Source: an uncultured Candidatus Saccharibacteria bacterium (lineage in GTDB: Bacteria; Patescibacteriota; Minisyncoccia; Phycocordibacterales; UBA9973). Taken from it: 64,000 bases of DNA. Shown here piece after piece: positions 1 to 64,000 of this stretch (position 1 is the stretch's first letter; each line of letters begins with the position of its first letter). The stretch lies in NCBI GenBank assembly GCA_964426555.1, contig CAYRQJ010000003.1, positions 1,229 through 65,228 of the forward strand, written 5' to 3'. The notes under the pieces were generated by a model. The model saw only the letters and a list, made by a program, of their open reading frames with translations. It did not search any database and had not been told where the DNA came from. Made by a program: the position numbers and the translations under genes.

Positions 1-301
1 ATTTTCTAATTCTTTCTTTTTACTATTTTTTTCATCATTAGTACGAATAAATGACCTGGCCATACCAAAAAACCCATAAAATACTAATACCAAAAGAACA
101 AAAAATACAGTAGTCCGAACAGCTATTGGTCTTGTTTGGCTGTTTTTATAAAGCTGGCGTAAATCCCTTATCATGTGATATAGTATATAATATGTTTAGC
201 ACAAAAGCACGAAAAAGATTACGCGTATTTTTTAGTATTGCAGTAGTTTTAATTATTATCAGTATGGTACTACTTTATGTACCTTCACTTTATCAATAAA
301 T

Positions 302-541
302 ATGAAAAATATAACAATTTATAGCACACCAAGCTGTCATTTTTGCCACATGGCTAAAGAATACTTGACTGAAAAAAATATTCCTTATACAGACATTAAT
401 GTAGCCGAAGATGCAGAAAAAAGACAAGAAATGATAACTATGTCTGGGCAAATGGGTGTTCCAGTAATACGAATTGAAAATGATGTAATAGTTGGCTTTA
501 ATAAACCAATAATTGATGATTTATTAGGGCTTACTGCTTAA
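302..541 (+). CDS. glutaredoxin-like small redox protein (thioredoxin fold, CxxC)
   Basis: 79 aa. N-terminal 'YSTPSCHFCHMAKEYL' gives a CxxC (C-H-F-C) active site in a glutaredoxin/NrdH-like context; a strong intrinsic terminator follows directly. Confidence 0.6.
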   Translation: MKNITIYSTPSCHFCHMAKEYLTEKNIPYTDINVAEDAEKRQEMITMSGQMGVPVIRIENDVIVGFNKPIIDDLLGLTA

Positions 542-542
542 C

Positions 543-574
543 AAAAAAAACCGCATTAATGCGGTTTTTTGTTT
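543..574. terminator. rho-independent terminator (hairpin ACCGCATTAATGCGGT + T-run)
   Basis: Perfect 6-bp stem ccgcat/atgcgg flanked by an A-run and a T-run, so it works in both directions. It lies between the grx-like gene (+) and tRNA-Arg (-). Confidence 0.6.
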
Positions 575-576
575 TG

Positions 577-648
577 TGTCCCCAGTATGAATCGAACACG
601 CATCTTTCCCTTAGGACGGGACTGCTCTATCCATTGAGCTATGGGGAC
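577..648 (-). tRNA. tRNA-Arg (anticodon CCT)
   Basis: Reverse complement folds as a cloverleaf: acceptor gtcccca/tggggac, D-arm gctc..gagc, anticodon loop gTCCTAa, T-loop ttcgatt. One C-A mismatch in the T-stem. CCA not encoded. Resembles E. coli tRNA-Arg(CCU). Confidence 0.6.
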
Positions 649-676
649 AATTTATGCTAGGTCTTGCCTAGCATAT

Positions 677-2476
677 TTATTTCTCGTTTCTGATCATTTT
701 TAAGAATACATCGTGTGGAATATTTACTTTACCAGCTTCTTGCATTTTCTTTTTACCTTTCTTTTGTTTCTCCCACAGCTTCATACGGCGTGTAATGTCC
801 CCACCATACATATGCTGAGTCACGTCTTTACGAAACGCATTTATAGATTCTGCAGCAATAATACGCCCCATGGCTTTGGCTTGCATTTTAATATTTATTT
901 GTTGGCGTGGCATGTGTTCTTTTAATGTCTCTACTGCTTGACGCGCTTCTTCGTCTACTCGTCTTCTTGAAACTATGCGAGTAAATGCCGGCACTACATC
1001 GTTATTTATTAAAATATCCAGTCTTATTACATCAGCTTGTCGATATTCTGCAAATTCATAAGCAATAGATCCATAACCCGATGTAATACTTTTTAGTTTA
1101 TCAAAAAATCCTCGCATTAATTCACGCAGTGGCATTATCAAAGTTATTTCATTTCTTGATCCTCCAAAATTTACTGTGTCCAGTATTTCCCCTTCATGGT
1201 CATATAGTAATGGCATAATCGGTGAAATATATTCCGGAGGTACAATAATTCTTGTCATTACCCAAGGTTCTAAAACTTTGGTCACACTACCATCGTCTGG
1301 AAACATTGTCGGAGTATAAATAATTTCTTCCACGTCACTACCCTTGCGAATAATATTGTACGCAATACTAGGTAGTGTAATTATTAAATCCAAATCAAAT
1401 TCACGGTGTAATCTTTCTGTAAGAATTTCCATATGTAGCATCCCCAGGAATCCACTACGGAATCCCCGCCCTAATACCAACGATGTCTCTTCTTCAAAGG
1501 CAAATGCTGCGTCTTCTAAATGAAGCCTTTCCAGGGCTGTTTTTAGCCCCGTAAAGTCATCTTGGCTTTCAGGGTAGATACTAGCCCAAACCACAGGTTT
1601 AGGCTGTGTATAGCCCGGTAATGGACTACAGGGCTGCTTTAAATCTATAATAGTGTCTCCAACTGAAGCTATTCCGGGCTTTTTAATCCCAGTCACAATA
1701 TAGCCAATTTCTCCAGCCGAAATCTTGTCTTTTTTAATTTCTTTTGGTGATAATATCCCCACTTCTATTGGGTTAAATTTCTCTCCAGTTATAGCTAATG
1801 CTAAATTTGCATTACTACTAAAAGACCCCTGAGTAACTCGAATAAACACAACTATACCTTTGTGTTCAGAATATTTAAAATCAAAAACTAATGCTTGCGG
1901 TGGCAAATCTAATGCTGTTTTATCTGAATCAGCAACAGGAATTTTTTTCACAATTTCTTCTAAAAGCTCTGGCACGCCGTCTCCTGTTTTTCCAGAAACT
2001 GCCAACACATCGTCTGGGTCAATATCCAGTAATTCAGCCATTTCAATTCTAATATCATCAGGCCGTGCTAATGGCGAATCAGTCTTTGTCATTACAGGGA
2101 TAATAACTCGTTTTAAATTCTTTGCCATTTCCAACGTAGTCAATGTTTGTGCTTGTACACCCTGAGTTGAATCAACTAACAATAAACATCCTTCTACTGC
2201 TTGCAATGCGCGAGAAACTTCATAAGAAAAATCAATATGTCCCGGAGTATCAATAAGATTTAAAACATACTGCTTGCCATCCCGCGCAGTATAGTTCATT
2301 CTTACTGGCTGCATTTTAATTGTAATACCACGTTCACGTTCCAGCTCCATGGAATCCAATACTTGGTCTTTCATTTCACGAGCTGTAATAGTTCCGGTAC
2401 GCTCAAGTAGCCTGTCGGCTAATGTCGATTTTCCATGGTCAATGTGGGCAATAATACTAAAATTCCTTATATTCAT
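677..2476 (-). CDS. lepA: translation elongation factor 4 (LepA)
   Basis: 599 aa. N-terminal GTPase motifs 'NFSIIAHIDHGKSTLADRLL', 'DTPGHIDF' and 'TKTD', with a length and C-terminal domain typical of LepA/EF4. Confidence 0.9.
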   Translation of the reverse strand: MNIRNFSIIAHIDHGKSTLADRLLERTGTITAREMKDQVLDSMELERERGITIKMQPVRMNYTARDGKQYVLNLIDTPGHIDFSYEVSRALQAVEGCLLLVDSTQGVQAQTLTTLEMAKNLKRVIIPVMTKTDSPLARPDDIRIEMAELLDIDPDDVLAVSGKTGDGVPELLEEIVKKIPVADSDKTALDLPPQALVFDFKYSEHKGIVVFIRVTQGSFSSNANLALAITGEKFNPIEVGILSPKEIKKDKISAGEIGYIVTGIKKPGIASVGDTIIDLKQPCSPLPGYTQPKPVVWASIYPESQDDFTGLKTALERLHLEDAAFAFEEETSLVLGRGFRSGFLGMLHMEILTERLHREFDLDLIITLPSIAYNIIRKGSDVEEIIYTPTMFPDDGSVTKVLEPWVMTRIIVPPEYISPIMPLLYDHEGEILDTVNFGGSRNEITLIMPLRELMRGFFDKLKSITSGYGSIAYEFAEYRQADVIRLDILINNDVVPAFTRIVSRRRVDEEARQAVETLKEHMPRQQINIKMQAKAMGRIIAAESINAFRKDVTQHMYGGDITRRMKLWEKQKKGKKKMQEAGKVNIPHDVFLKMIRNEK

Positions 2477-2490
2477 AGATATAATTTACT

Positions 2491-4089
2491 TTAGCTTCTC
2501 TTTGGTAAAAGTGCAAGCACTATGCGCCAAAATACATTTTTAAAATAAATAGCACTATTATTTAATTTTGAATTTGAACTTTTTAAATATATATAATATA
2601 TAAATAATATATAAATCCAAAATACTACAAAATATAATCCATACATTACATATACATTATTAAAATTATTATAAATAAAATTCATTAAAATTTTAGATAA
2701 CTTTACAGAAACAATAATCGTAAATAACCCGTATACCATAAACAACCATTCAGTTTTTATTGTTTTTTTGTATTTTATATTATAAATCAATAATCCTAAA
2801 AACATACTTAGAAACTGTGCCGCAGAATAAGCAATAGGGATAGCTAAAATTGCCCATTCTTTTGTGTTTGTATATTTATACAAGAAAAAAGAAAAAACAT
2901 AGGTAGTTAATGCTGATATAAAATTTGTAAATAAAGGTAGAAAATAATCACCCATAGCATATGCAGCTCTGGACATTAATAGAATCGTATTTTGAGCAAT
3001 TAAAGATATTGAGAAAATAAATAATGCTAACCCAGTATATACAACATCGTATATATTAAAATTACCACTACCAAAAAGGAAGTATATTATTTCATAATGA
3101 AACAAATAAAGAAAACCCGTTAATAACAATGAGATAATATAAATATTTCTAAAATTATAATTTAATATGCCCGTAAAATTCTCAATGTTTCCTTCGGTGT
3201 ATTCTTTTGCAAGCAAAGGTAATATAGTTGTAGCGTAAGATACTCCTGTTAATGTATGAAATACTGTTTGAATAGAAAACGCAATAGCAATAATAGTAAT
3301 ACTGCCTGCTGGATAAAGTGAAGCAAAGTAAGTGATCAAAAAAAATGTTACCGCAGATAAAGACAATGAAATAGTTCTCATTATAGACTTGGATAGCATT
3401 TCTCGAAGAATTGAAAAAGAAAATGATTTTAATAAAAATTTACCATAACCCAAAAATAAATTAGATTTTCTAATTTCTGGTAATTGAATACACAAATGCA
3501 TTATTGACCCCAAAACTACACCAATACATACACCCGTGATACCTAAAAATGGACGCAGCATAACAATTCCCAGTATAGTTCCCAGATTATACAACACTGG
3601 GGCTAACCCAACATGAATAAAATCTCTTTTGACTTGTGCAACACTGGAAATAATGGATGACATCGACAAGAATAACGTTGAAATCAACAAAATAGAACCA
3701 TATAGTATAATGTCGCGCTGAAAATCAATACTTGAATGTTTATATAAATTTGAAATTATTTTTGGTAAAAAAATTATTATAATTCCATATATAAATATAA
3801 AAAACAATAAAAAAGTAGTGAACAATTTTTGAAACCATATTCTTATATCATCTTCATATAATTTTTTTGAAAAATACGGAACCAATATTGCGCTACTTAC
3901 AAAAGAACCAACTGACAGATAAATAAATTCTGGAACTCTAAAAGCAGCATAATACGAGTCCAAAACAAATCCTGCCCCATAAATATGAGACAGGATTTTA
4001 TCACGAAGAAATCCCAGTAATTGTGAAATAAACGAGCTAATAGCAATAAAAAGAGTACTGTTACCAAGTATTGCTAATCTTCGTTTCAT
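2491..4089 (-). CDS. murJ: lipid II flippase MurJ (MviN family), polytopic membrane protein
   Basis: 532 aa with ~14 predicted TM helices. N-terminal 'LGFLRDKILSHIYGAGFVLDSYYAAFRVPEFIY' matches the conserved MurJ/MviN N-terminal motif. Confidence 0.65.
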   Translation of the reverse strand: MKRRLAILGNSTLFIAISSFISQLLGFLRDKILSHIYGAGFVLDSYYAAFRVPEFIYLSVGSFVSSAILVPYFSKKLYEDDIRIWFQKLFTTFLLFFIFIYGIIIIFLPKIISNLYKHSSIDFQRDIILYGSILLISTLFLSMSSIISSVAQVKRDFIHVGLAPVLYNLGTILGIVMLRPFLGITGVCIGVVLGSIMHLCIQLPEIRKSNLFLGYGKFLLKSFSFSILREMLSKSIMRTISLSLSAVTFFLITYFASLYPAGSITIIAIAFSIQTVFHTLTGVSYATTILPLLAKEYTEGNIENFTGILNYNFRNIYIISLLLTGFLYLFHYEIIYFLFGSGNFNIYDVVYTGLALFIFSISLIAQNTILLMSRAAYAMGDYFLPLFTNFISALTTYVFSFFLYKYTNTKEWAILAIPIAYSAAQFLSMFLGLLIYNIKYKKTIKTEWLFMVYGLFTIIVSVKLSKILMNFIYNNFNNVYVMYGLYFVVFWIYILFIYYIYLKSSNSKLNNSAIYFKNVFWRIVLALLPKRS

Positions 4090-4091
4090 AA

Positions 4092-6485
4092 CTATTGTTG
4101 AACTTTGTCTGTTTTTTTAGTATCACCTTCTTTTTCGTCTTTTGGTGTTTCTTCAATTTTTTGGTTAGTTAAACTGCCACCTGCACTAAATGTAGCAATT
4201 AATTCATCAACTTTAGTTGTATCGTTTATATATTTTTTTACTGTTTCTAGTGTTCTAATTACTGAATCTCTGTCTCCCAGTTTTTCATAAGTTAAAGCTA
4301 AAGATGAATATGCGTCAATATAGTTAGGAGAAATAGATACTGCTTTTTCAAACATTCTAGCAGCAGAACTATAATCTTGTTTAGAAAAATAAAGTAATCC
4401 TTTTTGATAAGGCAAACTAGCACTACTTGGGTTATAAGTCATAGCTTTATCTATTTGACGATAAGCAGCATCAGTATCACCATTAACCAAATCAATTTGA
4501 GCTAATAATAAATAAGAATCTGAAATTGCTGGATTTATATTTATAATTTGGTTTATGTATTCTTTTGCTAAATCATAATCTTTTGCATTTACAGCAATTT
4601 GAGCTTTTTTGTAAATAAGCGTCATATTGTTTGGACTATATTCTAAACCTTTATCAATTATTGTAATTGCATCTTTGTATGTAGATTTATCTCCAAAATT
4701 TAACACCATTTCATTTACAGCACTTAGTGCCATATAGTTTTGGTAATTCTGGGGGTTATAAGCTATAGAAATCTTTGCACTATCTGCTGCAGATTTTATT
4801 CTGTTTTGCACTAATGTAGTTAATTTTTCTTGAGATATTGTTTTGTCATTCAAAGCATAATTTATAGCTAGTAAATTAATGTTTGATAAAGATCTGGCAT
4901 AAATATCAAGCGGATTAATACTGATAGCTTTTTGTATATAATATTCAGCTTGGGCCAAACCTTGTTCGTTTAATTGTTCAAGTGATGCTTTATTTACTAA
5001 ATATCCAGAATATATTGATCCAAAGATACTTAAAAATCCAAGAGCTACAGCCACCATCATTACAATAACACCTAATATTCCAAAAAAACTATGTCGTGGA
5101 TCATTTATAAATACAAATAATTTTGGACTTTTTTCTTTTATAGTATTGATATATGAAATAAACATTCCCCACAATGCAACACTGCTAATAAATAAAGCAT
5201 TGTTTGGGTTATCAAATAAAAACAAAACAAAAGTATAAGCAACCAATGCAGCGTATATTGTTAATTCTCTTGATTTTGATTTATTTACAAAATCAAAATT
5301 AAATATTGAAAAATATTTTAAAATAAATAAAATTACAAAATAAATTAATAGTAGTGAGCCAACAGCACCAATAGTAGTAATCAATGTGAAGAATAAACCA
5401 ATTGATTTATTAAACGAAGCATTCCAGTATTGTGTTTTAAAAAACTGACCACCAGATAATTTGTATTTACCAGATTCCCATGTTTGGTTATAACGATTTG
5501 GCCCAATTGATGTTACAGGATTATGCCAATAAGAATTTTTTATTATTTTAATAGAAGAAACCAAAGTTGGTCTTGGTTCACTATTTGTAAAATAAAATGG
5601 TTTTCCAGAAACAAGTTTTGCAATATTTCTAGCTCCAACAATTGCAACAAAAGAACAAATTAAAATAATAAATGCAAATTTTGAAAAACTACGTTTAATA
5701 GTTTGGTTTTCTGACCCATCAATTGTATTTTTGTCTATATTTTGAGTTGGCATTAATTTATATATAAACAACGACAAACCAACCATTCCTAAGATAAACC
5801 AAACAAATGTATAATTAAATATAAACAAATAAAATAAAGACAAGCCCATAAACACTAAAGACCATATCTTCATTGGTTTGTTCCAAAAATTCTTTTCAAG
5901 TGTAATGGTAATTAAAATAACAAATCCAGCAAGAAATATTGCCATGTCATTGTATGTTCCAATTAAATTAGAGTTAGTTAATGATATAAAAAATTTTGGG
6001 AATTTAGCTACATATGGAACAAAAATATTGATTGTAGAAAAAACCAAAGCAATAATACCAGTAAGATAGATAGTTTTTATTATTTTAGATATAAAATTAT
6101 AACCTTGACCCCAAAGAGAAATTAGAAATAAATAAATAAAAGCTATAGCAAGTGAAGCAACAGTTCCAAAATCAAAACCTGTTCCAAGTATGGAATTAGT
6201 TTTGTTAGGTAAAAAAAATGTTATAGCAGCAGTAGCTACAATACTTAAAAGAAGAACATAAATTAATCTTCCTCGTGGAAAAGCAAATCGTCCAACTGTA
6301 ATTGCATCCAAAAGCCATAATATTGTACCTAAAAAGGCTGCAGTGGTTAAAATAATACCTTTTGAAGCTATCATACCTAATGGTAAAAAAGGTATAAACA
6401 AAACTAAAGATATACCCAACGCCCAAAGCATTATTTGTAATCCTAATTTAGACATTTTTGTTAGAGCAAAACTATTTGTATCCAT
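4092..6485 (-). CDS. polytopic membrane protein (O-antigen ligase/Wzy-like N-terminal domain) fused to C-terminal TPR repeats
   Basis: 797 aa. About 12 hydrophobic helices in the first ~480 aa; the C-terminal ~300 aa has repeated TPR-like 34-aa units ('AEYYIQKAISINP', 'AITIIDKGLEYSPNN', 'AKEYINQIININP', 'AYRQIDKAMTYNP', 'AARMFEKAVSISPNY'). Confidence 0.55.
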   Translation of the reverse strand: MDTNSFALTKMSKLGLQIMLWALGISLVLFIPFLPLGMIASKGIILTTAAFLGTILWLLDAITVGRFAFPRGRLIYVLLLSIVATAAITFFLPNKTNSILGTGFDFGTVASLAIAFIYLFLISLWGQGYNFISKIIKTIYLTGIIALVFSTINIFVPYVAKFPKFFISLTNSNLIGTYNDMAIFLAGFVILITITLEKNFWNKPMKIWSLVFMGLSLFYLFIFNYTFVWFILGMVGLSLFIYKLMPTQNIDKNTIDGSENQTIKRSFSKFAFIILICSFVAIVGARNIAKLVSGKPFYFTNSEPRPTLVSSIKIIKNSYWHNPVTSIGPNRYNQTWESGKYKLSGGQFFKTQYWNASFNKSIGLFFTLITTIGAVGSLLLIYFVILFILKYFSIFNFDFVNKSKSRELTIYAALVAYTFVLFLFDNPNNALFISSVALWGMFISYINTIKEKSPKLFVFINDPRHSFFGILGVIVMMVAVALGFLSIFGSIYSGYLVNKASLEQLNEQGLAQAEYYIQKAISINPLDIYARSLSNINLLAINYALNDKTISQEKLTTLVQNRIKSAADSAKISIAYNPQNYQNYMALSAVNEMVLNFGDKSTYKDAITIIDKGLEYSPNNMTLIYKKAQIAVNAKDYDLAKEYINQIININPAISDSYLLLAQIDLVNGDTDAAYRQIDKAMTYNPSSASLPYQKGLLYFSKQDYSSAARMFEKAVSISPNYIDAYSSLALTYEKLGDRDSVIRTLETVKKYINDTTKVDELIATFSAGGSLTNQKIEETPKDEKEGDTKKTDKVQQ

Positions 6486-6548
6486 ATTTTATTATTTATT
6501 ATTAACTAACAAAGTATAACATAACGGGTATTAAATTTGTATTTAATT

Positions 6549-9137
6549 TTAAGACTTGACAACAAAGTTAATTAATTTTCCAGAAACATATATTGTTCTT
6601 ACTATTTCACCACTTTCAAGATAATGTTTTAATTTAGGGTCCATCATTATATGGCCCACTACTGTTTCTTGGTTACTTTCCGGAGGAACCAATATTTGCC
6701 CACGTAGTTTGCCATTTACCTGCATTACAATATTTATCATCTCCTTTCGTTCTTTTAGTTTTTTTACTTTTGGCCAAGAAATATTGTGTACTGATTTATT
6801 GCTACCAAAAATTTCAAATATCTCATCTGTAACGTATGGAGCAAATGGAGCTAGTATTTTTATAAATTCAATAAAATCTTCATTTGATATTTCAAAATTT
6901 TCTTTCTCTAAAATACCCATAAATATCATCATTCCCGATATTGCGGTATTAAATTTAAATTCATTTATATCGTTAGTGACTTTATTTACAGTGTCATTTA
7001 ATGCGTATAAAATATTTTCATTTGTTTTATGTTTATTTGTTAAAACATGTTGAGAGCCACGCCAAACACGTTCAATAAATCTACGAGACCCCATTATTCC
7101 TTGTTCATTCCATGGAAGATGCGAATCAAATGGTCCAAGAAACATTTCAAATACTCGTAATGTATCTGCCCCAAATGTTTTAATAACATCATCAGGATTT
7201 ATTACATTACCCCATCTTTTGCTCATTTTTCTACCATCTGCTCCACCAATCATACCTTGGTGTCTTAGTGCACGAAACGGTTCATCTGATTTTACAAAAC
7301 CTAAATCATGCATAACTTTATGCCAAAAACGTGCATATAGTAAATGCCCAGTGTTGTGCTCGGTACCACCTACATACATATCTACTCCACCATTTTTACC
7401 AAAGAAGTAATCTAAATTTTCATTACTTGCCATGGCTTTTTTATTTTGGGGATCAGTATAACGCATAAAATACCAACTTGACCCTGCCCAGCCAGGCATA
7501 GTGTTGGTCTCGTATCCTGCCTTTACCCAATCCGGTGAATTTACTAGTGGACTTTGACCATTACCCGATGGCTTAAATGATTTCAAATTTGGAAGTACTA
7601 ATGGTAATTTCTTTACTTCATGGATCACTCCATCAATACCCCGATATAGTGGAATAGGTTCACCCCAGTAACGTTGCCGGGCAAATATTGCATCACGCAT
7701 TTTGTATTTAGTAACTATTTTACCATTAACTTTTTTTGTAATTTCTTGTTTTGCCTCTTGTGAAGTTAAACCATTAAAACTAGAAGACTCCAATAATATT
7801 CCATACCCAGTATATAAATCATCTTCTGATTTAATAACTTTTTTAATAGGTAATTTATATTTATTTGCAAATTCAAAGTCGCGCTCGTCGTGTGCAGGTA
7901 CAGCCATAACAGCACCTGTTCCATAACTAGCTATTACATAGTCCGCTACCCATACAGGCACAACTTCATTATTAGCAGGATTTATTGCATACACTCCTTT
8001 TATTTCTATTCCAGTTTTTTCTTTATTATTTTGTCTTTCTTCTTCTGTTTTATTTTTTGTTTTTTCAATATAATTTTCTATTTCTTTTTTATTTACAGAT
8101 TTATTAATTAAAGATAAAACCAAATCATGTTCGGGGGCAATCACAACATAAGTAACCCCAAACAATGTATCAGCGCGTGTTGTAAAAACTTTTATTACAT
8201 CATTTGAATCTTTTATTTTAAAATCTATCTCACTACCCACGCTTTTACCTATCCAATTTCTTTGAGTTTCTTTTGTGGAATCAAGAAAATCTACATGATT
8301 TAGACCATCCAGTAGCCTGTCTCCATATGCACTAATTCGCATAAACCACTGGCGCATAGATTTCTTTGTAACAGGGTGTTCTCCGCGCTCAGACACTGGC
8401 CCAGTAGGTGTATCAATTATTTCGTCATTTGCTAGTACTGTACCCAATTCTTCACACCAATTTACTAACGCATTACCCTCGTACGCTAAACGGTAATTCA
8501 TTAAAATATTTTGTTTTTCAATTTTTGAAAAAGTTTTCCATTCTTTATTAGAAAATTCGGCTACATCACCATGCCAAGTAGTTTCATTTATAAATTTACT
8601 TCCAGATTTTTCAAAAACTTTAATTAGTTCGTCTATATGAATAGCTTTTTGTTTTTTTGTATCAAAATAACTATTATAAATCTTTAAAAATATTTCTTGA
8701 GTAAATTTATAATATTCGGGGCTGTGTGTTGTAACCATTCTGTCCCAGTCATAAGAAAAACCAATTATGGAAAGTTGTTTTTTATACTGCTGCACTAATT
8801 TATCAGTAAAAGGCCCTGGGTGCTTACCGGTTTTTATTGCGTATTGTTCAGCCGGTAAACCAAATGAATCAAAACCCATTGGATGCAGTACATTATAGCC
8901 TTGCATGCGCTTCATGCGTGCTAATACATCACTACCAATATAACCTCGTGGGTGACCCACATGTAATCCTGCTCCTGATGGATACGGAAACATATCTAAA
9001 ACATAATAAGGTTTTAAACCTTTTTTAATGGCAATTTTTGCATCTAATGTTTTATAAACATTATCTTTTTGCCATTTTGCCATCCATTTTTTTTCAATTT
9101 TTATATGATTATATTCTTCTACTTTTTTAACTTTCAT
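6549..9137 (-). CDS. leuS: leucyl-tRNA synthetase
   Basis: 862 aa. HIGH-type motif 'HVGHPRGYIGSDVLARMKRMQGYNVLHPMGFDSFGLPAE', 'KMSKRWGNV' (KMSKS) and a CP1 editing-domain insertion. Confidence 0.9.
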   Translation of the reverse strand: MKVKKVEEYNHIKIEKKWMAKWQKDNVYKTLDAKIAIKKGLKPYYVLDMFPYPSGAGLHVGHPRGYIGSDVLARMKRMQGYNVLHPMGFDSFGLPAEQYAIKTGKHPGPFTDKLVQQYKKQLSIIGFSYDWDRMVTTHSPEYYKFTQEIFLKIYNSYFDTKKQKAIHIDELIKVFEKSGSKFINETTWHGDVAEFSNKEWKTFSKIEKQNILMNYRLAYEGNALVNWCEELGTVLANDEIIDTPTGPVSERGEHPVTKKSMRQWFMRISAYGDRLLDGLNHVDFLDSTKETQRNWIGKSVGSEIDFKIKDSNDVIKVFTTRADTLFGVTYVVIAPEHDLVLSLINKSVNKKEIENYIEKTKNKTEEERQNNKEKTGIEIKGVYAINPANNEVVPVWVADYVIASYGTGAVMAVPAHDERDFEFANKYKLPIKKVIKSEDDLYTGYGILLESSSFNGLTSQEAKQEITKKVNGKIVTKYKMRDAIFARQRYWGEPIPLYRGIDGVIHEVKKLPLVLPNLKSFKPSGNGQSPLVNSPDWVKAGYETNTMPGWAGSSWYFMRYTDPQNKKAMASNENLDYFFGKNGGVDMYVGGTEHNTGHLLYARFWHKVMHDLGFVKSDEPFRALRHQGMIGGADGRKMSKRWGNVINPDDVIKTFGADTLRVFEMFLGPFDSHLPWNEQGIMGSRRFIERVWRGSQHVLTNKHKTNENILYALNDTVNKVTNDINEFKFNTAISGMMIFMGILEKENFEISNEDFIEFIKILAPFAPYVTDEIFEIFGSNKSVHNISWPKVKKLKERKEMINIVMQVNGKLRGQILVPPESNQETVVGHIMMDPKLKHYLESGEIVRTIYVSGKLINFVVKS

Positions 9138-9140
9138 AAA

Positions 9141-10151
9141 TTAATTTTTAGAGTTGGGTGGAAATTGAACTGGATCAATTTTTTTATCAAAACATGTGTA
9201 CCCTGATTTATGATTAATAAAGCCACTGTCTGATATCATGGAATTATAATTTGGAGTAATATTAGAACTTGTATTATCAGTACTAAATGTTGCACAAATT
9301 TTATAACTAGTATCAACTAAATAAATGTACTCAATTTTATTGTTTGAAGTAATATCAGGATCGAGATATCTATTAGTTTGAGAATAATATTGATTTGCGG
9401 TAATTAAATCATTAATATTTTTAGGTATGAAACCATGTGTCTGCCAATAATCCAACACATCTCTATTCATATTGTCTAATATAGTGACTCTTTGTTCGTC
9501 GAATTGCAATTTGCGTGTATTTTGTGGACTACCAAAAACAAAGAAAGTGCATACAATAGCAGATATAACAATTAAGAAAGAAGCAACTGCAAAAATTTTG
9601 ATAGTATTTGATTTTTCTGCAACATTTCTTCTTAAATCTGTTACATAATAACCACCCACGACTCCACTAACCAATAAAATACAAAGAACCTTAACAATAA
9701 ATCTAGTTGTAATTTCTCCTCTTAAAAAATATTGCAGCAATACAATTAAATCTGTAACTACCATTATACAAGCCAGAAAAATTGTAAGATATATTACGAA
9801 TTTTCTAAAACGTAACGATGCTCTTTCTGGATTCTTTTTTAATTGTTTATTTGTATAATAAGTTAGTAAAATAAAAATAGGAAAAGAAATAATAATAATA
9901 GACAAAGGAGTGCTAAGCGATGTAAGTCCATTAGAACTACTATTATATGAAGAATAATAACTAATTCCATCTAGTGCGTCAGGCAATGCTTTATTTAATA
10001 CACGGAAAATCATGTTTAGGAATGCAGAAACAGTAGAATATAAAGTAATTATTATTCCAAACCAAAGAAAAAATTCTTGATTACTTAATTTAGGTCTTTC
10101 AATGGTAACCGGAAATGGTTGTGGTATGGGTACGTTATTATAATTATCCAT
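9141..10151 (-). CDS. hypothetical membrane protein (start moved to internal Met 'MDNYNNV')
   Basis: Hydrophobic segments throughout and no recognisable family. The 368-aa ORF would overlap the convergent DUF1003 gene by 53 nt, so the internal ATG at 10149-10151 is preferred. Confidence 0.35.
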   Translation of the reverse strand: MDNYNNVPIPQPFPVTIERPKLSNQEFFLWFGIIITLYSTVSAFLNMIFRVLNKALPDALDGISYYSSYNSSSNGLTSLSTPLSIIIISFPIFILLTYYTNKQLKKNPERASLRFRKFVIYLTIFLACIMVVTDLIVLLQYFLRGEITTRFIVKVLCILLVSGVVGGYYVTDLRRNVAEKSNTIKIFAVASFLIVISAIVCTFFVFGSPQNTRKLQFDEQRVTILDNMNRDVLDYWQTHGFIPKNINDLITANQYYSQTNRYLDPDITSNNKIEYIYLVDTSYKICATFSTDNTSSNITPNYNSMISDSGFINHKSGYTCFDKKIDPVQFPPNSKN

Positions 10152-10194
10152 AAATATTTTTGCATTACTTGTATTTATTAAGTATACTAAAGCT

Positions 10195-10836
10195 ATGAAA
10201 ATTGGGCAACAAGCAAAATCTGCTGGTAAAATTAAAAAACCAAGCAAAAATAATATTGTAAATTTTACAACATGGATTGGGTCAAACGAATCGTTGATTA
10301 TTCATTCCATTGTATTTGGGTTCTTTTTTTTAATCTCAATACTGGGTGCTGATTTTGATAAAATATTATTAGTATTAACTACACTGGTATCACTGGAAGC
10401 AATATATTTGTCGATTTTTATTCAAATGAGTGTAAACCGCCAAGGAGAACAATTAGAAATAGTCTCTGAAGACATTGAAGAAATTCAAGAAGATGTGGAA
10501 GAAATTCAAAAAGATGTGGAAGGGATTGAAGAAGATATTGATGAAATTCAGGAAGATGTGGAAGAAATTGAAAAAGACATTGATGAAATTCAGGAAGATG
10601 TAGAAGAAATTCAGGAAGATGTAGATGAATTACCAAATACTCCAAACACAAAAAAATCTATTACAAAAGATAGTATCGATTCAAAACAAAACGATTTAAA
10701 TAAAAATATTCTTACACTACTACAAAGTATGGATCAAAAAATTCAAGACTTACAAAAAGAATTAGCTATAAGTAAGTCTAAAGAAGCAAAAACAGATTCT
10801 ATAACAAAAAAAGTAGCAAAGTTAATAAAAAAATAA
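10195..10836 (+). CDS. DUF1003-family membrane protein with C-terminal acidic heptad-repeat (coiled-coil) region
   Basis: 213 aa. 'NFTTWIGSNESLIIHSIVFGFFFLISILG...LVSLEAIYLSIFIQMSVNRQ' matches the DUF1003 two-helix core. It is followed by 8 perfect heptads (EDIEEIQ/EDVEEIQ/KDVEGIE...) and a Lys-rich tail. Confidence 0.55.
   Translation: MKIGQQAKSAGKIKKPSKNNIVNFTTWIGSNESLIIHSIVFGFFFLISILGADFDKILLVLTTLVSLEAIYLSIFIQMSVNRQGEQLEIVSEDIEEIQEDVEEIQKDVEGIEEDIDEIQEDVEEIEKDIDEIQEDVEEIQEDVDELPNTPNTKKSITKDSIDSKQNDLNKNILTLLQSMDQKIQDLQKELAISKSKEAKTDSITKKVAKLIKK
10468..10635 (+). repeat. 8 tandem 21-nt (heptad-encoding) repeats inside the DUF1003 gene
   Basis: Direct read: gaagacattgaagaaattcaa / gaagatgtggaagaaattcaa / aaagatgtggaagggattgaa ... 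In frame with the CDS; a-d positions are I/V, the rest D/E/Q/K. Confidence 0.8.
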
Positions 10837-10848
10837 TCCCCTACGGGA

Positions 10849-11442
10849 TTATTTTTTTATATCAATATTTACTTTACCTTGTCTTAATATTTTAGGTTTA
10901 GACCCAGAATAGTCAACAAGAGTAGAAGGTTCGCCACGGCGTGTACCACCAGCTAAATATGCATCCACAGTATCTTTAAAATACCTGTGTGCTTTATTTT
11001 CACATGTTGCAGGTGGCTGACCTTCGGGGTTAGCACTGGGGGCTAATACTGGCCCAACGGAATTTATGATTTTATATAAATTACGAGATTTTTTGCCGAT
11101 CATACGAAAAGCAATACTACCAATTCCCCTGTGTAAATATTCGTATTTTTTAGAATTACATGGCAATACTATACTTACAGCTCCCGGCCAATATTTATTC
11201 ATAAAATCTTGCTGTTTTTCTGTAATAGAAATTCCAAAAGATTTTATTTGAACAACATCAGTAACTAAAATTATACATGGCTTTTTTGTATCTCTTTGCT
11301 TTATTTTATATAATTTATTTACAGCACGCTTATCTATTGCACGACAAATTATTCCATACATTGTATCTGTAGGAACTATAGCTACCCCACTATTCTTTAG
11401 TGTATCTATAACTTGGTTTACAGTATTACCTTTAAAAAACAT
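10849..11442 (-). CDS. tsaC: L-threonylcarbamoyladenylate synthase (TsaC/YrdC family)
   Basis: 197 aa. 'VAIVPTDTMYGIICRAIDKRAVNKLYKIKQRDTKKPCIIL' is the YrdC/Sua5 signature. Short single-domain form. Confidence 0.75.
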   Translation of the reverse strand: MFFKGNTVNQVIDTLKNSGVAIVPTDTMYGIICRAIDKRAVNKLYKIKQRDTKKPCIILVTDVVQIKSFGISITEKQQDFMNKYWPGAVSIVLPCNSKKYEYLHRGIGSIAFRMIGKKSRNLYKIINSVGPVLAPSANPEGQPPATCENKAHRYFKDTVDAYLAGGTRRGEPSTLVDYSGSKPKILRQGKVNIDIKK

Positions 11443-11443
11443 T

Positions 11444-11824
11444 TTAAATATTATTTATTTTTGCAGCTAAAATAAAATCGTTATTTGATAGCCCACCAAT
11501 AGCATGAGTAGATAATGTAATTTCTACAAATTTATAATCTGTTAAATTAATGTCGGGGTGATGGCCTTCAACTTCAGCAATTACCCCAACTTTATTTACA
11601 AAATCCAATGCATGTTTAAAGTCTGCAAATATAAATTTTTGACTAATACTTTTAGCGTCATATGACAATACCCAATCATGTACGGCATCATTAACCAACA
11701 TCGCTTCGGCTTCTATTTGGTTTAAAGCTGGAAAATCTCCACCTTCGCACGGGATACATTTTTGGTTTATTAAATCTTGATCTTGCATATTTGTATTATA
11801 ACAAAAAAATTGGGAGTTACCCAA
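11444..11824 (-). CDS. pterin-4a-carbinolamine dehydratase (PCD/DCoH)
   Basis: 126 aa. 'AEVEGHHPDINLTDYKFVEITLSTHAIGGLS' contains the PCD [E]-x-H-H-P motif. Confidence 0.7.
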   Translation of the reverse strand: MGNSQFFCYNTNMQDQDLINQKCIPCEGGDFPALNQIEAEAMLVNDAVHDWVLSYDAKSISQKFIFADFKHALDFVNKVGVIAEVEGHHPDINLTDYKFVEITLSTHAIGGLSNNDFILAAKINNI

Positions 11825-11833
11825 TTCTTTGTA

Positions 11834-12541
11834 TTATTGTACTGTAGCTGGAATAGCACTAATTATTTCATTTATTTTATCTCGTGTTGTTTTACCAACA
11901 TAACCAGTTCCACTAATACCATAGTTTTTTTGAAATTTTCGTACAGAAGATAATGTTTTTATTCCAAAATATCCTGTAGGATTTCCATTAAATAAATTTT
12001 GGTCTACAAGAAAATTCTGTAATTTAACTACATCTTCACCACGACTGCCAAATCTTAGATTTGCATAAATCCCATTACCTATTATTTCAGTTGGTAATTG
12101 TTCTTCATTATCAACTATAGTTACCATTTTTGTTACAAATTGAGTTTGTCCCCCTCTTTCTAAATCTGGTTGTGGGCAAGGTGCCATAATACAATAAATT
12201 GTTGGCTGATAAGCATAATTTACATCGTAAATTGTACCGGGTTGTAAACCAGTAACAGTTACTTGTTTTTTACCTTCTGGAGTTTTTAAACATTCATTAT
12301 ATGTAGCACAGCCTTCAATATGACCTTTGGTATAATATTCAAAGTATAAATTATTTACATATTTATATGCTTCAGTTTTGTCTACAAAAACAAAAGTTGC
12401 TGAGTTAGTTGTAATATTAACAACATCAACTGTTGGTTTTTCACGAACCAGAGAAATATCATCAACTATTTCATTTGCCTTGGCTATATTAAAGGCAAAA
12501 ATACTTAGGACTATAAAAAATACTATGTTTATTTTTTTCAT
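11834..12541 (-). CDS. secreted protein with C-terminal peptidoglycan-binding domain (PG_binding_1)
   Basis: Signal peptide 'MKKINIVFFIVLSIFAFNIAKA'. C-terminus 'GSRGEDVVKLQNFLVDQNLFNGNPTGYFGIKTLSSVRKFQKNYGISGTGYVGKTTRDKI' matches the PGBD fold consensus. Confidence 0.6.
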   Translation of the reverse strand: MKKINIVFFIVLSIFAFNIAKANEIVDDISLVREKPTVDVVNITTNSATFVFVDKTEAYKYVNNLYFEYYTKGHIEGCATYNECLKTPEGKKQVTVTGLQPGTIYDVNYAYQPTIYCIMAPCPQPDLERGGQTQFVTKMVTIVDNEEQLPTEIIGNGIYANLRFGSRGEDVVKLQNFLVDQNLFNGNPTGYFGIKTLSSVRKFQKNYGISGTGYVGKTTRDKINEIISAIPATVQ

Positions 12542-12543
12542 AA

Positions 12544-13680
12544 CTATACCTTAAATTCTACCACATCTCCGTCTTTTACAATATAGTCTTTGCCTACTGT
12601 CATTAATTTACCTTTGGCACGAGCGTCACCATAACTACCGGCTTCCAAAAGATCTTTCCAGTATACTACTTCAGCGCGAATGAATTTATCACGAAAATCG
12701 GTATGTATTGCCATACCAGCAACTGGTGCGGTACTTCCTTTCTCAATAGTCCAAGCTCTTGTCTCGGTTTCGCCTGTTGTAAAATAAGTTTCTAGACCAA
12801 GTAATTCATAAGACCCACGGATAAGGTCGGTAATCCCGTCCCCTGATTCTCCTCCAAATTCACTGCGCATCTCTTCCTTCTCAGCGCCATCGAAATCTTT
12901 TAGTTCTTCTTCAATTTTTGCATCGAACAACACAAACCCTGCTCGTTCATTGTAAATTTCGTTTAATAATTCTTTGTAAATTTCTGGAGCTTCAATATTT
13001 AAATTTTTTGCACCAGCACGAGTGTTTAACCCATATAACATTGGTTTAATAGTAATTAACCCTAATTGTTTTATGGCTTTCATTTCAAACTCATCCAAAT
13101 CTGCACGACGTGCAGGTAAACCAATTTCAAGCAAAGCTAGCACTTTTTCAATTGCTGACAACTCAACTAATGCATTTTTGTCTCCGCGACTTGCGTCTTT
13201 AGCAACATTCCCACGACGCTTTGTAACAGTATCAAGATCAGCCAAAGCTAATTCCATATTAATTACAGACATATCACGAATAGGATTAAAATCGGTATAC
13301 ACATGTTGCATTTCCCCACCGCTTAATTCTTTTCCATCTTTACCCAGATTTGATATTGGGAATAATCGTACAAGATGTAAGATTGCATCAACTTCACGAA
13401 TATGAGTTAAAAATTTATTACCCAAGCCTTCGCCCTTGCTGGCGCCTTCTACTAACCCTGCAATATCCACAAATTCAATAATTGCTGGAACAGTTTTTAC
13501 AGACTCTGAAAATATACCCAGTAAATTTAATCTTTCGTCAGGGACAGGAACAATACCTACTGATGGGTCAATAGTACAAAAAGGATAGTTTTCTGCTGGA
13601 ACAGATTTTTTTGTAAGCGCGTTAAACAATGTTGATTTTCCAACATTTGGTAGTCCTACAATTCCGATACTTAATTTCAT
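12544..13680 (-). CDS. ychF: ribosome-binding ATPase YchF (Obg-family GTPase)
   Basis: 378 aa. 'MKLSIGIVGLPNVGKSTLFNALT' P-loop and C-terminal TGS domain 'TGETETRAWTIEKGSTAPVAGMAIHTDFRDKFIRAEVV'. Confidence 0.9.
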   Translation of the reverse strand: MKLSIGIVGLPNVGKSTLFNALTKKSVPAENYPFCTIDPSVGIVPVPDERLNLLGIFSESVKTVPAIIEFVDIAGLVEGASKGEGLGNKFLTHIREVDAILHLVRLFPISNLGKDGKELSGGEMQHVYTDFNPIRDMSVINMELALADLDTVTKRRGNVAKDASRGDKNALVELSAIEKVLALLEIGLPARRADLDEFEMKAIKQLGLITIKPMLYGLNTRAGAKNLNIEAPEIYKELLNEIYNERAGFVLFDAKIEEELKDFDGAEKEEMRSEFGGESGDGITDLIRGSYELLGLETYFTTGETETRAWTIEKGSTAPVAGMAIHTDFRDKFIRAEVVYWKDLLEAGSYGDARAKGKLMTVGKDYIVKDGDVVEFKV

Positions 13681-13782
13681 GTGGTTAATATAGCAGAAAT
13701 AAGGGTATTTGTCATTTATAAATTACATTATTTAAATTCTACTTTTATCGCAAAATATAGGTTTATCTGCTAGTATGGTTAT

Positions 13783-14355
13783 ATGACTATAAAGATAACT
13801 TCTACAAAATTTGTAAAAGGAGTTGTAGGTAATGACCCAATTTTAACCAATGGTATCCCCCATTTGGCGTTTATTGGTAGATCTAATGTGGGTAAATCCA
13901 GCCTTATAAATTCACTAACCCATAGTAAAATTTCACGTACTAGTAGTAAGCCCGGTAGTACAAGAGAAATAAATGTATATTTAATAAATGGAGAATATTA
14001 TCTTGTTGATTTACCAGGGTATGGATTTGCGCAAGGGTCAAAATCTAGTAAAGAAAAAATGAGTGATCTTATTGAATCTTATATTTTTAACCCTAACTAC
14101 ACTCAAAAAAAGATAGTTCTAATAATTGATGCCAATGTTGGCATGACTGAAAAAGATCTTAGCATGTACGAAGAACTAAAAGAAAGTAAAAAAGATTTTA
14201 TTGTAGCTGCCAGTAAAATAGATAAAATGACTCAGTCTGAATATCATCACAAAATCAAGGAATTAGAATCTATGGTTGGCGCAAGTATTCTGTACCCATT
14301 CTCTTCAAAGAAGAAAAAAGGGTTAGATAAAATTACAGAAGTAGTTTTTGGGTAA
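13783..14355 (+). CDS. engB: ribosome biogenesis GTP-binding protein EngB/YsxC (YihA)
   Basis: 190 aa. 'HLAFIGRSNVGKSSLINSLT', 'DLPGYGF' and 'SKIDK' are the G1, G3 and G4 motifs in EngB order. Confidence 0.85.
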   Translation: MTIKITSTKFVKGVVGNDPILTNGIPHLAFIGRSNVGKSSLINSLTHSKISRTSSKPGSTREINVYLINGEYYLVDLPGYGFAQGSKSSKEKMSDLIESYIFNPNYTQKKIVLIIDANVGMTEKDLSMYEELKESKKDFIVAASKIDKMTQSEYHHKIKELESMVGASILYPFSSKKKKGLDKITEVVFG

Positions 14356-14356
14356 T

Positions 14357-14395
14357 AAAAAAAGCAGGCCTTTTTAGACCTGCGTTTGATATGTT
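14357..14395. terminator. bidirectional intrinsic terminator between convergent engB and the T9SS-CTD protein gene
   Basis: Hairpin gcaggcc-ttttta-gacctgc with flanking A-run and T-run. Confidence 0.5.
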
Positions 14396-14407
14396 TTTTC
14401 TTATGGT

Positions 14408-15511
14408 TTAATTTTTAACCATAAGCTTTTTAGTTAGTATTCCATACCGATTATCAACCAATATGGTATATAAACCGGTTGGAAGATTCTGAATTTCTAA
14501 AAAATTGTTTAATTCTTGAGAATTAGCTTCGTAAACCACTTTTCCATAAAGATCTGTGATTTGAATTTTATTTTCCAAAAGTTCAGTACCTTTTAAATCA
14601 ATAATTACAATATCAGTAGAATTAGCCGGATTAGGATAAACAACCATTTCTGGCTTTCCACTTAATTCTGTACCAATCTTTGGCATAACTATTGGAGAGT
14701 ATTCAAACTTATCATCATGGTCAATCTGCTTGATTCTATATGCACAGAATTTTATTGGCATATTATCAATAAATTCATAGTACAAATTTTGACTTGAATT
14801 TCCGGCACCTTTGATAGTTCCGATTCTTTCAAAATCTTTACCATTTACAGTGCGTTCGATTTCAAATCGATCATTATTGATTTCTGTAGCTGTAACCCAA
14901 TTAATGATATTTTTTATTCCATTAATTTTTGCACCTACTGTTAACCATGTAACTGGTAATGGGCTATTTGTGGCATCTAGGGTAAAGATTGTGTAATAAA
15001 AATCATCATCACAATCAAAAGCAACACCTGAAAATTTAACTTCAGTACTAGTAGTACTACTAGCTCCGCTAACTAGAGCAGTCCAATTTCCACTGGTTCC
15101 GGTCCTGCGAGCTAATATATAATTACTAGCAGTTCCAGGAGAAACAGAAACCCCATAATCTGGGAAGTTAAAAATAAAATCTACAGAATATGTATGATTT
15201 CCAGAATGATGCCCCGCATCAATCCGATACACAACATCCCATCTTTCATCTGCGCTAGAGATTCCCGAGATATCGGTATTATTCATTGCTCCTGTAGTTC
15301 CAGAACCTGAGTAAAAATCAATATTATGCTGTGGATTAGAAGCAAGCACCAATTTCAATGCACCATTAGTATAAGTGCCTGCATTTGAAATAGTTGTTTG
15401 TGCAAAAGCTTTTTCAAAGCCAATGGTAAATAGTAAGATCATCATAACTGACGAAATACGAAATCTGTTGCTCACTAGAGCTTCTTTTGGTAAAAAATTT
15501 TTAAATAACAT
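14408..15511 (-). CDS. secreted protein with C-terminal T9SS (Por secretion) sorting domain
   Basis: 367 aa with an N-terminal signal-like hydrophobic stretch. Last ~85 aa 'MVVYPNPANSTDIVIIDLKGTELLENKIQITDLYGKVVYEANSQELNNFLEIQNLPTGLYTILVDNRYGILTKKLMVKN' closely match the Por_Secre_tail/TIGR04183 CTD consensus (VYPNPA..., ..I.DL.GK.V, ..L..GLY.I.V......TKKL.V.). Confidence 0.6.
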   Translation of the reverse strand: MLFKNFLPKEALVSNRFRISSVMMILLFTIGFEKAFAQTTISNAGTYTNGALKLVLASNPQHNIDFYSGSGTTGAMNNTDISGISSADERWDVVYRIDAGHHSGNHTYSVDFIFNFPDYGVSVSPGTASNYILARRTGTSGNWTALVSGASSTTSTEVKFSGVAFDCDDDFYYTIFTLDATNSPLPVTWLTVGAKINGIKNIINWVTATEINNDRFEIERTVNGKDFERIGTIKGAGNSSQNLYYEFIDNMPIKFCAYRIKQIDHDDKFEYSPIVMPKIGTELSGKPEMVVYPNPANSTDIVIIDLKGTELLENKIQITDLYGKVVYEANSQELNNFLEIQNLPTGLYTILVDNRYGILTKKLMVKN

Positions 15512-15585
15512 AGAAGGATAAGTTTTTTAAAGTAAAACAAATTTTTAATATTGTCAAGATTATAACATCTATACAAGTTTTTGTC

Positions 15586-15622
15586 AAATAAAATACCAAG
15601 ATATAATCTTGGTATTTTATTT
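15586..15622 (-). terminator. intrinsic terminator downstream of the 108-aa gene
   Basis: Hairpin ataccaagat-ataat-cttggtat followed by T-run on the minus strand. Confidence 0.4.
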
Positions 15623-15633
15623 ATATATTTTTT

Positions 15634-15960
15634 TTACAAACCCATATTCCCCATTCCACCCATTAATTCCATTAGTGGCATTAATGCTTCACGGTGTTTT
15701 ACAAATTCATCTTTGTATTTCATCATTACAGCCATTTGTGCCATTTCTGGATTCATACCATTTTTTATTTTTTCTTCAGTTTCAGTTTGAATTTTTTCTA
15801 GCAAATTTTTTACTTCTTTATTATCTTCAAGACTTTTTAGTTTCTTTGCAAGATCTGGATTTTCTTCAATCTTTTTTACAAGTTCGTCTATTTTGTCTTC
15901 AGGTACGCCCTTTAATTTACTGCCTAATGCTTTTTTTAGTATCCAATGTTTTAATCCCAT
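15634..15960 (-). CDS. hypothetical Lys/Glu-rich protein with Met-rich C-terminus
   Basis: 108 aa; ends 'MPLMELMGGMGNMGL'. No family recognised. Confidence 0.35.
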   Translation of the reverse strand: MGLKHWILKKALGSKLKGVPEDKIDELVKKIEENPDLAKKLKSLEDNKEVKNLLEKIQTETEEKIKNGMNPEMAQMAVMMKYKDEFVKHREALMPLMELMGGMGNMGL

Positions 15961-15984
15961 AAAAATTTTATTTTAATAATAATG

Positions 15985-16056
15985 TGATCCCACAGAGAAT
16001 CGAACTCTGATTCCATCCTTGAGAAGGATGTGTCCTAACCGTTAGACGATGAGACC
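15985..16056 (-). tRNA. tRNA-Glu (anticodon CTC)
   Basis: Reverse complement: acceptor ggtctca/tgggatc (two G-U pairs), D-arm gtct..agac, anticodon stem catcc/ggatg with loop tTCTCaa, T-arm cagag-ttcgatt-ctctg. CCA not encoded. Confidence 0.75.
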
Positions 16057-16101
16057 ATAATTGTATTTATAGCAAAAAAATACAATTATATCAATTTGCT
16101 A

Positions 16102-17394
16102 CTACACTCTCTTTTTCCATTCGGCATCCTGGCGGACAAGTAGATTTGGAATAGTTGATTTATCTTCAATTAATTCCTCTACTAATTTTTCCATACGCAT
16201 ACCCTGAGAACCTTTTACCAATACAACATCACCAAATTTTATTTTGTTTAATAAGTCAATTTGTACTGTCTCCATGTTGTCACTATACATTATTTTTGTT
16301 TTTGCATATTTTTTATCTATCAATAAATCATAAGCATACTGCATACGCGGACCAACCAAATAAATAAAATCTAATTTTTGATCTTTTAAGAAATACCCAA
16401 TTTCTTCATGAGCATCTTTTGTCATTTTACCTAAATCCAACATATCCCCAAGCACTGCAATATGGCGGCCATTTGTATCGATAGTGGTTAATGTTTCTAT
16501 TGCGGCTTCCATGGCTGCAGGTGACGCATTATAAGAATCGTCCAGTATTAATGTATTATTTATCCCAAGTATTGGATTTAATCTACCCGGAGTAATCCCC
16601 AGTGTCGACATAGATGTAGCAATTTGTTCTGCATCGTAACCCAATGCGTCACCGGCAGCTACTGCAAACATTACTCCATATATTTGATGACGCGCAATAA
16701 ATCCCGGAGCAAAAGTAGGAATAACTTTGCCTCGCATTATTATATTAAATTTCATACCGTAGACTCCATTTTCCGCTATTACTCGCTCTAAATTATTTGC
16801 GGTTACATCATTAGTAGGATCAAACCCTATAGTAACAACGGGGTGATTTGTATTTTTTGCAATATCGTACACATGTTTACTGTCTTTATTTAAAATAATA
16901 CTACCACCAGCACGAGTATATTTAACCAGTGCACTTTTTTCGTCTACAATATTTTCACGGGTTCCAAAAAATTCTATATGTACTGGCACATCAGGAATGT
17001 GTGTAATTATTGAAACATGAGGTTTTAACCATTTTGCAAGACGTGGAATATCTCCAGGGAATCTTGTTCCCACTTCTAAAATTAAAACTTTGGGGTATTC
17101 GTCTTTTATTAAAACTCTTATTCCTTTGGCGATAACATTAAACCACCCCAACACACTACCCCAAGCATTTGGCGCCATTATAATAGACAGTGGCACACCA
17201 AAATCACTATTATAGCTTTTGTCAGCTTTAGCAATTTTGGTAACTGAAGCCATACCATGGGCCACCACATCTTTTGTTGTAGTTTTACCAACAGACCCAG
17301 TAATAGCAATTACCACAGGTTTATGTCGCCATAATATTAACTGAGAAACTAATTTCAGTAAAAATATTATAATTTTTTTGATATATCTATTCAT
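16102..17394 (-). CDS. murF: UDP-N-acetylmuramoyl-tripeptide--D-alanyl-D-alanine ligase
   Basis: 430 aa. 'KPVVIAITGSVGKTTTKD' Mur-ligase P-loop. Positioned with ftsI in the dcw cluster. Confidence 0.85.
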   Translation of the reverse strand: MNRYIKKIIIFLLKLVSQLILWRHKPVVIAITGSVGKTTTKDVVAHGMASVTKIAKADKSYNSDFGVPLSIIMAPNAWGSVLGWFNVIAKGIRVLIKDEYPKVLILEVGTRFPGDIPRLAKWLKPHVSIITHIPDVPVHIEFFGTRENIVDEKSALVKYTRAGGSIILNKDSKHVYDIAKNTNHPVVTIGFDPTNDVTANNLERVIAENGVYGMKFNIIMRGKVIPTFAPGFIARHQIYGVMFAVAAGDALGYDAEQIATSMSTLGITPGRLNPILGINNTLILDDSYNASPAAMEAAIETLTTIDTNGRHIAVLGDMLDLGKMTKDAHEEIGYFLKDQKLDFIYLVGPRMQYAYDLLIDKKYAKTKIMYSDNMETVQIDLLNKIKFGDVVLVKGSQGMRMEKLVEELIEDKSTIPNLLVRQDAEWKKRV

Positions 17395-17439
17395 TGTTTT
17401 TCTTTTATACTTTATAACTTTACAAACTTTCAGTTTATC

Positions 17440-19125
17440 TTATCTGTCTGGTTCTATTCTTCCATAGGAAATTAAAAAGCGCAAATAAGAGAATAATGGT
17501 TTTGCTAGCGAATATGACGCGTATTCTACATTTTTAGGATACACATTATAAAGTAATACTATGTATTTAGGATTACTAGCTGGGATATAAGCAAACATTG
17601 TATGCAAATACCTGTCATCGTAATATTTACCATTTGGCCCAGCAATTTGAGCCGTTCCAGTTTTTGCTGCAACACTATGATGTGGAAATGCCAATGTACC
17701 ATTTTGCAAATCAGTATCTACAACTTTGGTTAATACACTACTAATTCTTTTTGCTGTTTCTTCTTTTAACGCTCGGTCTAAGTATGTATTTTCAAACTTT
17801 TTTACGACTTCTCCATCTGGGGTACGAATCTCTTTTACAATATGAGGATTTGCTGGAATTCCACCGTTAGCTAATGTTGAAAAAGCTCGAATTGCTTGAA
17901 TAGGTGTGACTGCAAACCCTTGACCAAAAGAAGCCGAGGCAAATTCAATATCACGATTTGAATCCCAGTTTTTGGTTAATGAATTTATTTCACTAGGTAA
18001 ATCAATATTTGTTTTTTCGCGAAAACCATAACTAGTCAAATATTTGCGCATATCACTAATCCCAATTTTTTGAAAAATCATTACCATTCCAGTATTTAGT
18101 GATTGACCAAGAATAGTTTTAATAGTTACAACCCCGCGCCCTTTTTTATCAAAGTTATGAATTGTTTCTACTCCTACTTTTATGCTACCAGTATCATTGA
18201 ATTTTGTATTTTCATCAACTACTCCCAAATCTATTCCCGTAGCAACAATTAAAGGCTTCATTACGGAACCAAATTCATAAACTTTTGAAACAGCAGGATT
18301 TAAAAATACTGATTCGTCTTTGGCTGATTTTAAATCATTTGGGTCAAAACCCGGAGTATATGTCATGGCTAAAATTTCTCCAGTTTTTGGATCCATTACT
18401 ATACCTCCGACACCTTCAGAACTATAAAGTTTTTGAACGTCTTCTACTGTTTTCTCTAATGCAACTTGGATTTCAGGTTCCAAAGTTGTAACAATATCCA
18501 TTCTTGTATTTTTGCCTTTTTTAATATTTCTAAAAACTGCAGCAAAAGAATTTATATTTGCCTGAGTATCCGGCGGGGTTAAATATTTTTCATAAAATTT
18601 TTCCAGACCATATACACCTTGTTCGTAATCTCCAACATGCGCTACTACACCTAATACATGCGATGCTTGCTTGCCAGCAGGATACGAGCGCCATAATTCT
18701 CTTGTTAAAATTACTCCTTCTATTTTTGCATTAAATAATTCTTCTTTTTTATTTTTTGGTACACGATGAGCTATTTCTTCATAAGGATCTGTTTTTTTCA
18801 ACATTTTTTCATTAAAAATATTTTTTTCTATTGGGTAAATGGTATTAATTTTTTTAAAAGTTTCTTCTGGGTTTATTATTGTTCTTGGAGATATTGCTAA
18901 AATATAACCACTGTTCATAGTAGCAGCTGATACCAAATTACCATCTTGTCTTGTAAAATAAATACTGCCCCTGGGTTCAGTTTCTCCTCGGCCAGTCATA
19001 TACTGACCATCACCACGAGTTTGATAAACGGATTTATGTATTACTTGTACATAAAAAAGTTTTACTATTATTAAAACAAAAAGCCCAACAATAAATAACG
19101 ATAGAATTCTTGTTCGGCTTATCAT
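17440..19125 (-). CDS. ftsI: peptidoglycan D,D-transpeptidase FtsI (class B PBP)
   Basis: 561 aa. N-terminal TM, 'FGSVMKP' (SxxK), 'SLNTG' (SxN) and 'KTGTAQ' (KTG) motifs. dcw-cluster position. Confidence 0.8.
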   Translation of the reverse strand: MISRTRILSLFIVGLFVLIIVKLFYVQVIHKSVYQTRGDGQYMTGRGETEPRGSIYFTRQDGNLVSAATMNSGYILAISPRTIINPEETFKKINTIYPIEKNIFNEKMLKKTDPYEEIAHRVPKNKKEELFNAKIEGVILTRELWRSYPAGKQASHVLGVVAHVGDYEQGVYGLEKFYEKYLTPPDTQANINSFAAVFRNIKKGKNTRMDIVTTLEPEIQVALEKTVEDVQKLYSSEGVGGIVMDPKTGEILAMTYTPGFDPNDLKSAKDESVFLNPAVSKVYEFGSVMKPLIVATGIDLGVVDENTKFNDTGSIKVGVETIHNFDKKGRGVVTIKTILGQSLNTGMVMIFQKIGISDMRKYLTSYGFREKTNIDLPSEINSLTKNWDSNRDIEFASASFGQGFAVTPIQAIRAFSTLANGGIPANPHIVKEIRTPDGEVVKKFENTYLDRALKEETAKRISSVLTKVVDTDLQNGTLAFPHHSVAAKTGTAQIAGPNGKYYDDRYLHTMFAYIPASNPKYIVLLYNVYPKNVEYASYSLAKPLFSYLRFLISYGRIEPDR

Positions 19126-19135
19126 GTTTTATATT

Positions 19136-19465
19136 TTACTTTTTTAGATTAGCAATTGCAATAGAATTTACAGATGTATCTATGTCAGATTTTACATAAA
19201 TTGCATTAGGTGATATTTGAAAACCACTACTATCAGTATTCCCAAGTGCAATAGAATTTTCTTCTGTCATGTATTCAATTTCTTTTGTAGCTAAATCTGT
19301 TTTTCGGTCTTCAACATTTTTTGTGATACTACGCATTGTTACAACATTACTAGATGTGGCGCATAATAACACTACATAGCTAAACATAAAAAACCCAATT
19401 CCGTATGCCATATACAAATTTAATTTTTGGAATTTCTGTATTTGTTTTTTTTGTATTTTATTCAT
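19136..19465 (-). CDS. small bitopic membrane protein, FtsL-like by position
   Basis: 109 aa with a single TM ('YGIGFFMFSYVVLLCA'), sitting between rsmH and ftsI where ftsL normally lies. No sequence-level confirmation. Confidence 0.35.
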   Translation of the reverse strand: MNKIQKKQIQKFQKLNLYMAYGIGFFMFSYVVLLCATSSNVVTMRSITKNVEDRKTDLATKEIEYMTEENSIALGNTDSSGFQISPNAIYVKSDIDTSVNSIAIANLKK

Positions 19466-19516
19466 CTTCCTAAACTTTTTATTATAATTAATAATTTCGG
19501 TGAATCATCTTTGCCT

Positions 19517-20434
19517 TTAAAAAGTTTTGGTAGATTCATGGGTTTTTTCTATTACTCTTAATTTACTACTTCTACTTCTTGGATTTTCTATTATTTCTTG
19601 GTCTTGTGGGATTATTGGTTTTTTTGTTATGGCTTTAAATTTACCCGTTTCTGTTAGATTTTTAAATTTTTGTTTTACTATTCTATCTTCCAGTGAATGA
19701 AAGGTTATAACCAACATTCGTCCACCAGGAGACAACAGTTGTGGTAATTCGTCTAATGCTTTAACTAGTGACGATAATTCCCCATTTATTGCAATTCTTA
19801 TGGCTTGGAATGTTTTTGTAGCAGGATGAGTACGTCCAAATCTTTTGTGCATTGGGTATGCGGAATAAACAATATCTCGCAATTCAAAAGTAGTTTCAAT
19901 TGGTTTAATACTGCGAGCTTCAATTATTTTTTGAACTATTCTTCGGGCATATGATTCTTCCCCCAGTTCAACCAACACATCCAGTAATTCTGTCTCATCT
20001 ACTGTGTTTATATATTCTTTAGCAGTATCAATATCATTCCCAGACATAAGCATATTCAAAGGAGCGTCAAATCTAAAAGAAAAACCACGCTCTGGGTCGT
20101 CCAGTTGCATGGAAGAAATACCAAGATCAAGCAAAATTGTATCTACATTTTTTACACTAAGATTAGTTAAAAATTTTGCTGCTTGAGAAAAATTTGTTTG
20201 GACAAAATGTACACAAGGATAACCAATTAATTTCTCTTTTGCTATAACTAATGCTTTTGGGTCTAAGTCAAACCCATAATATGCTGAGATATTTACAGAA
20301 TTTAAAAAACTAAATGCATGACCACCCAACCCCAGTGTTCCATCAACTACTACTGCCCCAGTAGGCAAATAAGAATTATTTAATACTTCGTGAGATAAAA
20401 CGCTTTTGTGGGTATACATATTACAATATTCCAA
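19517..20434 (-). CDS. rsmH: 16S rRNA (cytosine1402-N4)-methyltransferase RsmH (MraW)
   Basis: 305 aa. 'HKSVLSHEVL', 'VVDGTLGLGGHA', 'GFDLDPKAL', 'FHSLEDRIVK'. Overlaps mraZ by 14 nt, as in many bacteria. Confidence 0.9.
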   Translation of the reverse strand: MEYCNMYTHKSVLSHEVLNNSYLPTGAVVVDGTLGLGGHAFSFLNSVNISAYYGFDLDPKALVIAKEKLIGYPCVHFVQTNFSQAAKFLTNLSVKNVDTILLDLGISSMQLDDPERGFSFRFDAPLNMLMSGNDIDTAKEYINTVDETELLDVLVELGEESYARRIVQKIIEARSIKPIETTFELRDIVYSAYPMHKRFGRTHPATKTFQAIRIAINGELSSLVKALDELPQLLSPGGRMLVITFHSLEDRIVKQKFKNLTETGKFKAITKKPIIPQDQEIIENPRSRSSKLRVIEKTHESTKTF

Positions 20435-20855
20435 GATCTCCTAATGTCCCTGCAATAGAGTCGACACCAGTCTCTACGCCTTTTTTGTAAGCATTCCATT
20501 TTTCTTCACTCCAAATTTCCATTCGTGTTTTTACACCAATCAAAACTACTTTTTGAGATAATGTTGCAAGATTTCTTAAATTTTCAGGAACTAAAATACG
20601 CCCAGATGTATCAACATCCAGTTCCATTGCTTGTCCAAATAAATAACGAGAAAAACTACGAGTATTTTGTTCCAGCATTGAACCACTGGACAATTTATCA
20701 GCAATACGGTTCCATTCAGTTTTTGTAAATAAGAATAAACAAGAATCCAGCCCAGGAGCAACAACAATAGTTTTACCAAGTTCTTTCCTTAGTTTTGTAG
20801 GAAGAGTAATTCTCTTCTTGTCATCTAATGTGTGTGTAAATTCTCCAATTAACAT
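20421..20855 (-). CDS. mraZ: transcriptional regulator MraZ
   Basis: 144 aa. 'MLIGEFTHTLDDKKRITLPTKLRKEL' and a second 'DTSGRILVPENLR' half, giving the duplicated MraZ fold. Confidence 0.9.
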   Translation of the reverse strand: MLIGEFTHTLDDKKRITLPTKLRKELGKTIVVAPGLDSCLFLFTKTEWNRIADKLSSGSMLEQNTRSFSRYLFGQAMELDVDTSGRILVPENLRNLATLSQKVVLIGVKTRMEIWSEEKWNAYKKGVETGVDSIAGTLGDLGIL

Positions 20856-20894
20856 AATATCTTTGTTTTGTAAGGCTTTTTAGACAAATATTAT

Positions 20895-21000
20895 TTATCC
20901 CACTTCGCCCCACTTAAGTACTATTATACACCACTTTGTCCCACAATACTACAATAAAGTTATCCACAATATTAAAATTAACCCACAAAATATTAGTTTA
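20895..21000 (-). promoter_or_regulatory. putative MraZ operator: direct repeats of GTGGG (read on mraZ strand) upstream of mraZ
   Basis: Plus strand shows cccac at 20899-903, ccccac at 908-913 (10-bp phasing), cccac at 940-944, atccaca at 962-968 and acccaca at 991-997. Known MraZ boxes in other bacteria are GTGGG-type direct repeats. Confidence 0.4.
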
Positions 21001-21045
21001 CTTGCAAAATTCATAATTTGTTATATAATTTTTAAAATCAACAAA

Positions 21046-21240
21046 ATGGGAAACGATAACTTAAATACGCATCCTGGTATTGATTGTCGTTATGATCAAT
21101 ACACAGAAGAAGCATTGTTTAGAACAACGCTTAAAAATCTTTGTACACTATTAGACGAAGAACCAAAATCTCCTCTAATAAATGGATATGTATGGATACT
21201 TAAAAAACAAAACGAAATATGGCAAACAAGAACTACTTAA
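21046..21240 (+). CDS. hypothetical small protein
   Basis: 64-aa ORF; overlaps the next ORF in another frame. Confidence 0.25.
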   Translation: MGNDNLNTHPGIDCRYDQYTEEALFRTTLKNLCTLLDEEPKSPLINGYVWILKKQNEIWQTRTT

Positions 21241-21437
21241 ACGACTATTTTGATTTGCAAGAAAGACTGCAAAACAAAAACCAAATTCCCGCTAATAATA
21301 CTGGCATCGGAAATCTAATAGAAAAAATTGATCCAGAAAATATTCCACCGGAATTAGACCTTCATCTTCGGGGTCAAATTAAAGACATCCCAATTAATAG
21401 TACACCTAGTCAGCCGGATTATGGATACACCTTATAA
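21219..21437 (+). CDS. hypothetical small protein
   Basis: 72-aa ORF ending just before a strong terminator. Confidence 0.3.
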   Translation: MANKNYLNDYFDLQERLQNKNQIPANNTGIGNLIEKIDPENIPPELDLHLRGQIKDIPINSTPSQPDYGYTL

Positions 21438-21466
21438 AAACCCCGCAATGCGGGGTATTTTTTTAT
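21436..21466. terminator. intrinsic terminator (ccccgcaatgcgggg + T-run), bidirectional with lysS end
   Basis: Perfect 5-bp GC stem flanked by A-run and T9. Confidence 0.6.
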
Positions 21467-21471
21467 TAAAT

Positions 21472-22956
21472 TTAATCTTGTTTTGGGCGCATTATTGGAA
21501 AATATATTGTGTCTCGAAGATTTTTTTGTTCGGTTAGTATTGCTACAATTCTGTCTATCCCCATTCCAAATCCTGTCATTGGTGGCATACCATGCTCCAT
21601 TGCAGTTAAAAATCTCTCGTCTATTTCCATAGCTTCATCATCACCTGCATTACGAGCAATAGACTGGTCTTCCAATAATTTACGTTGAATTGTTGGATCT
21701 ACTAATTCTGCATATTGGTTTGTTACCTCTACGCCAGCAATTACAAGCTGAGCGACTTCTGCGCTACCGTCGGCATTTTGCTGAGCTAAAGGTTTTAAAA
21801 ATCCAGGATAATTTGTAACAAAAGTTGGGTTGATTAATTTTGGTCTTGCTGTTCTTTTGTAAATATAGTCCAACATATTTGCGCGTCCAGTTTTACTAAT
21901 TTCTTCATCCGGCATTCCGTATTTTTTTACTGATTCACGAAGTTCGGAATCGGTAATATTCATATAATCAATTCCAGCATATTCCATTAACAAATCTCCA
22001 AATTTTTTCTTCAACCATACCCCATCAAAATTTATAGTGTGCTCGTTTTCATCCTTGTCCCAAACCCTAAATTCTGTCTTGCCTATTACATCAGTAGCTA
22101 ATTTTTTCAACAAACTTTCTGTCCAAGAAATATTATCTTGCAGTGTATGATACGCTGCATACCATTCTATCATTGTAAATTCTTGAATGTGCGATGGGTC
22201 GCTACCTTCATTACGAAACATTTTACCTATTTCATATATTTTTGGTATACCACTAGCCATTATCATTTTATGGTCCAGTTCTACTGCAATACGCAGTACC
22301 ATATCCATATCGTAATCATTATGGTGTGTATCAAAAGTCTTGGCGTTAGCACCACCAGCTTGGTTTTGTAATATTGGAGTTTCTACTTCTATAAAACCAA
22401 GATTGTCAAAATGATTACGGATATTAGAAATAATTTTACTACGCATTACCATACGATTATATACAGTAGTATCTGATATCATTTCTAAATATCTTTTACG
22501 GTTTCTCTCGTCATCATCTTGCAACCCTGACCATTTTTCAGGTAATGGTAGTAATGATTTTGTAGCCATAGCCCAAGATAAAGCAAGAATACTATTTTCT
22601 CCACGCTGAGTTGTAAACAAATTTCCAGTTATAGAAATAAAATCACCAATATCTACAGTGTCCGTAAATAAAGAGAATTCTTGTTCACTTAATTCATCTT
22701 TTTTAAATACTGCTTGAAAAATATCTCCGGCATCTAAAATAGTTGCAAACATAATTGCGCCTTGCCCACGAATAGCTAAAATTCTACCAGCAATACTAAC
22801 TGACTGATTTAAGTTTACTAATTCATTAAAATCATTTTTTATTCCAGAAATAGAATGCGTTCGTGGAACGCTAGCTGGATAAGCAGAAATACCATTCTCT
22901 TCTAGAATTTTCTTTTTTGCTAAACGAACATTTTTTAATTCGTCTATACCTGCCAT
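21472..22956 (-). CDS. lysS: lysyl-tRNA synthetase (class II)
   Basis: 494 aa. N-terminal OB-fold region and class II motifs 'FRNEG' and 'GMGIDR'. Typical length. Confidence 0.9.
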   Translation of the reverse strand: MAGIDELKNVRLAKKKILEENGISAYPASVPRTHSISGIKNDFNELVNLNQSVSIAGRILAIRGQGAIMFATILDAGDIFQAVFKKDELSEQEFSLFTDTVDIGDFISITGNLFTTQRGENSILALSWAMATKSLLPLPEKWSGLQDDDERNRKRYLEMISDTTVYNRMVMRSKIISNIRNHFDNLGFIEVETPILQNQAGGANAKTFDTHHNDYDMDMVLRIAVELDHKMIMASGIPKIYEIGKMFRNEGSDPSHIQEFTMIEWYAAYHTLQDNISWTESLLKKLATDVIGKTEFRVWDKDENEHTINFDGVWLKKKFGDLLMEYAGIDYMNITDSELRESVKKYGMPDEEISKTGRANMLDYIYKRTARPKLINPTFVTNYPGFLKPLAQQNADGSAEVAQLVIAGVEVTNQYAELVDPTIQRKLLEDQSIARNAGDDEAMEIDERFLTAMEHGMPPMTGFGMGIDRIVAILTEQKNLRDTIYFPIMRPKQD

Positions 22957-22959
22957 ATA

Positions 22960-23424
22960 TTATAAAACTTTTACTACAGTATAGCTAACGTCCCCTTTAG
23001 GAGTATTAACCATAGCAGTATCACCTTTTGATTTACCAAAAATTGCTGCCCCAATAGGAGAGAGATAAGAGATTTTTCCTTCTGAAACATCTGCTTCTTC
23101 AGCCCCAACAATAGTAAATGTTTGTTCAGCTTTTTCACCTTTTTTAAGTATAGTAACAGTTGATCCAACATCAACTTGATTTGATTTAACTTTTGTTACA
23201 ACTTCTGCAACTTGTAGTAAATGCTCAATTTCTGAAATACGGTCTTCGTTACGGCCTTGATCTTCACGAGCTTGGTGATATTCAGCATTTTCTGAAAGGT
23301 CTCCAAGAGACTTGGCAAATTCTAATTGGTCTTTAATTTCTTTACGTTTTTCCCCTAAACGCATTGAAAGCTCTGCTTCTAATTCTTGCTTGTTTTCTTG
23401 GGTTATGATTATTTTGTCTTCCAT
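22960..23424 (-). CDS. greA: transcription elongation factor GreA
   Basis: 154 aa. 'SLGDLSENAEYHQARE' at the coiled-coil tip and a C-terminal FKBP-like domain 'ISYLSPIGAAIFGKSKGD'. Confidence 0.85.
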   Translation of the reverse strand: MEDKIIITQENKQELEAELSMRLGEKRKEIKDQLEFAKSLGDLSENAEYHQAREDQGRNEDRISEIEHLLQVAEVVTKVKSNQVDVGSTVTILKKGEKAEQTFTIVGAEEADVSEGKISYLSPIGAAIFGKSKGDTAMVNTPKGDVSYTVVKVL

Positions 23425-23445
23425 TTAAATACTATAGCATGTTTA

Positions 23446-25164
23446 CTAATTATTTTGAAGATACGTCAAAACTTCAGGATATTCACTACCCAGCTTTATA
23501 AAAAAGTCTCTCATTACAAAACTAGCTGACCTTTCTGCACTAGCAGGTGCTCCTTCCATTAAAACAGCAAAAGCATATTTGGGTTTTTCGTATGGGAAAA
23601 ACCCAATAACCCAAGAATTAATGCGTGCATTACCCACGCCAACTTGAGCAGTTCCTGTTTTTACGGCCATATGCATTTGTGGAATATTCAAAACCGTTGC
23701 GGTACCATCGGTTACCGTCATACGCATTCCTTCGCGAACTACATTATATTCATCTGTTGTATATTTTTTAGGGACATTCTCAATATTTATTTTTTCATTA
23801 AATGAAATACGGGGATGCGGTAAATTTCCACCTGTTGCAATACCCGCCGTGGCTCTGGCCATTTGAATAGGCGTGACTTGCCATCCATACTGACCAATTG
23901 CACTGTTATATGTGTCCCCCAATCTCCAAGCATCTCCGCTGAAAACGCGTTCTTTCCATTCAGGAGTTGGCAAAACTCCTGTAACTTCTCCGGGTAAGAT
24001 TAAATTTGTTTTTGTTGTGATACCAAAATTTTTTGCAACTTCGTCGATACTACTAATACCAATTCCTTTTTGAGATCCATACCCACCACCAACTTGATAA
24101 AAATAAACGTCAGATGATACTGCAATAGCCTTGCGCATATCAGTATAACCATGGGCTTTCCAGTCTTTAAAGATAGTTGGTTGATCAGGATTATATGGGT
24201 TTGGTACTGACAATGTACCCGTTGAAAGAATACTGACATACGGAGTAATGACTTTTTTGTTTAATGCTTCTATTGCAATAAAAGGTTTAACAATAGACCC
24301 TGGAGCATATGAACCTTGGAATACTCGATTTAAGAAAATAGACCTCTTGTCGTTAAAATATTCATTTACAATTTCTTTTTCTTTATTCTGAGAAATAATT
24401 CCACTTTTATATTCAGGATAAGAAACCATCGATAAAACATCTCCGTTTGTAATATCCATAATTACGGCTCCTCCTCCACGATAACCCATATCGTTAGCTA
24501 AAGAATTCATAGACCGATACATTACATCACTCATTCGTAAATCAATAGTTAAATTTATTTTTTCTCCAGATTTAGGGATTTGGGCTAAATTAGTAGACAA
24601 TATTTTACCAGTAACATCTACTTCTATTAATCTTGCACCATTCTCCCCAGTTAGTAAATTATTATATAATTTTTCTATACCATCTTTACCAATAAAAGAT
24701 GACTGCCAATAATTACCATTGTTATCTTTTTTAGGATAAGAAACATATCCAACAATATGTCCAACTCCGGATTTATCGGTATACAGCCTGTCTGGGATAT
24801 CTTCTAAGGTTTCTTCAAATTCTGCCCCATCTTTTTCTAATGCATTCCAAGCCAAAAGTTCACCATTTCTATCTTCAATGACTCCACGCCGTGCAAATAA
24901 AGGTATTTCATTTAGTCGATTATTCTCAGATCTTTTTGCAAATCTTTCGCCTTGGAACAATTGTAAATATGCGGCTTTTATACCAAGTAATATAAAAAAA
25001 GTAAATATAATAAAGAGCAATGCAGCAATAGTTTTTTTGTTTATGGTTTGTTCAATTGTTCCTTCTTTTTGAGAACGATCAAAAACCGGCATGTTTGCGC
25101 TATCTAAAAAAACAGTATCTACATCAAAAGATGAATATTTTTTCTTTTTATTAAATAATCCCAT
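23446..25164 (-). CDS. mrdA: penicillin-binding protein 2 (class B PBP, elongasome transpeptidase)
   Basis: 572 aa. N-terminal TM, 'GSIVKPF' (SxxK), 'SSDVYF' (SxD/N) and 'KTGTAQV'. Second class B PBP in the window. Confidence 0.75.
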   Translation of the reverse strand: MGLFNKKKKYSSFDVDTVFLDSANMPVFDRSQKEGTIEQTINKKTIAALLFIIFTFFILLGIKAAYLQLFQGERFAKRSENNRLNEIPLFARRGVIEDRNGELLAWNALEKDGAEFEETLEDIPDRLYTDKSGVGHIVGYVSYPKKDNNGNYWQSSFIGKDGIEKLYNNLLTGENGARLIEVDVTGKILSTNLAQIPKSGEKINLTIDLRMSDVMYRSMNSLANDMGYRGGGAVIMDITNGDVLSMVSYPEYKSGIISQNKEKEIVNEYFNDKRSIFLNRVFQGSYAPGSIVKPFIAIEALNKKVITPYVSILSTGTLSVPNPYNPDQPTIFKDWKAHGYTDMRKAIAVSSDVYFYQVGGGYGSQKGIGISSIDEVAKNFGITTKTNLILPGEVTGVLPTPEWKERVFSGDAWRLGDTYNSAIGQYGWQVTPIQMARATAGIATGGNLPHPRISFNEKINIENVPKKYTTDEYNVVREGMRMTVTDGTATVLNIPQMHMAVKTGTAQVGVGNARINSWVIGFFPYEKPKYAFAVLMEGAPASAERSASFVMRDFFIKLGSEYPEVLTYLQNN

Positions 25165-25165
25165 A

Positions 25166-25435
25166 CTATCTTCTTATATACGGTTTTAGAATATAAAACA
25201 AGAGTATTAGAATAATTGTAATTATTGAAAAAATGAATTGTCTACTTCCACTGGAGACAGCATCATAAATCAACATTATTGGTAAGATACTTAGTAATGG
25301 AATAGGTGCAATGTATACCAAAATAAATAAAGCAATTATTTGAATACTTAGAATATTTATAAAAATAAAAACTAAAATTAATACAATAGTAGCAATTATT
25401 TTTAAGTAATTATTTTTAGCTGTGTCTATTCCCAT
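25166..25435 (-). CDS. small polytopic membrane protein (MreD-like by position only)
   Basis: 89 aa with 3 hydrophobic helices, immediately upstream of PBP2. Confidence 0.3.
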   Translation of the reverse strand: MGIDTAKNNYLKIIATIVLILVFIFINILSIQIIALFILVYIAPIPLLSILPIMLIYDAVSSGSRQFIFSIITIILILLFYILKPYIRR

Positions 25436-26222
25436 GACGATGAATCTTTCGAATAATAAATCGCAAAATTATAAATACAAATAACAAACAAACTCCGTAA
25501 AATAAATATGCATTACTTAGAATATAAGCAATTGCCCCAAGAATCCAGGCATAAATATATTGTACAGGGGTAAGCAAGCTTCCGTCTGAGCGTGGTAGTG
25601 ATGATCTTAATTCTTGCAGTCTTTTTTCGTATTGCTGATTTTGTTTTACACTTTCGGTTATGTCTTTACGAATATCGATAATTTTTTTCTCGGCATCTAT
25701 TAAAAAATCTTGACGATAAGCATCAATCCCGCTTCCTGATTCTGGTACTACTTGGTTTTCGCTAGAAACAGTATATTCTTTAAATAGATTATCTTCTTTT
25801 ACTCCACCTTGTGTGTATATAGTTGTGCGAGCTTCTCTATTTTTTAAAACAACTAATTCTTTGGGTTTTTTAGGTAACGTTATATAAGTATCTTCCAATT
25901 TTAAAACAAAATTATTTATTCCAGGGCTTGCGTTCCATTCTAAAGAAAATCCAGAAAATTCTCCCACCTTTAAACTAAAGGCTTTTTCAGCTATTTTTTT
26001 ATCATTATTATATAATCTTGCAACACCACTAATTAACCCGCCAGATTCGTTATAAAAAGGCATTGAAATTCGGACCATTTCTCCTGAAACAGGTGAATCA
26101 TTTGACACTAAAATTTTATCACCGGTCAAACCAGCGTTACTTAATGTTTCAGCAAAAGACAAATTAGCAAAAATAACTAAAAAACTGGCAAGTACAAATT
26201 TTAAAATTATATTTTTTTTCAT
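25416..26222 (-). CDS. hypothetical exported protein with C-terminal membrane anchor
   Basis: 268 aa. Signal peptide 'MKKNIILKFVLASFLVIFANLSFA' and a C-terminal TM. Overlaps murE by 4 nt. Confidence 0.4.
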   Translation of the reverse strand: MKKNIILKFVLASFLVIFANLSFAETLSNAGLTGDKILVSNDSPVSGEMVRISMPFYNESGGLISGVARLYNNDKKIAEKAFSLKVGEFSGFSLEWNASPGINNFVLKLEDTYITLPKKPKELVVLKNREARTTIYTQGGVKEDNLFKEYTVSSENQVVPESGSGIDAYRQDFLIDAEKKIIDIRKDITESVKQNQQYEKRLQELRSSLPRSDGSLLTPVQYIYAWILGAIAYILSNAYLFYGVCLLFVFIILRFIIRKIHRHGNRHS

Positions 26223-27625
26223 ACAAAAGCTTTGATTAATTCTTCTTTGTCATCAAAATGATTTTTAACACCATTTATTTCTTGATAATCTTCGTGACCT
26301 TTACCTAATACCATTATAATGTCTCCTTCGCGAGCAATTTCTTTTGATTTTATTATTGCACCGTGGCGGTCAATAATAGTAAATACTTCTTTACCTAATT
26401 CTTCCGGTAAACCAGACTTCATTTCGTTTATTATAGATTCTGGGTCTTCATTGCGTGGGTTGTCGGATGTAAGAATTATTATATCAGCCATATCGTATGC
26501 AATACGCGCCATTACAGGTCTTTTTGATTTGTCTCTGTCTCCACCACAACCCAAAAGTGCAATAATTCTACCTTCTGTATTTATTTCTTTAGCTGCAGCT
26601 AATACATTTTCTACACCATCCGGAGTATGAGCATAATCCACAATGGCTTTAATATTGTTTTGTTCTACAGCTAATTCAAATCGTCCACGAGGAGCATCTA
26701 TTTCTTTGATAATTTTCTTTATATGATCTTCCTCAAAACCCAGTACTTTAAATACGGAATACGCCGCTAAGATATTATACTGGTTAAATCTTCCAATTAA
26801 TTTTGAATCTATAATTTCACCAAAATCTACTGTATTACTAAAACCATAGGTATAAACATTGGCCAATGTGTCTTTAACCATCATGCGTCCATATTCGTCG
26901 TCGGTATTAGTTATTGCCCATGCATTTTCACCCAAAGAATTAAAGAAATCTTTTTTTGCATTGGCGTAATTTTCGATAGTGTGATGAAAGTCTAAATGGT
27001 CATGTGATAAATTTGTAAATACTCCGCCAATAAAATTTACCCCATTTATCCGGTCTTGAACTACTGCATGAGAAGAAACTTCCATTACGGCGTATTCACA
27101 GTTTGCTTCTACCATTTCAAGAAATAATTTATGTAGTGCTATTGCGTCGGGTGTGGTTGGGGTTAGTCTTACAGTTTTTGCTGGATTTTCGTTTATAAAA
27201 TCTCCAAGTGTCCCAATTAACCCAACACGGCGATGGAAACCCATAAACATTTTATAGATTATATTAGTAACAGTTGTTTTACCGTTTGTACCAGTAACTC
27301 CTATAATTTTTAGCTTACTACTGGGGTTACCATAAAAAATACTAGCAACAGGACCAACTACTGTATTTGTGTCGTCTACTAATATGTACATGACCCCATC
27401 AGATAATTCCACAGGTAATACTTCACAAAAAATAACATTAGCCCCACTGTTAACAGCATTTGTAATATAATCGTGCCCATCCAGATTATTGCCCTTGATA
27501 GCAAAAAAACATGTGCTATCTGCAACTTCGTTTGAGTTAGTAGTAAGGTCATTTACCGTAGCAGTATTTGTACCATGAATTGTAAATTTAAAAGTTACCT
27601 GATTTAAAATTTCGTTTATGTCCAT
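26219..27625 (-). CDS. murE: UDP-N-acetylmuramoyl-L-alanyl-D-glutamate--2,6-diaminopimelate (or L-Lys) ligase
   Basis: 468 aa. 'IIGVTGTNGKTTVTNII' P-loop and C-terminal 'DNPRNEDP' motif typical of MurE. Confidence 0.85.
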   Translation of the reverse strand: MDINEILNQVTFKFTIHGTNTATVNDLTTNSNEVADSTCFFAIKGNNLDGHDYITNAVNSGANVIFCEVLPVELSDGVMYILVDDTNTVVGPVASIFYGNPSSKLKIIGVTGTNGKTTVTNIIYKMFMGFHRRVGLIGTLGDFINENPAKTVRLTPTTPDAIALHKLFLEMVEANCEYAVMEVSSHAVVQDRINGVNFIGGVFTNLSHDHLDFHHTIENYANAKKDFFNSLGENAWAITNTDDEYGRMMVKDTLANVYTYGFSNTVDFGEIIDSKLIGRFNQYNILAAYSVFKVLGFEEDHIKKIIKEIDAPRGRFELAVEQNNIKAIVDYAHTPDGVENVLAAAKEINTEGRIIALLGCGGDRDKSKRPVMARIAYDMADIIILTSDNPRNEDPESIINEMKSGLPEELGKEVFTIIDRHGAIIKSKEIAREGDIIMVLGKGHEDYQEINGVKNHFDDKEELIKAFV

Positions 27626-27727
27626 AAAATTATTATAGCATTAAACTGTTTGCTTTGAATAAATATTTAATTTGCTAAATTGTATTTATTGTGTTTAAAT
27701 TTATAAAATCCTAAAAGAAAACAGCAG

Positions 27728-28201
27728 ATGAAAAACTTAGTAACAATTGAAGAAGATCAAAATAAAATTGCTTTAATTAAAGGTATGGAAATTATGCAAG
27801 GAAGCCAAGGAGATGACTACATTAAATCTGGTAAAGATATACTACCAGCCAATTTAATGCGCATATATTTAAAAAGAGAACATTTATTTGATAAATCTCT
27901 TCGAAAAATAAATGGTATCCATAAAGAATTTGTAGAAGAAGGTATGTTTTATCATATACAAAAAATTGATGCATTTATACTGTGCGACAATAAATTCAAC
28001 AAAAATAATTCTCAAATTAGCGTTTTATCAAAAATTTCAAATATTAAAATTAATGGCAATTCAAATTATTTCAGGAAAAGAAACCCTGACCCAATATTTA
28101 AATTAATAAATATAATGCCAGGTTCAAGTATTGAATTTTTTTGCAAAAACAAAAGAATTATTACCTACGAAGAAATTTTTAAATTTATAAATGATGAATA
28201 A
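27728..28201 (+). CDS. hypothetical protein
   Basis: 157 aa; no recognisable motifs. Confidence 0.3.
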   Translation: MKNLVTIEEDQNKIALIKGMEIMQGSQGDDYIKSGKDILPANLMRIYLKREHLFDKSLRKINGIHKEFVEEGMFYHIQKIDAFILCDNKFNKNNSQISVLSKISNIKINGNSNYFRKRNPDPIFKLINIMPGSSIEFFCKNKRIITYEEIFKFINDE

Positions 28202-28215
28202 TATTCATCATTTTT

Positions 28216-29688
28216 TTATTTGTCTAAATCTAGCGTTTCGTCTATACGAATTGCACTAACAAATTCTGGAACGTGCGAAACCAATATCATAGCCCCAGTA
28301 AACTGGTTTAATGCTTCTGCAATTACAGGAATATGACGGAAATTTATATGGTTTGTTGGTTCGTCCAGTATTAATAGACCTGGTTTCTCAAGAACAAGAC
28401 GTGCAAAAGCCACAAGTCCTTTTTGACCTTCGGATAATGTACCAAATTTTGTGTTAATTAATTCCCCAGTTATTAAAAAGCTAGCTGCAGCACTACGCAA
28501 TGTTTCTTCGCGTGTAATTGTGCCAGATTTTTCCATGGCTTCAATTAAAATTTCATGAACAGTATGGTCAAAATTCATGTTTGAGAAATCTTGCCGATAA
28601 TAACCAATACGTACAGCTTTATCTACCATTACACCTTCTTCTGCCCTTTCAGCTATTTTTTCCAGTAATGTAGATTTACCAATACCATTAGGACCACGCA
28701 ACAGTAAATGCTGATTTTTCTTTAAAGTAATATTAGCTTTTCTAGAACTGGCTTTACCATTTTTAATAACAGTAAAAGAAGAAATTGTAGCAATAATACC
28801 CAATACTTCTTCCTGAGTTGGAATGCGAAAACTTTTTATTGTTTTATCTTCTTGTCTTACTTCTACTAGTTCATCTTCAAGATCTTCGGCAAGTTCACGC
28901 ATTTTCTTAGCAACAAGACGCATTTGCCCACCTTTGAAAGCAAATTGGTTGGCTTTTTCCTTTTTGGCAATAATAGTTTTTTGTAATTGAGCATTCTTCA
29001 TGTTTTCTCGTTCTACACGAACAGTAATGTTACCCAGTACATCGTTGTAGTTACCACTGTATTGTTCAATAATTTTTGTATGTACATCTAAATACAAGAC
29101 TCCATGAGTAAATGCATTCAAAAATTCTGCATCGTGAGAAATAACCAAAACTGTTTTTTTGTATTTTACAAGAAAGTCTGTAAGGTGTTCTATTCCTGCT
29201 TTGTCTAAATTATTTGTTGGTTCGTCTAATAGTAATATATCCGGTTCTTGAATTAAAGCCGATGCAAGTAGTATGCGTGCTAATTGCCCACCAGAAAAAC
29301 TTTTAATTATTCTGTCGTGGACTTTTTCGTGTCCTTTCAAATTTACAATTTCCAAAACATCGTCAATTCGTGGGTCAATGTCGTAAACGACTTTTGTAAA
29401 ACATTTTTGAAAGAATTCTCTTACAGTTAAATCCATTTCGTCGCGTGGAATAACTTGCCGAGCAATAGCAATACTGGCACCTGTAGCAATGTGGATTTCT
29501 CCTTCTTCAGGTTTATGTGCCCCGGTAATAAGACCAAACAATGTTGACTTACCAGCACCATTTTGTCCCATAATAGTAATTTTTGACCCGCGACGTACAG
29601 AAAAAGAAACCTGACTCAAAATAGGTTTATTATATCCATATTCAAACGAAACTTTGTTGAATCGTATTACGACGCCGTTATCTGCCAT
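28216..29688 (-). CDS. ABC-F family ATPase (two tandem ABC domains, no TMD)
   Basis: 490 aa. Walker A 'GQNGAGKSTLF' plus 'LSGGQ', then second Walker A 'GPNGIGKSTLL' plus 'LSEGQKGL', with an inter-domain linker. Confidence 0.8.
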   Translation of the reverse strand: MADNGVVIRFNKVSFEYGYNKPILSQVSFSVRRGSKITIMGQNGAGKSTLFGLITGAHKPEEGEIHIATGASIAIARQVIPRDEMDLTVREFFQKCFTKVVYDIDPRIDDVLEIVNLKGHEKVHDRIIKSFSGGQLARILLASALIQEPDILLLDEPTNNLDKAGIEHLTDFLVKYKKTVLVISHDAEFLNAFTHGVLYLDVHTKIIEQYSGNYNDVLGNITVRVERENMKNAQLQKTIIAKKEKANQFAFKGGQMRLVAKKMRELAEDLEDELVEVRQEDKTIKSFRIPTQEEVLGIIATISSFTVIKNGKASSRKANITLKKNQHLLLRGPNGIGKSTLLEKIAERAEEGVMVDKAVRIGYYRQDFSNMNFDHTVHEILIEAMEKSGTITREETLRSAAASFLITGELINTKFGTLSEGQKGLVAFARLVLEKPGLLILDEPTNHINFRHIPVIAEALNQFTGAMILVSHVPEFVSAIRIDETLDLDK

Positions 29689-29808
29689 GTATGTAGCTAC
29701 ATTACACTAAAAACTGATAAATTCAAAATTATTATCTTAATAATTAGCTTTACTTGTACTATAGGTATATACTAACTATAGTACTTAATAGCTAACAAAT
29801 AAATATTT

Positions 29809-30180
29809 ATGTCAAAAAAAATAGCGCCGAAGAAAAACCAGACTGGTAAAATAGTCGCAGGGGCAATTGGTATTGCCGCAATTAGTGCAGTTGCTTATTT
29901 ACTAATGGGTCCCAATGGTAAAAAGAATCGCAAAGATTTAAAAGCCTGGATGCTAAAAATGAAAGCTGAAGTTGCTGAAAAAATAGAAGGACTAAAAGAT
30001 ATAACAAAAGATAAATACGACAATATAGTTGATGAAGTTTCTAAAAAATATAGCAAGATTAAAAATATAGACCAGTCAGATTTAAACAACGAAATTAATC
30101 ACCTTAAAAAAGAATGGTCAAAAATAACAAATGCTGGGAAAAAGAAAGTTGTAAAAAAATTAACAAAGAAAACCAAATAA
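29809..30180 (+). CDS. YtxH-like (DUF948) small membrane-anchored protein
   Basis: 123 aa. N-terminal TM 'GAIGIAAISAVAYLLMGPNGKKNRKDLK' followed by a Lys/Glu-rich helical tail. Confidence 0.4.
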   Translation: MSKKIAPKKNQTGKIVAGAIGIAAISAVAYLLMGPNGKKNRKDLKAWMLKMKAEVAEKIEGLKDITKDKYDNIVDEVSKKYSKIKNIDQSDLNNEINHLKKEWSKITNAGKKKVVKKLTKKTK

Positions 30181-30184
30181 ATTT

Positions 30185-30322
30185 ATGTTAGAAACAATTG
30201 CAATAATTTTAATATTTCTTTGGGTTTTAGGATTTGTTGGTTTTCATATGGTGGGTGGATTTATTCATATACTGCTAGTTGTAGCTATAATTATGTTTTT
30301 GGTAAGATTTATTCGAGGATAA
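30185..30322 (+). CDS. lmo0937-family tiny membrane protein (45 aa), absent from the ORF track
   Basis: Direct translation: MLETIAIILIFLWVLGFVGFHMVGGFIHILLVVAIIMFLVRFIRG*. Conforms to the lmo0937-family pattern (...WLLGF...H..GG.IH.LLV.A...F...). A hairpin terminator follows. Confidence 0.6.
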   Translation: MLETIAIILIFLWVLGFVGFHMVGGFIHILLVVAIIMFLVRFIRG

Positions 30323-30395
30323 ACTGTATGCCATATAAATATATAAAATCCCGGAATACGGGGTTTTATATATTTATGCTAGAATACATTTATGG

Positions 30396-30592
30396 ATCCC
30401 GTTAGAGATGATGTTGTTAAACAATTATACGAAAATTATAAATACAGAATTATAGTAAAAATAATAAGCGTTATTTAATTAAAGACGGAAACGCCTAATA
30501 TATCATGGAACAAAGTTATATAAAATTATTAATTAATAAAATAGGAGTACCTGATTTACAAGGATTAGGCGATTCCTATCTCTAACGGGATG
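30396..30592. repeat. diverged copy (D) of the GTCCCGTTAGA-ended palindromic cassette; outer end abuts the ATG of the 87-aa gene
   Basis: Left arm ggATCCCGTTAGAGATg (30395-30410). Right arm ATCTCTAACGGGATG (30577-30592), whose ATG is the start of ORF 30590..30853. AT-rich core between the arms. Confidence 0.5.
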
Positions 30593-30853
30593 GAAACACT
30601 AATACACGCTGATATATTTTTCTTTATTGCATCTATTGCAACTATTATTTTTGTAATCTTAATTTCAATTGCATTGTTTTATTTAATAGGAATATTGAAA
30701 AATGTTAAAAATGCTACAAATTTACTACATGGTAAAATTGAAACCGCTAGCGACAATTTAGAAGCAATGCGCCGAAAAATATCTGAAAGCTTAATTTTTA
30801 ATCTTATCTTCGCCCCAAAGCCCAAAAAAGCTAAACATACTAAGAAAGACTAG
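30590..30853 (+). CDS. hypothetical small membrane protein
   Basis: 87 aa with one TM ('FFFIASIATIIFVILISIALFYLIGIL'). Start codon is fused to the cassette arm. Confidence 0.4.
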   Translation: METLIHADIFFFIASIATIIFVILISIALFYLIGILKNVKNATNLLHGKIETASDNLEAMRRKISESLIFNLIFAPKPKKAKHTKKD

Positions 30854-31854
30854 TTTATTTCTATATCCACATATTCAATTTGTGGAAATTTTTGAATAAT
30901 AGTTTTTTCTATTTCGTCGATTCTGCTACCTACTAGTCTTGGAATACGGTCGGTGGTTTTAAACATTAATTTTGTAAATTCTCTAAAATCATCTTTTATA
31001 AAATCAAATTCTTCTTGCAAATCCCCCGCTTCATAAATTTCTGCATATAGTGGAGAACCATTCCATTCTACTGTTGCAAAAATACGGTATTTACCAATGT
31101 CTACTGCTACAGATTTAAATTCTATAATTTTTTCAATACATGGGTCTACTAAAAGTTCTTTAATTATATCACCACGAACATCTTCGTTTAACGATTTACC
31201 TATAATATATTGATAATTTTTTGCTATTAGTATTACTGCCAAAAATCCCAAAATTAATCCAACTATTATTCCCCCAATTGCATCGTATTCATAATGTCCA
31301 GTATATGCTGCTAATACTTGAGCAATAATAGCAATAATAACACCCAATACTGCAGCGCTGTCTTCATACACTACTGCCAGTGTAACTGGGTCAGCATCGG
31401 CAAAAATTTTTTTAGATAATTTTCTACCATGCTTTAATTCTTTTACCGCTAGATAAAGTGTGATACTTTCTACAATTAAAGCTATAACTAAAACTGTAAT
31501 TCCAAGTGTATTAATATCAGTGTTAGCATGTGCTCCGTGATCCATTAATGAATCTATAGAATGATACACCGTTACCCCTGCACCAATAAACAAAATTCCG
31601 CAAGCTGAAATTAAAGACCAAAAAAATCTTTCAATTCCATAACCATAACCGCGAATATGGTCGGCGGGTCTTTTTGACCGGTTAAGCCCAATTAATAGCA
31701 ATGACTGGTTTAATGTGTCAGCAAAACTGTGTACACTTTCTGCAAACATACTGGCAGACCCAGTAAATGCCGAAGCAATGACTTTTAATACTGTAACTAT
31801 AGTGTTACCTGTTAATGCTGCAATAACCGATGTTTTTCCGTGTGAGTGAGCCAT
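30850..31854 (-). CDS. cation diffusion facilitator (CDF) family metal efflux transporter
   Basis: Starts 'MAHSHGKTSVIAALTGNTIVTVLKVIASAFTGSASMFAESVHSFADTLNQ', the CDF signature, with 6 TM and a C-terminal cytoplasmic domain. The 42-codon N-terminal extension in the ORF track is disfavoured. Confidence 0.75.
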   Translation of the reverse strand: MAHSHGKTSVIAALTGNTIVTVLKVIASAFTGSASMFAESVHSFADTLNQSLLLIGLNRSKRPADHIRGYGYGIERFFWSLISACGILFIGAGVTVYHSIDSLMDHGAHANTDINTLGITVLVIALIVESITLYLAVKELKHGRKLSKKIFADADPVTLAVVYEDSAAVLGVIIAIIAQVLAAYTGHYEYDAIGGIIVGLILGFLAVILIAKNYQYIIGKSLNEDVRGDIIKELLVDPCIEKIIEFKSVAVDIGKYRIFATVEWNGSPLYAEIYEAGDLQEEFDFIKDDFREFTKLMFKTTDRIPRLVGSRIDEIEKTIIQKFPQIEYVDIEIN

Positions 31855-31935
31855 AAATATTTTAATATTATAGCATAAGTTTTTATTTGACAATATATAA
31901 ATATAATGATTTAATAATAAAAAATTAAAAATCTT

Positions 31936-32556
31936 ATGAGCGAGAAAATTAAACAAATCAGCACAATGCATCTTTTGCATTTAATCGAAAGAACAATTGA
32001 AGAAGAAAACAATGTACTTGGAGAAAAGGTGGGTATTTTTACAAAGACAATAATGGAATTAACGACAAAGGTAATAATGACAATAGTAGTTCTCCATATT
32101 TGTAACCCAATATGGTCAAGAGGCTTAATTGAATTTTTCGTTTTATTTCTTGGATTGTTTTATGGTTTTTTAAAAGTAAATAAAAAAATTATAAACCAAT
32201 TAGACAATGTTGTAGGTAAACCATTAATGGAATACGCCGCGAAAATGGATGTATACATGAAATATACCGAATTAGACTACCTTGATGAACCTGTACATTA
32301 CGAATTAATCAATAAAGTTAAAGAACTAAAAAGACCAAGTGATGGCTTTAGAATAAATAATCCTAATAAAATAATTTATGGGAATAAATTCAAATGGTTA
32401 GTTTATTTTTTAATTATAGTAATTGGATTTTTATTCTTTTACTACAGCTCGGAAAAATTTGATTTATTTAAAATACTATTCCCTGCTATGTTTGTTTTTT
32501 ACGGAATTGGCTTATGGAATTCAATAATGGAATACCAATATACAAGAATTTTCTAA
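31936..32556 (+). CDS. hypothetical membrane protein
   Basis: 206 aa with several hydrophobic helices; a terminator follows. Confidence 0.35.
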   Translation: MSEKIKQISTMHLLHLIERTIEEENNVLGEKVGIFTKTIMELTTKVIMTIVVLHICNPIWSRGLIEFFVLFLGLFYGFLKVNKKIINQLDNVVGKPLMEYAAKMDVYMKYTELDYLDEPVHYELINKVKELKRPSDGFRINNPNKIIYGNKFKWLVYFLIIVIGFLFFYYSSEKFDLFKILFPAMFVFYGIGLWNSIMEYQYTRIF

Positions 32557-32584
32557 GTCTTACATGTGTAAGACATATAATACA

Positions 32585-32621
32585 AAAAGAACCCTGATAG
32601 AGTTGAGGGTTCTTTTTTTTT
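32585..32621 (+). terminator. intrinsic terminator (gaaccct...agggttc + T9)
   Basis: 7-bp stem followed by a T-run. Confidence 0.6.
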
Positions 32622-32646
32622 GCGACAAGTACCTATTTACAAATTT

Positions 32647-32901
32647 TTATGAAAGATGAGCAGAGACAAGCTTTGTCATTCTAAACATATCTACAACTTT
32701 TTCACCACCGAAAACTTTTAAAAGTTTTTCGTCAGCTACAATGTTTCTTTTGTTTGCTGGGTCTTGTAAATCATGCTTTTTTATATACACCCAGATGTTT
32801 TTTACAACTTCTGAACGTGGCATTGGACCAGCACCGACTACAGCAGCCAGGTCGGCACTAATAGTCATGGGCTTCATAAGAGCTGAATTTGGATTTGCCA
32901 T
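32647..32901 (-). CDS. SWIB/MDM2-domain protein
   Basis: 84 aa. 'VVKNIWVYIKKHDLQDPANKRNIVADEKLLKVFGGEKVVDMFRMTKLVSAHL' matches the SWIB domain consensus (..W.YIK...LQD..NK..I..D..L..VFG.......F.M.K....HL). Confidence 0.65.
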   Translation of the reverse strand: MANPNSALMKPMTISADLAAVVGAGPMPRSEVVKNIWVYIKKHDLQDPANKRNIVADEKLLKVFGGEKVVDMFRMTKLVSAHLS

Positions 32902-32981
32902 ACATTTATATTAATTAATAATGATATCCATATTATAGCACAATATATAAGAAAAGATAGCAAATAATAAGATTTACTGTG

Positions 32982-33557
32982 TTATCTAGTATGATCAACT
33001 ACCCCATTACTAATTATTCCAATAGCACGCGAATACGGGATTTTGTATACTAAAACTAATTCATCATACTCAGCTTTTGTAATATTTGTTTCTTCTAACA
33101 TAATTTTTAGAAGATTTGTTATAGGCTTTAAATCATTAATGGCAGTGAATCTTATTTTAAAAGTTTCTTTATCTTCTTCGTTCAGCTTATTAAAGGCTAT
33201 TTCACGATCAGCTTCAGGTATTTCTTTATTTGTAAAATTTGCAAATATCCATGTTAATTCCGCAGAAAGATTTGTTATGGTATTTAACTTTTCTATAGAA
33301 TGTTTATTTTTAAAATCTTCAATCAAATTAAGGAATTGGATTTTTTCTTGTTCATACCCACGTTTTGAATCTAATGGTATTTCTAATGCATCCATTTCTT
33401 CTCCTGTCTCACTGATTCTGTGTTTAATAACATCAGCTTGATCTTCAGGGCTTAAATCGCTAAACTTTTTATACAAAGACTTGGTTGTTTCAAGATCGAT
33501 CTTTTTATCAAGGCTTGAAATTTTGGGTTCTAATTTAGGGTTAAATTTTGGTGGCAT
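32982..33557 (-). CDS. hypothetical protein
   Basis: 191 aa, acidic; no motifs recognised. Confidence 0.35.
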   Translation of the reverse strand: MPPKFNPKLEPKISSLDKKIDLETTKSLYKKFSDLSPEDQADVIKHRISETGEEMDALEIPLDSKRGYEQEKIQFLNLIEDFKNKHSIEKLNTITNLSAELTWIFANFTNKEIPEADREIAFNKLNEEDKETFKIRFTAINDLKPITNLLKIMLEETNITKAEYDELVLVYKIPYSRAIGIISNGVVDHTR

Positions 33558-33617
33558 ATGCAGTTAGAATACCATAAAATCTATACAAAAAGCTAAAAAT
33601 ATGTATAATAGAATAAT

Positions 33618-33688
33618 TACCAGATCGTCTAAAGGTAGGACAGAAGCCTTTGAAGCTTTTAATCTAGGTTCGATTCCTAGTCTGGTAG
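33618..33688 (+). tRNA. tRNA-Gln (anticodon TTG)
   Basis: Acceptor taccaga/tctggta, D-arm gtct..ggac, anticodon stem gaagc/gcttt with loop cTTTGaa, T-arm ctagg-ttcgatt-cctag. Confidence 0.75.
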
Positions 33689-33935
33689 CAACAAATTTTT
33701 AATGAGCGCAGCAATTATAAAAATTGTTGCTACCAGAAGTACATTTATAATGTACGTCTAGGATATCGAAAAGCTTTTCGATGTGTATGAGAAATGTATA
33801 TTTTGAATACACCGAAAAGGTATACAGTTCATGTAATGAAAGATTCCTAGTCTATAGCGTTTCGACCGTTAAGGAGAGGCGATTCCTGGTTTGATACCTT
33901 TAATTCATAATTAACTTTATGATACAATAACTTTT

Positions 33936-34706
33936 ATGAATGAATTAAATTCGATAGAAGAAATCAAACAAAAATTTAGTAAGAATAAAACTGTTCCATT
34001 TCATTTAGAAGAAGTATTTTATAATGTTATAAAACATTACCCTGAACTTGAAAATACTTTTATTATAGTTCATGAAACTAAATTTTACGGGATACCCAAT
34101 ACTTTACGTGCATACCCACCACTACTTTCTTTTTTTAATAAAAATAGAGATCGTATTTATACAATAGTTGTAAATTTAAATGAAAAAATCCCAATTCCTT
34201 TTTATTCACTTACAATAGAAAATCAACAAGGAATGCTAGCTCATGAATTAGCACATGTTTTAGATTATAAAAGAAGAAATTCTTTTGGTTGCGTATGGAT
34301 GGGGTTACATTTCTTAGTTTCAAAAAAATTTGCTCGGGAAATGGAACGCAATACTGACAGAATAGTCGTAGCAAGAGGATGTGGAGACTTATTATTATCA
34401 TACAGACAACATTTACTTACTAAATCTGAAATTTTACATGCCGCTTATATAAACAATATATATCTAAGTCCAGAAGAAATATTAGAAGAAATGAAAAAAT
34501 ATTCTAATTTATATAATAATGCAATTTTAAATACTAAATTAGTTGATAACATTCTTAAATTTAAAGCTCATAGAAGAAGCTTATTAAATAGAATTAAGCA
34601 TATCTTTATAGTTGTTGTTGGATTTTTACCAGCAATAGTTGAAATGATTCATCTACTTCATATTGCAAAAATTCACCGAAAACCAGACTGGTATTCAAAA
34701 AAATAG
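33936..34706 (+). CDS. HExxH-motif protein (putative zinc metallopeptidase) with C-terminal TM
   Basis: 256 aa. 'GMLAHELAHVLDYKRR' carries HELAH. C-terminal hydrophobic helix 'IFIVVVGFLPAIVEMIHLL'. Confidence 0.4.
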   Translation: MNELNSIEEIKQKFSKNKTVPFHLEEVFYNVIKHYPELENTFIIVHETKFYGIPNTLRAYPPLLSFFNKNRDRIYTIVVNLNEKIPIPFYSLTIENQQGMLAHELAHVLDYKRRNSFGCVWMGLHFLVSKKFAREMERNTDRIVVARGCGDLLLSYRQHLLTKSEILHAAYINNIYLSPEEILEEMKKYSNLYNNAILNTKLVDNILKFKAHRRSLLNRIKHIFIVVVGFLPAIVEMIHLLHIAKIHRKPDWYSKK

Positions 34707-34710
34707 TTAT

Positions 34711-34745
34711 AAAAAAGCACCATCTACGTGGTGCTTTTTCTTTAT
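34711..34745. terminator. bidirectional intrinsic terminator (agcaccatctacgtggtgct)
   Basis: 8-bp stem with flanking A-run and T-run, between the convergent HExxH gene and dnaX. Confidence 0.55.
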
Positions 34746-35782
34746 CCTATTATATCCAACACTGCCAGTTCTAACGGCAGGGATTTTACAGGACTTCTTT
34801 TTACCATTTGAGCAGCTTCTAAGAATTTAATAATTGTTTGCGAATTTAATTTATTGTTTGGGTCTTGTGCAATCTCATTGAAGAAATTTGCTTCGTCTTT
34901 CCCAAAATTATTTACTACTTCATCCATTGTTATCATTTTATGTTTTAACATATGCACACTGCGCATATGTGATAACAATAAATTTATCAGCATTTCATGG
35001 TTAATATTTGTAAAATTTTTTGCAGATATTGCTTTCTCTGCACTAGCTCTGTCACCCAGTGCAATCGCTTTAATTAGATTTTCTAAAATACTTTTGTTTG
35101 GTACACCAAAAATATTTGATACGGCGTCGCCGTCTATCTCAATTCCTTGGCCGTGGACCATGGCTTCTTCCAGCCTTCCACAAGCGTCACGGTATGACCT
35201 GTCGGCAAGTTTAGCTAACAGCGCCAATGCTTCTTTAGTAATTTTGATTTTTTCCTTCTTAGCAATATTGGCAATGTATTCTACCAACACATCTTCAGTA
35301 GGTCTTACAAAATTAACCATTTGTGTACGACTGCGTACAGTATCCGGAACCTTGTCCAAGTCAGTTGTAGCCAACACGAAGATTACATGCTCTGGTGGCT
35401 CTTCCAATGTCTTTAAAAGCGCATTAAATGCTTCTTTGGTTAGCATGTGAACCTCGTCTATAATGTAGACTTTGTATTTAGACTCTAGTGGTGCTGCACG
35501 AACATGGTCGCGTAGTTCACGAATGTCATCAATTCCACGGCGACTAGCTGCATCTATTTCATAAATGTCCCCTGGTTTACTACCCAGACTTTTTGCTAAG
35601 ATTCTAGCTAATGTAGTTTTACCCAAACCTCGTCCACCGGTAAACAAATATGCATGTGCAGGCTTGCCCGAATTTACAGCATTTTGAATCAGGCTAACCG
35701 CCATTGGCTGACCAATAACATCTGTAAATTCTTCCGGTCGGTATTTACGGTACAGTACTGTGTGTGATACTTCTTTTGCCAT
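34742..35782 (-). CDS. dnaX: DNA polymerase III subunit gamma/tau, short form (clamp-loader AAA+)
   Basis: 346 aa. 'YRPEEFTDVIGQ', 'AYLFTGGRGLGKTTLARILAK' Walker A, 'YIIDEVHML' Walker B, 'SRTQ' sensor. Lacks the tau C-terminal domains. Confidence 0.75.
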   Translation of the reverse strand: MAKEVSHTVLYRKYRPEEFTDVIGQPMAVSLIQNAVNSGKPAHAYLFTGGRGLGKTTLARILAKSLGSKPGDIYEIDAASRRGIDDIRELRDHVRAAPLESKYKVYIIDEVHMLTKEAFNALLKTLEEPPEHVIFVLATTDLDKVPDTVRSRTQMVNFVRPTEDVLVEYIANIAKKEKIKITKEALALLAKLADRSYRDACGRLEEAMVHGQGIEIDGDAVSNIFGVPNKSILENLIKAIALGDRASAEKAISAKNFTNINHEMLINLLLSHMRSVHMLKHKMITMDEVVNNFGKDEANFFNEIAQDPNNKLNSQTIIKFLEAAQMVKRSPVKSLPLELAVLDIIG

Positions 35783-35798
35783 ATATACAAATATAACA

Positions 35799-36932
35799 CT
35801 ATTTATTTAAAAATTCATTTATCACTGTTTCAAGCTGGGATACATTATTTGTAGCCATTAGTTTTTCACGTAAGACTTTTGCACCAACAAATCCATGACA
35901 ATATGCTTTGAAATGTTTTTTCATTACACTGTAGCTTTTTACATCACCCAGTTTTTCGTTATAAAGTTGTGCATGTTCCAGTAGCACACGCATCTTTTCG
36001 CTCTGTGACACGGCCGACGCTGTATAGCGCGCGTCCCCTAATATTTTCTTTATCCATTTGTTAGGTAATATTTGATAAACAAATTTTGGTAGTCTTACTG
36101 GTCTTTTTGTAACTATTCTATCCCAGTCAAATATCCAAGGATTACCAAACACTGCTCGGCCTATCATTACCCCATCAACACTATACTTATCGTACAAATC
36201 TTTTGCATGGTTCAAATCCATTACATCACCATTACCAATTATAATTGTGTTGGGTGAAATTTTATTACGCAATTTTATAACATCCCGAATTAGTTCCCAA
36301 TTTGCCGGAACTGAAGACATTTCTTTACGTGTTCTCACATGTACAGTTAATGCATCAATATTACAACTCAGCAGTATCGGAATCCATTCATTAATTTGAA
36401 TAGTATTGTAGCCAACTCGTGTTTTTACACTAACAGGAATAGTTTGTTTATTGTATTCCATTGCCCCGTCAACTATCCCGCGCTGAACAGCTTCTATTAC
36501 TTGCTTTGCAATATCCGGAGTCTTTATCATACTTGCGCCGGCGCCTTGTTTCTCTATTGCTTTGTCTGGACAACCCATATTTATATCTACACCATCAAAA
36601 CCCAGCTCTACTGCAAGCTTTGCAGCTTTGTACATTTTTTCAGGATCGGCAGAAAATATTTGAGCAATTATTGGTCTCTGGTTTTCGGTATATTGTAAAT
36701 CCTTTAGTAAGGCTTCACGCCCAGGAGAATCTAGCCCATTTGCACTAACAAATTCAGTCCAAAAAACATCTGGGCCTCCGTTAGGTAACCCCGATCTTCC
36801 ATACTTAGAAATCATTTCACGAAAAGCAACATCCGTAACATCAGCCATTGGGGCCAGTACTACTATTGGTCTTTTTTCGTTTCTTGATTTAACTAATAAA
36901 TTATTCCAAAAATTATTGTGGTTCTTTTTCAC
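35799..36932 (-). CDS. dus: tRNA-dihydrouridine synthase
   Basis: 377 aa. 'VVLAPMADVTDVAFR' and 'VDINMGCP' (catalytic Cys) in a TIM-barrel Dus family. Confidence 0.8.
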   Translation of the reverse strand: MKKNHNNFWNNLLVKSRNEKRPIVVLAPMADVTDVAFREMISKYGRSGLPNGGPDVFWTEFVSANGLDSPGREALLKDLQYTENQRPIIAQIFSADPEKMYKAAKLAVELGFDGVDINMGCPDKAIEKQGAGASMIKTPDIAKQVIEAVQRGIVDGAMEYNKQTIPVSVKTRVGYNTIQINEWIPILLSCNIDALTVHVRTRKEMSSVPANWELIRDVIKLRNKISPNTIIIGNGDVMDLNHAKDLYDKYSVDGVMIGRAVFGNPWIFDWDRIVTKRPVRLPKFVYQILPNKWIKKILGDARYTASAVSQSEKMRVLLEHAQLYNEKLGDVKSYSVMKKHFKAYCHGFVGAKVLREKLMATNNVSQLETVINEFLNK

Positions 36933-37779
36933 CTTTTTTCTTATACACTACTTGTCCGTTAAAACGCAAATCAATATATTCCAAGTCTGGTAAATTATCA
37001 ATTAATAATTTTTGAACATTTGCGTCTCTCATTGCTGGACCCATTACAGAATCCACATCTAAATCTGTAGCATTTTGTAATACTCTAACTCGTGGTAATT
37101 CTTTAAAACTACTACCAGTATCCAACAACATTTCGTCATAAGTAGACCCATAAACGTAACCAATAGTATTTATTTCATATGAACTAATTTTGTTTTTAAT
37201 TTGTTTTATTCTATTTATTTCAGTTAAAGTTATTATGTTTTGTCCAACATAAGGCACATCACTAGTGATTTTATAAAATGTAAAATAAGGCGAATAACTA
37301 AATTCTGGAGCAACAGATGCAATCTTGCCATCAAAATGTAGTAAATAACATTTCTGTATTTCCAAATCTAGCGGAATGACAGTACAATACATACTTTCAA
37401 AAATTGGTTCTGTAATTTCAATATTTAAAGTTTGACCTTTATTTATTTTTATATTTTCAAGTCTTGGAAATTTTTGTGCAATACTATATTGCAATTTTTC
37501 TTTATCTAAAAAGATAATAGAATTTTTTGGTATTAAAAAATATCTATATCCGCTAATAGAACTTTCAACATATGATTTTACATCTTCATTATTTACTAAT
37601 GTAATTCCAGAAACATTTACAGAATTAATTCTAAAATACGGTTTACGAATTGTAATAAAAAAACCTACTAACAATAAAATCATAAACAACAAAAAAACAT
37701 TTCTCTTTCTATGAGAATGTTTTTTTCTTTGCGCAATTAACGCCTCTTGTTTTGTGGAAACTAAAGACGCGTTATACAT
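36913..37779 (-). CDS. FtsQ/DivIB-like cell-division protein (TM + POTRA)
   Basis: 288 aa. N-terminal TM 'VFLLFMILLLVGFFI' followed by a POTRA-like segment 'YFRINSVNVSGITLVNNEDVKSYVE'. Confidence 0.5.
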   Translation of the reverse strand: MYNASLVSTKQEALIAQRKKHSHRKRNVFLLFMILLLVGFFITIRKPYFRINSVNVSGITLVNNEDVKSYVESSISGYRYFLIPKNSIIFLDKEKLQYSIAQKFPRLENIKINKGQTLNIEITEPIFESMYCTVIPLDLEIQKCYLLHFDGKIASVAPEFSYSPYFTFYKITSDVPYVGQNIITLTEINRIKQIKNKISSYEINTIGYVYGSTYDEMLLDTGSSFKELPRVRVLQNATDLDVDSVMGPAMRDANVQKLLIDNLPDLEYIDLRFNGQVVYKKKGEKEPQ

Positions 37780-37781
37780 AA

Positions 37782-39047
37782 TTATTTTGCAATTCTAACT
37801 TGGCCACCCATATATGGACGTAGTACCTCGGGAATTATTATACTACCATCAGCTTGTTGGAAATTTTCTACCAATGCTGCAGGTAAACGACTGGTTGCAC
37901 AAGCAGTATTGTTTAAAGAATGAACAAATCTTAGTTTTCCATCAGTATCGCGATATTTTATGTTTAGTCTACGAGTTTGAAAATCATGAAAATAAGAAGA
38001 AGAATGTGTTTCTCTGTATTTGTTTTGTGATGGCATCCAAGCTTCGATGTCGTATTTTTTTACCTGACCTAAACCAAGATCCCCTCCGCAGTTTACAACT
38101 ACATGATAAGGTAAACCTAGTTCACGCATTAAATGTTCTACATGAGCTGTAATTTCTTCGTGCCATTTTACAGATTCTTCATGATTGGCTTCTGTTAAAA
38201 TAACTTGTTCAATTTTAAAAAATTCATGAACACGAATTATGCCTTTGGTATCAGCACCGTGCTTACCAGCTTCTGCACGGAAACATGGAGAAAATGCAAT
38301 ATATTTTTTAGGTAAATCTGTTTGTTCGATTACTTCGTTCATATGGTAACCCATAGTAGCTACTTCGGCAGTACCAGCTAAATATTCATTTTCGCCTACT
38401 TTATATAAATCATCTTCTGACTGTGGAAGCATTCCGGTACCAATAAGAGATTCTTTACGCACAAGTGATGGCACTATCATAGGAGTATAACCTTGGTCAA
38501 TAAAATAATTCAAAAAATATTGCCATAAAGCAAAAAATAATTTTACTCCATCATTTTTCATAAAATATCCACGAAATCCAGAAACCTTTACTCCTCGTTC
38601 AAAATCAACCATATTTAAATTCTCCATTAGTTCAATATGGTCTTTGGGTGTAAATTCAAATTGTGGAATATCTCCCCATACACGAATTTCTACATTGTCT
38701 TCGTCACTGTCCCCGTCTGGCACAGACATGTCTGGAACATTTGGAACTTCTAACATCATCTTTTGCCAATTTGTAATAATATTACGCAAAGATTCTTCTT
38801 TTGTTTGAAGTTCATCTTTTACAATTTTCATTTCTTCCAGTGCGGTAGTTTTTTCATCTGCTGAAAGATTGGCAATATTAGCTGAAACTGCATTTTGACG
38901 ACTTCGAAGTTCTTCGACTTCTTTTAACAGAGACAATCTCTGGTCGTCCAAATTAACTAGTTCATCAATATTTAAATTAATGTGTTTTTTAGTTATTGCA
39001 TTTTTAACAATATCGGTATTTTCGCGAATGAATTTAATGTCTAACAT
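37782..39047 (-). CDS. serS: seryl-tRNA synthetase
   Basis: 421 aa. N-terminal coiled-coil arm 'MLDIKFIRENTDIVKNAITKKH...' and class II core 'FRAEAG'/'RVHEFFKIEQV'. Start codon fused to a cassette arm. Confidence 0.9.
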   Translation of the reverse strand: MLDIKFIRENTDIVKNAITKKHINLNIDELVNLDDQRLSLLKEVEELRSRQNAVSANIANLSADEKTTALEEMKIVKDELQTKEESLRNIITNWQKMMLEVPNVPDMSVPDGDSDEDNVEIRVWGDIPQFEFTPKDHIELMENLNMVDFERGVKVSGFRGYFMKNDGVKLFFALWQYFLNYFIDQGYTPMIVPSLVRKESLIGTGMLPQSEDDLYKVGENEYLAGTAEVATMGYHMNEVIEQTDLPKKYIAFSPCFRAEAGKHGADTKGIIRVHEFFKIEQVILTEANHEESVKWHEEITAHVEHLMRELGLPYHVVVNCGGDLGLGQVKKYDIEAWMPSQNKYRETHSSSYFHDFQTRRLNIKYRDTDGKLRFVHSLNNTACATSRLPAALVENFQQADGSIIIPEVLRPYMGGQVRIAK

Positions 39048-39170
39048 CCCGTTTAGAAGCAGGTCACGATCCAGATGGTCCCGTTAATGCTTTAGTTAAG
39101 TGAATAATGAATTTTATATTTATATATATCCTGTTCTTGTAATCGTGATCGTGGCTTCTAACGGGATAAC
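39045..39170. repeat. copy A of the palindromic intergenic cassette (between divergent serS and dprA)
   Basis: On the plus strand: CATCCCGTTTAGAAGCAGGTCACGATC ... AT-rich core ... GATCGTGGCTTCTAACGGGATaac. The CAT at 39045-47 is the serS start codon on the minus strand. Confidence 0.65.
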
Positions 39171-39211
39171 ATATAGCTATACTATAGCAAAAATAGTAAA
39201 ATGTATAAAGT

Positions 39212-40060
39212 ATGCAAATAAAAGAGTTATTAAAAAATGACTTTCCTAAAAGATTTGACGATTTACCACAATACCCAAAGAATCTTTTTATTATTGGTAA
39301 TTTGCCCGACCCAAATAAATATAAAAATTTAGTTATTGTAGGATCTCGTAAACATACCAGCTATGGTAAACAAGTTGTGCGTGACATTATAGCCGGACTT
39401 GCAACATATCCTATTAATATTGTATCCGGACTGGCTTTGGGAATTGATACACTGGCTCACGAAGAAGCGTTACGTCATGGAATGATAGTTACAGCATTCC
39501 CCGGTTCCGGATTAAATAAAAATTCTATACACCCGCAAAATAATGTAAGACTGGCAGAAAAAATTTTTGAATCCGGAGGATGCTTAATTTCCGAATACGA
39601 ACCCAATTTCAAAGCAACTCAATATAGCTTCCCACAAAGAAATCGTCTTATGGCTGGGTATGCTCACGCGGTATTAATAATTGAAGCCGAAGAAAAATCA
39701 GGAACATTAATTACTGCAAGACTAACCACAGAATATAATCGAGATTTATTAGTTGTACCTGGTTCAATTTATAATTCTACATCCAAAGGTACGAATTGGT
39801 TACTATCCCAAGGTGCTACCCCAGTAACATGTGCCAACGATGTATTGATTGCATTAGGTTTTGATATAAATACCCACACACAAAGAAATGATATTTCAAA
39901 AGAAGAAGCAGTAATACTGGAAATATTAACCGAACCCAAAACAAGAGACGAAATAATTCGTGAATGTGACGGTAGCACTGAAGAAATAAATAGTTTATTA
40001 ATGAAAATGGAACTACGTGGAATAATTGTGGAAGACGCTGGGTATTTTAGAGTAGTTTGA
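39212..40060 (+). CDS. dprA: DNA processing protein DprA (Smf)
   Basis: 282 aa. Rossmann-like 'VIVGSRKHTSYGKQVVRDIIAGLATYPINIVSGLALGIDTLAHEEALRHG' is the DprA signature. Confidence 0.85.
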   Translation: MQIKELLKNDFPKRFDDLPQYPKNLFIIGNLPDPNKYKNLVIVGSRKHTSYGKQVVRDIIAGLATYPINIVSGLALGIDTLAHEEALRHGMIVTAFPGSGLNKNSIHPQNNVRLAEKIFESGGCLISEYEPNFKATQYSFPQRNRLMAGYAHAVLIIEAEEKSGTLITARLTTEYNRDLLVVPGSIYNSTSKGTNWLLSQGATPVTCANDVLIALGFDINTHTQRNDISKEEAVILEILTEPKTRDEIIRECDGSTEEINSLLMKMELRGIIVEDAGYFRVV

Positions 40061-40108
40061 CAAATTATCTTATTAGTGGAATGATATATTAAATTTAATA
40101 TATCTACT

Positions 40109-40600
40109 ATGGACACAACAGAAATTCAAATTAACACTCTAAACATTACAACCAAGGTTCCTGTTAGAAGTAACTATGATGCAAAAAAATTTATTAAAGT
40201 TTCAGTTTCACTTGACTGGGATATTAAATTCTTTAAAACAGGACACCGGTTAAAAAAGTTTTTACGTGAAGAACATGTCAGAACATTGGATGAATTTATT
40301 CAACACTACGATCAACTATATGATAGCTGCCCATGGAAAGCATTGACTCAATTAGAAACATTCAATACTGCAATTCATAATATTCTGACCGGGCCTCCTT
40401 ATACAAAGGAAACTATGCAGTTTATTAAAAAGAACATAATTGGTCCAAGAAAAAGACCAAATGCAATTCAAAAGTCTTTCTTAAATGCTTTATATTTTTT
40501 TGAAACAATTTTTAATAAGTCAAAAGAATTCAAAGCTTTTGTAAATAAAAAAGCTAAAGATCTACAAATTACATGGGTTCCTATTTATAAATATTTATAA
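40109..40600 (+). CDS. hypothetical protein
   Basis: 163 aa, basic; sits between dprA and topA. Confidence 0.3.
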   Translation: MDTTEIQINTLNITTKVPVRSNYDAKKFIKVSVSLDWDIKFFKTGHRLKKFLREEHVRTLDEFIQHYDQLYDSCPWKALTQLETFNTAIHNILTGPPYTKETMQFIKKNIIGPRKRPNAIQKSFLNALYFFETIFNKSKEFKAFVNKKAKDLQITWVPIYKYL

Positions 40601-40604
40601 ATCA

Positions 40605-40656
40605 CCCAAAAAAATATTTTTTGCCAAGCAAACATGCTTGGCAATTTTATTTTTTA
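40605..40656 (+). terminator. intrinsic terminator (ttgccaagcaaacatgcttggcaa + T-run)
   Basis: 9-bp stem followed by T-rich run. Confidence 0.6.
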
Positions 40657-40740
40657 TTTGCCCCGTAGTAGATATTTTTTAAAAATATTCACTACAGGGT
40701 TTGCAAAAAAATTTAGTGTGTAGTATTAGTATAAGTACCT

Positions 40741-40858
40741 GTCCCGTTAGAAACCGCGATCGCAATAATAAAAAACATAAATATGAAAATACATTTAATC
40801 AACATTAAAAGAATAAATAAACAAGAACGTGATATGATCGCGATCTGTTTCTAACGGG
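40741..40858. repeat. copy B of the palindromic intergenic cassette; outer end runs directly into the topA ATG
   Basis: GTCCCGTTAGAAACCGCGATCGCAATA ... 65 nt AT-rich ... CGTGATATGATCGCGATCTGTTTCTAACGGG followed by ATG (40859). Contains the GCGATCGC and GATCGCGATC palindromes. Confidence 0.7.
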
Positions 40859-43129
40859 ATGAATAAGACATTAGTAATTGTAGAATCACCATCAAAAGCT
40901 AAAACTATTGAAAAATATTTAGGTACTGGTTTTACAGTGCGCGCATCTATTGGTCACATTCGTGATCTACCAAAATCAAACAAAATAGCTATTGATATTC
41001 CAGGTGGATTTATCCCCCATTACGAAGTTTCTAAAGGAAAAGAAAAAGTAATAAAAGAACTGCGTGATTTATCTACTAAAGCTGACAATATAATACTGGC
41101 AACCGACCCGGACCGCGAAGGTGAAGCTATAGCATGGCATTTACAAGAAGTTTTAAACGAAAAGCACAAAAAACCTTTGACAAATATTAAACGTGCTACT
41201 TTTCATGAAATTACAAAAGACGCAGTTTTAACTGCAATAAATCACCCTCGAGAAATTGACCAAGATTTACGTAAAGCTCAAGAAGCTCGTCGCGTACTGG
41301 ATCGTCTTGTGGGTTACGATTTGTCCGGAGTAATTTGGAAAAAAGTTCGTTATGGTTTGTCTGCGGGACGAGTTCAGTCCCCTGCAATGCGAATACTTTG
41401 CGAAAGAGAAAGAGAAATTTTAGCTTTTATACCCGAGCAATATTTTGTAATTGAAGCTGATTTAAAACCAGCCGGTAGTGAATTTTTAACATTTACATGC
41501 AGTATCGAACCAACAGATAAAAAAATAGTTGATGATATTTTAAAAAATGGCAAACAGGAAGATTGGTACGTAAAAGACATAAAAGACACCGAAGCAAAAC
41601 GTAGCCCAAAGCCACCTTTTGCAACATCGTCTTTACAACAAACAGCTTCAACAAGACTGGGATTTTCTCCATCTCGAACAATGCAAGTAGCCCAAAAATT
41701 GTATGAAGCCGGACATATTACATATATGCGTACAGATTCTACAAATCTTGGAACCGCCGCTATTGCTCAAATAAGTGACTTAATAAAAAAACAATACGGA
41801 GTAAATTATTTAGAAAACCGAGTATATAAAACAAAATCCAAAAATGCTCAAGAAGCTCACGAAGCAATTCGTCCTACTGACGTAAATAAAAAAAATATTG
41901 GCCAAACTGAAGAACAAAAGAAATTATATAACTTGATTTGGGAAAGAACCGTAGCATCACAAATGGTAGACGCACGTGTTATGCGCAGTAAAATTACAGC
42001 AAATATAAAAACAAATTCAATTCCCGATTTTACAGTAAATGGTTCAAAGTTAATTTTTGACGGATTTTTAAAAGTTGATACGGGAGCAATTGGCGAAGAA
42101 ACAATTCTACCAAAACTAAGTAAAGACGAAGATTTAAAATTAGTAGATTTACGTGATATTGAAAAATTTACTCAGCCACCAAATCGTTATACGGAAGCTG
42201 GACTAATTAAAGAATTAGAAGAACGTGGTATTGGCCGGCCTTCTACATATGCATCTATTATGCGCACTATTGAAGAACGCGGTTATGTAGATAAACAAGG
42301 TCGTACTTTATTCCCTACCGATACTGGTATGGTAGTTTCTGGATTTCTGGAAGAACATTTTGCAGACTATATTAGTGATACTTTTACAGCTGAGATGGAA
42401 GACAAGTTAGATGAAATTTCTGAAGGTAAAAGAGATTATAGTAAAACACTAACCGAATTTTATAATCCATTTTTAAAACTAGTTAAAGAAAAAGATAAAC
42501 TAGACAAAGCTACAAATATTGAGGGGGCACCTGATGATATTCTTTGCCCTAAATGTGGTAAGGCTATGATGGTAAAGCTGGCCCGTAATGGAAAATTTTA
42601 TTCTTGTATTGATTACCCAGATTGTATGGGTGCAAGAAAAATTGATGGCACAGAAATGCAAGGACCAAAAGAAATTGGTAGACCTTGTCCTAAATGTGGA
42701 ACCCCTGCCACAGAAGAAGTAATATACAACAAAGACGGCAGTGTTCGTAAAAGCCGAAAAACAAAAATAGTAGAACTGGGTAAATTGGTTCTGCGTGAAG
42801 GTAAATTTGGTAATTTTATATCTTGTTCTCGTTACCCTAAATGTAAATACATCGAAGAAGATGAAGAAGAAAAGAAGAAACGCGAAACTGGAGTAAAATG
42901 CCCACAATGTAGTGACGGTGTTATGAGCGAACGTCGCGGTAGATTTGGAATATTTTATTCTTGTAGTAATTACCCAACTTGCAAAAATGCGATAAAAGCT
43001 AAACCAACAGGAAATATTTGCCAAATGTGCAGTTCTTTAATGATGGATGGCACAAAAACTATACCGGAACGATGTAGTAATACTAAATGTCCAAACCATA
43101 GACCAGACAAACTAGAAAAAACCAAATAG
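40859..43129 (+). CDS. topA: DNA topoisomerase I with four C-terminal zinc ribbons
   Basis: 756 aa. Toprim 'TLVIVESPSKAKTIEKYLG', 'LATDPDREGEAIAWHL', catalytic 'ITYMRTDST' (Tyr), then 4 C4 modules (CPKCG...CIDYPDC; CPKCG...; CSRYPKC; CPQCS...CSNYPTC). Confidence 0.9.
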   Translation: MNKTLVIVESPSKAKTIEKYLGTGFTVRASIGHIRDLPKSNKIAIDIPGGFIPHYEVSKGKEKVIKELRDLSTKADNIILATDPDREGEAIAWHLQEVLNEKHKKPLTNIKRATFHEITKDAVLTAINHPREIDQDLRKAQEARRVLDRLVGYDLSGVIWKKVRYGLSAGRVQSPAMRILCEREREILAFIPEQYFVIEADLKPAGSEFLTFTCSIEPTDKKIVDDILKNGKQEDWYVKDIKDTEAKRSPKPPFATSSLQQTASTRLGFSPSRTMQVAQKLYEAGHITYMRTDSTNLGTAAIAQISDLIKKQYGVNYLENRVYKTKSKNAQEAHEAIRPTDVNKKNIGQTEEQKKLYNLIWERTVASQMVDARVMRSKITANIKTNSIPDFTVNGSKLIFDGFLKVDTGAIGEETILPKLSKDEDLKLVDLRDIEKFTQPPNRYTEAGLIKELEERGIGRPSTYASIMRTIEERGYVDKQGRTLFPTDTGMVVSGFLEEHFADYISDTFTAEMEDKLDEISEGKRDYSKTLTEFYNPFLKLVKEKDKLDKATNIEGAPDDILCPKCGKAMMVKLARNGKFYSCIDYPDCMGARKIDGTEMQGPKEIGRPCPKCGTPATEEVIYNKDGSVRKSRKTKIVELGKLVLREGKFGNFISCSRYPKCKYIEEDEEEKKKRETGVKCPQCSDGVMSERRGRFGIFYSCSNYPTCKNAIKAKPTGNICQMCSSLMMDGTKTIPERCSNTKCPNHRPDKLEKTK

Positions 43130-43133
43130 CTAC

Positions 43134-43234
43134 GCACCTCATCCCCGACCCTTCTCCAGTAAACTAGAGAAGAGAGTGTGGTTAAATGCGATTTCCCTCG
43201 CCATTTAATGGAGAGGGATGTAAGGGTGAGGTGG
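43134..43234 (+). other. GC-rich imperfect palindromic structure between topA and the rel gene
   Basis: cacctcatccccgacccttctc ... gagagggatgtaagggtgaggtg, outer arms complementary with bulges. Internal hairpin tccctcgccatttaatggagaggga. GC-rich against an AT-rich background. Confidence 0.3.
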
Positions 43235-43235
43235 G

Positions 43236-43274
43236 TTTAAAAATAGAACAGAGGTTGTGCTATAATACTCTCAT
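43236..43274 (+). promoter_or_regulatory. putative extended -10 promoter (TGcTATAAT) 8 nt upstream of rel ATG; likely leaderless
   Basis: tgctataat at 43258-43266 and ATG at 43275. No room for an SD, implying a leaderless or very short leader. Confidence 0.35.
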
Positions 43275-44726
43275 ATGCAACATATTGAGAGTATTTTTAA
43301 TATAAAGAAATTTTCAAAAAAAGAACGGGACGTATTGGAAAAAGCGTACGATTTTGCAAAGGCAGCTCACACTGGCCAACTAAGAAAAAGCGGTGAGCCT
43401 TATTTTGTGCATGTATTTACTACTGCAAAAAATTTAGCTGAACTAAATATGGACGGTAATGTAGTAGCTGCAGGATTTTTACATGACGTACTAGAAGATA
43501 CAAAAGTTACAGAAGAAGAAATGCAGAAATCTTTTGGTGATGATATTACAAATTTGGTTTTGGGTGTTACAAAACTGGGAACTGTAAAATATAAAGGAGT
43601 TGAACGTAGTGTAGAAAATTTGCGTAAATTTTTTGTATCTATGGCTGAAGACATGCGAGTTATAATTATTAAACTTGCAGATAGATTACATAATATTGAA
43701 ACACTATCTCACGTACGAGAAGACAAACAAAAACGAATTGCACTGGAGACACTGGAAGTATACGCCCCATTAGCAGATAGATTGTCCATGGGTAAATTAA
43801 AAGGTCGTCTTGAAGATGCAGCGTTTCCTTATGCTTATCCTAAAGAATATGGCGAAGTAAAACTATTAAGAGAATCTCGTAAAGATGCGGCACTACCTGA
43901 ATTAATAAAAGTAGAAAACAATATTAAAAAAATTCTAAATCAATATTCGTTAAAACCAATTACCGTAGACCACAGAGAAAAACATTTATATTCTCTATGG
44001 AAAAAACTGCATAAATATAAAATGGATATAAACCATGTATACGACATTATAGCTATGCGTATAGTGGTAAAAAATATTGAAGAATGTTATTTGGCATTGG
44101 GGTTAATTCATGGTGCTTACAAACCCCTGCCAGGCCGTATAAAAGACTATATAGCCCTGCCAAAGCCCAATGGCTACAGATCTCTCCATACCACAATTAT
44201 TACCGAATCTGGAGCAATTATAGAAATTCAAATTAGAACTGAAGAAATGCATAACGAAGCAGAATATGGTCTTGCTGCACACTATGCATACAAAGGAAAT
44301 TTCAATACTGAAGACGAAAAATACAATTGGGTTAAAGAATTGCGTGATACTCAAAGCGAAGAAGAAACCGTTGATGGGTTTTACAAAAATTTAAAAATGG
44401 ACTTTTTTAAAGATCGAGTTTTTGCTTTTACTCCCAAAGGTGACATTGTAAATCTTCCTGACGATGGGACTGTACTAGATTTTGCTTTTAATGTTCACAG
44501 TGAAATAGGGATGCATGCTCAAGCTGGCGAAGTAAATGGTAAATTTGCTGCGCTAAACCACAAATTGGTAAATGGTGATGTTGTAAAAATAATTACCGCT
44601 AAAAATGTAAAGCCATCCAGTAAATGGCTAGAATTTGCAAAATCTACAATGGCTCGTAAACATATAGAAAAACATTTAAAACAAAATTCCCTACTTTCAA
44701 AATTTCTTTCTTTTGGACAAAAATAA
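43275..44726 (+). CDS. RelA/SpoT homolog (HD hydrolase + (p)ppGpp synthetase + TGS), short form
   Basis: 483 aa. HD 'HDVLEDT', synthetase 'DIIAMRIVV' and 'RIKDYIALPKPNGYRSLHTTI', TGS 'VFAFTPKGDIVNLPDDGTVLDFAFNVHSEIG'. Ends after TGS, with no ACT/RIS domains. Confidence 0.8.
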   Translation: MQHIESIFNIKKFSKKERDVLEKAYDFAKAAHTGQLRKSGEPYFVHVFTTAKNLAELNMDGNVVAAGFLHDVLEDTKVTEEEMQKSFGDDITNLVLGVTKLGTVKYKGVERSVENLRKFFVSMAEDMRVIIIKLADRLHNIETLSHVREDKQKRIALETLEVYAPLADRLSMGKLKGRLEDAAFPYAYPKEYGEVKLLRESRKDAALPELIKVENNIKKILNQYSLKPITVDHREKHLYSLWKKLHKYKMDINHVYDIIAMRIVVKNIEECYLALGLIHGAYKPLPGRIKDYIALPKPNGYRSLHTTIITESGAIIEIQIRTEEMHNEAEYGLAAHYAYKGNFNTEDEKYNWVKELRDTQSEEETVDGFYKNLKMDFFKDRVFAFTPKGDIVNLPDDGTVLDFAFNVHSEIGMHAQAGEVNGKFAALNHKLVNGDVVKIITAKNVKPSSKWLEFAKSTMARKHIEKHLKQNSLLSKFLSFGQK

Positions 44727-44760
44727 AAGCCGTATGATAATTCATACGGCTTATTACCTC
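44724..44760. terminator. bidirectional intrinsic terminator (agccgtatg..catacggct)
   Basis: 9-bp stem with flanking A-run and T-run. Confidence 0.6.
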
Positions 44761-44775
44761 TTTTAAAGAGATGCT

Positions 44776-45315
44776 TTAAGAATTAGCTTTAGCAAATTCT
44801 TCAGTGACTTCGGTTTTTAAAAAACCTTTGGCCACCATTTCAGTAACTACGGCTTTGGTCAAAGGCCTAATTTCTTTACCATTGATATGGCTTTTATTCA
44901 GTAAAAGAGAAACCGGAACCCATATTTCACCTTCCTTTGGTGAATTATTTACTGGTGTTTCTGCTGTAAAGATATTCACCTTTACTTTTTCGTTCCCAGA
45001 GTCTCCTGGGTCCTGAAACTGAATTGTTTTTTCTTTTTTGATACCAAACATTCCTGAACCACTTTTGGTTTGAGAAATTCTCCAGGCTGCACTGGTACTG
45101 TTTTCATCTTCATCAATTTTACCTCCCAAAAGTTGAATGGTTCCGTCACTTTTTTTGATACAACATACAGTATTGCCATTAGAGCAAACTAGTAGGTCGA
45201 TTTCTTTTTGTTTTTTAACAACCGACATTTCAGTAGATTGATTTTGGTTTTCATTTTTGGTTTTAGGTGTTCTACCTTTTTTACCGTCTCCGTTGATTGT
45301 TTTTCTTTTGTTCAT
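44776..45315 (-). CDS. hypothetical protein with degenerate Nudix-like box
   Basis: 179 aa. 'GGKIDEDENSTSAAWRISQTKSG' fits G-x5-E-x7-R but lacks the REx2EE catalytic glutamates. Confidence 0.3.
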   Translation of the reverse strand: MNKRKTINGDGKKGRTPKTKNENQNQSTEMSVVKKQKEIDLLVCSNGNTVCCIKKSDGTIQLLGGKIDEDENSTSAAWRISQTKSGSGMFGIKKEKTIQFQDPGDSGNEKVKVNIFTAETPVNNSPKEGEIWVPVSLLLNKSHINGKEIRPLTKAVVTEMVAKGFLKTEVTEEFAKANS

Positions 45316-45408
45316 GTTTTTTAGTTTTAAGAGTTGATTTTGGTTTTAAATGTTCTACAAAAAATACTCCTTTCGGAGTATTTTGTCAATAGTTACTATA
45401 GATATAAA

Positions 45409-46590
45409 CTATAGACTAAAGTTTGAAATATTATACAGATCTTCCTCACTTTCTTGATTTTCTTCTTCTTTTTTTGCTTCTTCTGTTATTATTTCGTTTT
45501 GAATTTCTTGTTTAATTTCTTCTACTATTTCAGGATTTAATACTATTTGATTTTCTTCTATATTTTGAACGAGACCAACTTCTATATTTTCTTTTAAAAT
45601 AGAATTATTTTCTAATAATATTTCCTGAGCAATTTCTTCAATATTATTAATTGTTTCTTCTGGGATATTTTCTATAATTATTTCTTCAGTTATTAAATTA
45701 GCTGGAGGCATTACTACACCACGCTCTCTTTCAAATCTTGTTAACATTGTTTCTCCCCGTGCAATTTCCTTTGATTTTAGTAATTGTAATATTTCATCCA
45801 AATCAGCATCTGAGAAAAAGTCTATTGTTATTTTACCACCATCAGCTTTTCTTTGAATATGAACACGTGTACCCAGTCTTTCTTCAAGATCATCTTCCAT
45901 GCTCATTACATTAGCATCAGGCAATAATTCGTGTTTACGAACACGGTCCACTGCAATACGACGAGCTATTCTTTCAGCTTCACGAACAGAAAGTTTTTTA
46001 TAAACTATTTCTTTAAACAAAGTTTGTTGTTCTTCGGGTCGAGATGCCAACATCATCAAAGGTCTAGTATGTCCTTCGTTTATTTTTCCGGCTTGCAATG
46101 CGTCCAGTATTTCTTGAGACATTTGCAAAATTCTAAGAGAGTTAGAAACATATTCGCGACTCTTACCCATTTTAAGACCAACCTGTGCATGAGTTAAATT
46201 AAATTCATCAATCAGTCTCATAAATGCACGTGCACGATCTACTGCATTTAGATCTTCACGTTGCAGGTTTTCAATGATAGCCAATTCCAGCTTCATCTTA
46301 TCGTCGTCCCCTTCACGAATAATAACAGGGACTTGTTTTATACCAGCCAGTTTTGAAGCACGTAAACGACGCTCTCCTGCAATCAGCTCGTACCTAGTTT
46401 CTAGACCCATGCCGTCGGGTCGTTCAAATTCACTGCGTGATACTACTAATGGTTGCAACACTCCGTATTGACGAATAGAATCTGAAAGATCTCTTAGTGG
46501 ACCATCTTCAAATTCCTTGCGTGGTTGGTAAGGATTTGGGTCGATTTTTTCGACATCGATTAAAAAAATTGAATTAGGATAAGGTGACAT
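45409..46590 (-). CDS. parB: chromosome partitioning protein ParB (Spo0J) with long acidic low-complexity C-terminal tail
   Basis: 393 aa. 'IDPNPYQPRKEFEDGPLRDLSDSIRQYGVLQPLVV' and 'ELIAGERRLRASKLAGIKQVPVIIRE' are ParB boxes. The last ~100 aa are E/I/N-rich ('EEIIIENIPEETINNIEEIAQEILLENN...'). Confidence 0.8.
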   Translation of the reverse strand: MSPYPNSIFLIDVEKIDPNPYQPRKEFEDGPLRDLSDSIRQYGVLQPLVVSRSEFERPDGMGLETRYELIAGERRLRASKLAGIKQVPVIIREGDDDKMKLELAIIENLQREDLNAVDRARAFMRLIDEFNLTHAQVGLKMGKSREYVSNSLRILQMSQEILDALQAGKINEGHTRPLMMLASRPEEQQTLFKEIVYKKLSVREAERIARRIAVDRVRKHELLPDANVMSMEDDLEERLGTRVHIQRKADGGKITIDFFSDADLDEILQLLKSKEIARGETMLTRFERERGVVMPPANLITEEIIIENIPEETINNIEEIAQEILLENNSILKENIEVGLVQNIEENQIVLNPEIVEEIKQEIQNEIITEEAKKEEENQESEEDLYNISNFSL

Positions 46591-46676
46591 AAAAAAATTA
46601 TATCATAAAGTAGATATTTTATAACTGTTGATAATAAGTTGATTTCAGTGTAAAGTAGATAAATAATTAAATACAT

Positions 46677-46759
46677 GCCCAGATGGCGGAATGGTAGACG
46701 CAGTGGACTCAAAATCCACCGTTGGCAACAACATGAGAGTTCGAGTCTCTCTCTGGGCA
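46677..46759 (+). tRNA. tRNA-Leu (anticodon CAA)
   Basis: Acceptor gcccaga/tctgggc, anticodon stem gtgga/tccac with loop cTCAAaa, long variable arm, T-arm gagag-ttcgagt-ctctc. Confidence 0.8.
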
Positions 46760-46762
46760 CAA

Positions 46763-46800
46763 ATAAAAAAACCGATGTTTTTAAAACATCGGTTTTTGGT
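46763..46800 (+). terminator. intrinsic terminator after tRNA-Leu (aaccgatgtttt aaaacatcggtt + T-run)
   Basis: 11-bp stem followed by a T-run. Confidence 0.6.
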
Positions 46801-46812
46801 ATTAAATACCAA

Positions 46813-47427
46813 TTAGTTTCTTGTTAACAATTCCTTTGTTGGCCAGACAGTTCTTTTGTTTTTTAAAATCTCATCAATTACATTTAATGATTTTTTATAA
46901 ACATCAGAATCAATTGTACGAACCTCGGACTTATTCATGATTACAGCAATTAAAGAACCTGCTCGATTTGTATACTGGGCTTCTACTGGGTAAGGAGAAA
47001 AATATTCTTCAATAGCAAATGCTAAAAACACAACTGCTAAAGCTAAATTCTCGTGAGCCATTAGACCCCCAACAGCAATAAATCTACCATCAAATTCAAC
47101 CCCGGCACATACTATTTCTTCGGGATTTTTACTTTTTTCATGATTTGCAATTTTTCTTTTTTTTAATAAAAGATTTAGTGAACCTTTGGCCATTTCATAA
47201 GTGATTTCAGTTAGAATTTCTTCCACTTCTTTGGCTCTCTCTGGAGAATTCTTTAACAGAGTTCTTGAAATAAATAAATGGCCATCAGCATCAGCTATTC
47301 GGATATAGCCATTTTTATTATTCATAGTAATAGTGTTAAATTTTCCTCGAAGGGAAATAATAAGTTTTGCTAATCCTTCGAATTTATCCAAAGGAAATTT
47401 TTCTGCTATTTTCAATATCTGACTCAT
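46813..47427 (-). CDS. hypothetical protein
   Basis: 204 aa; no confident family. It is not a ParA (no Walker A), so parB lacks an adjacent parA. Confidence 0.35.
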   Translation of the reverse strand: MSQILKIAEKFPLDKFEGLAKLIISLRGKFNTITMNNKNGYIRIADADGHLFISRTLLKNSPERAKEVEEILTEITYEMAKGSLNLLLKKRKIANHEKSKNPEEIVCAGVEFDGRFIAVGGLMAHENLALAVVFLAFAIEEYFSPYPVEAQYTNRAGSLIAVIMNKSEVRTIDSDVYKKSLNVIDEILKNKRTVWPTKELLTRN

Positions 47428-47477
47428 AAGATTTTTAATTTAAAATCTATTCTATACCTATTGTAGAAAAAATCAAA

Positions 47478-48500
47478 CTATACAAATTCGGGTTCACTGG
47501 ATAGCTCTATTCCAAATTTGTCTTTTACTGTATTTATTATTGTGTTTTTAGCATTTAAAACATCATCATATGTTGCCCCGCCAAGGTTTATTAAGACCAG
47601 TGCATTCTTTTCGTATGTTCCTACATTACCAAACGATACTCCTTTTAACCCAGCATTTTCTACTAGCCAGCCAGCAGGAATTTTAACCATATCTTCGTTT
47701 ACTTCAAAACTTGGCATATCAGGGTAATCTAATTTTAGTTTATTATAAATAGATTTTTCTACAATTGGATTTTCAAAAAAAGACCCACAATTCCCCCAGT
47801 CTTCTGGGTGCGGTAATTTACTCCATCTTATTTCTATAATGGCATCTCGAATTTGTTGTAGTGTGGGATTTACTATATTTAAATTTTGGAAATATTTTTT
47901 CACCCCAGCATATTCTGGAATAGCTGGTGGTAATGTAGATAATTTTAGAATTATATCAATAATGATATATCTGCCTTTTTGTGTACTTTTAAAAATACTA
48001 TTTCTGTAGTTAAAATTACAGTCTTCATTTTTTATTGTGACTAATTTTTTTTCTAATGTGTCGTATGCAGTTAGTGATATAAAAACATCTTTTATCTCAC
48101 GTCCATACGCCCCAACATTTTGTACAGGAGTAGCTCCGGCTGTTCCTGGAATTGCAGACAATGATTCAATACCAGACAAATTATTGTCTACTGACCATTT
48201 AACTACGTCGTCCCAATTTTCTCCAGAACCTATTTTTACAAAAACTTCAGTATTATTAGTATCTACTATTTCGACACCTTTTACTTCAATTTTTAGAATA
48301 TTTAATTTTTCTACATCAGGTGACAATATAATGTTTGAACCACCACCAATCACAAAATAGTCTTCTCCAGTATGGGTATTAAAATAGTCTAATAAATTAA
48401 TTGTATTTTTAATACTAAAAACATTGGCTTTTACGTCTATTCCAAAAGTAGTAATTTGACCCAAATTTATCACCATACTGTGCAAATCCATATACAACAA
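47478..48500 (-). CDS. murB: UDP-N-acetylenolpyruvoylglucosamine reductase
   Basis: 340 aa. FAD-binding 'FVIGGGSNIILS' and C-terminal 'IPAGWLVENAGLKGVSFGNVGTYEKNALVLIN'. Confidence 0.8.
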   Translation of the reverse strand: MLYMDLHSMVINLGQITTFGIDVKANVFSIKNTINLLDYFNTHTGEDYFVIGGGSNIILSPDVEKLNILKIEVKGVEIVDTNNTEVFVKIGSGENWDDVVKWSVDNNLSGIESLSAIPGTAGATPVQNVGAYGREIKDVFISLTAYDTLEKKLVTIKNEDCNFNYRNSIFKSTQKGRYIIIDIILKLSTLPPAIPEYAGVKKYFQNLNIVNPTLQQIRDAIIEIRWSKLPHPEDWGNCGSFFENPIVEKSIYNKLKLDYPDMPSFEVNEDMVKIPAGWLVENAGLKGVSFGNVGTYEKNALVLINLGGATYDDVLNAKNTIINTVKDKFGIELSSEPEFV

Positions 48501-48526
48501 TATATCATATATGATATATTAGTACC

Positions 48527-50053
48527 ATGGCAAAAATAAAATCATTACAAAGCTACATTGGCTATTTAATTAAAACTATTCGTGAGCGTGAAGGTTTGAC
48601 TCAATCCAAATTTGCAAAAATGTTGGATACTTCACAGTCGGCAATTGCAAGAATGGAAAAAGGTGACCAAAACTTTACAACTAAAGAGCTAGAAAGAATT
48701 AGTGATACGCTTGGTGAGAGACTTATTACTATTGCTCCAAAAGTAGACGACTTTGAAGTTGTTGGTGGTAAAAAATTATCTGGATCTGTAACTACACATT
48801 ATTCTAAAAATGGAGCATTGGCGTTAATGGCGGCGGCATTATTAAACGAAAATACAACTACTTTGTATGGTATTCCAAGAATAGAAGAAGTTTTTCGTTT
48901 TATAGAAGTTTTTGAAAGTATTGATATTAAAATAACTTGGATAGACGACCATACATTGCGCATTACCCCACCAGAAAAATTTGATATTGAAAACATCGAC
49001 GAAAAAATAGCCGGAGGAATTCGTGTAAATTTATATCTTATTCCACCATTAGCTCATAAAATGAAGGAATTTCGTTTACCAAATCCAGGCGGATGTAAAA
49101 TGGGAGAAAGAACAATTTCTGCACATAAATACGCACTGGAAAAATTTGGTATTAAAATCAAATCTGAAGCTAAACATTATTTAGTTAAAAATTCTAAATT
49201 AAAATCAGCCGACATTACACTGTATGAAGCGTCAGACATGGCTGCAATTAATGCACTTATGGCGGCGGCACTAATTCCGGGTAAAACAATAATTCGTTTT
49301 GCTCCACCAAATTACCAAGTACAAGATGTATGTTTCTTTTTAAAACATTTAGGTGTACGCATAGAAGGTATTGGCACAACTACACTAACAGTGTACGGCG
49401 TAGAATACATTAACGAAGAGACTGAATGGTATAACAGTGAAGACCCAATTGAAAGTATGTTTTTCTTAGCGGCTGGTATTGTTACAGGTAGTAGTATAAC
49501 TATAAAAAGATGCCCTATTGAATTTTTACGTCTTGAAATGTTAAAGCTAGAAAAGATGGGATTAAAGTATACAATGTCTAAAATTTACAAAGGCCAAAAT
49601 GGTCATGTGGATTTAGTAGATATAAAAATAAAAGAAAGTAAATTACGTGCACTACCGGACAAAATCCATGCATTACCTTTCCCGGGAATAAATAACGACA
49701 ATTTACCTTTCTTTGTGCCTATTTCAGCTGTTGCCAAAGGTACTACTTTAATCCACGACTGGACATGGGAAAATAGAGCAATCTATTTTACCGAACTTAA
49801 CCGTCTTGGAGCTAAAGTATTACTGGCTGACCCACACCGTGTATATGTAGAAGGTGGTAGCGAATTACGCGGAGCACAAATTGTATGTCCACCGGCACTA
49901 CGCCCGGCTACAATTATTCTTATTGCCATGCTTGCAGCCGAAGGTAAATCAATACTACGTAATGTATACGCTATTAACCGTGGATACGAAGGCTTGATAG
50001 AAAGACTAACTGAATTAGGTGCTGAAGTAAGCCAAGTCCAAAATCTAAGTTAG
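48527..50053 (+). CDS. murA: UDP-N-acetylglucosamine 1-carboxyvinyltransferase (MurA) with N-terminal XRE-type HTH domain fusion
   Basis: 508 aa. Residues ~10-65 'LIKTIREREGLTQSKFAKMLDTSQSAIARMEKGDQNFTTKELERISDTLGERL' form an HTH_XRE. The remainder is the EPT fold with the catalytic Cys loop 'NPGGCKMGERTISAHKYAL' and 'KNGALALMAAALL'. Confidence 0.7.
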   Translation: MAKIKSLQSYIGYLIKTIREREGLTQSKFAKMLDTSQSAIARMEKGDQNFTTKELERISDTLGERLITIAPKVDDFEVVGGKKLSGSVTTHYSKNGALALMAAALLNENTTTLYGIPRIEEVFRFIEVFESIDIKITWIDDHTLRITPPEKFDIENIDEKIAGGIRVNLYLIPPLAHKMKEFRLPNPGGCKMGERTISAHKYALEKFGIKIKSEAKHYLVKNSKLKSADITLYEASDMAAINALMAAALIPGKTIIRFAPPNYQVQDVCFFLKHLGVRIEGIGTTTLTVYGVEYINEETEWYNSEDPIESMFFLAAGIVTGSSITIKRCPIEFLRLEMLKLEKMGLKYTMSKIYKGQNGHVDLVDIKIKESKLRALPDKIHALPFPGINNDNLPFFVPISAVAKGTTLIHDWTWENRAIYFTELNRLGAKVLLADPHRVYVEGGSELRGAQIVCPPALRPATIILIAMLAAEGKSILRNVYAINRGYEGLIERLTELGAEVSQVQNLS

Positions 50054-50054
50054 T

Positions 50055-50972
50055 ATGAAAAAAGTTATTGTAGTTTGTGGACAAACAGCTACTGGTAAAA
50101 GTGATTTAGCTGTAAGTATTGCGCTGAAACTAAAGCAACAAAATATTAATACTGAAATTATTTCTGCAGATTCACGCCAAGTATACATTGGCGCTGATAT
50201 GACAAGTGCAAAAATTACACAGAGTGAAATGTGTGGTGTACTCCACCATATGATTTCCGTTACATCATTTAAAAAAGACTATACAGTAGCTGATTATAAA
50301 AAAACTGTAACAAAAATAATAAATAAATTACACAAACAAAATATTGTGCCTATTCTTTGTGGTGGAACAGGGCTATATATTGATAATGTAATTTATAATA
50401 ATAGTATTCCCGAAGTATTACCAAATGCAGAATTGCGCGTGAAATTAGAGAAATTAAGTACCGAAGATTTATTTAATATACTAAAAAAGAAGGATCCAAA
50501 TCGTGCAAAAAACATAGATAGTAAAAATAAAAGAAGAATTATTCGAGCACTAGAAATAGTTGAAGTTTTGGGTTATGTCCCCCAAAATGAAACACCCATT
50601 TTAAATTATGAAACATTGTTTATAGGGTTAAAGCTAGAGAACGAAGAATTAAAAAATAGAATAACAAAACGCACCAATAAAAGAATACGTGCAGGAATGG
50701 TAGATGAGATAGTATCTCTACACAATAAAGAAAAATTAAGTTACGTTAGAATTGCCAGTTTTGGTATGGAATTTAAATGGCTGTCTTTATATGCAGAAAA
50801 TTTAATTAATAAAGATGAATGTATAAATGGAATAAATAAAGATAGTTTAGCCTATGCCAAGCGCCAATTAACCTGGTTTAAAAGAAATAAAGACATAAAC
50901 TGGCTAAATCCATTAAAGAAAGCAGATTTAAACAAACAAGCTATTAAATTGGTAAAAGATTTTATAAAATAG
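50055..50972 (+). CDS. miaA: tRNA dimethylallyltransferase
   Basis: 305 aa. P-loop 'VIVVCGQTATGKSDLAVSIA' and 'ISADSRQVYIGADMTSAK'. Start is 2 nt after the murA stop. Confidence 0.85.
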   Translation: MKKVIVVCGQTATGKSDLAVSIALKLKQQNINTEIISADSRQVYIGADMTSAKITQSEMCGVLHHMISVTSFKKDYTVADYKKTVTKIINKLHKQNIVPILCGGTGLYIDNVIYNNSIPEVLPNAELRVKLEKLSTEDLFNILKKKDPNRAKNIDSKNKRRIIRALEIVEVLGYVPQNETPILNYETLFIGLKLENEELKNRITKRTNKRIRAGMVDEIVSLHNKEKLSYVRIASFGMEFKWLSLYAENLINKDECINGINKDSLAYAKRQLTWFKRNKDINWLNPLKKADLNKQAIKLVKDFIK

Positions 50973-50974
50973 TG

Positions 50975-51045
50975 CGGGCGATGGAGGAATCGGACCCCCA
51001 CCAAAGGTTTTGGAGACCTTCGTTCTACCACTAAACTAATCGCCC
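50975..51045 (-). tRNA. tRNA-Trp (anticodon CCA)
   Basis: Reverse complement: acceptor gggcgat/atcgccc, anticodon stem aaggt/acctt with loop cTCCAaa, T-arm ggggg-tccgatt-cctcc. Confidence 0.75.
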
Positions 51046-51075
51046 AGTCCTGTGAATATATCACATTTTGGGTAA

Positions 51076-51110
51076 TAAAAAAAGGGACAATTTTGTCCCT
51101 TTATATTCTG
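51076..51110. terminator. intrinsic terminator hairpin (agggacaattttgtccct)
   Basis: 7-bp stem with A-run upstream and T-run downstream. Confidence 0.5.
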
Positions 51111-51119
51111 TATTTTTTT

Positions 51120-51959
51120 TCAAATTAATTCTACTCTTTTATTTTGTTCACTATCCCAATATTTTATATCGGTAGCAAGATTAAATAACCATAGTAAATA
51201 AATGAACACCCAGCCAATATCAAATTCCCATTTTTTAATAGTGAATCTAGCTGAATTTTGATGTAAATGGTGAAAATAATGACGCCATTCTCCACCAGTC
51301 ATAAAGTTTAAAACTATCTTTACAACAAACCATATTGGGTATATTAACCAATATATTATTTTTGGAAGTTTTTCAATAGATTCAAATAAATTACTTGAAT
51401 AATCTTTGGTTATACGATCCTTTTCTTTTTTTGCATGACCCAGACCGTTTATAAAACCTCCGGCAACTATTGGTAAATACAAAAATTGAATAGCGAACAT
51501 TAATATTCCCGAAGTGTTAAAAATCAAAAGATAAGAAGCTAAGAGAATAACAGGACCAAACCAACTAAGTTTATAGAAAATATTCTTTTCAACCCAGCTA
51601 TTCCCCCATTCCATTTTTTCCATTTTTTCTTTTCTATTTTCGTCTACTGGTTTCAGTAAAAAGAAATACTCAACAAAAGTTGCAAATGGTCCTTTTATTT
51701 TTAATCCAAAAATTTTAATTGGATTTTTGGGACTATGCACATCTTCTAGTTTGTCAGAAGATGAATGATGGAATTTATGGACGATCACCCAGAATTTTGA
51801 CTTTACTCCGGTATTTAACCACAAAAAGAATTGTAGTATGTATTCAACTATTATATTGAGTTTTACTGCCCGGTGAGTTTTTGACCTGTGTAAATACACA
51901 GTAGTTGCAATTGTGCTCATAAAACACATAATGCAAACAATTATTATTTTGTTGTTCAT
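51120..51959 (-). CDS. membrane fatty-acid (acyl-lipid/acyl-CoA) desaturase
   Basis: Three histidine boxes 'HRSKTH', 'HKFHH' and 'HYFHHLH' in the characteristic order, with 4 TM. Start placed at the internal 'MNNKII' (the ORF track extends it to 52019). Confidence 0.65.
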   Translation of the reverse strand: MNNKIIIVCIMCFMSTIATTVYLHRSKTHRAVKLNIIVEYILQFFLWLNTGVKSKFWVIVHKFHHSSSDKLEDVHSPKNPIKIFGLKIKGPFATFVEYFFLLKPVDENRKEKMEKMEWGNSWVEKNIFYKLSWFGPVILLASYLLIFNTSGILMFAIQFLYLPIVAGGFINGLGHAKKEKDRITKDYSSNLFESIEKLPKIIYWLIYPIWFVVKIVLNFMTGGEWRHYFHHLHQNSARFTIKKWEFDIGWVFIYLLWLFNLATDIKYWDSEQNKRVELI

Positions 51960-52032
51960 GACATTATATTTTAAATTTTTATTATAATACCACAAAAAAT
52001 AAAATAAAAAAGGGTGCAAATAATTGCCCCTT

Positions 52033-52482
52033 TTATATTTTAAGATCTCTGTAATTAACAGTCTTTTTGTATTTTTGACTACCAGTTATTGATACTTCTA
52101 ATTCAAGTGTAGTATTTTTACTAATCCTAATTATAGTAAAATCATGATCTTTTTTTGGTGTCACTATAAATTCAGCATATCCTTTTAATATTTTAAATTT
52201 TTTAGCTCGAGTAAGAATAATTTTTCCACCTGAATTATTTTTAGCCTTAGAAATTTTTAATAAATTTTGATCCTTAATAAAAACTCCATTAGTTATTACA
52301 TTTATACGAATCATACCAAGACGACGCAAATAAATCTTTGGAATATCTTTAGTATCTAGAAAAATTATGTCTTCACAATCAAGACTTCCTTCTTTTAAAG
52401 AAACCCATTTTTCGGTTTGATTTTCAGATATTTTAATACCTGAATATGTGGAGAATGACTCCACTGTGTACAGTTTTGTCAT
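52033..52482 (-). CDS. hypothetical protein
   Basis: 149 aa; no motifs. Confidence 0.3.
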   Translation of the reverse strand: MTKLYTVESFSTYSGIKISENQTEKWVSLKEGSLDCEDIIFLDTKDIPKIYLRRLGMIRINVITNGVFIKDQNLLKISKAKNNSGGKIILTRAKKFKILKGYAEFIVTPKKDHDFTIIRISKNTTLELEVSITGSQKYKKTVNYRDLKI

Positions 52483-52542
52483 TTTTGTTTTCTCCTTTCT
52501 TTTTACAATTTAACCACACATAGTTAAATTATGCAATATATA

Positions 52543-52572
52543 AGAAAAAACCGCTTTGAGCGGTTTTTTACT
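52543..52572. terminator. intrinsic terminator (aaccgctttgagcggtt) downstream of rpmG
   Basis: Stem ccgct/agcgg with A6 and T7 flanks; overlaps the rpmG stop. Confidence 0.55.
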
Positions 52573-52723
52573 TCTTTACTTCTTTAAAGATTACATGTTT
52601 ACGCAATTTCTTTGAAAATTTCTTAAATTCAAGTTTTGCTGTAACAGTCTTTTTATTCTTACGAGTAAAATAGATTTCTTTTGTATCTTTATTCTGTAAT
52701 TTAACAAGGGATTTTTGTGCCAT
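52568..52723 (-). CDS. rpmG: 50S ribosomal protein L33, absent from the ORF track
   Basis: Direct translation of the minus strand: MAQKSLVKLQNKDTKEIYFTRKNKKTVTAKLEFKKFSKKLRKHVIFKEVKK*. Matches the L33 C-terminal signature (...KNKRN.P.RLE.KKY.P..RKHV..KE.K). Confidence 0.65.
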   Translation of the reverse strand: MAQKSLVKLQNKDTKEIYFTRKNKKTVTAKLEFKKFSKKLRKHVIFKEVKK

Positions 52724-52783
52724 AATATGTTGGTTAGCTGCTAGATTTTAGTGCTTAGCAGTACATGTAGATTAACACATTTA

Positions 52784-53905
52784 TTACTTTATTGCAATTC
52801 TCTTTATATTTGGGTTAATCCTGGTGACTATTTCATAGTTAATAGTACCGGCTAACCCAGCTACTTCGTCTGCTGTAATCTCTGCTTTGCCGTGTTTACC
52901 TATTATTGTAGCAGTATCCCCTGATTTTATGTTTTTAACAGCTGTAGCGTCTACTACACACATATTCATCATTACGCGACCTAAGATTTTACATTTAACA
53001 CCGCCACAAATTACATAACCAGTGTTAGACAATATTCGTGGTACCCCGTCCCAATACCCCACAGGTAATATTGCAATTTTCATTTTGTTTTTTGCAACAA
53101 ATGTAGCATTGTACGCCACAACATCACCCTTTGATATAACTTTCACTTGGGCAACTTTTGTTTTCCAAGACAAAGCCGGGGTTAGTTTTAATTTATTACC
53201 AATAGCTTTTTTTACTTCCATATCTGGCCATAAGCCATACATTCCAATTCCCACACGCACCATATCAAACGCTAAGTCATGATTCATTACAAAACCAGAT
53301 GTGGCACTAATATGAACTATTGGGTAATAATCGCGCTGATTAAATTCGTCTTGCCAAATTTTTATTTTTTCTGTTTGTTCTTTTGTAATTTTATTGAACT
53401 TTTTATTTTCTGCTCCAACAAAATGAGAATATATTGCAACAATATTTAAATCTATATTTTCTTTTAGAATTTTTAATACAGCTGGTAAATCTTCCATTAG
53501 CATTCCTTGTCTTGAAAGACCAGTATCTATTTTAAGATGAATTAAAAAGTTTGCTTTGTTTTTATTTTTTACTATTTTGTTTAATGTAACAAGCGATGCA
53601 ACAGTAATGTCTAATTTGTATTTTAGTGCTGTATCAAATTCGTCTTCTTCAATTTGCTTTAGTACAAGTATTGGTACTGATTTATAAGTTTTGCGCAACA
53701 CAACTGCGTCCGCAATATCAAAAACTGCTAAATAATCTACCCCAGCTCTTACGGCAGCATCTGCACATATATCCATACCATGACCATACGCATTGGCTTT
53801 AACCACTGCCATAAGCATAGTATTTTTGGGTAAAATTTTCTCGTAATTTTTAATATTACTTTGAACCGCACTACTACTAATTTCTACCCATGTTTTTTCA
53901 TTCAT
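52784..53905 (-). CDS. alr: alanine racemase
   Basis: 373 aa. PLP-lysine motif 'MAVVKANAYGHG' near the N-terminus and a C-terminal beta domain. Confidence 0.85.
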   Translation of the reverse strand: MNEKTWVEISSSAVQSNIKNYEKILPKNTMLMAVVKANAYGHGMDICADAAVRAGVDYLAVFDIADAVVLRKTYKSVPILVLKQIEEDEFDTALKYKLDITVASLVTLNKIVKNKNKANFLIHLKIDTGLSRQGMLMEDLPAVLKILKENIDLNIVAIYSHFVGAENKKFNKITKEQTEKIKIWQDEFNQRDYYPIVHISATSGFVMNHDLAFDMVRVGIGMYGLWPDMEVKKAIGNKLKLTPALSWKTKVAQVKVISKGDVVAYNATFVAKNKMKIAILPVGYWDGVPRILSNTGYVICGGVKCKILGRVMMNMCVVDATAVKNIKSGDTATIIGKHGKAEITADEVAGLAGTINYEIVTRINPNIKRIAIK

Positions 53906-54076
53906 ATAACTATTCTAACATATTTGAAGTTTATTGAAAAAATCCCCATATTATGGGGATTTTATCATTGGCCACTCATAATTTTCTTGACTTAAAATTT
54001 GTGCGACCCCACCTCGCGGTTTTTGCCTTTCATTATCACTCAAACAAAAACATCGCTCCGGTTCACAAAACCTAAA

Positions 54077-54100
54077 AATCCCCAGCAGTGGGGATTTTAT
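54077..54100 (-). terminator. hairpin terminator downstream of tRNA-Tyr (aatccccagcagtggggatt)
   Basis: 6-bp GC-rich stem with a T/A-run. A near-identical hairpin (atccccatattatggggat) lies at 53942-53960. Confidence 0.4.
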
Positions 54101-54111
54101 TAACGGTTTTG

Positions 54112-54194
54112 TGCGCCGGGTTGGATTTGAACCAACGAAGCCCTGGGGCGACAGATTTACAGTCTGTTGTAATTGACCACTCTACCACCGACGC
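54112..54194 (-). tRNA. tRNA-Tyr (anticodon GTA)
   Basis: Reverse complement: acceptor gcgtcgg/ccggcgc, anticodon stem acaga/tctgt with loop cTGTAaa, long variable arm cgccccagggcttc, T-arm gttgg-ttcaaat-ccaac. Confidence 0.75.
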
Positions 54195-54284
54195 ATGTAA
54201 AGAATATACACTATTTCTTATAATTTTTCAATTAAATAAAAATCTCCCATACGCTCTACGTCTGGGAGATTTTTATAATTAAAG

Positions 54285-56963
54285 TTATTTAACTTTTGGT
54301 CGCATTACAACTGTAGACTTTACACGTTTTCTTGTTTTATGTTCTACAACTAATTCCCCATTTTTTTCAGTTACTTCTACTATTGTTCCTGGTTTTATAT
54401 CATGAGCAATAATATGTGTAGCTATTGGATTTAAGATTTTAGTTTGAATTAATCTATTTAATGGTCGTGCTCCATAGTGTGGGTCGTAACCCAATTTTGC
54501 AAGTAGTTTGTATGCAGCATCGTTGATTTGTAAATCAATTCCTTTTAGAAGCAATCTATCTCTTACAACTTGAGTACGCAATGTTACAATTTCACGAATT
54601 GTCTCAGGTGACAAAACATCAAATACAATTACTTCATCTAATCTATTCAAGAATTCTGGACGGAAATGATTTTTTAATGCATCCAAGACTTTATCTTTTA
54701 CATCATTATATGCACTTGTTTGATTATGATCATTAAACCCAATAGATTCCATTTTATCTATAAACTGTGACCCTATGTTAGATGTAAGAATAATTATTGT
54801 ATTTTTAAAGTTTACTACGCGACCCTTTGCATCAGTCAGGCGGCCTTCGTCTAATACTTGTAGTAAAATATTGAATACTTCTGGATGAGCTTTTTCAACT
54901 TCGTCAAACAAAACTACAGAATAAGGACGGTGGCGCACAGCTTCGGTAAGTTGACCACTGTCATCGTGCCCTACATAGCCCGGAGGAGACCCCACAAGCT
55001 TTGATACGCTATGTCTTTCCATATATTCGCTCATATCTACACGAATAAGCGCCCTTTCGTCATTAAACATAAATTCAGCCAAAGCTTTGGTTAATTCAGT
55101 TTTACCTACACCAGTTGGACCCAGGAATATAAAAGATCCTATTGGTTTGTTTGGGTCACCAATTCCGGCACGGCTTCGTCTTACGGTTTCTGCAACTTTT
55201 TGTACAGCACTATCTTGCCCCACTACACGTTTGCGTAGTTCGTCTTCCATACGAATAAGTTTTTGCTTTTCTTCTTCTAACATGCGCATTAGTGGTATAC
55301 CAGTCCAACGGCTTACTACTTCGGCAATATCTTCCGCGGTAATTTCTTCTTTTAAGACACGACGAACTTTTTGCATCTTTTTTAGTTTCTGCATTTTTGC
55401 ATCCAGTTCTTTTTTTAGTATTGGAATTTCACCGTAACGAATTTCTGCGGCACGAGATAAATCTTGTTTTAGCTGAGCACTATCAGCTTCGTGACGCAGG
55501 GCTTCCAAATCTTTTTTAATTTGTCTTACACTAATTACAATTCCTTTTTCGTTATTCCAACGAACTTCTAAATCTTTTGTTTTACTTTTTTGAGAATTTA
55601 TTTCTTCGTCAATTATACTAATTCTGTCTTTTATCTCTTTATTTTGACCTTGTTTTGATAAATCTTTTTTTAATGCTTCTTTTTCTATTTCAAGACGCAT
55701 GATTCTACGATGAGAATCTTCTAATTCTTTTGGTTTGTTTTCTAGCGCAATCTTTAAAGAACTAGACGCTTCATCTATTAAATCTACTGCTTTGTCTGGC
55801 AAGAAACGGTTAGTAATATAGCGTGTTGAAAGATTTACTGCTGCCAAAATAGCATCATCAGTAATATGCACTCCGTGGAAAATTTCATATTTATCTTTAA
55901 GACCACGAAGAATTGCTACCGCGTCTTCTATACTTGGTTCTTCTACATAAACTGGTTGAAATCTTCTTGCTAATGCTGGGTCTTTTTCTATATGTTTTTG
56001 GTATTCTTTTATGGTTGTTGCGCCAATTGCTCGCAATTCCCCGCGTGCCAAGGCAGGCTTCAACATGTTTGAAGCGTCCAGTGATCCTTCACTGGCTCCT
56101 GCGCCTACAATGGTGTGTAATTCATCAATAAACAATATTATTTTACCTTCAGACTTTTCAACTTCTTTCATAATGTTGCGTAGTCTTTCTTCAAATTCTC
56201 CACGATATTTTGTACCAGCTAAAAGTAATCCCAAATCCAGTGAAATTATTTCTTTATCTTTCAGTGTATCTGGAATATCGCCTTTTACTATACGATTTGC
56301 AAGACCTTCTACTACTGCAGTTTTACCAGTACCGGCTTCTCCGATTAAAACTGGATTATTTTTTGTACGACGAGAAAGTATTTGCATTATGCGCATTATT
56401 TCACTGTCTCTCCCAATTACTGGATCCAGTTTATCTTCACGTGCCAGTGCATTTAAATTTCTAGCGTATTTGTCTAAATTTTTTGTCTTACTATTTTTTG
56501 AAGATACTTCATTTGGTGATTCTTTTACTTCATTCATTATTTTTAAAACAGATTCTTTTGATATTTTAAAACGGTCTAATATATGTCTTGCTTCAGATTG
56601 AACATCAAACAAAGATAAGAATAAATGTTCTACATCTACAAATTCACTTTTAGAAGCTGTTGCTACTTTACTAGAATGCTCAATAACCTGAGCCAAGTCA
56701 GGTGTAAGATAAATTTGGTATGAAGCAGACAATGTATTACCGCGTTCAGGCATTTCAATTTGTTCTAGTATTACGTCTACAAGATGCGCAGTATCAATAT
56801 CTAGCCTGTCTAGTAGTGGTAGTACTACAGAATCTTCTGTGGTTACAAGTGCCGCAAGAAGATGCAGTGATGACACGTGATTTTGACCACGTTCAATAAC
56901 AAATTCGTGTGCGTGACGAATAATTTCTTTTGCTTTTGTTGTAAAATGATTAAATGGTGGCAT
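54285..56963 (-). CDS. clpB: ATP-dependent chaperone ClpB
   Basis: 892 aa. N-domain, AAA-1 '[18 protein letters not shown]', long coiled-coil middle domain, AAA-2 '[16 protein letters not shown]', and 'GARPLNR' sensor. Confidence 0.9.
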
Positions 56964-56971
56964 ATATATTC

Positions 56972-58219
56972 TTAGTATAACACGCCCTTGTATGTTCGGG
57001 CTATATCGTTAATTGCTATTAATAATTTGTCTATATCTTTTTTATTTGTTTTATTTCCAAAGGAAATTCTAATGCTTCCTAACTGATTATACGTTTTATT
57101 TTCTTTTTTCTTACTAATTTCTTGTATTACATAAGATTCCCCAGAATCACTGGATTTACAAGCACTTTTACTGGATACTATTACCCCGCGTGCATCTAGC
57201 TCTATCGCCAATTGTTGTCCAGTTAAATAAGGAAAAGATAAATTTACAATACTGGGAATAGAATTAGTATTACTATTTTCTACAAAATACAGTTCTTTGG
57301 GTTTACTAATTTTATTTATTGAATCTAATAAATATTTTTTTAATTCAGTATATTTTTGTTCATTTTTATTTATTACTTTTTTTAAATCACTAACAGCTAA
57401 ACTAAAACCGTAAGCTAACGCATGTGGTACAGTCCCAGGTCGTAAATTCATCTCTTGATTTCCACCACCGTAAATTGACATAACATCAACATGTCTTTTT
57501 TTATAAAGTACAGCAATACCTTGGGGGCCGTTTATTTTTACACTGTTATATGACATTAGCTCTACCCCCTTTCTAATAAATGGAGAAATATCCATATGGG
57601 CAAAGGCTTGGCAAGCATCTAAATGAATATACGGATAAAATGGTTTTGCAAAAAATCTTGTACTTTTAATATTGTTAGATTGTTCTTTGTATAAATTTAT
57701 TTTTTTTATTAGATCATTTATGTTTTGCACCACACCAATTTCACTGTTTACTAAATGTATACTAATAATTACAGTGTCTTTGTTTATTAAACTAACTATT
57801 TCATTTATATTTAAAATTCCAAATTCATCGGGCGCTACATAGCTAATATTTGCCATTTTTAATTCAGATAGTAATTTACATGTTTCCAATACTGCGCTAT
57901 GTTCAATAGTTGAAGTAATTATATGAGGTAAATTTATTTCTTTTTTTGCAGTATAGACTGTTCCCATTATTGCCAGTGCTATGCTTTCTGTACCACTACT
58001 AGTAAAAAATATTTCGTCATTATGCGCATTAATATAACTGGCGATATTATTTCTAGCATTATTTAAAAAAATATTTGATTTTTCACCAGCAGAATGTGGT
58101 GACGAACTATTTGCCCAAAATAAAGCCATTGCAACACCAATTCTCTTTGCAATAGATTTGTTTATAATTCCACCCGACGCATAGTCCAAATATGTTTTTT
58201 TTGGCCCCAAAATACTCAT
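56972..58219 (-). CDS. cysteine desulfurase-family class V aminotransferase (IscS/NifS-like)
   Basis: '[13 protein letters not shown]', '[12 protein letters not shown]', PLP-Lys region '[17 protein letters not shown]', C-terminal Cys 'SSKSACKS'. Start placed at internal Met '[14 protein letters not shown]'. Confidence 0.7.
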
Positions 58220-58284
58220 ATATTTTATACTATCATACAAAAAATATCCTTGCAAAATAAGCATTTTCATGTATAATATAAAAC

Positions 58285-58743
58285 ATGTTTTCACCCTCAT
58301 TTATAGTAATTTTAATTCTTTGTATCATAGTACTAGTACTGGCAATACATGCTTTTATTTTAGAAAGCAGACTTAAAAAACTATTTCGTGGAGAAAATGC
58401 AAAATCTCTTGAAAAAATTATTGCAGAAATGCAATCAAGACTAAATGCGCACAACGCTCATGCTGTAAAAAATTCAAGTGATTTATTAGCATTAGCTGAT
58501 AATATGAAAAGCAGAATTAGAAGCGTAAAAGCTATGAGATTTAAGCCTTTTGAAGATGCTGGTAGTAATCAAAGTTTTGCAATAGCAATAATTGACGACC
58601 ACCAAGACGGAGTTGTGCTTTCTAGTCTTTACACCAGAGATAGAATGAGTGTTTTTGCAAAACCAATTACAAAAGGTAAATCTGAATACGAATTAACTAA
58701 TGAAGAAAAAAATGTTTTAGAGTCGGCAAAACAACAAGCTTAA
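58285..58743 (+). CDS. DUF4446-family membrane-anchored protein
   Basis: 152 aa. N-terminal TM, then 'MRFKPFEDAGSNQSFAIAIIDDHQDGVVLSSLYTRDRMSVFAKPI', resembling the conserved DUF4446 core. Confidence 0.45.
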   Translation: MFSPSFIVILILCIIVLVLAIHAFILESRLKKLFRGENAKSLEKIIAEMQSRLNAHNAHAVKNSSDLLALADNMKSRIRSVKAMRFKPFEDAGSNQSFAIAIIDDHQDGVVLSSLYTRDRMSVFAKPITKGKSEYELTNEEKNVLESAKQQA

Positions 58744-58755
58744 TAAGAAAAATAT

Positions 58756-60252
58756 ATGCAAGAAAAAACTAAAATAATTTCAAAACAACCGATTGTGTCT
58801 GTAATGGGCCATGTTGACCATGGTAAATCTACCCTGCTTGATTATATTCGTAAATCTAATATTGTAGCTGGAGAATCTGGAGGAATTACTCAACACATTG
58901 CGGCTTATGAAGTAATGCACGAAACAAAAGATGGAGATTTAAAGAAAATAACATTTCTAGATACTCCGGGGCATGCGGCTTTTACTGCTATGCGTGTTCG
59001 TGGAGCTAACTGTGCTGATATAGCAATACTTGTGGTTTCAGCAGAAGATGGAGTAAAGACTCAAACACTGGAAGCATTGTCTGCAATTGTTGATAGCAAA
59101 ATTCCATATATCGTAGCTATTAATAAAATAGACAAACCCGGAGCAAATATTGAACGTACTAAAAATACATTACTTGAAAACGGAGTATATCTTGAAGGTA
59201 TGGGTGGAGATATTCCTTGGGCAGCAATTTCAGCTAAAACTGGAGAAGGAATCGACGAATTACTAGAATTAGTATTATTCGTTACAGAATTTCATGAAAT
59301 GCGTGTAGATTTAGCACGCCCCGCAAATGGTATAGTCTTAGAGTCTTTAAACGACCCAAAACGCGGTATAACTGCAACACTTATAATAAAAGAAGGTACA
59401 CTAAAAAAGGGCTCATTTATAGTATCTGGCGAAACAATAGTTACTACAAGAATGATGGAGAATTTCTTAGGTAAATCAATTACTGAAGCATATGCTTCGT
59501 CCCCTGTTACTGTAGTTGGTTTTAATACTGTTCCAGCTGTTGGGGCAGAATTTACTACATTTGATAATAAAAAAGATGCAGAAAAAGCAATAGAAAAAAA
59601 CAAAGAAGGAGCTTTGACTCAAAATAAATTTGCTGAAAAACATACAGAATTTTCAGTACCATTAATTATCAAAGCAGATGTAGTTGGTAGTATTGAAGCT
59701 ATTGAAAAAGAAGTACACAAATTAGATACCGAATTAGCTGGATTTCATATAGTTCACACTGGTGTTGGTAATATAAATGAAAATGATATGAAATTAGCTT
59801 TAGCTGATAGATCTACAATTATTGTAGGTTTTAATGTGGCTATCGACAAAAAAGCAACAGACTACAAAGACCAAATGGGTATAAATGTAGAGGTATTTGA
59901 TATTATTTATAAACTTACAGAAAAATTAGAAACTACACTGGAAGAACTACGTCCAAGAAAAGAAATAGAAAGCGTTAGTGGTGAAATGAAAATACTAAAA
60001 TGTTTTAACCAAACAAAAGACAAACAAGTAATTGGTTGTAGTGTTATTACTGGGTCAGTAAAAATTGGGTCATTTGTAAAAATAATGCGAAGAGAACATA
60101 TGATAGGCCAAGGTAAAATTACTGAGATGCAACACAATAAAAGTAAATCCAAAGAAGTATTTGAAGGTGACGAATGTGGTATTCAAGTTGAAACAAAGAT
60201 AACATTGGCTCCGGCAGATGTATTACAAGCTGTGTATAAAGAAATAAAATAA
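58756..60252 (+). CDS. infB: translation initiation factor IF-2 (short form lacking the N-terminal region)
   Basis: 498 aa. Begins directly with the G domain '[42 protein letters not shown]', 'DTPGHAAF' and 'NKIDKPGAN', followed by beta-barrel and C2 domains. Confidence 0.9.
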
Positions 60253-60253
60253 T

Positions 60254-60589
60254 ATGGCAGGATACAGAGGTGAACAAATACGAGAGCGAGTTCGTGAAAT
60301 AGTTTCTAAATATGTTAGTCGCGAAACTAATGGTAGAAGCATAATTAGCGTATCTACTGTGGACATAAACGACAAGGCAGACATAGCAGTAATCTTTGTA
60401 ACTGTTATTCCGGAAAGTGAGGAAAAAGCTGCAATGGATTTCCTAAAAAGAAAAAGAAGTGAAATTAGAAAAGATATAATGAAAAAATTACCAATTGCAC
60501 GCATACCCGTAATTGATTTTAAAATAGATGTCGGAGAAAAATTAGTAAGTAGAATTACTGAAATAGAACAAAATGAAAAAACCGCATAA
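60254..60589 (+). CDS. rbfA: ribosome-binding factor A
   Basis: 111 aa with a KH-like fold ('RVREIVSKYVSRE...ISVSTVDINDKADIAVIFVTV'). Adjacent to infB as in the nusA-infB-rbfA operon. Confidence 0.8.
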   Translation: MAGYRGEQIRERVREIVSKYVSRETNGRSIISVSTVDINDKADIAVIFVTVIPESEEKAAMDFLKRKRSEIRKDIMKKLPIARIPVIDFKIDVGEKLVSRITEIEQNEKTA

Positions 60590-60604
60590 TGCGGTTTTTT
60601 CATT
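60575..60604 (+). terminator. intrinsic terminator after rbfA (accgcataatgcggt + T-run)
   Basis: Near-identical to the terminator at 543-574. Confidence 0.6.
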
Positions 60605-60616
60605 TTGTCATTTAGT

Positions 60617-60688
60617 GCCTCGTGAGGGGATCGAACCCCCGACCATCTCCTTAAGAGGGAGCTGCTCTACCAGCTGAGCTAACAAGGC
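60617..60688 (-). tRNA. tRNA-Lys (anticodon CTT)
   Basis: Reverse complement: acceptor gccttgt/acgaggc, D-arm tagctcagctggtagagca, anticodon loop cTCTTaa, T-arm ggggg-ttcgatc-ccctc. Confidence 0.7.
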
Positions 60689-60789
60689 AAAACAAAAATT
60701 AAAATTTTGTTAAGTTAGTTTATAATAAATAAACATAAAAATCAATCTGCTATTGAATATTTTCTTAAAATAGTATAAAGTATATCCAT

Positions 60790-60871
60790 GCCGAGGTGGC
60801 GAAATTGGTAGACGCACTGGTCTTAGGAACCAGCTCCGCAAGGAATGGAGGTTCAAGTCCTCTCCTCGGCA
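60790..60871 (+). tRNA. tRNA-Leu (anticodon TAG)
   Basis: Acceptor gccgagg/cctcggc, anticodon stem ctggt/accag with loop cTTAGga, long variable arm, T-arm ggagg-ttcaagt-cctct. Confidence 0.8.
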
Positions 60872-60888
60872 CACGCCCTCACCCAATT

Positions 60889-60974
60889 GCCCGAGTGATG
60901 GAATGGTAGACATAGGGGACTTAAAATCCCCAGGACATAGTCCGTGTGGGTTCGAGTCCCACCTTGGGCACCAA
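60889..60974 (+). tRNA. tRNA-Leu (anticodon TAA), CCA encoded
   Basis: Acceptor gcccgag/cttgggc, anticodon stem gggga/tcccc with loop cTTAAaa, long variable arm, T-arm gtggg-ttcgagt-cccac, 3' ACCA. Confidence 0.8.
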
Positions 60975-61106
60975 GAGAGCACGCAAGGCGTGCGTGTGGA
61001 CGAGAAAACCTTTTCTATATTTATGAGCCCCGTTATGTTCTCGGGGTGAATAAATAGAAAAGGTGTACAGATCCTGTAAGGATCGAGTTCTGGTATTAAA
61101 TAACAA

Positions 61107-61178
61107 GGTCCAGTCGCCAAGTGGTAAGGCAAGAGTCTGCAAAACTCTTATACGGCGGTTCGATTCCGCCCTGGGCCT
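61107..61178 (+). tRNA. tRNA-Cys (anticodon GCA)
   Basis: Acceptor ggtccag/ctgggcc (one G-U pair), anticodon stem agagt/actct with loop cTGCAaa, T-arm ggcgg-ttcgatt-ccgcc. Confidence 0.75.
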
Positions 61179-61193
61179 CACTAAACGACAATA

Positions 61194-61224
61194 TAAAAAA
61201 CCGCTATTAATAGCGGTTTTTTAT
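61194..61224. terminator. bidirectional intrinsic terminator (accgctattaatagcggt)
   Basis: 7-bp stem with A6 and T6 flanks, between tRNA-Cys (+) and the pilin-like genes (-). Confidence 0.55.
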
Positions 61225-61231
61225 ATTTATT

Positions 61232-61480
61232 TTATGAAGCAGATTGTAATGTATTTATAAGTAAGTTTAATATTCCATAAACTCCAAACATTATAAACAA
61301 ACCAATTAATCCCCACATCATATGTTTAGTCCCCTTGTTTCTAGCTTCTTCACTGCTAGCATCCATTATCATTTCAACTACTCCCCAAATAAACACAACC
61401 AGGGCAACTATAAACATTAGTTTAATTAAAGGTTGTACAATATTTGAGACCAATGCTCCGATAATTTTGGAACTATCCAT
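61232..61480 (-). CDS. TrbC/VirB2-like pilin paralog P1 (two-helix small membrane protein)
   Basis: 82 aa. Hydrophobic helix 'LMFIVALVVFIWGVVEMIM', charged loop 'DASSEEARNKGTKH', second helix 'MMWGLIGLFIMFGVYGIL'. Same architecture as P2-P4. Confidence 0.5.
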   Translation of the reverse strand: MDSSKIIGALVSNIVQPLIKLMFIVALVVFIWGVVEMIMDASSEEARNKGTKHMMWGLIGLFIMFGVYGILNLLINTLQSAS

Positions 61481-61488
61481 AAATTAAA

Positions 61489-61890
61489 TTAACAGTTTTG
61501 ACTTTGACCAGGAACACAAGGAAGTGTTACATCAGCAGAACCAGGTGTACCAGTACCTAATGTACGACGTACGATAGCTACAAGACCCCAAATTGTTGTT
61601 ATAACGAATAGACCCAACACACCATACAAGATTGTACCTTGAGCTTTCTTTTGAGCTTCTTCCCCACCACTACGTCCTGCAATGATGAATTGCACTACAC
61701 CAATGATGATCATTAAGATAGCAAACCCTACTAAAACACGAATGAACAAGTTCATTAATGATTGACCAGTACTAAGGATTGTTCCTACTGTTTGTGGACC
61801 AGTATAAGCTGGACCAACGTTAGTAGTACCCTGAGCAAATGATGCAATAGGAGCCAAGAAACCGAAAGCAAGTATTAATAAATTACGCAT
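61489..61890 (-). CDS. TrbC/VirB2-like pilin paralog P2
   Basis: 133 aa. Signal peptide 'MRNLLILAFGFLAPIASFA', helix 'FIRVLVGFAILMIIIGVVQFIIAG', loop 'RSGGEEAQKKAQG', helix 'TILYGVLGLFVITTIWGLVAIVRRTLG'. Cys-containing C-terminal tail. Confidence 0.5.
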   Translation of the reverse strand: MRNLLILAFGFLAPIASFAQGTTNVGPAYTGPQTVGTILSTGQSLMNLFIRVLVGFAILMIIIGVVQFIIAGRSGGEEAQKKAQGTILYGVLGLFVITTIWGLVAIVRRTLGTGTPGSADVTLPCVPGQSQNC

Positions 61891-61979
61891 ATTAAATGAA
61901 AATTCTTTGTTAATAATATAGTCTTATTATACTATATATTCTTATAATCAAGCAAGGAAATAAGGTCTTTTGTGTATAA

Positions 61980-63326
61980 CTATTTTATAATAATCTTTAC
62001 TTCGTTAGTTACATAGACTTTACTAGTTGTAATATCTTTATAGTGATACATTATACAACTTTGTGTCCCGGAGCCTGGTATTGTATAAGTTGGAGAAGTA
62101 TAACCAGTATCAGCAGTTAAGCTTTTATTAGAATTTTTTTCTAAAATATTCGGTCCAATAGTTCCGTCTCCTCCAATTATTTTGCATTGCACAAATAACA
62201 CACCATTATATGGAGTAAATGATTTATTAACATCCCAACCAAATTTACCTGTTACTGATCCAGCTTTTTCGCTAATCTTACTAAATGTTAAATTAGCAGT
62301 ATAAGGATTTGGAGTAATAGCATCTTTTGTTATTAAAGGAAAATTACCACTTGTTGTACCAGAACTTGTATTATTATTTGAAGCTGGCGCTTGACTACCA
62401 GCAGTAAGTAAGCTTTTTGAAGTATAACCAAGAAATGTTTTATCAGATTTAAAGATATTCCAAAAACCACTGGTTTCCCCACTAACATTTAAAACAGTTC
62501 CATAAGCATTTTTAGTAATAATATTGGCTGATGAAGCAGTGCTTGGGTCAGATCTTAGGTTTGCACCATTTAGAGCATTTACATAGTATTGTTTCAAAGT
62601 TCCAGCTACAGGAGAATTATCCGCAGGAGGAGTTACTACTGGGTCAGTTTTAACTGAATCACCCTGAGAATTTGTTGGTTCTTTTGCTACATCTTTTTGA
62701 GTATTAGGGTCTACTACTGTTCCAGTATTTGTTCCGTTGGTAGTTGTATTACCAGTACCCACCCCGGTTGTTGTATTATTATTTAAAACTGCACCTGCTG
62801 TTGCTGTTCCGTTAGAATTATTTACATTATTAACTACCCCAGCATTGGAGCCTGAATTAACTAGATTATTATTGTTGGTAATACTGGAATTACTAACCCC
62901 ACTGTCTTTTGAAATATTTGAAACAGTATCAATAATTACATTTGAAATTAACTGTGCCCCAAGAATTATTGCGGCCCCAATCAAAGTCCAAGTTAAAGTT
63001 TTATGAGCTGTTTCGATTGCTTCTGGTTTACCACGAGCAACAACATATAAGAATCCAGAATATATAACCATTACAATAATAACTGGTATAGCAAACTCAA
63101 TCACAACTTTTAAAATTTTTGCAATTAAATCTTTGATTGTAGTAGTACAACCCGTACCACCTTTTTTGTCACAAATTGGATTATCAATTGCTACCTTTAA
63201 TTCAAAATTATCCGCCGGAGTAGCAGTTTTAGCATCTTGTGCAATTGCTAATTTAGGAAGCATTGCAAAGTTTCCAGAAAATACAACTATTAAAAACAAT
63301 AAAGATGTTAGAAAATTTTTTTTCAT
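61980..63326 (-). CDS. giant pilin-like paralog P3: TrbC/VirB2-like N-terminal module + N/T/G/S low-complexity linker + SH3b-like domain + unknown C-terminal domain
   Basis: 448 aa. Signal peptide, helix 'ILKVVIEFAIPVIIVMVIYSGFLYVVARG', loop 'KPEAIETAHKT', helix 'LTWTLIGAAIILGAQLIS'. A ~120-aa linker follows ('NNNNLVNSGSNAGVVNNVNNSNGTATAGAVLNNNTTTGVGTGNTTTNGTNTGT'), then 'YYVNALNGANLRSDPSTASSANIITKNAYGTVLNVSGETSGFWNIFKSDKTFLGYTSKSLL' (SH3_3-like). Start codon fused to the cassette C arm. Confidence 0.5.
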   Translation of the reverse strand: MKKNFLTSLLFLIVVFSGNFAMLPKLAIAQDAKTATPADNFELKVAIDNPICDKKGGTGCTTTIKDLIAKILKVVIEFAIPVIIVMVIYSGFLYVVARGKPEAIETAHKTLTWTLIGAAIILGAQLISNVIIDTVSNISKDSGVSNSSITNNNNLVNSGSNAGVVNNVNNSNGTATAGAVLNNNTTTGVGTGNTTTNGTNTGTVVDPNTQKDVAKEPTNSQGDSVKTDPVVTPPADNSPVAGTLKQYYVNALNGANLRSDPSTASSANIITKNAYGTVLNVSGETSGFWNIFKSDKTFLGYTSKSLLTAGSQAPASNNNTSSGTTSGNFPLITKDAITPNPYTANLTFSKISEKAGSVTGKFGWDVNKSFTPYNGVLFVQCKIIGGDGTIGPNILEKNSNKSLTADTGYTSPTYTIPGSGTQSCIMYHYKDITTSKVYVTNEVKIIIK

Positions 63327-63447
63327 CCCGTTAGAAGCAGATCGCGATCAAATCACGATTTTGCTTTATTATACTTATAATTTTACTTTTATTTAAATTC
63401 ATATATTTATTATCTTATCATATTGCGATCGCGGCTTCTAACGGGAC
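63324..63447. repeat. copy C of the palindromic intergenic cassette, in opposite orientation to copy B; outer end abuts the P3 start codon
   Basis: CATCCCGTTAGAAGCAGATCGCGATCAAATCACG ... AT-rich ... ATTGCGATCGCGGCTTCTAACGGGAC. The reverse complement aligns end-to-end with copy B. Confidence 0.65.
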
Positions 63448-63452
63448 AGGTT

Positions 63453-63998
63453 CTACTTTAAATTTAAAGCTTTATCTTTTAATTGTTCATAAGGCGCCGA
63501 ATCACCTGTATTTATACCAAAACCAAATGTTCTTCTTATAACAGCAACCAATGCATATACTGCTGTTATAACAAAAAAACCAATAATTCCATAAAGAATA
63601 AATTGTCTACCTTTTGCTTGAGATTCTTCACTTGCAGGATTACGAAGCATTACTGTGACTCCCCATACAAAAGAAACTGTAGCAATAGCAAAAATAAATG
63701 GCAGTATAGATACCCGAACTAAACAACCGATGTAATCTACATAACCACCAAATGTTTTATTGTTGCTAGCCACAGTACATGTATTTGTCCCAGCACTGCG
63801 CAAAATAGATGTATCATTATTAATATTACCTTCTGTTGTAATATTTACTTTTTCATTACCAACAACATTAGTATCACTGCCAACAAAATTATCCTCGGCT
63901 GTCCAGTTAACTGGACTATTTGTGTCGTCGGCTCCAAAACCACTAAACTGTGCATTTGTAAACACCGGTACAATACATATTAAAAGCATAACTAGCAC
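63453..63998 (-). CDS. TrbC/VirB2-like pilin paralog P4 (GTG/ATG start near window edge; may be slightly truncated by the window)
   Basis: 181 aa. Signal peptide 'MLVMLLICIVPVFTNA', ~90-aa Cys-containing N-terminal region, then helix 'LVRVSILPFIFAIATVSFVWGVTVML', loop 'RNPASEESQAKGRQ', helix 'FILYGIIGFFVITAVYALVAVIRRTFG' (C-terminus homologous to P2). Confidence 0.5.
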   Translation of the reverse strand: MLVMLLICIVPVFTNAQFSGFGADDTNSPVNWTAEDNFVGSDTNVVGNEKVNITTEGNINNDTSILRSAGTNTCTVASNNKTFGGYVDYIGCLVRVSILPFIFAIATVSFVWGVTVMLRNPASEESQAKGRQFILYGIIGFFVITAVYALVAVIRRTFGFGINTGDSAPYEQLKDKALNLK

Positions 63999-64000
63999 AC

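Follow-up and report, generated by a model that had tools for sequence, protein, structure and literature searches.

On the minus strand of the window (the whole 64-kb stretch of DNA that was analysed), positions 14408..15511 encode a predicted secreted protein of 367 aa that ends in a canonical T9SS type A C-terminal domain (CTD), although the surrounding genes are those of a Patescibacteria/CPR bacterium. Sorting domains of the T9SS count as a hallmark both of Bacteroidota with their relatives and of outer-membrane secretion; here, a clean, non-artefactual CTD has been kept and diversified in a cell from which an outer membrane and a T9SS are most likely both absent. The explanation regarded as probable is that the gene specifies a Bacteroidota-derived, Sec-exported variable surface or adhesin-like protein whose CTD has been kept as a folded module and not as a T9SS signal.

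The open reading frame starts with ATG, its stop codon lies at 14408-14410, and orthologues occupy the same locus in L002 and L005. The CTD comprises residues 286-367 (14411..14656, minus strand) and is supported by two curated profiles, a home-made HMM and the AF2 model. Por_Secre_tail (PF18962) matches residues 291-365 with profile positions 1-75 of 75 (E 1.4e-11; 45 bits, gathering score 27 bits), and TIGR04183 (NCBIfam) matches residues 291-366 with positions 1-72 of 72 (E 5.6e-11; 42.3 bits, cut-off 23 bits), which places the matched residues 291-366 at the extreme C-terminus. This home-made CTD HMM was trained only on non-CPR-like homologues (P0010-P0120, mostly of Bacteroidota type), and since the target CTD scores 59.6 bits on it, equal to the median of the model's own training set, the domain is canonical and not marginal. 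The motif order comprises YPNP near the start, D..G(K) in the middle, GxY and a basic residue/terminal K; in alignments with Bacteroidota proteins, P293, N294, P295, G323, G346 and Y348 are invariant and K362 is conserved. Seven CTD beta-strands are predicted by AF2 between residues 288 and 366, with mostly high pLDDT, and the Foldseek list for the whole model includes the CTD-bearing PorU of P. gingivalis (6za2_B). The first-pass annotation had proposed that the C-terminal ~85 aa form a T9SS CTD with this motif order. Both proposals are borne out, as the quoted sequence is present and the motifs map onto invariant or near-invariant alignment columns, and the search with TIGR04183 and PF18962 that it suggested returned full-length matches above both thresholds and not a sub-threshold hit. 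At the level of sequence, the target is thereby confirmed as a full-length member of the T9SS type A CTD family. A CTD score as high as that of typical Bacteroidota CTDs would also fit continued use of the domain as a recognition signal.

Ahead of the CTD, the AF2 model (mean pLDDT 85 for the signal peptide and three beta-sandwich domains) and sequence comparison indicate three further segments. A putative Sec-type signal peptide spans residues 1-37 (15401..15511, minus strand), as judged from hydropathy, AF2 and the (T/A)FA motif that is kept among homologues and orthologues. It is composed of a basic n-region with RFR, a hydrophobic core ISSVMMILLFTIGF and then AFA|Q, the presumed cleavage site; hydropathy peaks at 2.65 over residues 22-32, and AF2 assigns low pLDDT to residues 1-18 and a helix to residues 20-28. 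The same sequence is equally compatible with an uncleaved N-terminal anchor. A lipoprotein reading was rejected, as there is no lipobox Cys, and a sortase-substrate reading was likewise rejected for want of LPXTG or a C-terminal TM segment; no wall or membrane anchor of the types LPXTG, SLH, PG_binding or C-terminal TM was found in the target sequence. The N-terminal beta-sandwich domain (residues 38-183; 14963..15400, minus strand), which has no Pfam model, is defined by AF2 (pLDDT 93.8 when modelled alone) and by phmmer: a search of 1.84 billion representatives yields 119 relatives and, of the 43 that were sampled, 41 also contain Por_Secre_tail. No significant match to this domain was obtained among PDB folds, where the weak top hits are jelly rolls of CBM32/35/4 type (best E 0.024), and its likeness to carbohydrate-binding modules is a hint only. 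Residues 184-285 (14657..14962, minus strand) form a central Fn3/Ig-like beta-sandwich, recognized by its invariant columns (PLPV..W.T..E.NNDRFEIER..G.GNS..Y.F.D...YR.KQ.D), by AF2 (strands within 188-271, pLDDT about 90-96) and by Foldseek, in which the whole model yields only generic tandem FN3/Ig matches. This central domain was also found in 48 viral contigs, and a PDB sequence search gave chance matches only.

The closest annotated relatives of the target are Bacteroidota proteins, and one good match (L006) is located on a 2.4-kb contig binned as Bacteroidia, both of which could point to Bacteroidota DNA misassembled or misbinned onto a CPR contig. Such an artefact is extremely improbable. 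The locus order PBP-MurF-orf108-target is common to the window, a JGI contig and an NCBI metagenome contig, an identical target gene is present in a Logan assembly, and the same CPR housekeeping neighbours, with a like promoter and terminator, recur in all three independent assemblies (NCBI, JGI and Logan); an assembly chimera is refuted by this synteny. The composition of the gene (GC 0.332, GC3 0.209) also fits that of the window (means 0.333 and 0.206), and its codon usage falls within the range of the window genes.

As for the host, a Pfam scan of about 50 window ORFs returned housekeeping genes (LepA, MurJ, LeuRS, YchF, EngB, MurF/E/B/A, two PBPs, MraZ/W, LysRS, SerRS, GreA, TopA, RelA, ParB, ClpB and a short IF-2 of 498 aa) together with CPR-typical families, namely DUF5671 and two T4SS_pilin (PF18895) proteins. 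PF18895 is among the profiles that detect VirB2-like pilins in a 3,035-genome CPR dataset (10.1101/2025.01.22.634366). All named relatives of the window YchF (66-68% identity) belong to Patescibacteria, Parcubacteria, Paceibacterota or Nomurabacteria. By these markers the window genome is Patescibacteria/CPR, of Parcubacteria/Paceibacteria type, which upholds the earlier description of a core housekeeping context with CPR-like features; the contig does not come from a Bacteroidota-related lineage.

No outer-membrane, BAM, LPS/Lpt or T9SS gene was recognized by Pfam among these ORFs, in line with the earlier remark that nothing else in the window suggests an outer membrane; specifically, no T9SS core component (SprA/Sov, PorV, PorU, GldK/L/M/N or PorK/L/M/N, SprT/PorT) was found in the 64 kb, and no T9SS or outer-membrane gene was found in ~21 kb of the closest relative. 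The search for further CTD proteins that the first-pass annotation had called for recovered a single CTD within the 64-kb window, and one is present per CPR locus examined, whereas organisms with a T9SS (Bacteroidota genomes) usually carry tens of them. These findings bear on the idea of an unrecognised T9SS-like export route or outer envelope layer, in which the CTD would be a working sorting signal. In its favour, the domain is canonical and conserved, and the inspected part (64 kb plus ~20-21 kb of the relative) is a minority of the genome. Nevertheless, the single CTD per locus and the lack of T9SS and outer-membrane genes in these stretches argue against it; moreover, CPR have been proposed to be devoid of an outer membrane and are described as having a T4SS of monoderm type (10.1101/2025.01.22.634366), while the T9SS is described as restricted to Bacteroidetes and their close relatives (PMC11611037). 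An export route of this kind is thus considered very unlikely, and the host cell is most likely without an outer membrane and without a T9SS, the gene absence applying to the inspected stretches.

The best 80 loci among 185,579 GTDB species genomes comprise 78 from Bacteroidota, one from Ignavibacteria and one from Ca. Nomurabacteria. Outside the close clade, the homologues are Bacteroidota T9SS proteins with 30-40% identity, and the whole cassette of N-domain, central domain and CTD is typical of Bacteroidota T9SS cargo. In predictions of gene transfer to Patescibacteria, Bacteroidota also rank among the most frequent donors (PMC12455944). Horizontal acquisition of the target from Bacteroidota is therefore well supported, its putative direction being read from taxonomic distribution and not from a supported phylogeny: a neighbour-joining (NJ) tree built on the C-terminal half has a star-like shape and no support values, and in this rough tree the Nomurabacteria SJ250 protein (P0008) does not group with the window clade. 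The CTD proteins P0008 and P0004 each adjoin a FAD oxidase; the two oxidases are 69% identical and the two CTD proteins only 36%. Judging by gene order, a second CPR lineage retains a syntenic copy at this P0008/P0004 locus. Since GC and GC3 of the target equal the genome mean, and since the gene is syntenic both in related strains and in the second CPR lineage, the transfer is not recent; a recent event was rejected, the composition being fully ameliorated. The donor of the CTD allele of the window was not found in metagenome scans.

The target is preceded by a sigma-70-type promoter, TTGACA-17 nt-TATAAT (15559..15587, minus strand), which was identified by promoter scan, agrees with the consensus at 12/12 positions, has a TG extension and lies ~48 nt upstream of the ATG. 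The same TTGACA-17-TATAAT arrangement is found upstream of the L002 and L005 orthologues, and TTGACT-17-TATAAT in L086. Directly 3' of the stop codon, between the convergent EngB and target genes, a terminator scan identified an intrinsic terminator, GCAGGTCT-AAAA-AGGCCTGC followed by a T-run (14354..14383, minus strand), and an equivalent hairpin with a T-run is present downstream of both orthologues. An AT-rich hairpin (15586..15622, no strand assigned), replaced in L002 and L005 by G+C-rich hairpins at the same position, separates the target promoter from the upstream 108-aa ORF, and the target is therefore taken to be a single-gene transcription unit. From these elements it looks like a well expressed, stand-alone unit with a consensus promoter.

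Among strains, the target stands out from its surroundings. Its protein shares 67% (L002) and 87% (L005) identity with that of the window, compared to 95-100% for the flanking proteins, and its dN/dS is 0.3-0.4 versus 0.01-0.07 for the flanking genes. Located at the edge of a strain-variable region, the gene is mosaic: between the window and L005, a block of 494 nt is identical where 14.3 differences would be expected (P about 6e-7), and this block is bordered by segments that are ~25% and ~35% diverged. Its 3' recombination breakpoint falls on codon 293, exactly where the CTD begins with YPNP. The three strains have three different CTD alleles and, since these diverged alleles occur among near-identical strains, a pool of CTD sequences somewhere in the population is implied. 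Fast mosaic evolution of this type is what one would expect if a protein were exposed at the surface and subject to diversifying or frequency-dependent pressure, for instance by a partner cell, a phage or a grazer.

The high divergence of the target relative to the neighbouring genes could alternatively be viewed as the mark of a slowly decaying relic, in which the CTD, and perhaps the whole protein, would have no specific role in CPR and persist by inertia. Other CTDs of the CPR clade are weaker (34-42 bits on the P0010-P0120 HMM), several of them no higher than the 5th percentile of the Bacteroidota-type set, and the family is rare, as no closer relatives were recovered in two metagenome scans or among genome representatives: the scan with the CTD alone found nothing, the scan with the close-clade alignment found 25-46% relatives only and no further close CPR copies, and the target protein has no relative on the contigs of GTDB representatives, among which the window's own species is apparently not included. 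Against decay, no copy has a disrupted reading frame, every domain for which substitutions sufficed has a dN/dS of 0.2-0.4 (0.20-0.35 for the CTD, i.e. purifying selection), the consensus promoter and the terminator are preserved from strain to strain, the three domains are all modelled with confidence by AF2, and two CPR lineages with streamlined genomes have retained the gene in synteny. A relic is consequently considered unlikely.

A different use of the canonical CTD would be host mimicry or docking, in which the PorV shuttle or PorU/PorZ complex of a Bacteroidota partner binds the domain and thereby tethers the epibiont or its effector to the host surface. The window CTD is as canonical as Bacteroidota CTDs and under purifying selection, the source lineage is Bacteroidota, and CTD alleles are exchanged as cassettes at the exact domain boundary, a pattern that the matching of host receptors might produce. 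On the other hand, the low scores of the other CPR-clade CTDs do not favour this proposal, which is conjectural as a whole, and we are aware of nothing to show that a CTD presented from outside would be accepted by the T9SS components on a cell surface. In favour of the proposal, in activated sludge Parcubacteria, Nomurabacteria among them, vary in step with Chitinophagales (PMC9530719), and gene donation by Bacteroidota to Patescibacteria is frequently predicted (PMC12455944). Docking by the CTD is rated as improbable, and its extended form, in which the CTD docks or covalently anchors the epibiont or protein to a Bacteroidota host and the hypervariable alleles track host variants, as more improbable still.

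The preferred explanation, a surface protein with a repurposed CTD, can be outlined as follows. The ancestor would have been a secreted Bacteroidota T9SS cargo protein with three beta-sandwich domains, whose gene was probably gained horizontally by the CPR lineage some time ago and has been passed on vertically, at a constant position, ever since. The protein would be exported by Sec via its N-terminal signal peptide, and because the cell most likely lacks an outer membrane and a T9SS, the CTD would not be a translocation signal in the CPR host. Instead, it may persist as a folded, Ig-like part of a protein that is extracellular and either surface-exposed or released; domains of the same types are also present in phage proteins, none of which is exported by a T9SS. 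A likely role would be adhesion or binding, possibly of glycans through the jelly-roll-like N-domain, for which the non-significant fold matches offer a faint indication. Both the signal-peptide segment and the CTD segment occur in strongly diverged allelic forms, with recombination between them at the domain boundary. The first-pass annotation had listed horizontal acquisition, a T9SS-like route and reuse of the CTD without choosing among them. Horizontal acquisition has held up, with a Bacteroidota-type cassette and 78 of the 80 best loci; the T9SS-like route has lost ground, as none was seen in the window or related loci; and the reading that we favour is that the CTD has probably been reused, as a module of beta-sandwich or surface type.

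Several consequences arise for the interpretation of metagenomic data. In metagenomic bins, a CTD alone is no basis for inferring a T9SS or a diderm envelope. The target can serve as a marker of gene flow from Bacteroidota to Parcubacteria-type CPR and as a lead to possible partners or hosts. In addition, its locus represents a hypervariable, recombining, putative surface-protein locus among otherwise near-identical CPR strains, and genes of this kind are expected to mediate cell-cell contact in uncultured CPR. No paper discussing T9SS-CTD proteins in CPR was found in the literature, while an NCBI label exists in a Nomurabacteria MAG.

The closest known counterparts of the target are the T9SS type A cargo proteins of Bacteroidota (for example of Chitinophagaceae, Rufibacter, Dyadobacter and Saprospiraceae), which share the N-terminal Sec signal peptide, the same C-terminal cassette (N-domain, NNDRFEIER-type Fn3-like domain and CTD) with 30-40% identity over the C-terminal half, or in some cases over a longer part, and the canonical CTD motifs at the very C-terminus. 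Unlike these proteins, the target belongs to a Patescibacteria genome whose inspected sequence shows neither T9SS nor outer-membrane genes, and is present as a single copy per locus in contrast to the large cargo repertoire of Bacteroidota. It is also a minimal version, whereas many Bacteroidota relatives reach 600-2000 aa with Laminin_G_3, Calx-beta or other domains ahead of the cassette. A second counterpart is P0008 of Ca. Nomurabacteria (GCA_020846955.1, JADLCZ010000040.1), which has the same cassette in a CPR genome, is 32% identical over 93% of the query and, like the target, has a housekeeping context (ribosomal proteins, RF-1, ATP synthase and a split transketolase). This protein has already been named 'T9SS type A sorting domain-containing protein' by NCBI automatic annotation; it differs from the target in its length of 579 aa with an extra N-terminal region and in its locus beside the FAD oxidase, which is shared with P0004. 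Finally, phage Fn3/Ig-like proteins (BFVD A0A8D9C9S7 and A0A6J5M2J1; JGI Ga0437629_0000016) contain the same central domain and, in some cases, a CTD-like beta-sandwich resembling the 'Secretion system C-terminal sorting domain', although they are not possible T9SS substrates. They differ from the target as virion or structural modules without signal-peptide-dependent export and with 20-45% identity over single domains, and they provide a precedent for the CTD fold as a generic Ig-like surface module.

The 367-aa protein encoded on the minus strand at 14408-15511 ends in the same sequence that the first-pass annotation had quoted as a T9SS C-terminal domain (CTD), to be checked against the curated profiles. 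Both profile matches exceed their cut-offs and bear this assignment out: PF18962 (Por_Secre_tail, Pfam) aligns to residues 291-365 over profile positions 1-75/75 (E 1.4e-11; 45 bits, with the gathering score at 27), and TIGR04183 (NCBIfam) to residues 291-366 (E 5.6e-11, 42.3 bits against a cut-off of 23 bits). In a custom CTD HMM trained only on homologues outside the CPR-like clade (P0010-P0120), the domain scores 59.6 bits, equal to the median of the HMM's own training set, and is therefore canonical and not marginal. All defining sequence features tested were found, and the C-terminus is a member of the Por_Secre_tail family; a CTD HMM run against all stop-to-stop ORFs detected no other CTD protein in the window. 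At the opposite end, residues 1-37 resemble a signal peptide of the Sec type, in which a basic n-region is followed by a hydrophobic core (Kyte-Doolittle 2.65, residues 22-32) and by AFA before Q; the (T/A)FA motif is kept in homologues and the leader contains no lipobox cysteine. An AlphaFold2 model (80-sequence alignment, mean pLDDT 85) divides the protein into three predicted beta-sandwich domains at residues 38-178 (N-domain), 188-271 (central domain) and 288-366 (CTD). Neither the N-domain nor the central domain has a Pfam model, and the latter carries the invariant signature PLPV..W.T..E.NNDRFEIER...G.GNS...Y.F.D....YR.KQ.D. Modelled alone, the N-domain reaches a pLDDT of 93.8, and none of its matches to solved structures is significant (best E 0.024); the weak top ones are nearly all jelly-roll carbohydrate-binding modules (CBM32, CBM35, CBM4, chitosan-binding), a likeness that is only a hint. 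The whole model gives generic matches to tandem FN3/Ig proteins, and no LPXTG, SLH, PG_binding or C-terminal TM anchor was found in the protein.

Pfam scans of ~50 ORFs in the window (GC 28-37%) identified translation-related genes (LepA, LeuRS, LysRS, SerRS, YchF, EngB, GreA and an IF-2 of only 498 aa), cell-wall genes (MurJ, two PBP2-type transpeptidases, MraZ/MraW, MurF, a MurE-like ligase, MurB, MurA and alanine racemase), TopA, RelA/SpoT, ParB, ClpB and DprA, as well as a DUF5671 protein and two T4SS_pilin (PF18895) proteins. BamA, Lpt, Lpx, Tol-Pal, TonB and T9SS components are absent from these ~50 ORFs. The nearest named relatives of YchF (66-68% identical) are Patescibacteria without exception (Candidatus Pacebacteria, Paceibacterota, Parcubacteria, Nomurabacteria and 'Patescibacteria group'), with metagenomic relatives reaching up to 78-100% identity. 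Paceibacterota (Minisyncoccota) are currently assigned to the kingdom Bacillati in NCBI taxonomy. Because of this gene content and these relatives, the earlier description of the context as housekeeping and CPR-like with no sign of an outer membrane is correct, and the genome is, judging by its genes, a Parcubacteria/Paceibacteria-type CPR. As a T9SS substrate, the protein fails on both aspects of context tested within the ~64 kb, namely machinery and outer membrane. A hidden T9SS or outer layer in the CPR cell is without support in the inspected sequence and appears highly improbable.

Other features of the window were recorded alongside. The MurA homologue (48527-50053, plus strand) combines an EPSP_synthase fold at residues 80-494 with an N-terminal HTH_3 (XRE-type) domain at residues 15-64, and such a helix-turn-helix fusion to a cell-wall enzyme is unusual. 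The T4SS_pilin proteins are adjacent on the minus strand (61489-61890, 133 aa; 61980-63326, 448 aa), and VirB4 was not found in the window; the PF18895 profile was among the models for VirB2-like pilins in a CPR genome search (10.1101/2025.01.22.634366). Between LeuRS and MurJ lies a 797-aa protein (4092-6485, minus strand) with TPR repeats confined to its last ~200 residues and no Pfam match in its first ~580. Four tightly packed tRNA genes (Lys-CTT, Leu-TAG, Leu-TAA, Cys-GCA) occupy 60615-61179, and the listed ORF at 60710-61132, which overlaps them, is probably spurious.

An identical protein adjoins EngB on a Logan contig from SRR12712864, and orthologues are found on an NCBI metagenome contig (P0002, 87% identical) and on a 66-kb JGI contig (P0003, 67% identical). 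Misassembly of the gene, which can hardly be credited, was rejected on this synteny, as the upstream order of PBP, MurF, a 108-aa ORF and the target is shared by the window and the contigs of both orthologues. GC and GC3 of the gene (0.332 and 0.209) equal the mean values for 32 further genes of the window (0.333 and 0.206), and its codon-usage distance falls inside their range. A perfect sigma-70-type TTGACA-17-TATAAT promoter with a TG extension (promoter scan, 15587-15559, minus strand) and a strong intrinsic terminator (terminator scan, 14383-14364, minus strand) flank the gene; the layout recurs on both orthologue contigs and at a more distant CPR locus (L086). The gene is a stand-alone transcription unit and looks well expressed. 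The 108-aa ORF immediately upstream (15634-15960, minus strand) is 99-100% conserved among strains with dN/dS ~0; it has no Pfam match, and its predicted structure is helical and charged, with a tail rich in methionine and glycine (MPLMELMGGMGNMGL).

The target gene diverges far more than its surroundings. When the window is compared with the JGI contig Ga0502761_0000638 (L002), eleven flanking proteins are 94-100% identical versus 67% for the target, and the corresponding values for the NCBI metagenome contig (L005) are 98-100% and 87%. Its dN/dS is 0.30-0.40, compared to 0.01-0.07 in the flanks; all parts are constrained, since every domain with enough substitutions to measure gives 0.2-0.35. 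The differences between the window and L005 form a mosaic: 26 fall in the first 103 nt (signal peptide), none in the 494 nt of gene positions 104-597, where 14.3 are expected from a flank divergence of 2.9% (Poisson P ~6e-7), only six from there up to nt 878 and 75 from nt 879 to 1095. On the 3' side, the breakpoint coincides with codon 293, at the YPNP motif that opens the CTD. The alleles of all three strains differ in both the CTD (67-74% nt identity) and the signal peptide (71-80%), and because synonymous divergence of the CTD is saturated (dS ~1-1.3), its alleles came in by recombination and did not arise through local mutation. The evolution of the gene is recombination-driven and under purifying selection, and its CTD behaves as an exchangeable cassette. 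That the gene is a relic decaying after transfer is unlikely: several CTDs of the CPR clade do score low (34-42 bits), but reading frames are intact, dN/dS is below 1, the promoter is conserved and the gene is retained in streamlined genomes. Downstream, the window continues directly with EngB and YchF, L002 carries an additional 723-aa SBBP/Pur_ac_phosph_N/PG_binding_1 protein adjoining the target that is absent from the window, and L005 carries a DUF5666-like gene and a gene of >1000 aa, so that the target sits at the edge of a strain-variable region. Also on L002, a five-gene carotenoid-type cluster (14067-19022; Caroten_synth, UbiA, Amino_oxidase/phytoene-desaturase-like, SQS_PSY and polyprenyl synthase) separates EngB from YchF and is absent from the window (junction 13680-13783), a strain-variable pigment-gene island that is unexpected in a CPR genome.

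A second CPR lineage contains a related gene. At its two loci (L086 289-3227 and L003 4082-7674; Nomurabacteria SJ250, Logan contig), the CTD gene is always followed by a FAD_binding_4/FAD-oxidase_C gene. The FAD oxidases are 69% identical versus only 36% for the CTD proteins P0004 and P0008, from which it follows that this lineage keeps the CTD gene at a conserved position, where, as in the window, it evolves much faster than its neighbour. P0004 shares 39% identity with the target. Automatic NCBI annotation had already given the Nomurabacteria SJ250 protein P0008, located among ribosomal-protein, RF-1 and ATP-synthase genes, the name 'T9SS type A sorting domain-containing protein'.

In a large protein search with 323 matches, those beyond a few close relatives are T9SS type A proteins; apart from P0008, the named ones are Bacteroidota (Chitinophagaceae, Rufibacter, Dyadobacter, Vicingaceae, Crocinitomicaceae, Saprospirales), 30-40% identical over the C-terminal half of the target, with some extending further. 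When a close-clade alignment was scanned against 185,579 genomes, one per species, >590 relatives were found, and the best 80 comprise 78 from Bacteroidota, one from Ignavibacteria and one from Candidatus Nomurabacteria. The best species-genome match (JAEUTR010000023.1, 232-2148, a 639-aa ORF) is 38% identical over residues 79-366; its 2.4-kb contig is binned as Bacteroidia and has a GC of 32%, the same as the CPR loci, and the bin assignment may be unreliable. The N-domain alone retrieved 119 proteins (exhaustive phmmer, 1.84 billion representatives), often 600-2000 aa long, and 41 of 43 sampled contain Por_Secre_tail, some together with Laminin_G_3 or Calx-beta. In these relatives the N-domain directly precedes the central domain and CTD, which makes the three-domain cassette a recurrent C-terminal module of T9SS cargo. 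Horizontal acquisition, one of three readings initially offered, is strengthened by these distributions: together with the fully ameliorated composition, they argue for transfer from Bacteroidota to CPR that is not recent, with vertical inheritance since then. A rough NJ tree, star-like and without support, groups P0001-P0005 with P0007 and places P0008 elsewhere. For groundwater Patescibacteria, Paceibacteria among them, Bacteroidota belonged to the donors predicted most often per genome (PMC12455944), and Chitinophagales co-varied with Parcubacteria, including Nomurabacteria, in activated sludge (PMC9530719), both of which fit such a transfer. Phages are a possible vehicle for moving the cassette between phyla. 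A 280-aa protein with the central domain and a Por_Secre_tail-like CTD is encoded on a 27.7-kb phage-like contig (Ga0437629_0000016, 10001-10843) within a structural module (PhageMin_Tail, Peptidase_S49, DUF6712), the central domain occurs in 48 viral contigs of IMG/VR, some also with the CTD, and BFVD phage proteins matching the target model are named 'Secretion system C-terminal sorting domain' and 'Putative Fn3-like protein'. These proteins set a precedent for use of the fold without T9SS export.

We favour, with reasonable though limited confidence, a Sec-exported protein whose CTD is kept as a folded module and not as a translocation signal. The Sec-type leader would direct export, the CTD would have no translocation role because there would be no outer membrane to cross, and it would persist as a folded Ig-like unit in a binding protein that is either exposed or released. 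Host mimicry, in which the CTD is offered for docking to surface T9SS proteins of a Bacteroidota partner, would fit both the link to Bacteroidota and a CTD that is canonical, under selection and swapped as a cassette; the idea is entirely speculative and very doubtful. The protein cautions against taking a CTD alone as ground for inferring T9SS or diderm status. The gene is a marker of gene flow from Bacteroidota to CPR, and hence of a possible partnership, and a hypervariable locus for a putative surface protein in CPR. No discussion of T9SS CTDs in CPR was found in the literature searched; the type of protein is known and the lineage unexpected, and automatic annotation had flagged one such protein in a Nomurabacteria MAG. 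Compared to the T9SS cargo of Bacteroidota, it represents a minimal version consisting only of signal peptide and cassette.

Follow-up and report, generated by a model that had tools for sequence, protein, structure and literature searches.

A probable MITE-like hairpin element at the serS start codon of a Patescibacteria genome and its start-codon-associated relatives

The start codon of serS in the window, by which we mean the whole 64-kb stretch of DNA analysed here, coincides with the end of a repeated inverted-repeat cassette, which raises the question of how such an element came to lie exactly at codon 1 and how the gene is expressed behind it. Patescibacteria have genomes of roughly 1 Mb with almost no spare intergenic DNA, and the persistence of mobile DNA in genomes this compact is therefore an open question. 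The first-pass annotation described a serS start fused to a cassette end (minus strand, ...GATCGTGACCTGCTTCTAAACGGG-ATG), a second arm (GTAATCGTGATCGTGGCTTCTAACGGGATAAC, 39140-39171), a dprA start 45 nt past the element (dprA at 39212, element edge at 39166), a second degenerate half-site (TGGTCCCGTTAATGC, 39076-39090) and the same cassette end ahead of topA (...GATCGCGATCTGTTTCTAACGGG-ATG), and all five were found as described. The features of the locus are:

37782-39047, minus strand: serS, seryl-tRNA synthetase, 421 aa (Pfam Seryl_tRNA_N and tRNA-synt_2b)
39042-39046, minus strand: downstream duplicated target TGTTA, seen against the empty site in L004 and L126-L130
39047-39166, minus strand: element copy A, type 1, 120 nt, inverted-repeat (from filled versus empty sites and folding)
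39076-39090, minus strand: internal partial copy of the 3' terminus, GCATTAACGGGACCA (from sequence)
39167-39172, minus strand: upstream copy of the original start, ATGTTA, adjoining the native promoter
39181-39209, minus strand: promoter-like site TTTATA-17-TATAGT, TG-extended (consensus match only)
39212-40060, plus strand: dprA, divergent neighbour (Pfam DNA_processg_A)

On the minus strand, the 5' arm of copy A, TCCCGTTAGAAGCCACGATCACG, occupies 39166-39144 and the 3' arm, GATCGTGACCTGCTTCTAAACGGGA, which has one extra A (TCTAAACGGG), occupies 39071-39047. The final base of the element, 39047, is the A of the serS ATG, and serS codons 1-2, ATGTTA, consist of this base and the TGTTA at 39042-39046. 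The copy is thus flanked by a direct repeat of ATGTTA (39042-39047 and 39167-39172, minus strand). The claim that the cassette supplies the serS start codon therefore holds for the first base, A; the TG(TTA) belongs to the duplicated target, and the original ATGTTA still stands at 39167-39172, where it begins a 4-codon uORF, AUG UUA UCC CGU UAG. The promoter-like site, in a flank conserved among relatives, lies 8 nt 5' of the retained ATG, and this spacing suggests that the native serS transcript is leaderless or near-leaderless and would now read through copy A. The internal copy of the 3' terminus is able to pair with the 5' end of copy A, UCCCGUUA. On the other side, dprA has its own start without an element.

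Filled and empty versions of the serS site were compared among relatives, all represented by MAGs and metagenome contigs. Filled sites read ATGTTA-TCCCG…CGGG-ATGTTA; specifically, the window and L001-L003, L144 and L153 have ...CCATATGTTA-TCCCG...CGGG-ATGTTAGAC, and the independent assemblies L001, L002, L003, L144 and L153 agree. Six relatives (L004, L126-L130) have an empty site, ...CCATATGTTAGAC..., in an intact 40-nt intergenic region. They keep the serS/dprA/topA synteny and the SerRS N-terminus MLDIKFIR... without the cassette, and serS is thus independent of the element. In L128 and L129 the site is empty, SerRS is 94-95% identical to that of L001 and the flanks are identical. At topA, all six relatives with readable sequence (L001, L004 and L126-L129) have an empty site; L130 was left out because of a run of N inside topA. 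Presence of the element is thus polymorphic among close relatives, which indicates that it is gained and/or lost precisely. The copies of the window and L001 have arms identical over 48 nt and loops only about 65-70% identical, and have in common the odd extra A and the 5-bp duplication; they reflect either one old insertion, later lost precisely several times, or a hotspot that was hit twice. In an unrelated organism (L146/L152) the topA start codon bears an insertion of independent origin, and of the two suggestions made earlier for the copies around this block, co-regulation and a hotspot, the hotspot is the better one.

Four copies of the element (A-D) lie in the 64 kb, every one with its 3' end exactly at a start codon. 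The three beyond serS, and topA, are:

30397-30590, plus strand: element copy D, type 2, 194 nt, with a subterminal local hairpin and a TGGA duplication
40742-40859, plus strand: element copy B, type 1; it ends on the A of the topA ATG
40859-43129, plus strand: topA, with its ATG directly after the 3' end of copy B
63326-63446, minus strand: element copy C, type 1; it ends on the A of the start codon, ATG, of an ORF at 61980-63326

Copy C occupies the gap between two co-directional T4SS-pilin-like genes, the downstream one secreted. Copies B and C have no clear target duplication, and ACCTG is common to their 5' flanks. Around copy D, TGGA is repeated at 30393-30396 and 30591-30594; the old ATG is at 30392, 6 nt 3' of TAGAAT, and the new ATG, at 30590, is the start of an 87-aa membrane ORF. 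RNA fold z-scores of the window copies range from -3.3 to -6.3. The first-pass annotation lists neither copy C nor copy D, nor the direct repeat around copy A.

We scanned 596 Gb with an 18-nt gapped pattern containing no ATG. At least 120 loci matched, in Patescibacteria, Omnitrophota, Planctomycetota and Desulfobacterota. The earlier description of the cassette as repeated holds, and the family is widespread in ultra-small (Patescibacteria/CPR) bacteria. Copies are non-coding and 74-194 nt long, with ends Y-CCCGTTAGA-RRY (5') and RYY-TCTAACGGG-R (3') and loops unrelated between subfamilies; up to 3 occur per 8-kb locus. The terminal pair, which lies outside the search pattern, is complementary in 131/139 copies, and ungapped terminal pairing extends over positions -1 to 12 (119-139/139 Watson-Crick). 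A perfect 4-bp duplication (TGAA, TGGA, TAAA and others) flanks 88 of 134 copies. Duplications range from 2 to 6 bp (5 in copy A) and have the form TNNA (T in 112/139, A in 109/139), TTAA never being seen. Decayed copies are scarce (10 versus 135). Viral contigs gave 11 matches to the hairpin pattern, mostly without family features, and none to the element junction pattern.

The association with start codons extends through the family. An ORF of at least 50 aa adjoins 65 of the 135 copies, versus 1.2% per side at random positions. Copies ending in a T:A pair lie almost exclusively at A-TGRR, the first bases of genes, and 54/64 are at ORF starts versus 10/59 of the C:G-ended copies, which would give GTG and lie mostly elsewhere, some of them at TAA stops. 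The 3' arm of the A subtype, searched alone, was found at 12 loci (9 distinct sites, including serS, topA, ssb-like, rpsM-like and ppa-like genes) and is directly followed by ATG in 12/12. The left flank keeps A66 T66 G59 of 75, an upstream copy of the start being retained in 66/75 members, and many copies lie inside ATGA stop/start overlaps, both genes left intact. Of the copies whose duplication is ATGRR, about 90% lie at true starts, versus about 28% expected if all non-coding ATGRR sites are taken as equally usable. Start-codon fusion is therefore a systematic property of the family. The situation that the first-pass annotation set as showing it to be incidental, close relatives with the same serS N-terminus and no cassette arm, does occur (L004, L126-L130), but the fusion is still not incidental, given the 54/64 T:A-ended and 12/12 A-subtype copies on start codons. 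Targeting of leaderless promoters was considered and rejected, the difference in TANNNT at spacer 5-7 being weak (25% of targets versus 15% of control ORFs).

The hairpin itself is conserved. Across 30 type-1 copies, pairing holds in 99.2% of stem cells, compensatory changes occur at 7 pairs, and the observed covariation was reached by 0/500 shuffles; read on the gene-sense strand, the stems contain 15 G-U cells versus 5 non-pairs. This argues that the hairpin is under selection. One arm has a 4-nt bulge, and polarity is also evident elsewhere: orientation relative to the gene is biased about 30:1, the sense RNA fold is stabler than the antisense in 48/76 copies (p = 0.013), and the loops contain 32 GGGA motifs when read in the sense direction but a single one in the antisense. 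Rfam 15 at gathering score called only tRNAs in the 64-kb window, and nothing meaningful at E up to 10 over 38950-40950. No internal promoter was called within copies A or B, and across the family an internal outward promoter is unsupported (-10-like hexamers in 53 versus 43 elements per strand, at no fixed distance). The sequence of the 3' arm in copies A and B is unfit for a -10 box or a Shine-Dalgarno signal.

We consider it likely that copy A is a member of a large family of small (about 90-190 bp) MITE-like, non-autonomous hairpin elements with start-codon specificity, which would be nearly silent at their hosts' starts. The features of MITEs are present: short non-coding copies, terminal inverted repeats, target duplication with filled and empty sites, and many dispersed copies. 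Insertion duplicates target sequence, about 4 bp in general and 5 bp at serS, and the terminal purine of the element together with the duplicated TG rebuilds ATG (or GTG) right after the 3' arm, so that the ORF is left untouched. The original ATG is retained on the upstream side, beside the native promoter and the signals for initiation. That promoter would transcribe the element as a hairpin leader, the retained AUG would start a short uORF entering the 5' arm as Pro-Val-Arg, and ribosomes translating the uORF, or compaction by the hairpin, may then pass initiation to the regenerated AUG at the stem foot, a mode of translation of the downstream gene that we infer. With such a hand-over an insertion would be nearly silent and could survive in very compact genomes. 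The start-codon association itself probably reflects a target preference for a 4-6-mer like the element junction combined with selection against all other insertions.

Precedents for initiation across a stem include the split ribosome-binding sites at the hairpins of phage T4 genes 38 and 25, and the CaMV shunt, which uses a short uORF plus a stem. By its sequence, the element is like these in its initiation signals, short ORF, stable stem and AUG at the stem foot; shunting is not known as an established mechanism in bacteria. A bypass of the kind seen in T4 gene 60 was also considered, but no stop codon follows a take-off codon.

No published description of the element was found in the literature on MITEs at start codons in CPR bacteria and on Patescibacteria repeats, and several known systems resemble it in part. 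Correia/NEMIS, ERIC and RUP elements are non-coding MITEs of about 100-150 bp with terminal inverted repeats and one long stem-loop; they duplicate their target, show filled and empty sites among relatives and are co-transcribed with neighbours. RNase III cleaves the NEMIS hairpins, and the influence of ERIC on mRNA depends on orientation (PMC2229807). Our element is like them in size, non-coding nature, terminal repeats, stem-loop, duplication and filled/empty sites. However, they duplicate TA and sit anywhere between genes, and none is reported to rebuild a start codon from its own terminal base; moreover, the termini of the present element are conserved across several phyla, the rest of its stem covaries and no cognate IS is known. 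Rickettsia palindromic elements (RPEs) are selfish palindromes of 105-146 bp that persist within essential genes of a reduced genome because they fit the reading frame (PMC2229807). Survival of a palindromic selfish element in a reduced genome through frame compatibility is common to both, but in-frame translation turns RPEs into additional peptide segments within proteins, whereas the present element precedes codon 1, the ORF is restored by duplication and only a short uORF enters the element.

A link to the piggyBac superfamily and its prokaryotic relative IS1380 may lie in the CCC-starting terminal repeats of about 13 nt. These transposons make a 4-bp T..A duplication, TTAA with the variants TAAA, TCAA and TATG (PMC10813416). 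The T..A duplication and CCC-starting ends of our element are a resemblance only, and footprint-free excision as in piggyBac would fit the intact empty sites. Unlike piggyBac/IS1380, the element has an extra Y/R base outside the CCC (ends YCCC) and never uses TTAA; stem covariation and a lineage-specific duplicated 4-mer are not piggyBac properties, and no piggyBac- or IS1380-like transposase ORF recurs near copies. Integron attC sites are also imperfect palindromes (57-141 bp) recognised as folded single strands, in which only short boxes are conserved, extrahelical bases give polarity and the next gene starts just after the site, and the GTTAGA/TCTAAC of the element resembles the GTTRRRY/RYYYAAC core sites. 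The order is inverted, however: attC has RYYYAAC 5' and GTTRRRY 3', in cassette arrays beside intI, whereas the element has GTTAGA 5' and TCTAAC 3' (5' CCCGTTAGA ... TCTAACGGG 3') and neither arrays nor intI, and its flanking housekeeping genes are in conserved synteny. We rejected an attC identity on the reversed box order and the lack of arrays and integrase. REP/REPIN sequences are described as short palindromes tagged GTAG or CGTC with an associated RAYT and no target duplication (PMC3733652); the YCCCG ends, the duplications and the lack of a recurrent associated ORF near copies speak against this identity. Palindromic elements derived from IS200/IS605 have asymmetric ends and subterminal hairpins and insert 3' of a fixed tetra- or pentanucleotide without duplication; the symmetric terminal repeats and the direct repeats on both sides, variable in sequence, set the element apart.

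A search for a mobilising enzyme found no transposase or recombinase among the 55 window ORFs (Pfam). Clustering of 1301 neighbouring ORFs gave no ORF that recurs near the about 135 copies, and no transposase, recombinase or integrase; no long-range arm pair with matching duplication encloses an autonomous partner in about 1 Mb of loci. This lack of an autonomous partner, together with copies B and C without duplication and the variable duplication length, counts against a MITE reading.

Movement may instead depend on structure- or core-homology-dependent recombination and not on a DDE transposase, a hairpin or circle junction, TCTAACGGG-RTNNAY-CCCGTTAGA, meeting a matching 4-6-mer in the style of attC, CTX-phi or Crypton; we put this forward tentatively. 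The "duplication", with its variable length, would be the crossover core. The arms are conserved as structure: beyond 9 fixed nt, covariation is free at arm positions 10-12 and in the inner helix, a pattern not predicted for a DDE transposase that reads sequence. Related elements at different loci have the same duplicated 4-mer in 10/14 pairs (few and non-independent) versus 21% of unrelated pairs, a lineage link more in keeping with a crossover core carried along by the element than with classical transposition. The preferred targets, G-TAAA for C:G-ended and A-TGRR for T:A-ended copies, resemble the junction of the respective type; tandem copies have one common 6-mer (L052 7674-7895); and the 4-nt bulge would confer polarity like the extrahelical bases of attC. 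The lack of a transposase in the window and near copies is in line with such a route, but no integrase or recombinase accompanies the copies either, the junction pattern has no match in viral contigs, the box order is the reverse of attC and targets carry no half-site beyond the core.

Start codons might also stand out through survivorship alone, with insertion at any TNNA, no start targeting, and intergenic regions of about 40 nt tolerating only insertions that regenerate a start or stop; we think this unlikely. The target is indeed defined by few bases (A-T-G-R-R and no motif beyond them), of about 7600 ATGRR sites about 6200 are intragenic, where a hit would be lethal, C:G-ended copies (GTG) lie mostly away from starts and partly at TAA stops, and the few decayed copies are consistent with fast turnover. 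Yet non-start intergenic ATGRR sites outnumber starts about 2.5:1 and hold only about 10% of the ATGRR-duplication copies, T:A-ended copies almost avoid the TAAA/TTTA sites that C:G-ended ones tolerate well, and the orientation bias is explained only if one orientation is harmful.

It is very unlikely that the element is a host cis-regulatory 5' leader or operator, a domesticated regulon signal spread by descent that co-regulates serS, topA and others. Stem covariation, sense-strand G-U pairs, fixed polarity, the internal alternative-pairing motif, the position exactly at the start codon and the identity of arms over loops between the window and L001 would suit such a leader, in which case a trans-acting factor would bind CCCGUUAGA/UCUAACGGG and the carrier genes would respond together. 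However, the element is absent at serS and topA of close relatives whose genes are unchanged, target duplications and tandem copies occur, downstream genes across the family are functionally unrelated (housekeeping or membrane), copies are found at stop codons and in other phyla, and there is no Rfam match; as a sole explanation it is largely refuted by the empty sites. The co-regulation of serS, dprA and topA proposed by the first-pass annotation falls with it, given relatives without both copies, the unrelated downstream genes and the element-free dprA start. Chance palindromes or assembly artefacts have a negligible likelihood, for although by our own arithmetic about 500 matches to the pattern are expected in 596 Gb, so that some non-CPR and most viral matches may be chance, four copies within one window, several loci with multiple copies, the flanking duplications, the complementary terminal pairs and the agreement of independent assemblies exclude it for the window copies.

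The preferred reading, a nearly silent start-codon-specific hairpin family, offers one concrete answer to how mobile DNA persists in Patescibacteria: an insertion that rebuilds the start codon, at a site that lets a 120-bp element leave the ORF and native promoter intact. Patescibacteria are largely without Shine-Dalgarno signals, and the insertions offer natural experiments in such hosts on how translation starts downstream of a strong hairpin. Gene callers and start-site predictors will meet duplicated starts and spurious uORFs at element sites, the conserved 13-nt ends offer a way to trace the mobilising enzyme, and presence/absence polymorphism is usable as a strain-level marker in metagenomes.

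A more far-reaching version is possible, though we hold it with reserve: the elements may be cross-phylum selfish hairpins that use start codons and ATGA junctions as a safe harbour, carry the first start-codon base themselves, reach junction-core targets by structure- or homology-dependent recombination without a transposase of their own, and hand over initiation by uORF plus stem (termination at UAA-CGGG-AUG or a stem shunt), aided by an internal decoy of the 3' end. If true, the smallest bacterial genomes would show a new way for transposon and host to accommodate each other. Internal 3'-terminus copies of at least 5 nt are present in 15/76 sense and 0/76 antisense strands versus 2.6% of shuffled loops, and the base after the internal CGGG tracks the terminal pair of the element. 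A designed uORF stop at the UAA of the 3' arm was rejected as a general rule (13/56 copies) and is suggestive for a subset. In 22/76 copies the uORF frame stays open across the entire element (mean of the other five frames, 9.8), and 13 of the 22 terminate at UAA-CGGG-AUG; element length modulo 3 is biased 36:24:16.

The cassette beside serS is a mobile hairpin element with unusual start-codon specificity that is apparently undescribed. The sequence layout of the serS/dprA region matches the first-pass annotation exactly, and the observation made there is confirmed: on the minus strand the serS start is fused to one cassette end, ...GATCGTGACCTGCTTCTAAACGGG-ATG-TTA-GAC, and the same end recurs before topA, whose ATG at 40859 is preceded by ...GATCGCGATCTGTTTCTAACGGG. 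The opposite arm of copy A reads ...TCCCGTTAGAAGCCACGATCACGATTAC on the minus strand and is separated by 45 nt from the start of the divergent dprA (39212). Two more copies in the window, C and D, had been overlooked. The features are as follows.

37782-39047, minus strand: serS, with SerRS domains
39047-39166, minus strand: copy A, before serS
40742-40859, plus strand: copy B, before topA
63326-63446, minus strand: copy C, between two T4SS-pilin-like genes, ending on the ATG of ORF 61980-63326
30397-30590: copy D, 194 nt with a different interior, ending on the ATG of an 87-aa membrane ORF

Folded as RNA, all four copies form a long stem closed by UCCCGUUAGA/UCUAACGGGA, with the A of the AUG taken into the closing pair in each case and fold-energy z-scores of -3.3 to -6.3 versus shuffles. 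Copies B and C have no target duplication and share the 5' flank ACCTG. Their arms (40743-40766, 40836-40845 and 63340-63349) also carry GCGATCGC and GATCGCGATC, perfect palindromes with GATC sites that are conspicuous against a genome G+C of ~32%; the octamer GCGATCGC is identical to the HIP1 repeat of cyanobacteria.

Conserved synteny (serS <-> dprA - small ORF - topA - relA/spoT) was traced through SerRS homologues, whose sources bear Paceibacteria/Parcubacteria names; the organism itself is a Patescibacterium of that kind. The serS site is empty in L004, L126, L127, L128, L129 and L130, where the dprA-serS spacer is 38-40 nt (...GCTATAGTATAGCCATATGTTAGACAT...), and filled in the window, in the L001-L003 lineage and in L144 and L153 (...CCATATGTTA/TCCCGTTAGAAGCC...CTTCTAAACGGG/ATGTTAGAC); a filled site differs from an empty one by the element and a repeated (A)TGTTA. 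L128 and L129, with SerRS proteins 94-95% identical to that of L001 and identical flanks, have an empty serS site; the window is ~83% identical to all of these. The topA site is empty in all six relatives readable there (L001, L004 and L126-L129), that of L130 being unreadable owing to a run of N inside topA. Since cassette-free relatives keep the same synteny, serS does not need the cassette. Read from the filled and empty sites, the ATG that follows the cassette joins the terminal base of the element to a duplicated TG, and the earlier statement that the cassette supplies the serS start codon thus holds for one base and not for the whole codon.

The 24-nt arms of window copy A match those of the L001 copy exactly (0/48 differences, versus 8/47 in the flank), and the two copies share an extra A and a 5-bp repeat; their loops are only ~65-70% identical. 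The pair could represent a single old insertion, precisely lost several times, or two insertions at one hotspot; whichever origin holds, arm conservation far exceeds that of neutral DNA so diverged. In an unrelated organism, represented by metagenome contigs L146 (5496-5612) and L152, an independent insertion of type 1 (the class of copies A, B and C) lies exactly at its own topA start, gagtATGAAT/CCCG...CGGG/ATGAAACTTTTAATTGTAGAGTCACC; the same genes are entered repeatedly. The first-pass interpretation is partly right: of the explanations proposed for two copies around serS/dprA/topA, a hotspot for the element stands and a co-regulatory module does not.

A genome collection was scanned with CCCGTTAGA-N71-131-TCTAACGGG, a pattern that contains no ATG, and at least 120 loci matched. 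Taxa among the matches listed were mostly Patescibacteria of many classes (Saccharibacteria, Paceibacteria groups, Microgenomates, Doudna-, Uhr-, Moran-, Kerfeld- and Berkelbacteria, and Kazan), along with Omnitrophota, Planctomycetota (anammox lineages included), Desulfobacterota, Nitrospinota and others. By our own arithmetic, roughly 500 matches are expected by chance in 596 Gb. Features lying outside the search pattern argue that most matches are real: the base outside CCCG is complementary to that outside CGGG in 131/139 copies (T:A in 66, C:G in 64), arm positions 10-12 covary across these 139 copies, and a perfect 4-bp direct repeat stands beside the terminal bases in 88/134, most commonly TTCA/TGAA (35), TAAA/TTTA (22), TGGA/TCCA (11) or TGAG/CTCA (7). 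The element is Y-CCCGTTAGA-RRY ... RYY-TCTAACGGG-R with a TNNA duplication. Copies with decayed arms numbered 10, versus ~135 intact. Mini-hairpins of 28-37 nt with element termini (e.g., CCCCGTTAGAGAACGAAGTTCTCTAACGGGG; L105 3406-3434, L086 3322-3350, L106 3725-3752, L132 2558-2585 and L140 3736-3772) may be minimal or internally deleted forms. In L035 ('bacterium DX4.bin27'), inverted repeats of ~330 nt (2046-2369 and 4832-5155), each holding one 92-nt element, bracket a gene of 2.7 kb whose product is a secreted protein of 686 aa, and this segment may be composite or invertible. Tandem or closely stacked elements with one ATTCAT/ATGAAT between them (L052 7674-7895; L047 5899-6278) indicate repeated insertion, the target duplicated by one copy receiving the next.

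In 65/135 copies the next bases are an ATG or GTG from which an ORF of 50 aa or more begins, compared to 1.2% per side at random positions; by terminal pair, 54/64 T:A-ended versus 10/59 C:G-ended copies are at starts. A metagenome scan with the 3' arm of the copy A subtype alone, GTGACCTGCTTCTAAACGGG, gave 12 loci at 9 distinct sites, every one adjoining a real gene's ATG; among those genes are serS, the topA of another organism and genes with N-termini resembling SSB, S13 and pyrophosphatase, and the left flanks retain ATGAAT, ATGTAT or ATGGAT. The old start persists in the left flank of start-associated copies (A in 66, T in 66, G in 59 of 75 distinct copies, then R R), with no extended target motif. 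A left flank with a final C goes with a new GTG start (ATGAAC/.../GTGAA), showing that the first start-codon base comes from the element. Many copies sit in ATGA stop/start overlaps, the upstream TGA being kept by the left repeat and the start by the right. Insertion tolerated at any non-coding site, with no preference for starts, predicts ~28% at starts versus the ~90% observed, by an approximate count of the ATGRR sites present in those loci (ORF starts ~400, other non-coding ~1000, coding ~6200). Some C:G-ended copies lie on TAA stops. Those with G-TAAA-C duplications (L010, L015, L053, L083, L095, L102 and others) are mostly from non-Patescibacteria and not at starts, and in several the upstream ORF's TAA falls within the left repeat or the ORF is ended by the arm's TAG; stop codons may be an equivalent safe site for this subtype.

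The mobile-element reading is well supported. The element behaves like a bacterial MITE (Correia/NEMIS, ERIC, RUP; PMC2229807) in size, inverted repeats, duplication, copy number and polymorphism, and no cognate IS was found in the window or in ~1 Mb of loci. Unlike all MITEs in the descriptions found, it combines exact start-codon placement with codon regeneration from a terminal base, has ends conserved across phyla and keeps a fixed polarity. It is neither a REP/REPIN member nor an IS200/605 derivative, nor is it an attC site, given its reversed box order and the lack of arrays and of intI. No Rfam family matches it, and a literature search found no description of the motif or of the start-codon element concept.

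Thirty type-1 copies, including A, B and C, share an outer helix of 13 bp and an inner one of 7 bp, with a 4-nt bulge (A[C/T]CT) between them that is always on the ATG-side arm. Stem cells are paired in 99.2%; compensatory changes occur at 7 pairs (44 cells), a covariation reached by 0/500 shuffles, and one-sided changes on the gene-sense strand give G-U in 15 cells versus non-pairs in 5. The sense RNA folds more stably than the antisense in 48/76 copies (mean -1.6 kcal/mol, p = 0.013), which may come partly from purine-rich loops. Orientation relative to the gene is strongly biased, at 15:0 and 12:0 in two type-1 samples and 15:4 for types 2 (the class of copy D) and 3, and GGGA occurs in loops 32 times in sense versus once in antisense. 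Many loops contain, soon after the 5' arm, an internal copy of the 3' terminus, ...(TAA)CGGG-R, whose last base tracks the terminal pair (CGGGA in T:A, CGGGG in C:G elements); copies of at least 5 nt occur in 15/76 sense and 0/76 antisense strands and in 2.6% of shuffled loops. The degenerate half-site noted in the copy A core proved to be such a copy, situated in A toward the 3' side, immediately before the 3' arm; its pairing with the 5' end could free the 3' arm and AUG.

Upstream of serS, 8 nt separate a native promoter-like site, TTTATA-17-TATAGT (39209-39181), from the retained ATG copy. Similar TANNNT-N6-ATG arrangements occur commonly in these genomes, and few starts (~15%) have a Shine-Dalgarno-like motif; this suggests that leaderless or short-leader mRNAs are widespread in these lineages. 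In loci L006-L125 generally, a -10-like hexamer before the ATG peaks at spacer 6 (69/725 control ORFs); copy D offers an example, TAGAAT-N6-ATG (30380-30394), with its serS counterpart region at 39173-39209. Given a promoter-like site near the old AUG and no consistent internal promoter in the elements, a native transcript should start at or near that AUG and carry the entire hairpin. The old AUG would open, in the standard geometry, a uORF AUG-RRY-CCC-GUU-AGA (M-x-P-V-R) that must melt the stem foot; the copy A sequence is AUG UUA UCC CGU UAG. This frame is open through the entire element in 22/76 copies, whereas the five remaining frames average 9.8; of the 22, 13 stop at the UAA of the arm, with 4 nt left to the main AUG (UAA-CGGG-AUG), and 4 stop at an AUGA overlap; element length modulo 3 is distributed 36:24:16. 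Leader compaction by the stem is an alternative, and the open frames and UAA-CGGG-AUG endings favor a hypothetical hand-over from the uORF to the regenerated AUG, by termination then re-initiation or by AUG unmasking, perhaps helped by the internal decoy of the 3' terminus.

The 64-kb window holds only housekeeping genes, with no transposase or recombinase, and no partner enzyme was found there, in ORFs neighboring the copies or between long-range arm pairs. A hypothetical mobilizing enzyme could be a trans-acting DDE transposase: the 4-bp TNNA duplications, CCC-initiated 13-nt ends and footprint-free empty sites recall piggyBac, a likeness and not a test. IS1380 is the prokaryotic relative of piggyBac (PMC10813416). 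Structure- or core-homology-dependent recombination could instead account for freely covarying arms, repeats varying from 2 to 6 bp, tandem copies with one common 6-mer (L052) and the same 4-mer at different loci in 10/14 pairs of related elements versus 21% of unrelated pairs, the 14 pairs being few and not independent.

Elsewhere in the window, T4SS_pilin-like domains occur in three successive minus-strand genes (61492-61890, 61983-63326 and 63456-63998; 61492-63998 overall); the one ending at 63326 has an added SH3 domain, and copy C fills the entire gap between the second and the third. Eight to ten units of a 21-nt tandem repeat (10447-10656) lie inside ORF 10195-10833 (DUF1003/DUF948-like) and encode an acidic E-D-x-E-E-I-Q heptad-like repeat. 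Finally, a smaller second palindromic insertion (40657-40704) follows the terminator of ORF 40109-40600 and precedes the topA promoter, with the palindrome CCCGTAGTAGATATTTTTTAAAAATATTCACTACAGGG at 40662-40699 and TTTGC direct repeats on both sides. It restores a TTTGCA -35-like box, has a similar counterpart in L128, is absent from L001, L129, L004 and L130, and may be a distant relative of the element superfamily.

What the first reader, a model, noticed from the sequence alone, without database searches (positions are those of the whole stretch)
40741..40861. Family of ~120-bp intergenic cassettes with GC-rich palindromic ends; outer end fused to start codons (archetype upstream of topA)
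Four intergenic regions (30396-30592, 39045-39170, 40741-40861, 63324-63450) share one architecture.

Architecture:
- End 1 is GTCCCGTTAGAARCCGCGATCGCAATA.
- A 60-150 nt AT-rich core follows.
- End 2 is CGTGATWTGATCGCGATCTGYTTCTAACGGG, followed immediately by ATG.

The two ends are imperfect inverted repeats of each other (CCCGTTAGAAGC versus GCTTCTAACGGG). Each carries a GC-rich perfect palindrome, GCGATCGC (the HIP1 octamer) or GATCGCGATC, embedded in an AT-rich genome.

Copies B (topA) and C (pilin-like P3) align along their whole length at roughly 75-80% identity, with the ends about 90% conserved. They lie in opposite genomic orientation, each oriented so that end 2 feeds the downstream gene. 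In copies A, B and C the sequence GCTTCTAA(A)CGGG is followed with zero spacing by the ATG of serS, topA and P3. In copy D the corresponding arm ATCTCTAACGGG precedes the ATG of a small membrane protein.

This is too regular to be chance. Two models fit:
1. A conserved cis-regulatory leader/promoter cassette with two palindromic operator sites about 75 bp apart (a looping repressor?). Its 3' arm could pair with the 5' arm in a read-through transcript and occlude the start codon, which has no SD.
2. A MITE-like mobile element with terminal inverted repeats that inserts right at, or donates, start codons.

Either way it links serS, topA and a surface pilin gene through a common upstream element.
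Basis: seen in the sequence. Interest (0 to 1): 0.85.

Follow-up and report, generated by a model that had tools for sequence, protein, structure and literature searches.

The report
Hairpin mobile element parked on start codons
The four "cassettes" are copies of a small non-coding, hairpin-forming mobile DNA element, widespread in ultra-small Patescibacteria and a few other phyla, that sits exactly on gene start codons and rebuilds the start codon at its far end, so it is a tolerated insertion and not a regulatory switch shared by serS, topA and a pilin gene.

Summary
The window holds four copies, each with a 12-14 bp terminal stem (Y-CCCGTTAGA...TCTAACGGG-R) whose 3' foot abuts the ATG of topA, serS, a pilin-like gene and an 87-aa ORF.

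It is not a conserved leader. Syntenic relatives (TopA 94%, 72% and 71% identical) have empty sites at serS and topA. The serS copy is a clean 125-nt insertion flanked by a duplicated ATGTTA.

I analysed 273 distinct copies from two capped public scans. They come mostly from Patescibacteria, with some from Omnitrophota and Planctomycetota.
- Both scans show a 3-5 bp flanking duplication, mostly 4 bp (T-N-N-A).
- The terminal Y:R pair belongs to the element, so the first base of the rebuilt start codon is element-borne. All 26 GTG starts pair with a C at the other end.
- The 3'-bulged arm faces the gene in 47 of 51 and 33 of 34 copies.
- Downstream genes are unrelated (114 Pfam families in 99).
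- In about 45% of copies, a reading frame starting at the duplicated left ATG stays open through the hairpin. It ends at a UAA 7 nt before the real AUG, or at a UGA overlapping it.

Best reading: a MITE/REPIN-like foldback element that is tolerated at start codons and gene junctions in compact genomes; the window's own genome is Shine-Dalgarno-poor. No mobilising enzyme was found.

The parts
40742..40859 (+). Copy B, the archetype upstream of topA. Layout: Y (T40742); P1 5' strand CCCGTTAGAAAC 40743-40754; P2 5' strand CGCGATC 40755-40761; AT-rich variable core 40762-40835; P2 3' strand GATCGCG 40836-40842; 4-nt 3' bulge ATCT 40843-40846; P1 3' strand GTTTCTAACGGG 40847-40858; R (A40859, the first base of the topA ATG).
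   Evidence: Sequence. Fold -30.3 kcal/mol, z -5.4. P2 and bulge. Absent from syntenic relatives L121, L122 and L124.
40737..40742 (+). Left flank ACCTGT of copy B. It is not a copy of the start-codon hexamer. The same hexamer flanks copy C, and ACTTGT/ACTTGC recur elsewhere. UGU could pair with AUG.
   Evidence: Unexplained.
63326..63446 (-). Copy C upstream of the 448-aa T4SS-pilin-like ORF. It belongs to the same CGCGATC subfamily as B and is 81% identical to it. Its ATG is at 63326-63324 on the minus strand. Its left flank ACCTGT is the reverse complement of 63446-63451.
   Evidence: (fold -38.3 kcal/mol, z -6.9).
39047..39166 (-). Copy A upstream of serS, with a 1-nt insertion in the 3' arm (TCTAAACGGG). 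The flanking direct repeat ATGTTA lies at 39167-39172 and 39042-39047 (read on the minus strand). This fits Y-element-R with a 5-bp duplication TGTTA.
   Evidence: Alignment A4 shows a clean 125-nt insertion relative to three relatives, whose serS-dprA spacer is 38-39 nt.
30392..30595 (+). Copy D with its flanks: left hexamer ATGGAT 30392-30397, element 30398-30589 (174-nt core), right hexamer ATGGAA 30590-30595. The last is the start of the 87-aa membrane ORF. TGGA is duplicated.
   Evidence: (fold -47.4 kcal/mol, z -4.75). The copy lies in a ~1.1-kb window-specific segment missing from the 94% relative.
30377..30385 (+). Extended -10-like box TGcTAGAAT, ending 6 nt upstream of the left ATG of copy D. 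It predicts a transcript that starts at the left hexamer and contains the whole hairpin (inferred).
   Evidence: Sequence. The same spacing is seen at ordinary leaderless-type genes of the window and upstream of the left hexamer in other copies.
39181..39209 (-). Promoter-like site TTTATA-17-TATAGT with TG, ending 8 nt upstream of the left ATGTTA of copy A (inferred promoter of serS).
   Evidence: The same sequence is conserved in the empty-site relatives.
40662..40699 (+). 38-nt hairpin of a second, smaller family (CCCGTAGTAG...CACTACAGGG), flanked by TTTGC at 40657-40661 and 40700-40704.
   Evidence: Absent from L121, L122 and L124. The same kind of ends occurs in L028 between two main-family copies.
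40859..43129 (+). topA, downstream of copy B.
   Evidence: Pfam Toprim, Topoisom_bac and Zn_ribbon_Top1. Homologues.
37782..39047 (-). serS, downstream of copy A.
   Evidence: Pfam Seryl_tRNA_N and tRNA-synt_2b.
61980..63326 (-). 448-aa T4SS-pilin-like / SH3 protein gene, downstream of copy C.
30590..30853 (+). 87-aa membrane protein ORF, downstream of copy D.

Best explanation
The cassettes are copies of a non-autonomous, non-coding foldback (hairpin) mobile element of 100-200 bp, a MITE/REPIN-like element. It has three parts:
- a conserved 13-nt inverted terminus, Y-CCCGTTAGA-RRY;
- a subfamily-specific second helix with a bulge on the 3' strand;
- a free, variable core.

Shown: it inserts with a 3-5 bp duplication, mostly 4 bp of the form T-N-N-A, typically TGAA or TGGA. 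Its last base is a purine. When the duplicated target is the TG.. of a start codon, the right junction therefore reads R+TG and the gene keeps an intact start codon. The left junction keeps the old ATG. Where genes overlapped as ATGA, it also keeps the stop codon of the upstream gene.

Inferred: insertions at such sites survive in these compact genomes (the window is 91% coding and uses almost no Shine-Dalgarno sequences) because nothing is destroyed.

Inferred: the transcript starts upstream at the old promoter and contains the whole hairpin. The left AUG stays in its old initiation context, either 5'-terminal or coupled to the upstream ORF. In about 45% of copies, ribosomes starting there can read through the element. 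They terminate at stop codons built into the 3' arm (UAA at -7, or UGA overlapping AUGA) and reinitiate at the real AUG. In the other copies, including all four in the window, the stem merely brings the old initiation point next to the real AUG. How those genes are translated is open.

Not known: the mobilising enzyme.
For: Mobility.
- Syntenic loci with TopA 94%, 71% and 72% identical (L121/L128, L122, L124) have a 38-39 nt serS-dprA spacer and no element upstream of topA.
- Alignment A4 shows a clean 125-nt insertion with ATGTTA duplicated. Alignment A3 shows copy B and the mini hairpin absent.
- 34 kb of the 94% relative holds no copies, against three in the matching window stretch.

Flanks, genome set (n=140).
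- The flanking 4-mer N2-N5 is identical in 94, against 12 expected.
- Left -1 pairs with right +1 in 133, against 70 expected.
- Left -6 equals right +1 in only 75, against 54 expected.

Flanks, independent metagenome set (n=124): 65 (10 expected) and 119 (61 expected).

Element-borne purine. Of 147 copies flush with a start codon, 26 start with GTG. Among all 147, the Y/R pairs are T/A 118, C/G 26 and C/A 3, so every GTG start pairs with a C at left -1.

Niche.
- 82 of 141 copies are flush with an ATG/GTG followed by an ORF of at least 50 codons. The metagenome set gives 66 of 124.
- 96 of 122 have a start within 30 nt. 43 of these also have a co-directional ORF ending within 30 nt, and in 13 its stop lies inside the left repeat.
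- In the window, RTNNAY sites number 12 at start codons and 312 in other intergenic positions. Sequence preference plus avoidance of coding DNA is therefore not enough to explain the pattern.

No regulon. The 99 downstream proteins hit 114 Pfam families and none dominates.

Polarity. The arm carrying the bulge motif is gene-proximal in 47 of 51 (p=2e-10) and in 33 of 34.

Structure.
- Stem positions 10-12 covary (AT/GC, GC/AT/CG, TA/CG) with 93% Watson-Crick pairs.
- P2 covaries, with a constant 4-nt 3' bulge.
- The sense strand folds 2.35 kcal/mol better than the antisense strand (p=3e-4).

Relay reading frame.
- The core is open in the frame of the left ATG in 24 of 65, against 7 and 6 in the other two frames (p=1e-5).
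- The metagenome set gives 23 of 44 against 5 and 3 (p=1e-7).
- The stops fall at -7 or +1. The peptides are not conserved.
- The in-frame length class is depleted: 23 against 53 and 32 (p=0.001).

Leaderless context. 21 of 46 window genes have TANNNT ending 5-9 nt before the ATG, and 1 of 46 has an SD-like core. A -10-like box lies 6-9 nt upstream of the left hexamer in many copies.
Against: - No autonomous copy or transposase with these ends was found in about 1.7 Mb of fetched loci.
- No transposase or recombinase domain turned up among the window ORFs that were scanned, or in the precomputed Pfam hits of the syntenic relatives. Several ORFs in both have no hit at all.
- A symmetric DDE transposase does not predict the strong polarity. 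That needs either selection or a strand- or site-specific mechanism.
- The duplication length varies from 3 to 5 bp.
- Copies B and C, and 3 of the 82 flush genome-set copies plus 3 of the 66 flush metagenome copies, have ACYTG[TC] on the left instead of a repeat.
- Copy B's site differs from the 94% relative by more than a simple insertion: there is an extra AAT codon and a changed upstream 9-14 nt.
- None of the four window copies has the read-through frame, so the relay cannot explain expression of topA or serS here.
- Transcription and translation of the element are entirely inferred.
Confidence: 0.7

Rival explanations
1. A conserved cis-regulatory leader/promoter cassette. Two palindromic operators (GCGATCGC and GATCGCGATC) are bound by a looping repressor, or a structured 5' leader senses a signal. 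Either would co-regulate serS, topA and the pilin gene.
For: The element always sits directly upstream of a start codon and in one orientation. It forms a stable stem that includes the first two bases of the AUG.
Against: - The element is absent from the same loci in relatives with 94%, 72% and 71% identical TopA.
- Downstream genes span 114 Pfam families in 99 cases.
- The core is not conserved, and the palindromes exist only in one subfamily, where they covary as a helix.
- There is no Rfam match even at E=10.
- Flanking direct repeats are not expected for a regulatory site.
Confidence: 0.04
2. A mobile but domesticated 5' module. The element spreads like a MITE, but copies are kept because the 5'-terminal hairpin benefits the host. 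The benefit could be mRNA stabilisation against 5'-end-dependent decay, an RNase III processing site, or translational throttling of leaderless genes.
For: - Strong polarity.
- Sense-strand-biased G.U pairs and stability.
- A conserved 4-nt bulge WYCU 13-16 nt before the AUG.
- A reading frame kept open.
- Some insertions are shared by different species: L058 and L093 carry one upstream of orthologous genes.
Against: - Essential genes (serS, topA) do without it in close relatives.
- There is no preferred gene class.
- The same features are expected if selection only removes harmful orientations and frames.
- No expression data exist.
Confidence: 0.2
3. The hairpin is a single-strand DNA substrate of a site- or structure-specific enzyme rather than a DDE-type MITE. 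One candidate is an HUH tyrosine transposase acting on REPIN-like doublets. Another is a tyrosine or serine recombinase acting on a circular junction ...TCTAACGGG-RTNNAY-CCCGTTAGA..., which would look like a simple recombination site.
For: - The arms covary to keep a hairpin rather than a fixed sequence.
- An asymmetric bulge marks one strand, as extrahelical bases do in attC sites (PMC5027507).
- Polarity relative to a non-palindromic target (TGAA) follows naturally.
- The terminal Y:R and A:T pairs make the excised junction a perfect palindrome around the central NN.
- Tandem copies are separated by exactly one hexamer (L028).
- No transposase-bearing copy was found.
Against: - No recombinase or RAYT gene was seen among the window ORFs scanned or in the precomputed hits of the relatives' loci.
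- The target has no arms resembling the element.
- The box order is the reverse of attC.
- The main family has GTTAG rather than the GTAG head of REPs.
- A variable 3-5 bp repeat fits staggered cuts better than a fixed crossover.
Confidence: 0.25
4. Chance similarity of short GC-rich palindromes in an AT-rich genome, or assembly artefacts.
For: The 18-base gapped pattern is expected about 270 times by chance in the 596-Gb genome collection (my own calculation). The 3 hits in viral contigs include an unextended one (L126) and two identical copies with 3 extra inner pairs but no outer ones.
Against: - There are 4 pairs in 64 kb, and no shuffle reaches the observed count.
- 121 of 136 hits have at least 4 of 5 extra pairs, against 1.6% by chance.
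- Flank repeats, start-codon fusion and polarity all replicate in an independent collection.
Confidence: 0.01

Closest known systems
Bacterial MITEs that lie in 5' regions (Neisseria Correia/CREE, enterobacterial ERIC)
   Same: They are short and non-coding, with terminal inverted repeats and a short flanking duplication. They are multi-copy and polymorphic between relatives. They are co-transcribed as hairpins and influence or tolerate expression of the adjacent gene. PMC3488235 notes that CREE and ERIC carry partial promoters.
   Different: The termini differ (Y-CCCGTTAGA). The duplication is T-N-N-A of 3-5 bp, not TA. The element sits exactly on the start codon and supplies its first base. 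Orientation is strongly fixed. The same termini occur across phyla. No cognate IS is known.
REPINs (REP doublets forming hairpins) mobilised by RAYT transposases
   Same: Both consist of two conserved inverted ends separated by a variable spacer, forming a ~100-nt hairpin. Both are non-autonomous, and the arms evolve in concert to keep the hairpin (abstracts of PMC3337134 and PMC3116915). The second family seen here (CCCGTAGTAG) even contains GTAG.
   Different: The main family has GTTAG rather than the GTAG head. Its ends are not themselves REP palindromes in all subfamilies. It carries a flanking duplication. It lies at gene starts rather than generally extragenic. No RAYT has been identified. 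REPINs are described mainly in Proteobacteria (my own knowledge).
Integron attC sites
   Same: Both are imperfect hairpins of about 60-140 nt with conserved terminal boxes containing GTTAGA/TCTAAC, a variable terminal structure and unpaired bases on one arm that set polarity. Both sit just upstream of an ORF (PMC5027507).
   Different: The box order is inverted: 5'-GTTAGA...TCTAAC-3' here, 5'-RYYYAAC...GTTRRRY-3' in attC. There are no cassette arrays and no integrase nearby. The element is flanked by direct repeats and dispersed between housekeeping genes.
Insertions neutralised at the level of translation: byp elements of yeast mitochondria, T4 gene 60 bypass, Rickettsia palindromic elements, pararetrovirus ribosome shunting (my own knowledge, not checked here)
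   Same: In each case a hairpin-forming insert in an expressed region is tolerated because ribosomes get past it. Matching codons lie on both sides of the insert, or a short ORF ends at the foot of a stable hairpin.
   Different: Here the insert lies before the ORF, not inside it. The proposed route is ordinary termination-reinitiation from a duplicated start codon, not hopping. Nothing has been tested experimentally.
Putative mobile promoters (Matus-Garcia et al. 2012, PMC3488235)
   Same: These are highly similar upstream regions in front of non-homologous genes within one genome.
   Different: The element does not obviously carry the promoter. The -10-like box lies upstream of the left repeat and is also present at the empty sites.

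Membership tests
MITE (non-autonomous DNA transposon) | Short (<300 bp), no coding capacity of its own | tested here: met
   The arms pair 50-200 nt apart. The peptides of the open frame are not conserved.
MITE (non-autonomous DNA transposon) | Terminal inverted repeats | tested here: met
   The inverted termini are 12-14 bp, Y-CCCGTTAGA-RRY.
MITE (non-autonomous DNA transposon) | Target-site duplication | tested here: met
   The flanking 4-mer is identical in 94 of 140 (12 expected) and in 65 of 124 (10 expected). A clean case with an empty site is shown. The length varies from 3 to 5 bp.
MITE (non-autonomous DNA transposon) | Presence/absence polymorphism between related genomes | tested here: met
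MITE (non-autonomous DNA transposon) | A cognate autonomous IS with the same termini that supplies the transposase | tested here: inconclusive
   None was found in the fetched loci. No transposase domain turned up among the scanned window ORFs or in the precomputed hits of the relatives' loci. Whole genomes could not be searched. The IS1380 family (ends CC, 4-5 bp duplication) is a lead from memory only.
REPIN / REP-RAYT | Two inverted conserved units forming a ~100-nt hairpin with concerted arm evolution | tested here: met
REPIN / REP-RAYT | Conserved GTAG head next to each REP palindrome | tested here: not met
   The main family has CCCGTTAGA. Only the second, small family has CCCGTAGTAG.
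REPIN / REP-RAYT | A single-copy RAYT (Y1 HUH transposase) gene in the same genome, flanked by the repeats | not testable with these tools
   Only 64 kb of this genome is available, and no HUH or Y1 domain was found in the ORFs scanned.
Integron attC site | Box order 5'-RYYYAAC...GTTRRRY-3' on either strand | tested here: not met
   Here the order is 5'-GTTAGAR...YTCTAAC-3'. The definition is taken from PMC5027507.
Integron attC site | Arrays of ORF-attC cassettes next to an intI gene | tested here: not met
   Copies are single and lie between housekeeping genes. No integrase domain was found among the window ORFs scanned or in the relatives' precomputed hits.
Integron attC site | Unpaired features on one arm that set strand choice and orientation | tested here: inconclusive
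   A constant 4-nt bulge lies on the 3' arm and polarity is 47:4. Whether the bulge acts in DNA is unknown.
Structured cis-regulatory RNA (riboswitch or leader) | Conserved at orthologous loci, conserved core, coherent downstream gene set | tested here: not met
   Orthologous sites are empty, the core is variable, downstream genes span 114 families in 99 cases and there is no Rfam hit.
Invertible promoter (inverton) | Both orientations of the segment present in a population; invertase nearby | not testable with these tools
   No read data are available. Flanking direct repeats and empty sites argue for insertion rather than inversion.

The most novel reading that the evidence does not exclude
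A cross-phylum family of hairpin elements has specialised in colonising start codons and stop/start junctions of compact genomes, the window's own being Shine-Dalgarno-poor and rich in leaderless-type genes. It makes itself translationally transparent. It rebuilds the start codon with its own terminal purine. It keeps the old AUG as the entry point. It carries frame-specific stop codons in its 3' arm, so that ribosomes relay through or across the hairpin to the real AUG. Insertion may be actively targeted and oriented by an unknown strand- or structure-specific enzyme, rather than merely filtered by selection.
Probability: 0.3. Interest if true: 0.8.

Novelty: new variant of a known kind. Interest (0 to 1): 0.65.

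Why it matters
Three reasons.

1. Annotation. In Patescibacteria and some other uncultured phyla, about 120 bp of "intergenic" DNA fused to a start codon is not a promoter or leader to be compared between genes. It is a mobile insertion. GTG starts next to it are created by the element.

2. Biology. The element shows how a transposon can persist in genomes that are about 91% coding. It lands where its own duplication and terminal base restore both the upstream stop codon and the downstream start codon. About 45% of copies keep a reading frame open from the old AUG to stops placed at the real AUG. This makes translation reinitiation in SD-less, leaderless-type bacteria directly testable with simple reporters.

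3. Mobile-element biology. A 13-nt terminus shared by Patescibacteria, Omnitrophota and Planctomycetota, with strict orientation and no visible transposase, points to an unidentified mobilising enzyme.

Tried and rejected
- Rfam, both at gathering thresholds over the whole window and at E<=10 over 38950-40950, gave only tRNAs and noise.
- Full-text searches for the arm sequences found only unrelated papers. Searches for MITE or leaderless plus Patescibacteria, Saccharibacteria or CPR found nothing relevant.
- Element inside coding sequence (intron- or intein-like). Deleting the element plus one repeat rarely joins long ORFs in frame, and the few cases look like chance.
- N-terminal extension. 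An in-frame stop lies in the element in nearly all copies. Only 3 of 108 read into the gene.
- Promoter for a leaderless transcript inside the 3' arm. There is no -10-like hexamer at the right distance from the real ATG (0 at 5-7 nt and 2 each at 8 and 9 nt in 82 copies), whereas such boxes lie 6-9 nt upstream of the left hexamer.
- Autonomous copies. Unpaired arms were checked for far partners enclosing an ORF. None was convincing.
- Phage carriage. Three hits in 2.9 million viral contigs, none flush with a start codon: one with no extended pairing (L126) and two identical copies with 3 inner extra pairs.
- Plasmids. blastn found no match.
- Transcription-start targeting as the sole explanation. 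Half of the flush copies have a co-directional ORF ending within 60 nt upstream, so many sit inside operons.
- Empty site for copy D. The whole 1.1-kb segment is missing in the relative, so this was not informative.
- Strain-level polymorphism. An exact-protein look-up found only a contig with the same insertion.
- Two flank models were rejected: a 2-nt crossover only, and a full 6-bp duplication. Positions N1 and N6 behave as part of the inverted repeat and N2-N5 as the duplication.

Full report
**Observation**

The exact 9-mer CCCGTTAGA occurs eight times in the 64-kb window, only as four inverted pairs 98-174 nt apart. The 12-mer TCTAACGGGATG with up to 2 mismatches occurs 9 times against 2.5 expected, and no shuffle reaches that count.

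Each copy folds into a long terminal stem. Energies are -30 to -47 kcal/mol and z-scores are -3.3 to -6.9. An ATG follows the 3' arm with zero spacing in all four. The genes are topA, serS, a T4SS-pilin-like 448-aa protein and an 87-aa membrane protein.

Copies B and C are 81% identical throughout. Copies A and D share little beyond the termini. The GCGATCGC / GATCGCGATC palindromes are a subfamily feature, not a general one.

**It is an insertion, not a conserved leader**

TopA homologues place the window in a Nomurabacteria-like lineage of Patescibacteria. Three syntenic loci keep the order serS(-) dprA(+) small ORF(+) topA(+):
- L121/L128, TopA 94% identical
- L122, 71% identical
- L124, 72% identical

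All three have a 38-39 nt serS-dprA spacer where the window has 164 nt. All three also have 64-101 nt upstream of topA where the window has 258 nt.

Alignment A4 shows a clean 125-nt insertion in the window, with TAACAT (ATGTTA on the serS strand) present on both sides and once in every relative. Alignment A3 shows that copy B is missing from all three relatives, and so is a separate 38-nt hairpin at 40662-40699, flanked by TTTGC.

The 34 kb available from the 94% relative contains no copy. Copy D lies in a 1.1-kb segment that the relative lacks altogether.

**The family**

A scan of metagenome contigs did the same. By my own calculation, about 270 chance matches are expected in 596 Gb, so the count alone means nothing. 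However, 121 of 136 hits have at least 4 of 5 further base pairs next to the 9-mers, against a chance rate of 1.6%.

Hosts are mostly Patescibacteria of many classes. About a quarter of the genome hits carry other labels: Omnitrophota, Planctomycetota, Deltaproteobacteria and others. Some of these MAG labels may be wrong.

The arms nearly always occur as one forward and one reverse arm 50-150 nt apart. No pair encloses an ORF. Rfam has no matching family. Plasmids gave no hit. Viral contigs gave three hits, none flush with a start codon: one unextended and two identical copies with three extra inner pairs. Literature searches found no description.

**Anatomy**

The outer stem P1 is 12-14 bp. 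Beyond the fixed 9-mer, positions 10-12 vary between copies but stay complementary in 93% of cases, using several pair types.

In the subfamily of copies B and C (23 of the 82 start-codon-flush genome-set copies), a 7-bp helix P2 follows directly on the 5' strand. On the 3' strand it is separated from P1 by a constant 4-nt bulge (ATCT, ACCT or TCCT). P2 covaries: CGCGATC/GATCGCG, CACGGTC/GACCGTG, CGCGGAC/GTCCGCG. It carries about eight G.U pairs on the gene-sense strand, against one pair of the opposite kind. Sense strands fold 2.35 kcal/mol better than antisense strands (p=3e-4). The core is free to vary.

**Flanks**

I compared the six bases on each side, N1-N6, in 140 genome copies.
- The inner four (N2-N5) are identical left and right in 94, against 12 expected from shuffled pairing.
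- The base next to the left arm pairs with the base next to the right arm in 133, against 70 expected.
- N1 left equals N1 right in only 75, against 54 expected.

The metagenome set gives 65 of 124 (10 expected) and 119 of 124 (61 expected).

The best description is therefore an element Y-CCCG...CGGG-R flanked by a duplication. The duplication is mostly 4 bp, T-N-N-A (TGAA, TGGA and TGAG in Patescibacteria; TAAA elsewhere). Cases of 3 and 5 bp also occur, for example L058/L093 and copy A.

All 26 copies whose gene starts with GTG have C at left -1, while the left remnant usually still reads ATG. Across all 147 start-codon-flush copies, the pairs are T/A 118, C/G 26 and C/A 3. The first base of the rebuilt start codon is thus supplied by the element.

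**Where it sits**

- 82 of 141 genome copies and 66 of 124 metagenome copies are flush with an ATG/GTG that opens an ORF of at least 50 codons.
- 96 of 122 have a start within 30 nt.
- 43 of those also have a co-directional ORF ending within 30 nt upstream.
- In 13, that ORF's stop codon lies inside the left repeat, which is the classic ATGA overlap.

In SD-using phyla, the element sits just 5' of the SD or between the SD and the ATG.

The window genome is 91% coding. It has 3140 RTNNAY sites, of which 12 are start codons and 312 are other intergenic positions. Sequence preference plus loss of insertions in coding DNA therefore does not by itself give the observed 50-60% at start codons.

Downstream genes are unrelated: 114 Pfam families in 99 proteins.

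**Polarity**

The arm followed by YAGR (the bulge side) is the gene-proximal arm in 47 of 51 informative genome copies (p=2e-10). It is gene-proximal in 33 of 34 metagenome copies.

**How the gene may still be expressed (inferred)**

The window's genes are largely of the leaderless type. 21 of 46 have a TANNNT box ending 5-9 nt before the ATG, and only 1 has an SD-like core. The same box lies 6-9 nt upstream of the left hexamer of many copies. No such box lies at that distance from the real ATG. The transcript should therefore begin at the left remnant and contain the whole hairpin.

The left remnant keeps ATG in about 80-87% of flush copies. In the frame of that ATG, the 5' arm reads CCC GTT AGA without a stop. 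The other two frames are closed at once, by TGA or TAG.

The variable core is open in that frame in 24 of 65 genome copies, against 7 and 6 in the other frames (p=1e-5). It is open in 23 of 44 metagenome copies, against 5 and 3 (p=1e-7).

These frames end at the UAA of UC-UAA-CGGG-AUG (29 cases) or at the UGA of A-UGA (15 cases). Only three run into the gene. The peptides share only MxPVR, which is encoded by the arm. Element lengths avoid the in-frame class: 23 against 53 and 32 (p=0.001).

This is the signature of selection for ribosome passage followed by termination-reinitiation at the real AUG.

The model does not apply to the window's own copies. A stops after 4 codons at the UAG of the 5' arm. 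D stops after 28 codons. B and C have ACCTGT instead of ATG on the left. For these, all that can be said is that the stem brings the old initiation point to within a few nucleotides of the real AUG. How they are translated is unknown.

**What mobilises it**

This is unknown. No transposase or recombinase domain turned up among the window ORFs scanned or in the precomputed Pfam hits of the relatives' loci.

A short duplication and inverted termini fit a DDE transposase. IS1380-like enzymes, with CC ends and 4-5 bp duplications, are a lead from memory that I did not test.

Other features fit a strand- or structure-specific enzyme better, such as an HUH/RAYT type or a tyrosine or serine recombinase:
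- concerted evolution of the arms
- the one-sided bulge
- the strict polarity
- the perfectly palindromic junction that an excised circle would have
- tandem copies separated by exactly one hexamer (L028)

The element resembles attC sites in architecture, but its box order is the reverse of the attC definition (PMC5027507).

**Verdict**

The finding is a real, multi-copy, cross-phylum family of hairpin mobile elements that live on start codons and gene junctions. It is a new variant of a known kind (MITE/REPIN-like), not a regulatory cassette. The replicated open-frame signal and the element-borne start-codon base are the unusual parts and are directly testable.

**Unexplained**

- The ACYTG[TC] left flank of copies B and C, of three genome-set copies (L047, L055, L107) and of three metagenome copies.
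- The extra AAT codon at the topA junction.
- The source of the polarity.
- The enzyme.

Noticed in passing
window 40657-40704: A 38-nt hairpin, CCCGTAGTAG...CACTACAGGG, is flanked by TTTGC on both sides and is absent from three syntenic relatives. It belongs to a second, smaller mobile hairpin family that shares the CCCGT...ACGGG ends. A longer member sits in L028 (about 6024-6153) between two main-family copies, with all three separated by ATGAAT.
   Followed up: partly
whole window, e.g. 13765-13785, 23425-23445, 27626-27645, 43255-43277: Most genes have an (extended) -10-like box ending 5-9 nt before the ATG (21 of 46), and almost none has a Shine-Dalgarno core (1 of 46). The genome appears to rely heavily on leaderless mRNAs.
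   Followed up: partly
window 40859-40867 versus L121 10001-10006: topA starts ATG AAT AAG ACA (MNKT) in the window but ATG AAG ACA (MKT) in the 94% relative. Relatives at 71% have ATG AGT AAA (MSKT), and most homologues have MKLL. The extra codon resembles the hexamers that flank the element and may be a footprint of an earlier insertion and excision.
   Followed up: no
window ~29700-30860: A ~1.1-kb segment with a YtxH-like gene (29809-30180), a terminator-like hairpin (30335-30377), copy D and an 87-aa ORF is missing from the 94% relative. There the cation-efflux and ABC-ATPase genes are 44 nt apart.
   Followed up: partly
L121 7388-8761: The 94% relative has a 457-aa gene with no Pfam hit between dprA and the ORF upstream of topA. 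The window lacks it.
   Followed up: no
window 61232-63998: A run of four genes for small membrane proteins with T4SS-pilin (PF18895) signatures (82, 133, 448 and at least 181 aa). The 448-aa one also carries an SH3 domain.
   Followed up: no
L058 5220-5338 and L093 3801-3919: Two different species-level genomes carry the same subfamily copy, with the same 3-bp-type flank (ATGG T ... ATGG), upstream of orthologous genes (MAE[VL]K...). Some insertions are therefore old and inherited.
   Followed up: no
window 40737-40742 and 63446-63451; L047, L055, L107: A recurrent left flank ACYTGT replaces the duplicated start-codon hexamer in unrelated genomes and subfamilies. UGU could pair with AUG through U:A, G.U and U.G.
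   Followed up: partly
window 677-2476 and 12544-13680: LepA and YchF are encoded in the window. A paper found in passing (PMC12641178) notes that YchF is retained in Patescibacteria and promotes leaderless mRNA translation.
   Followed up: no
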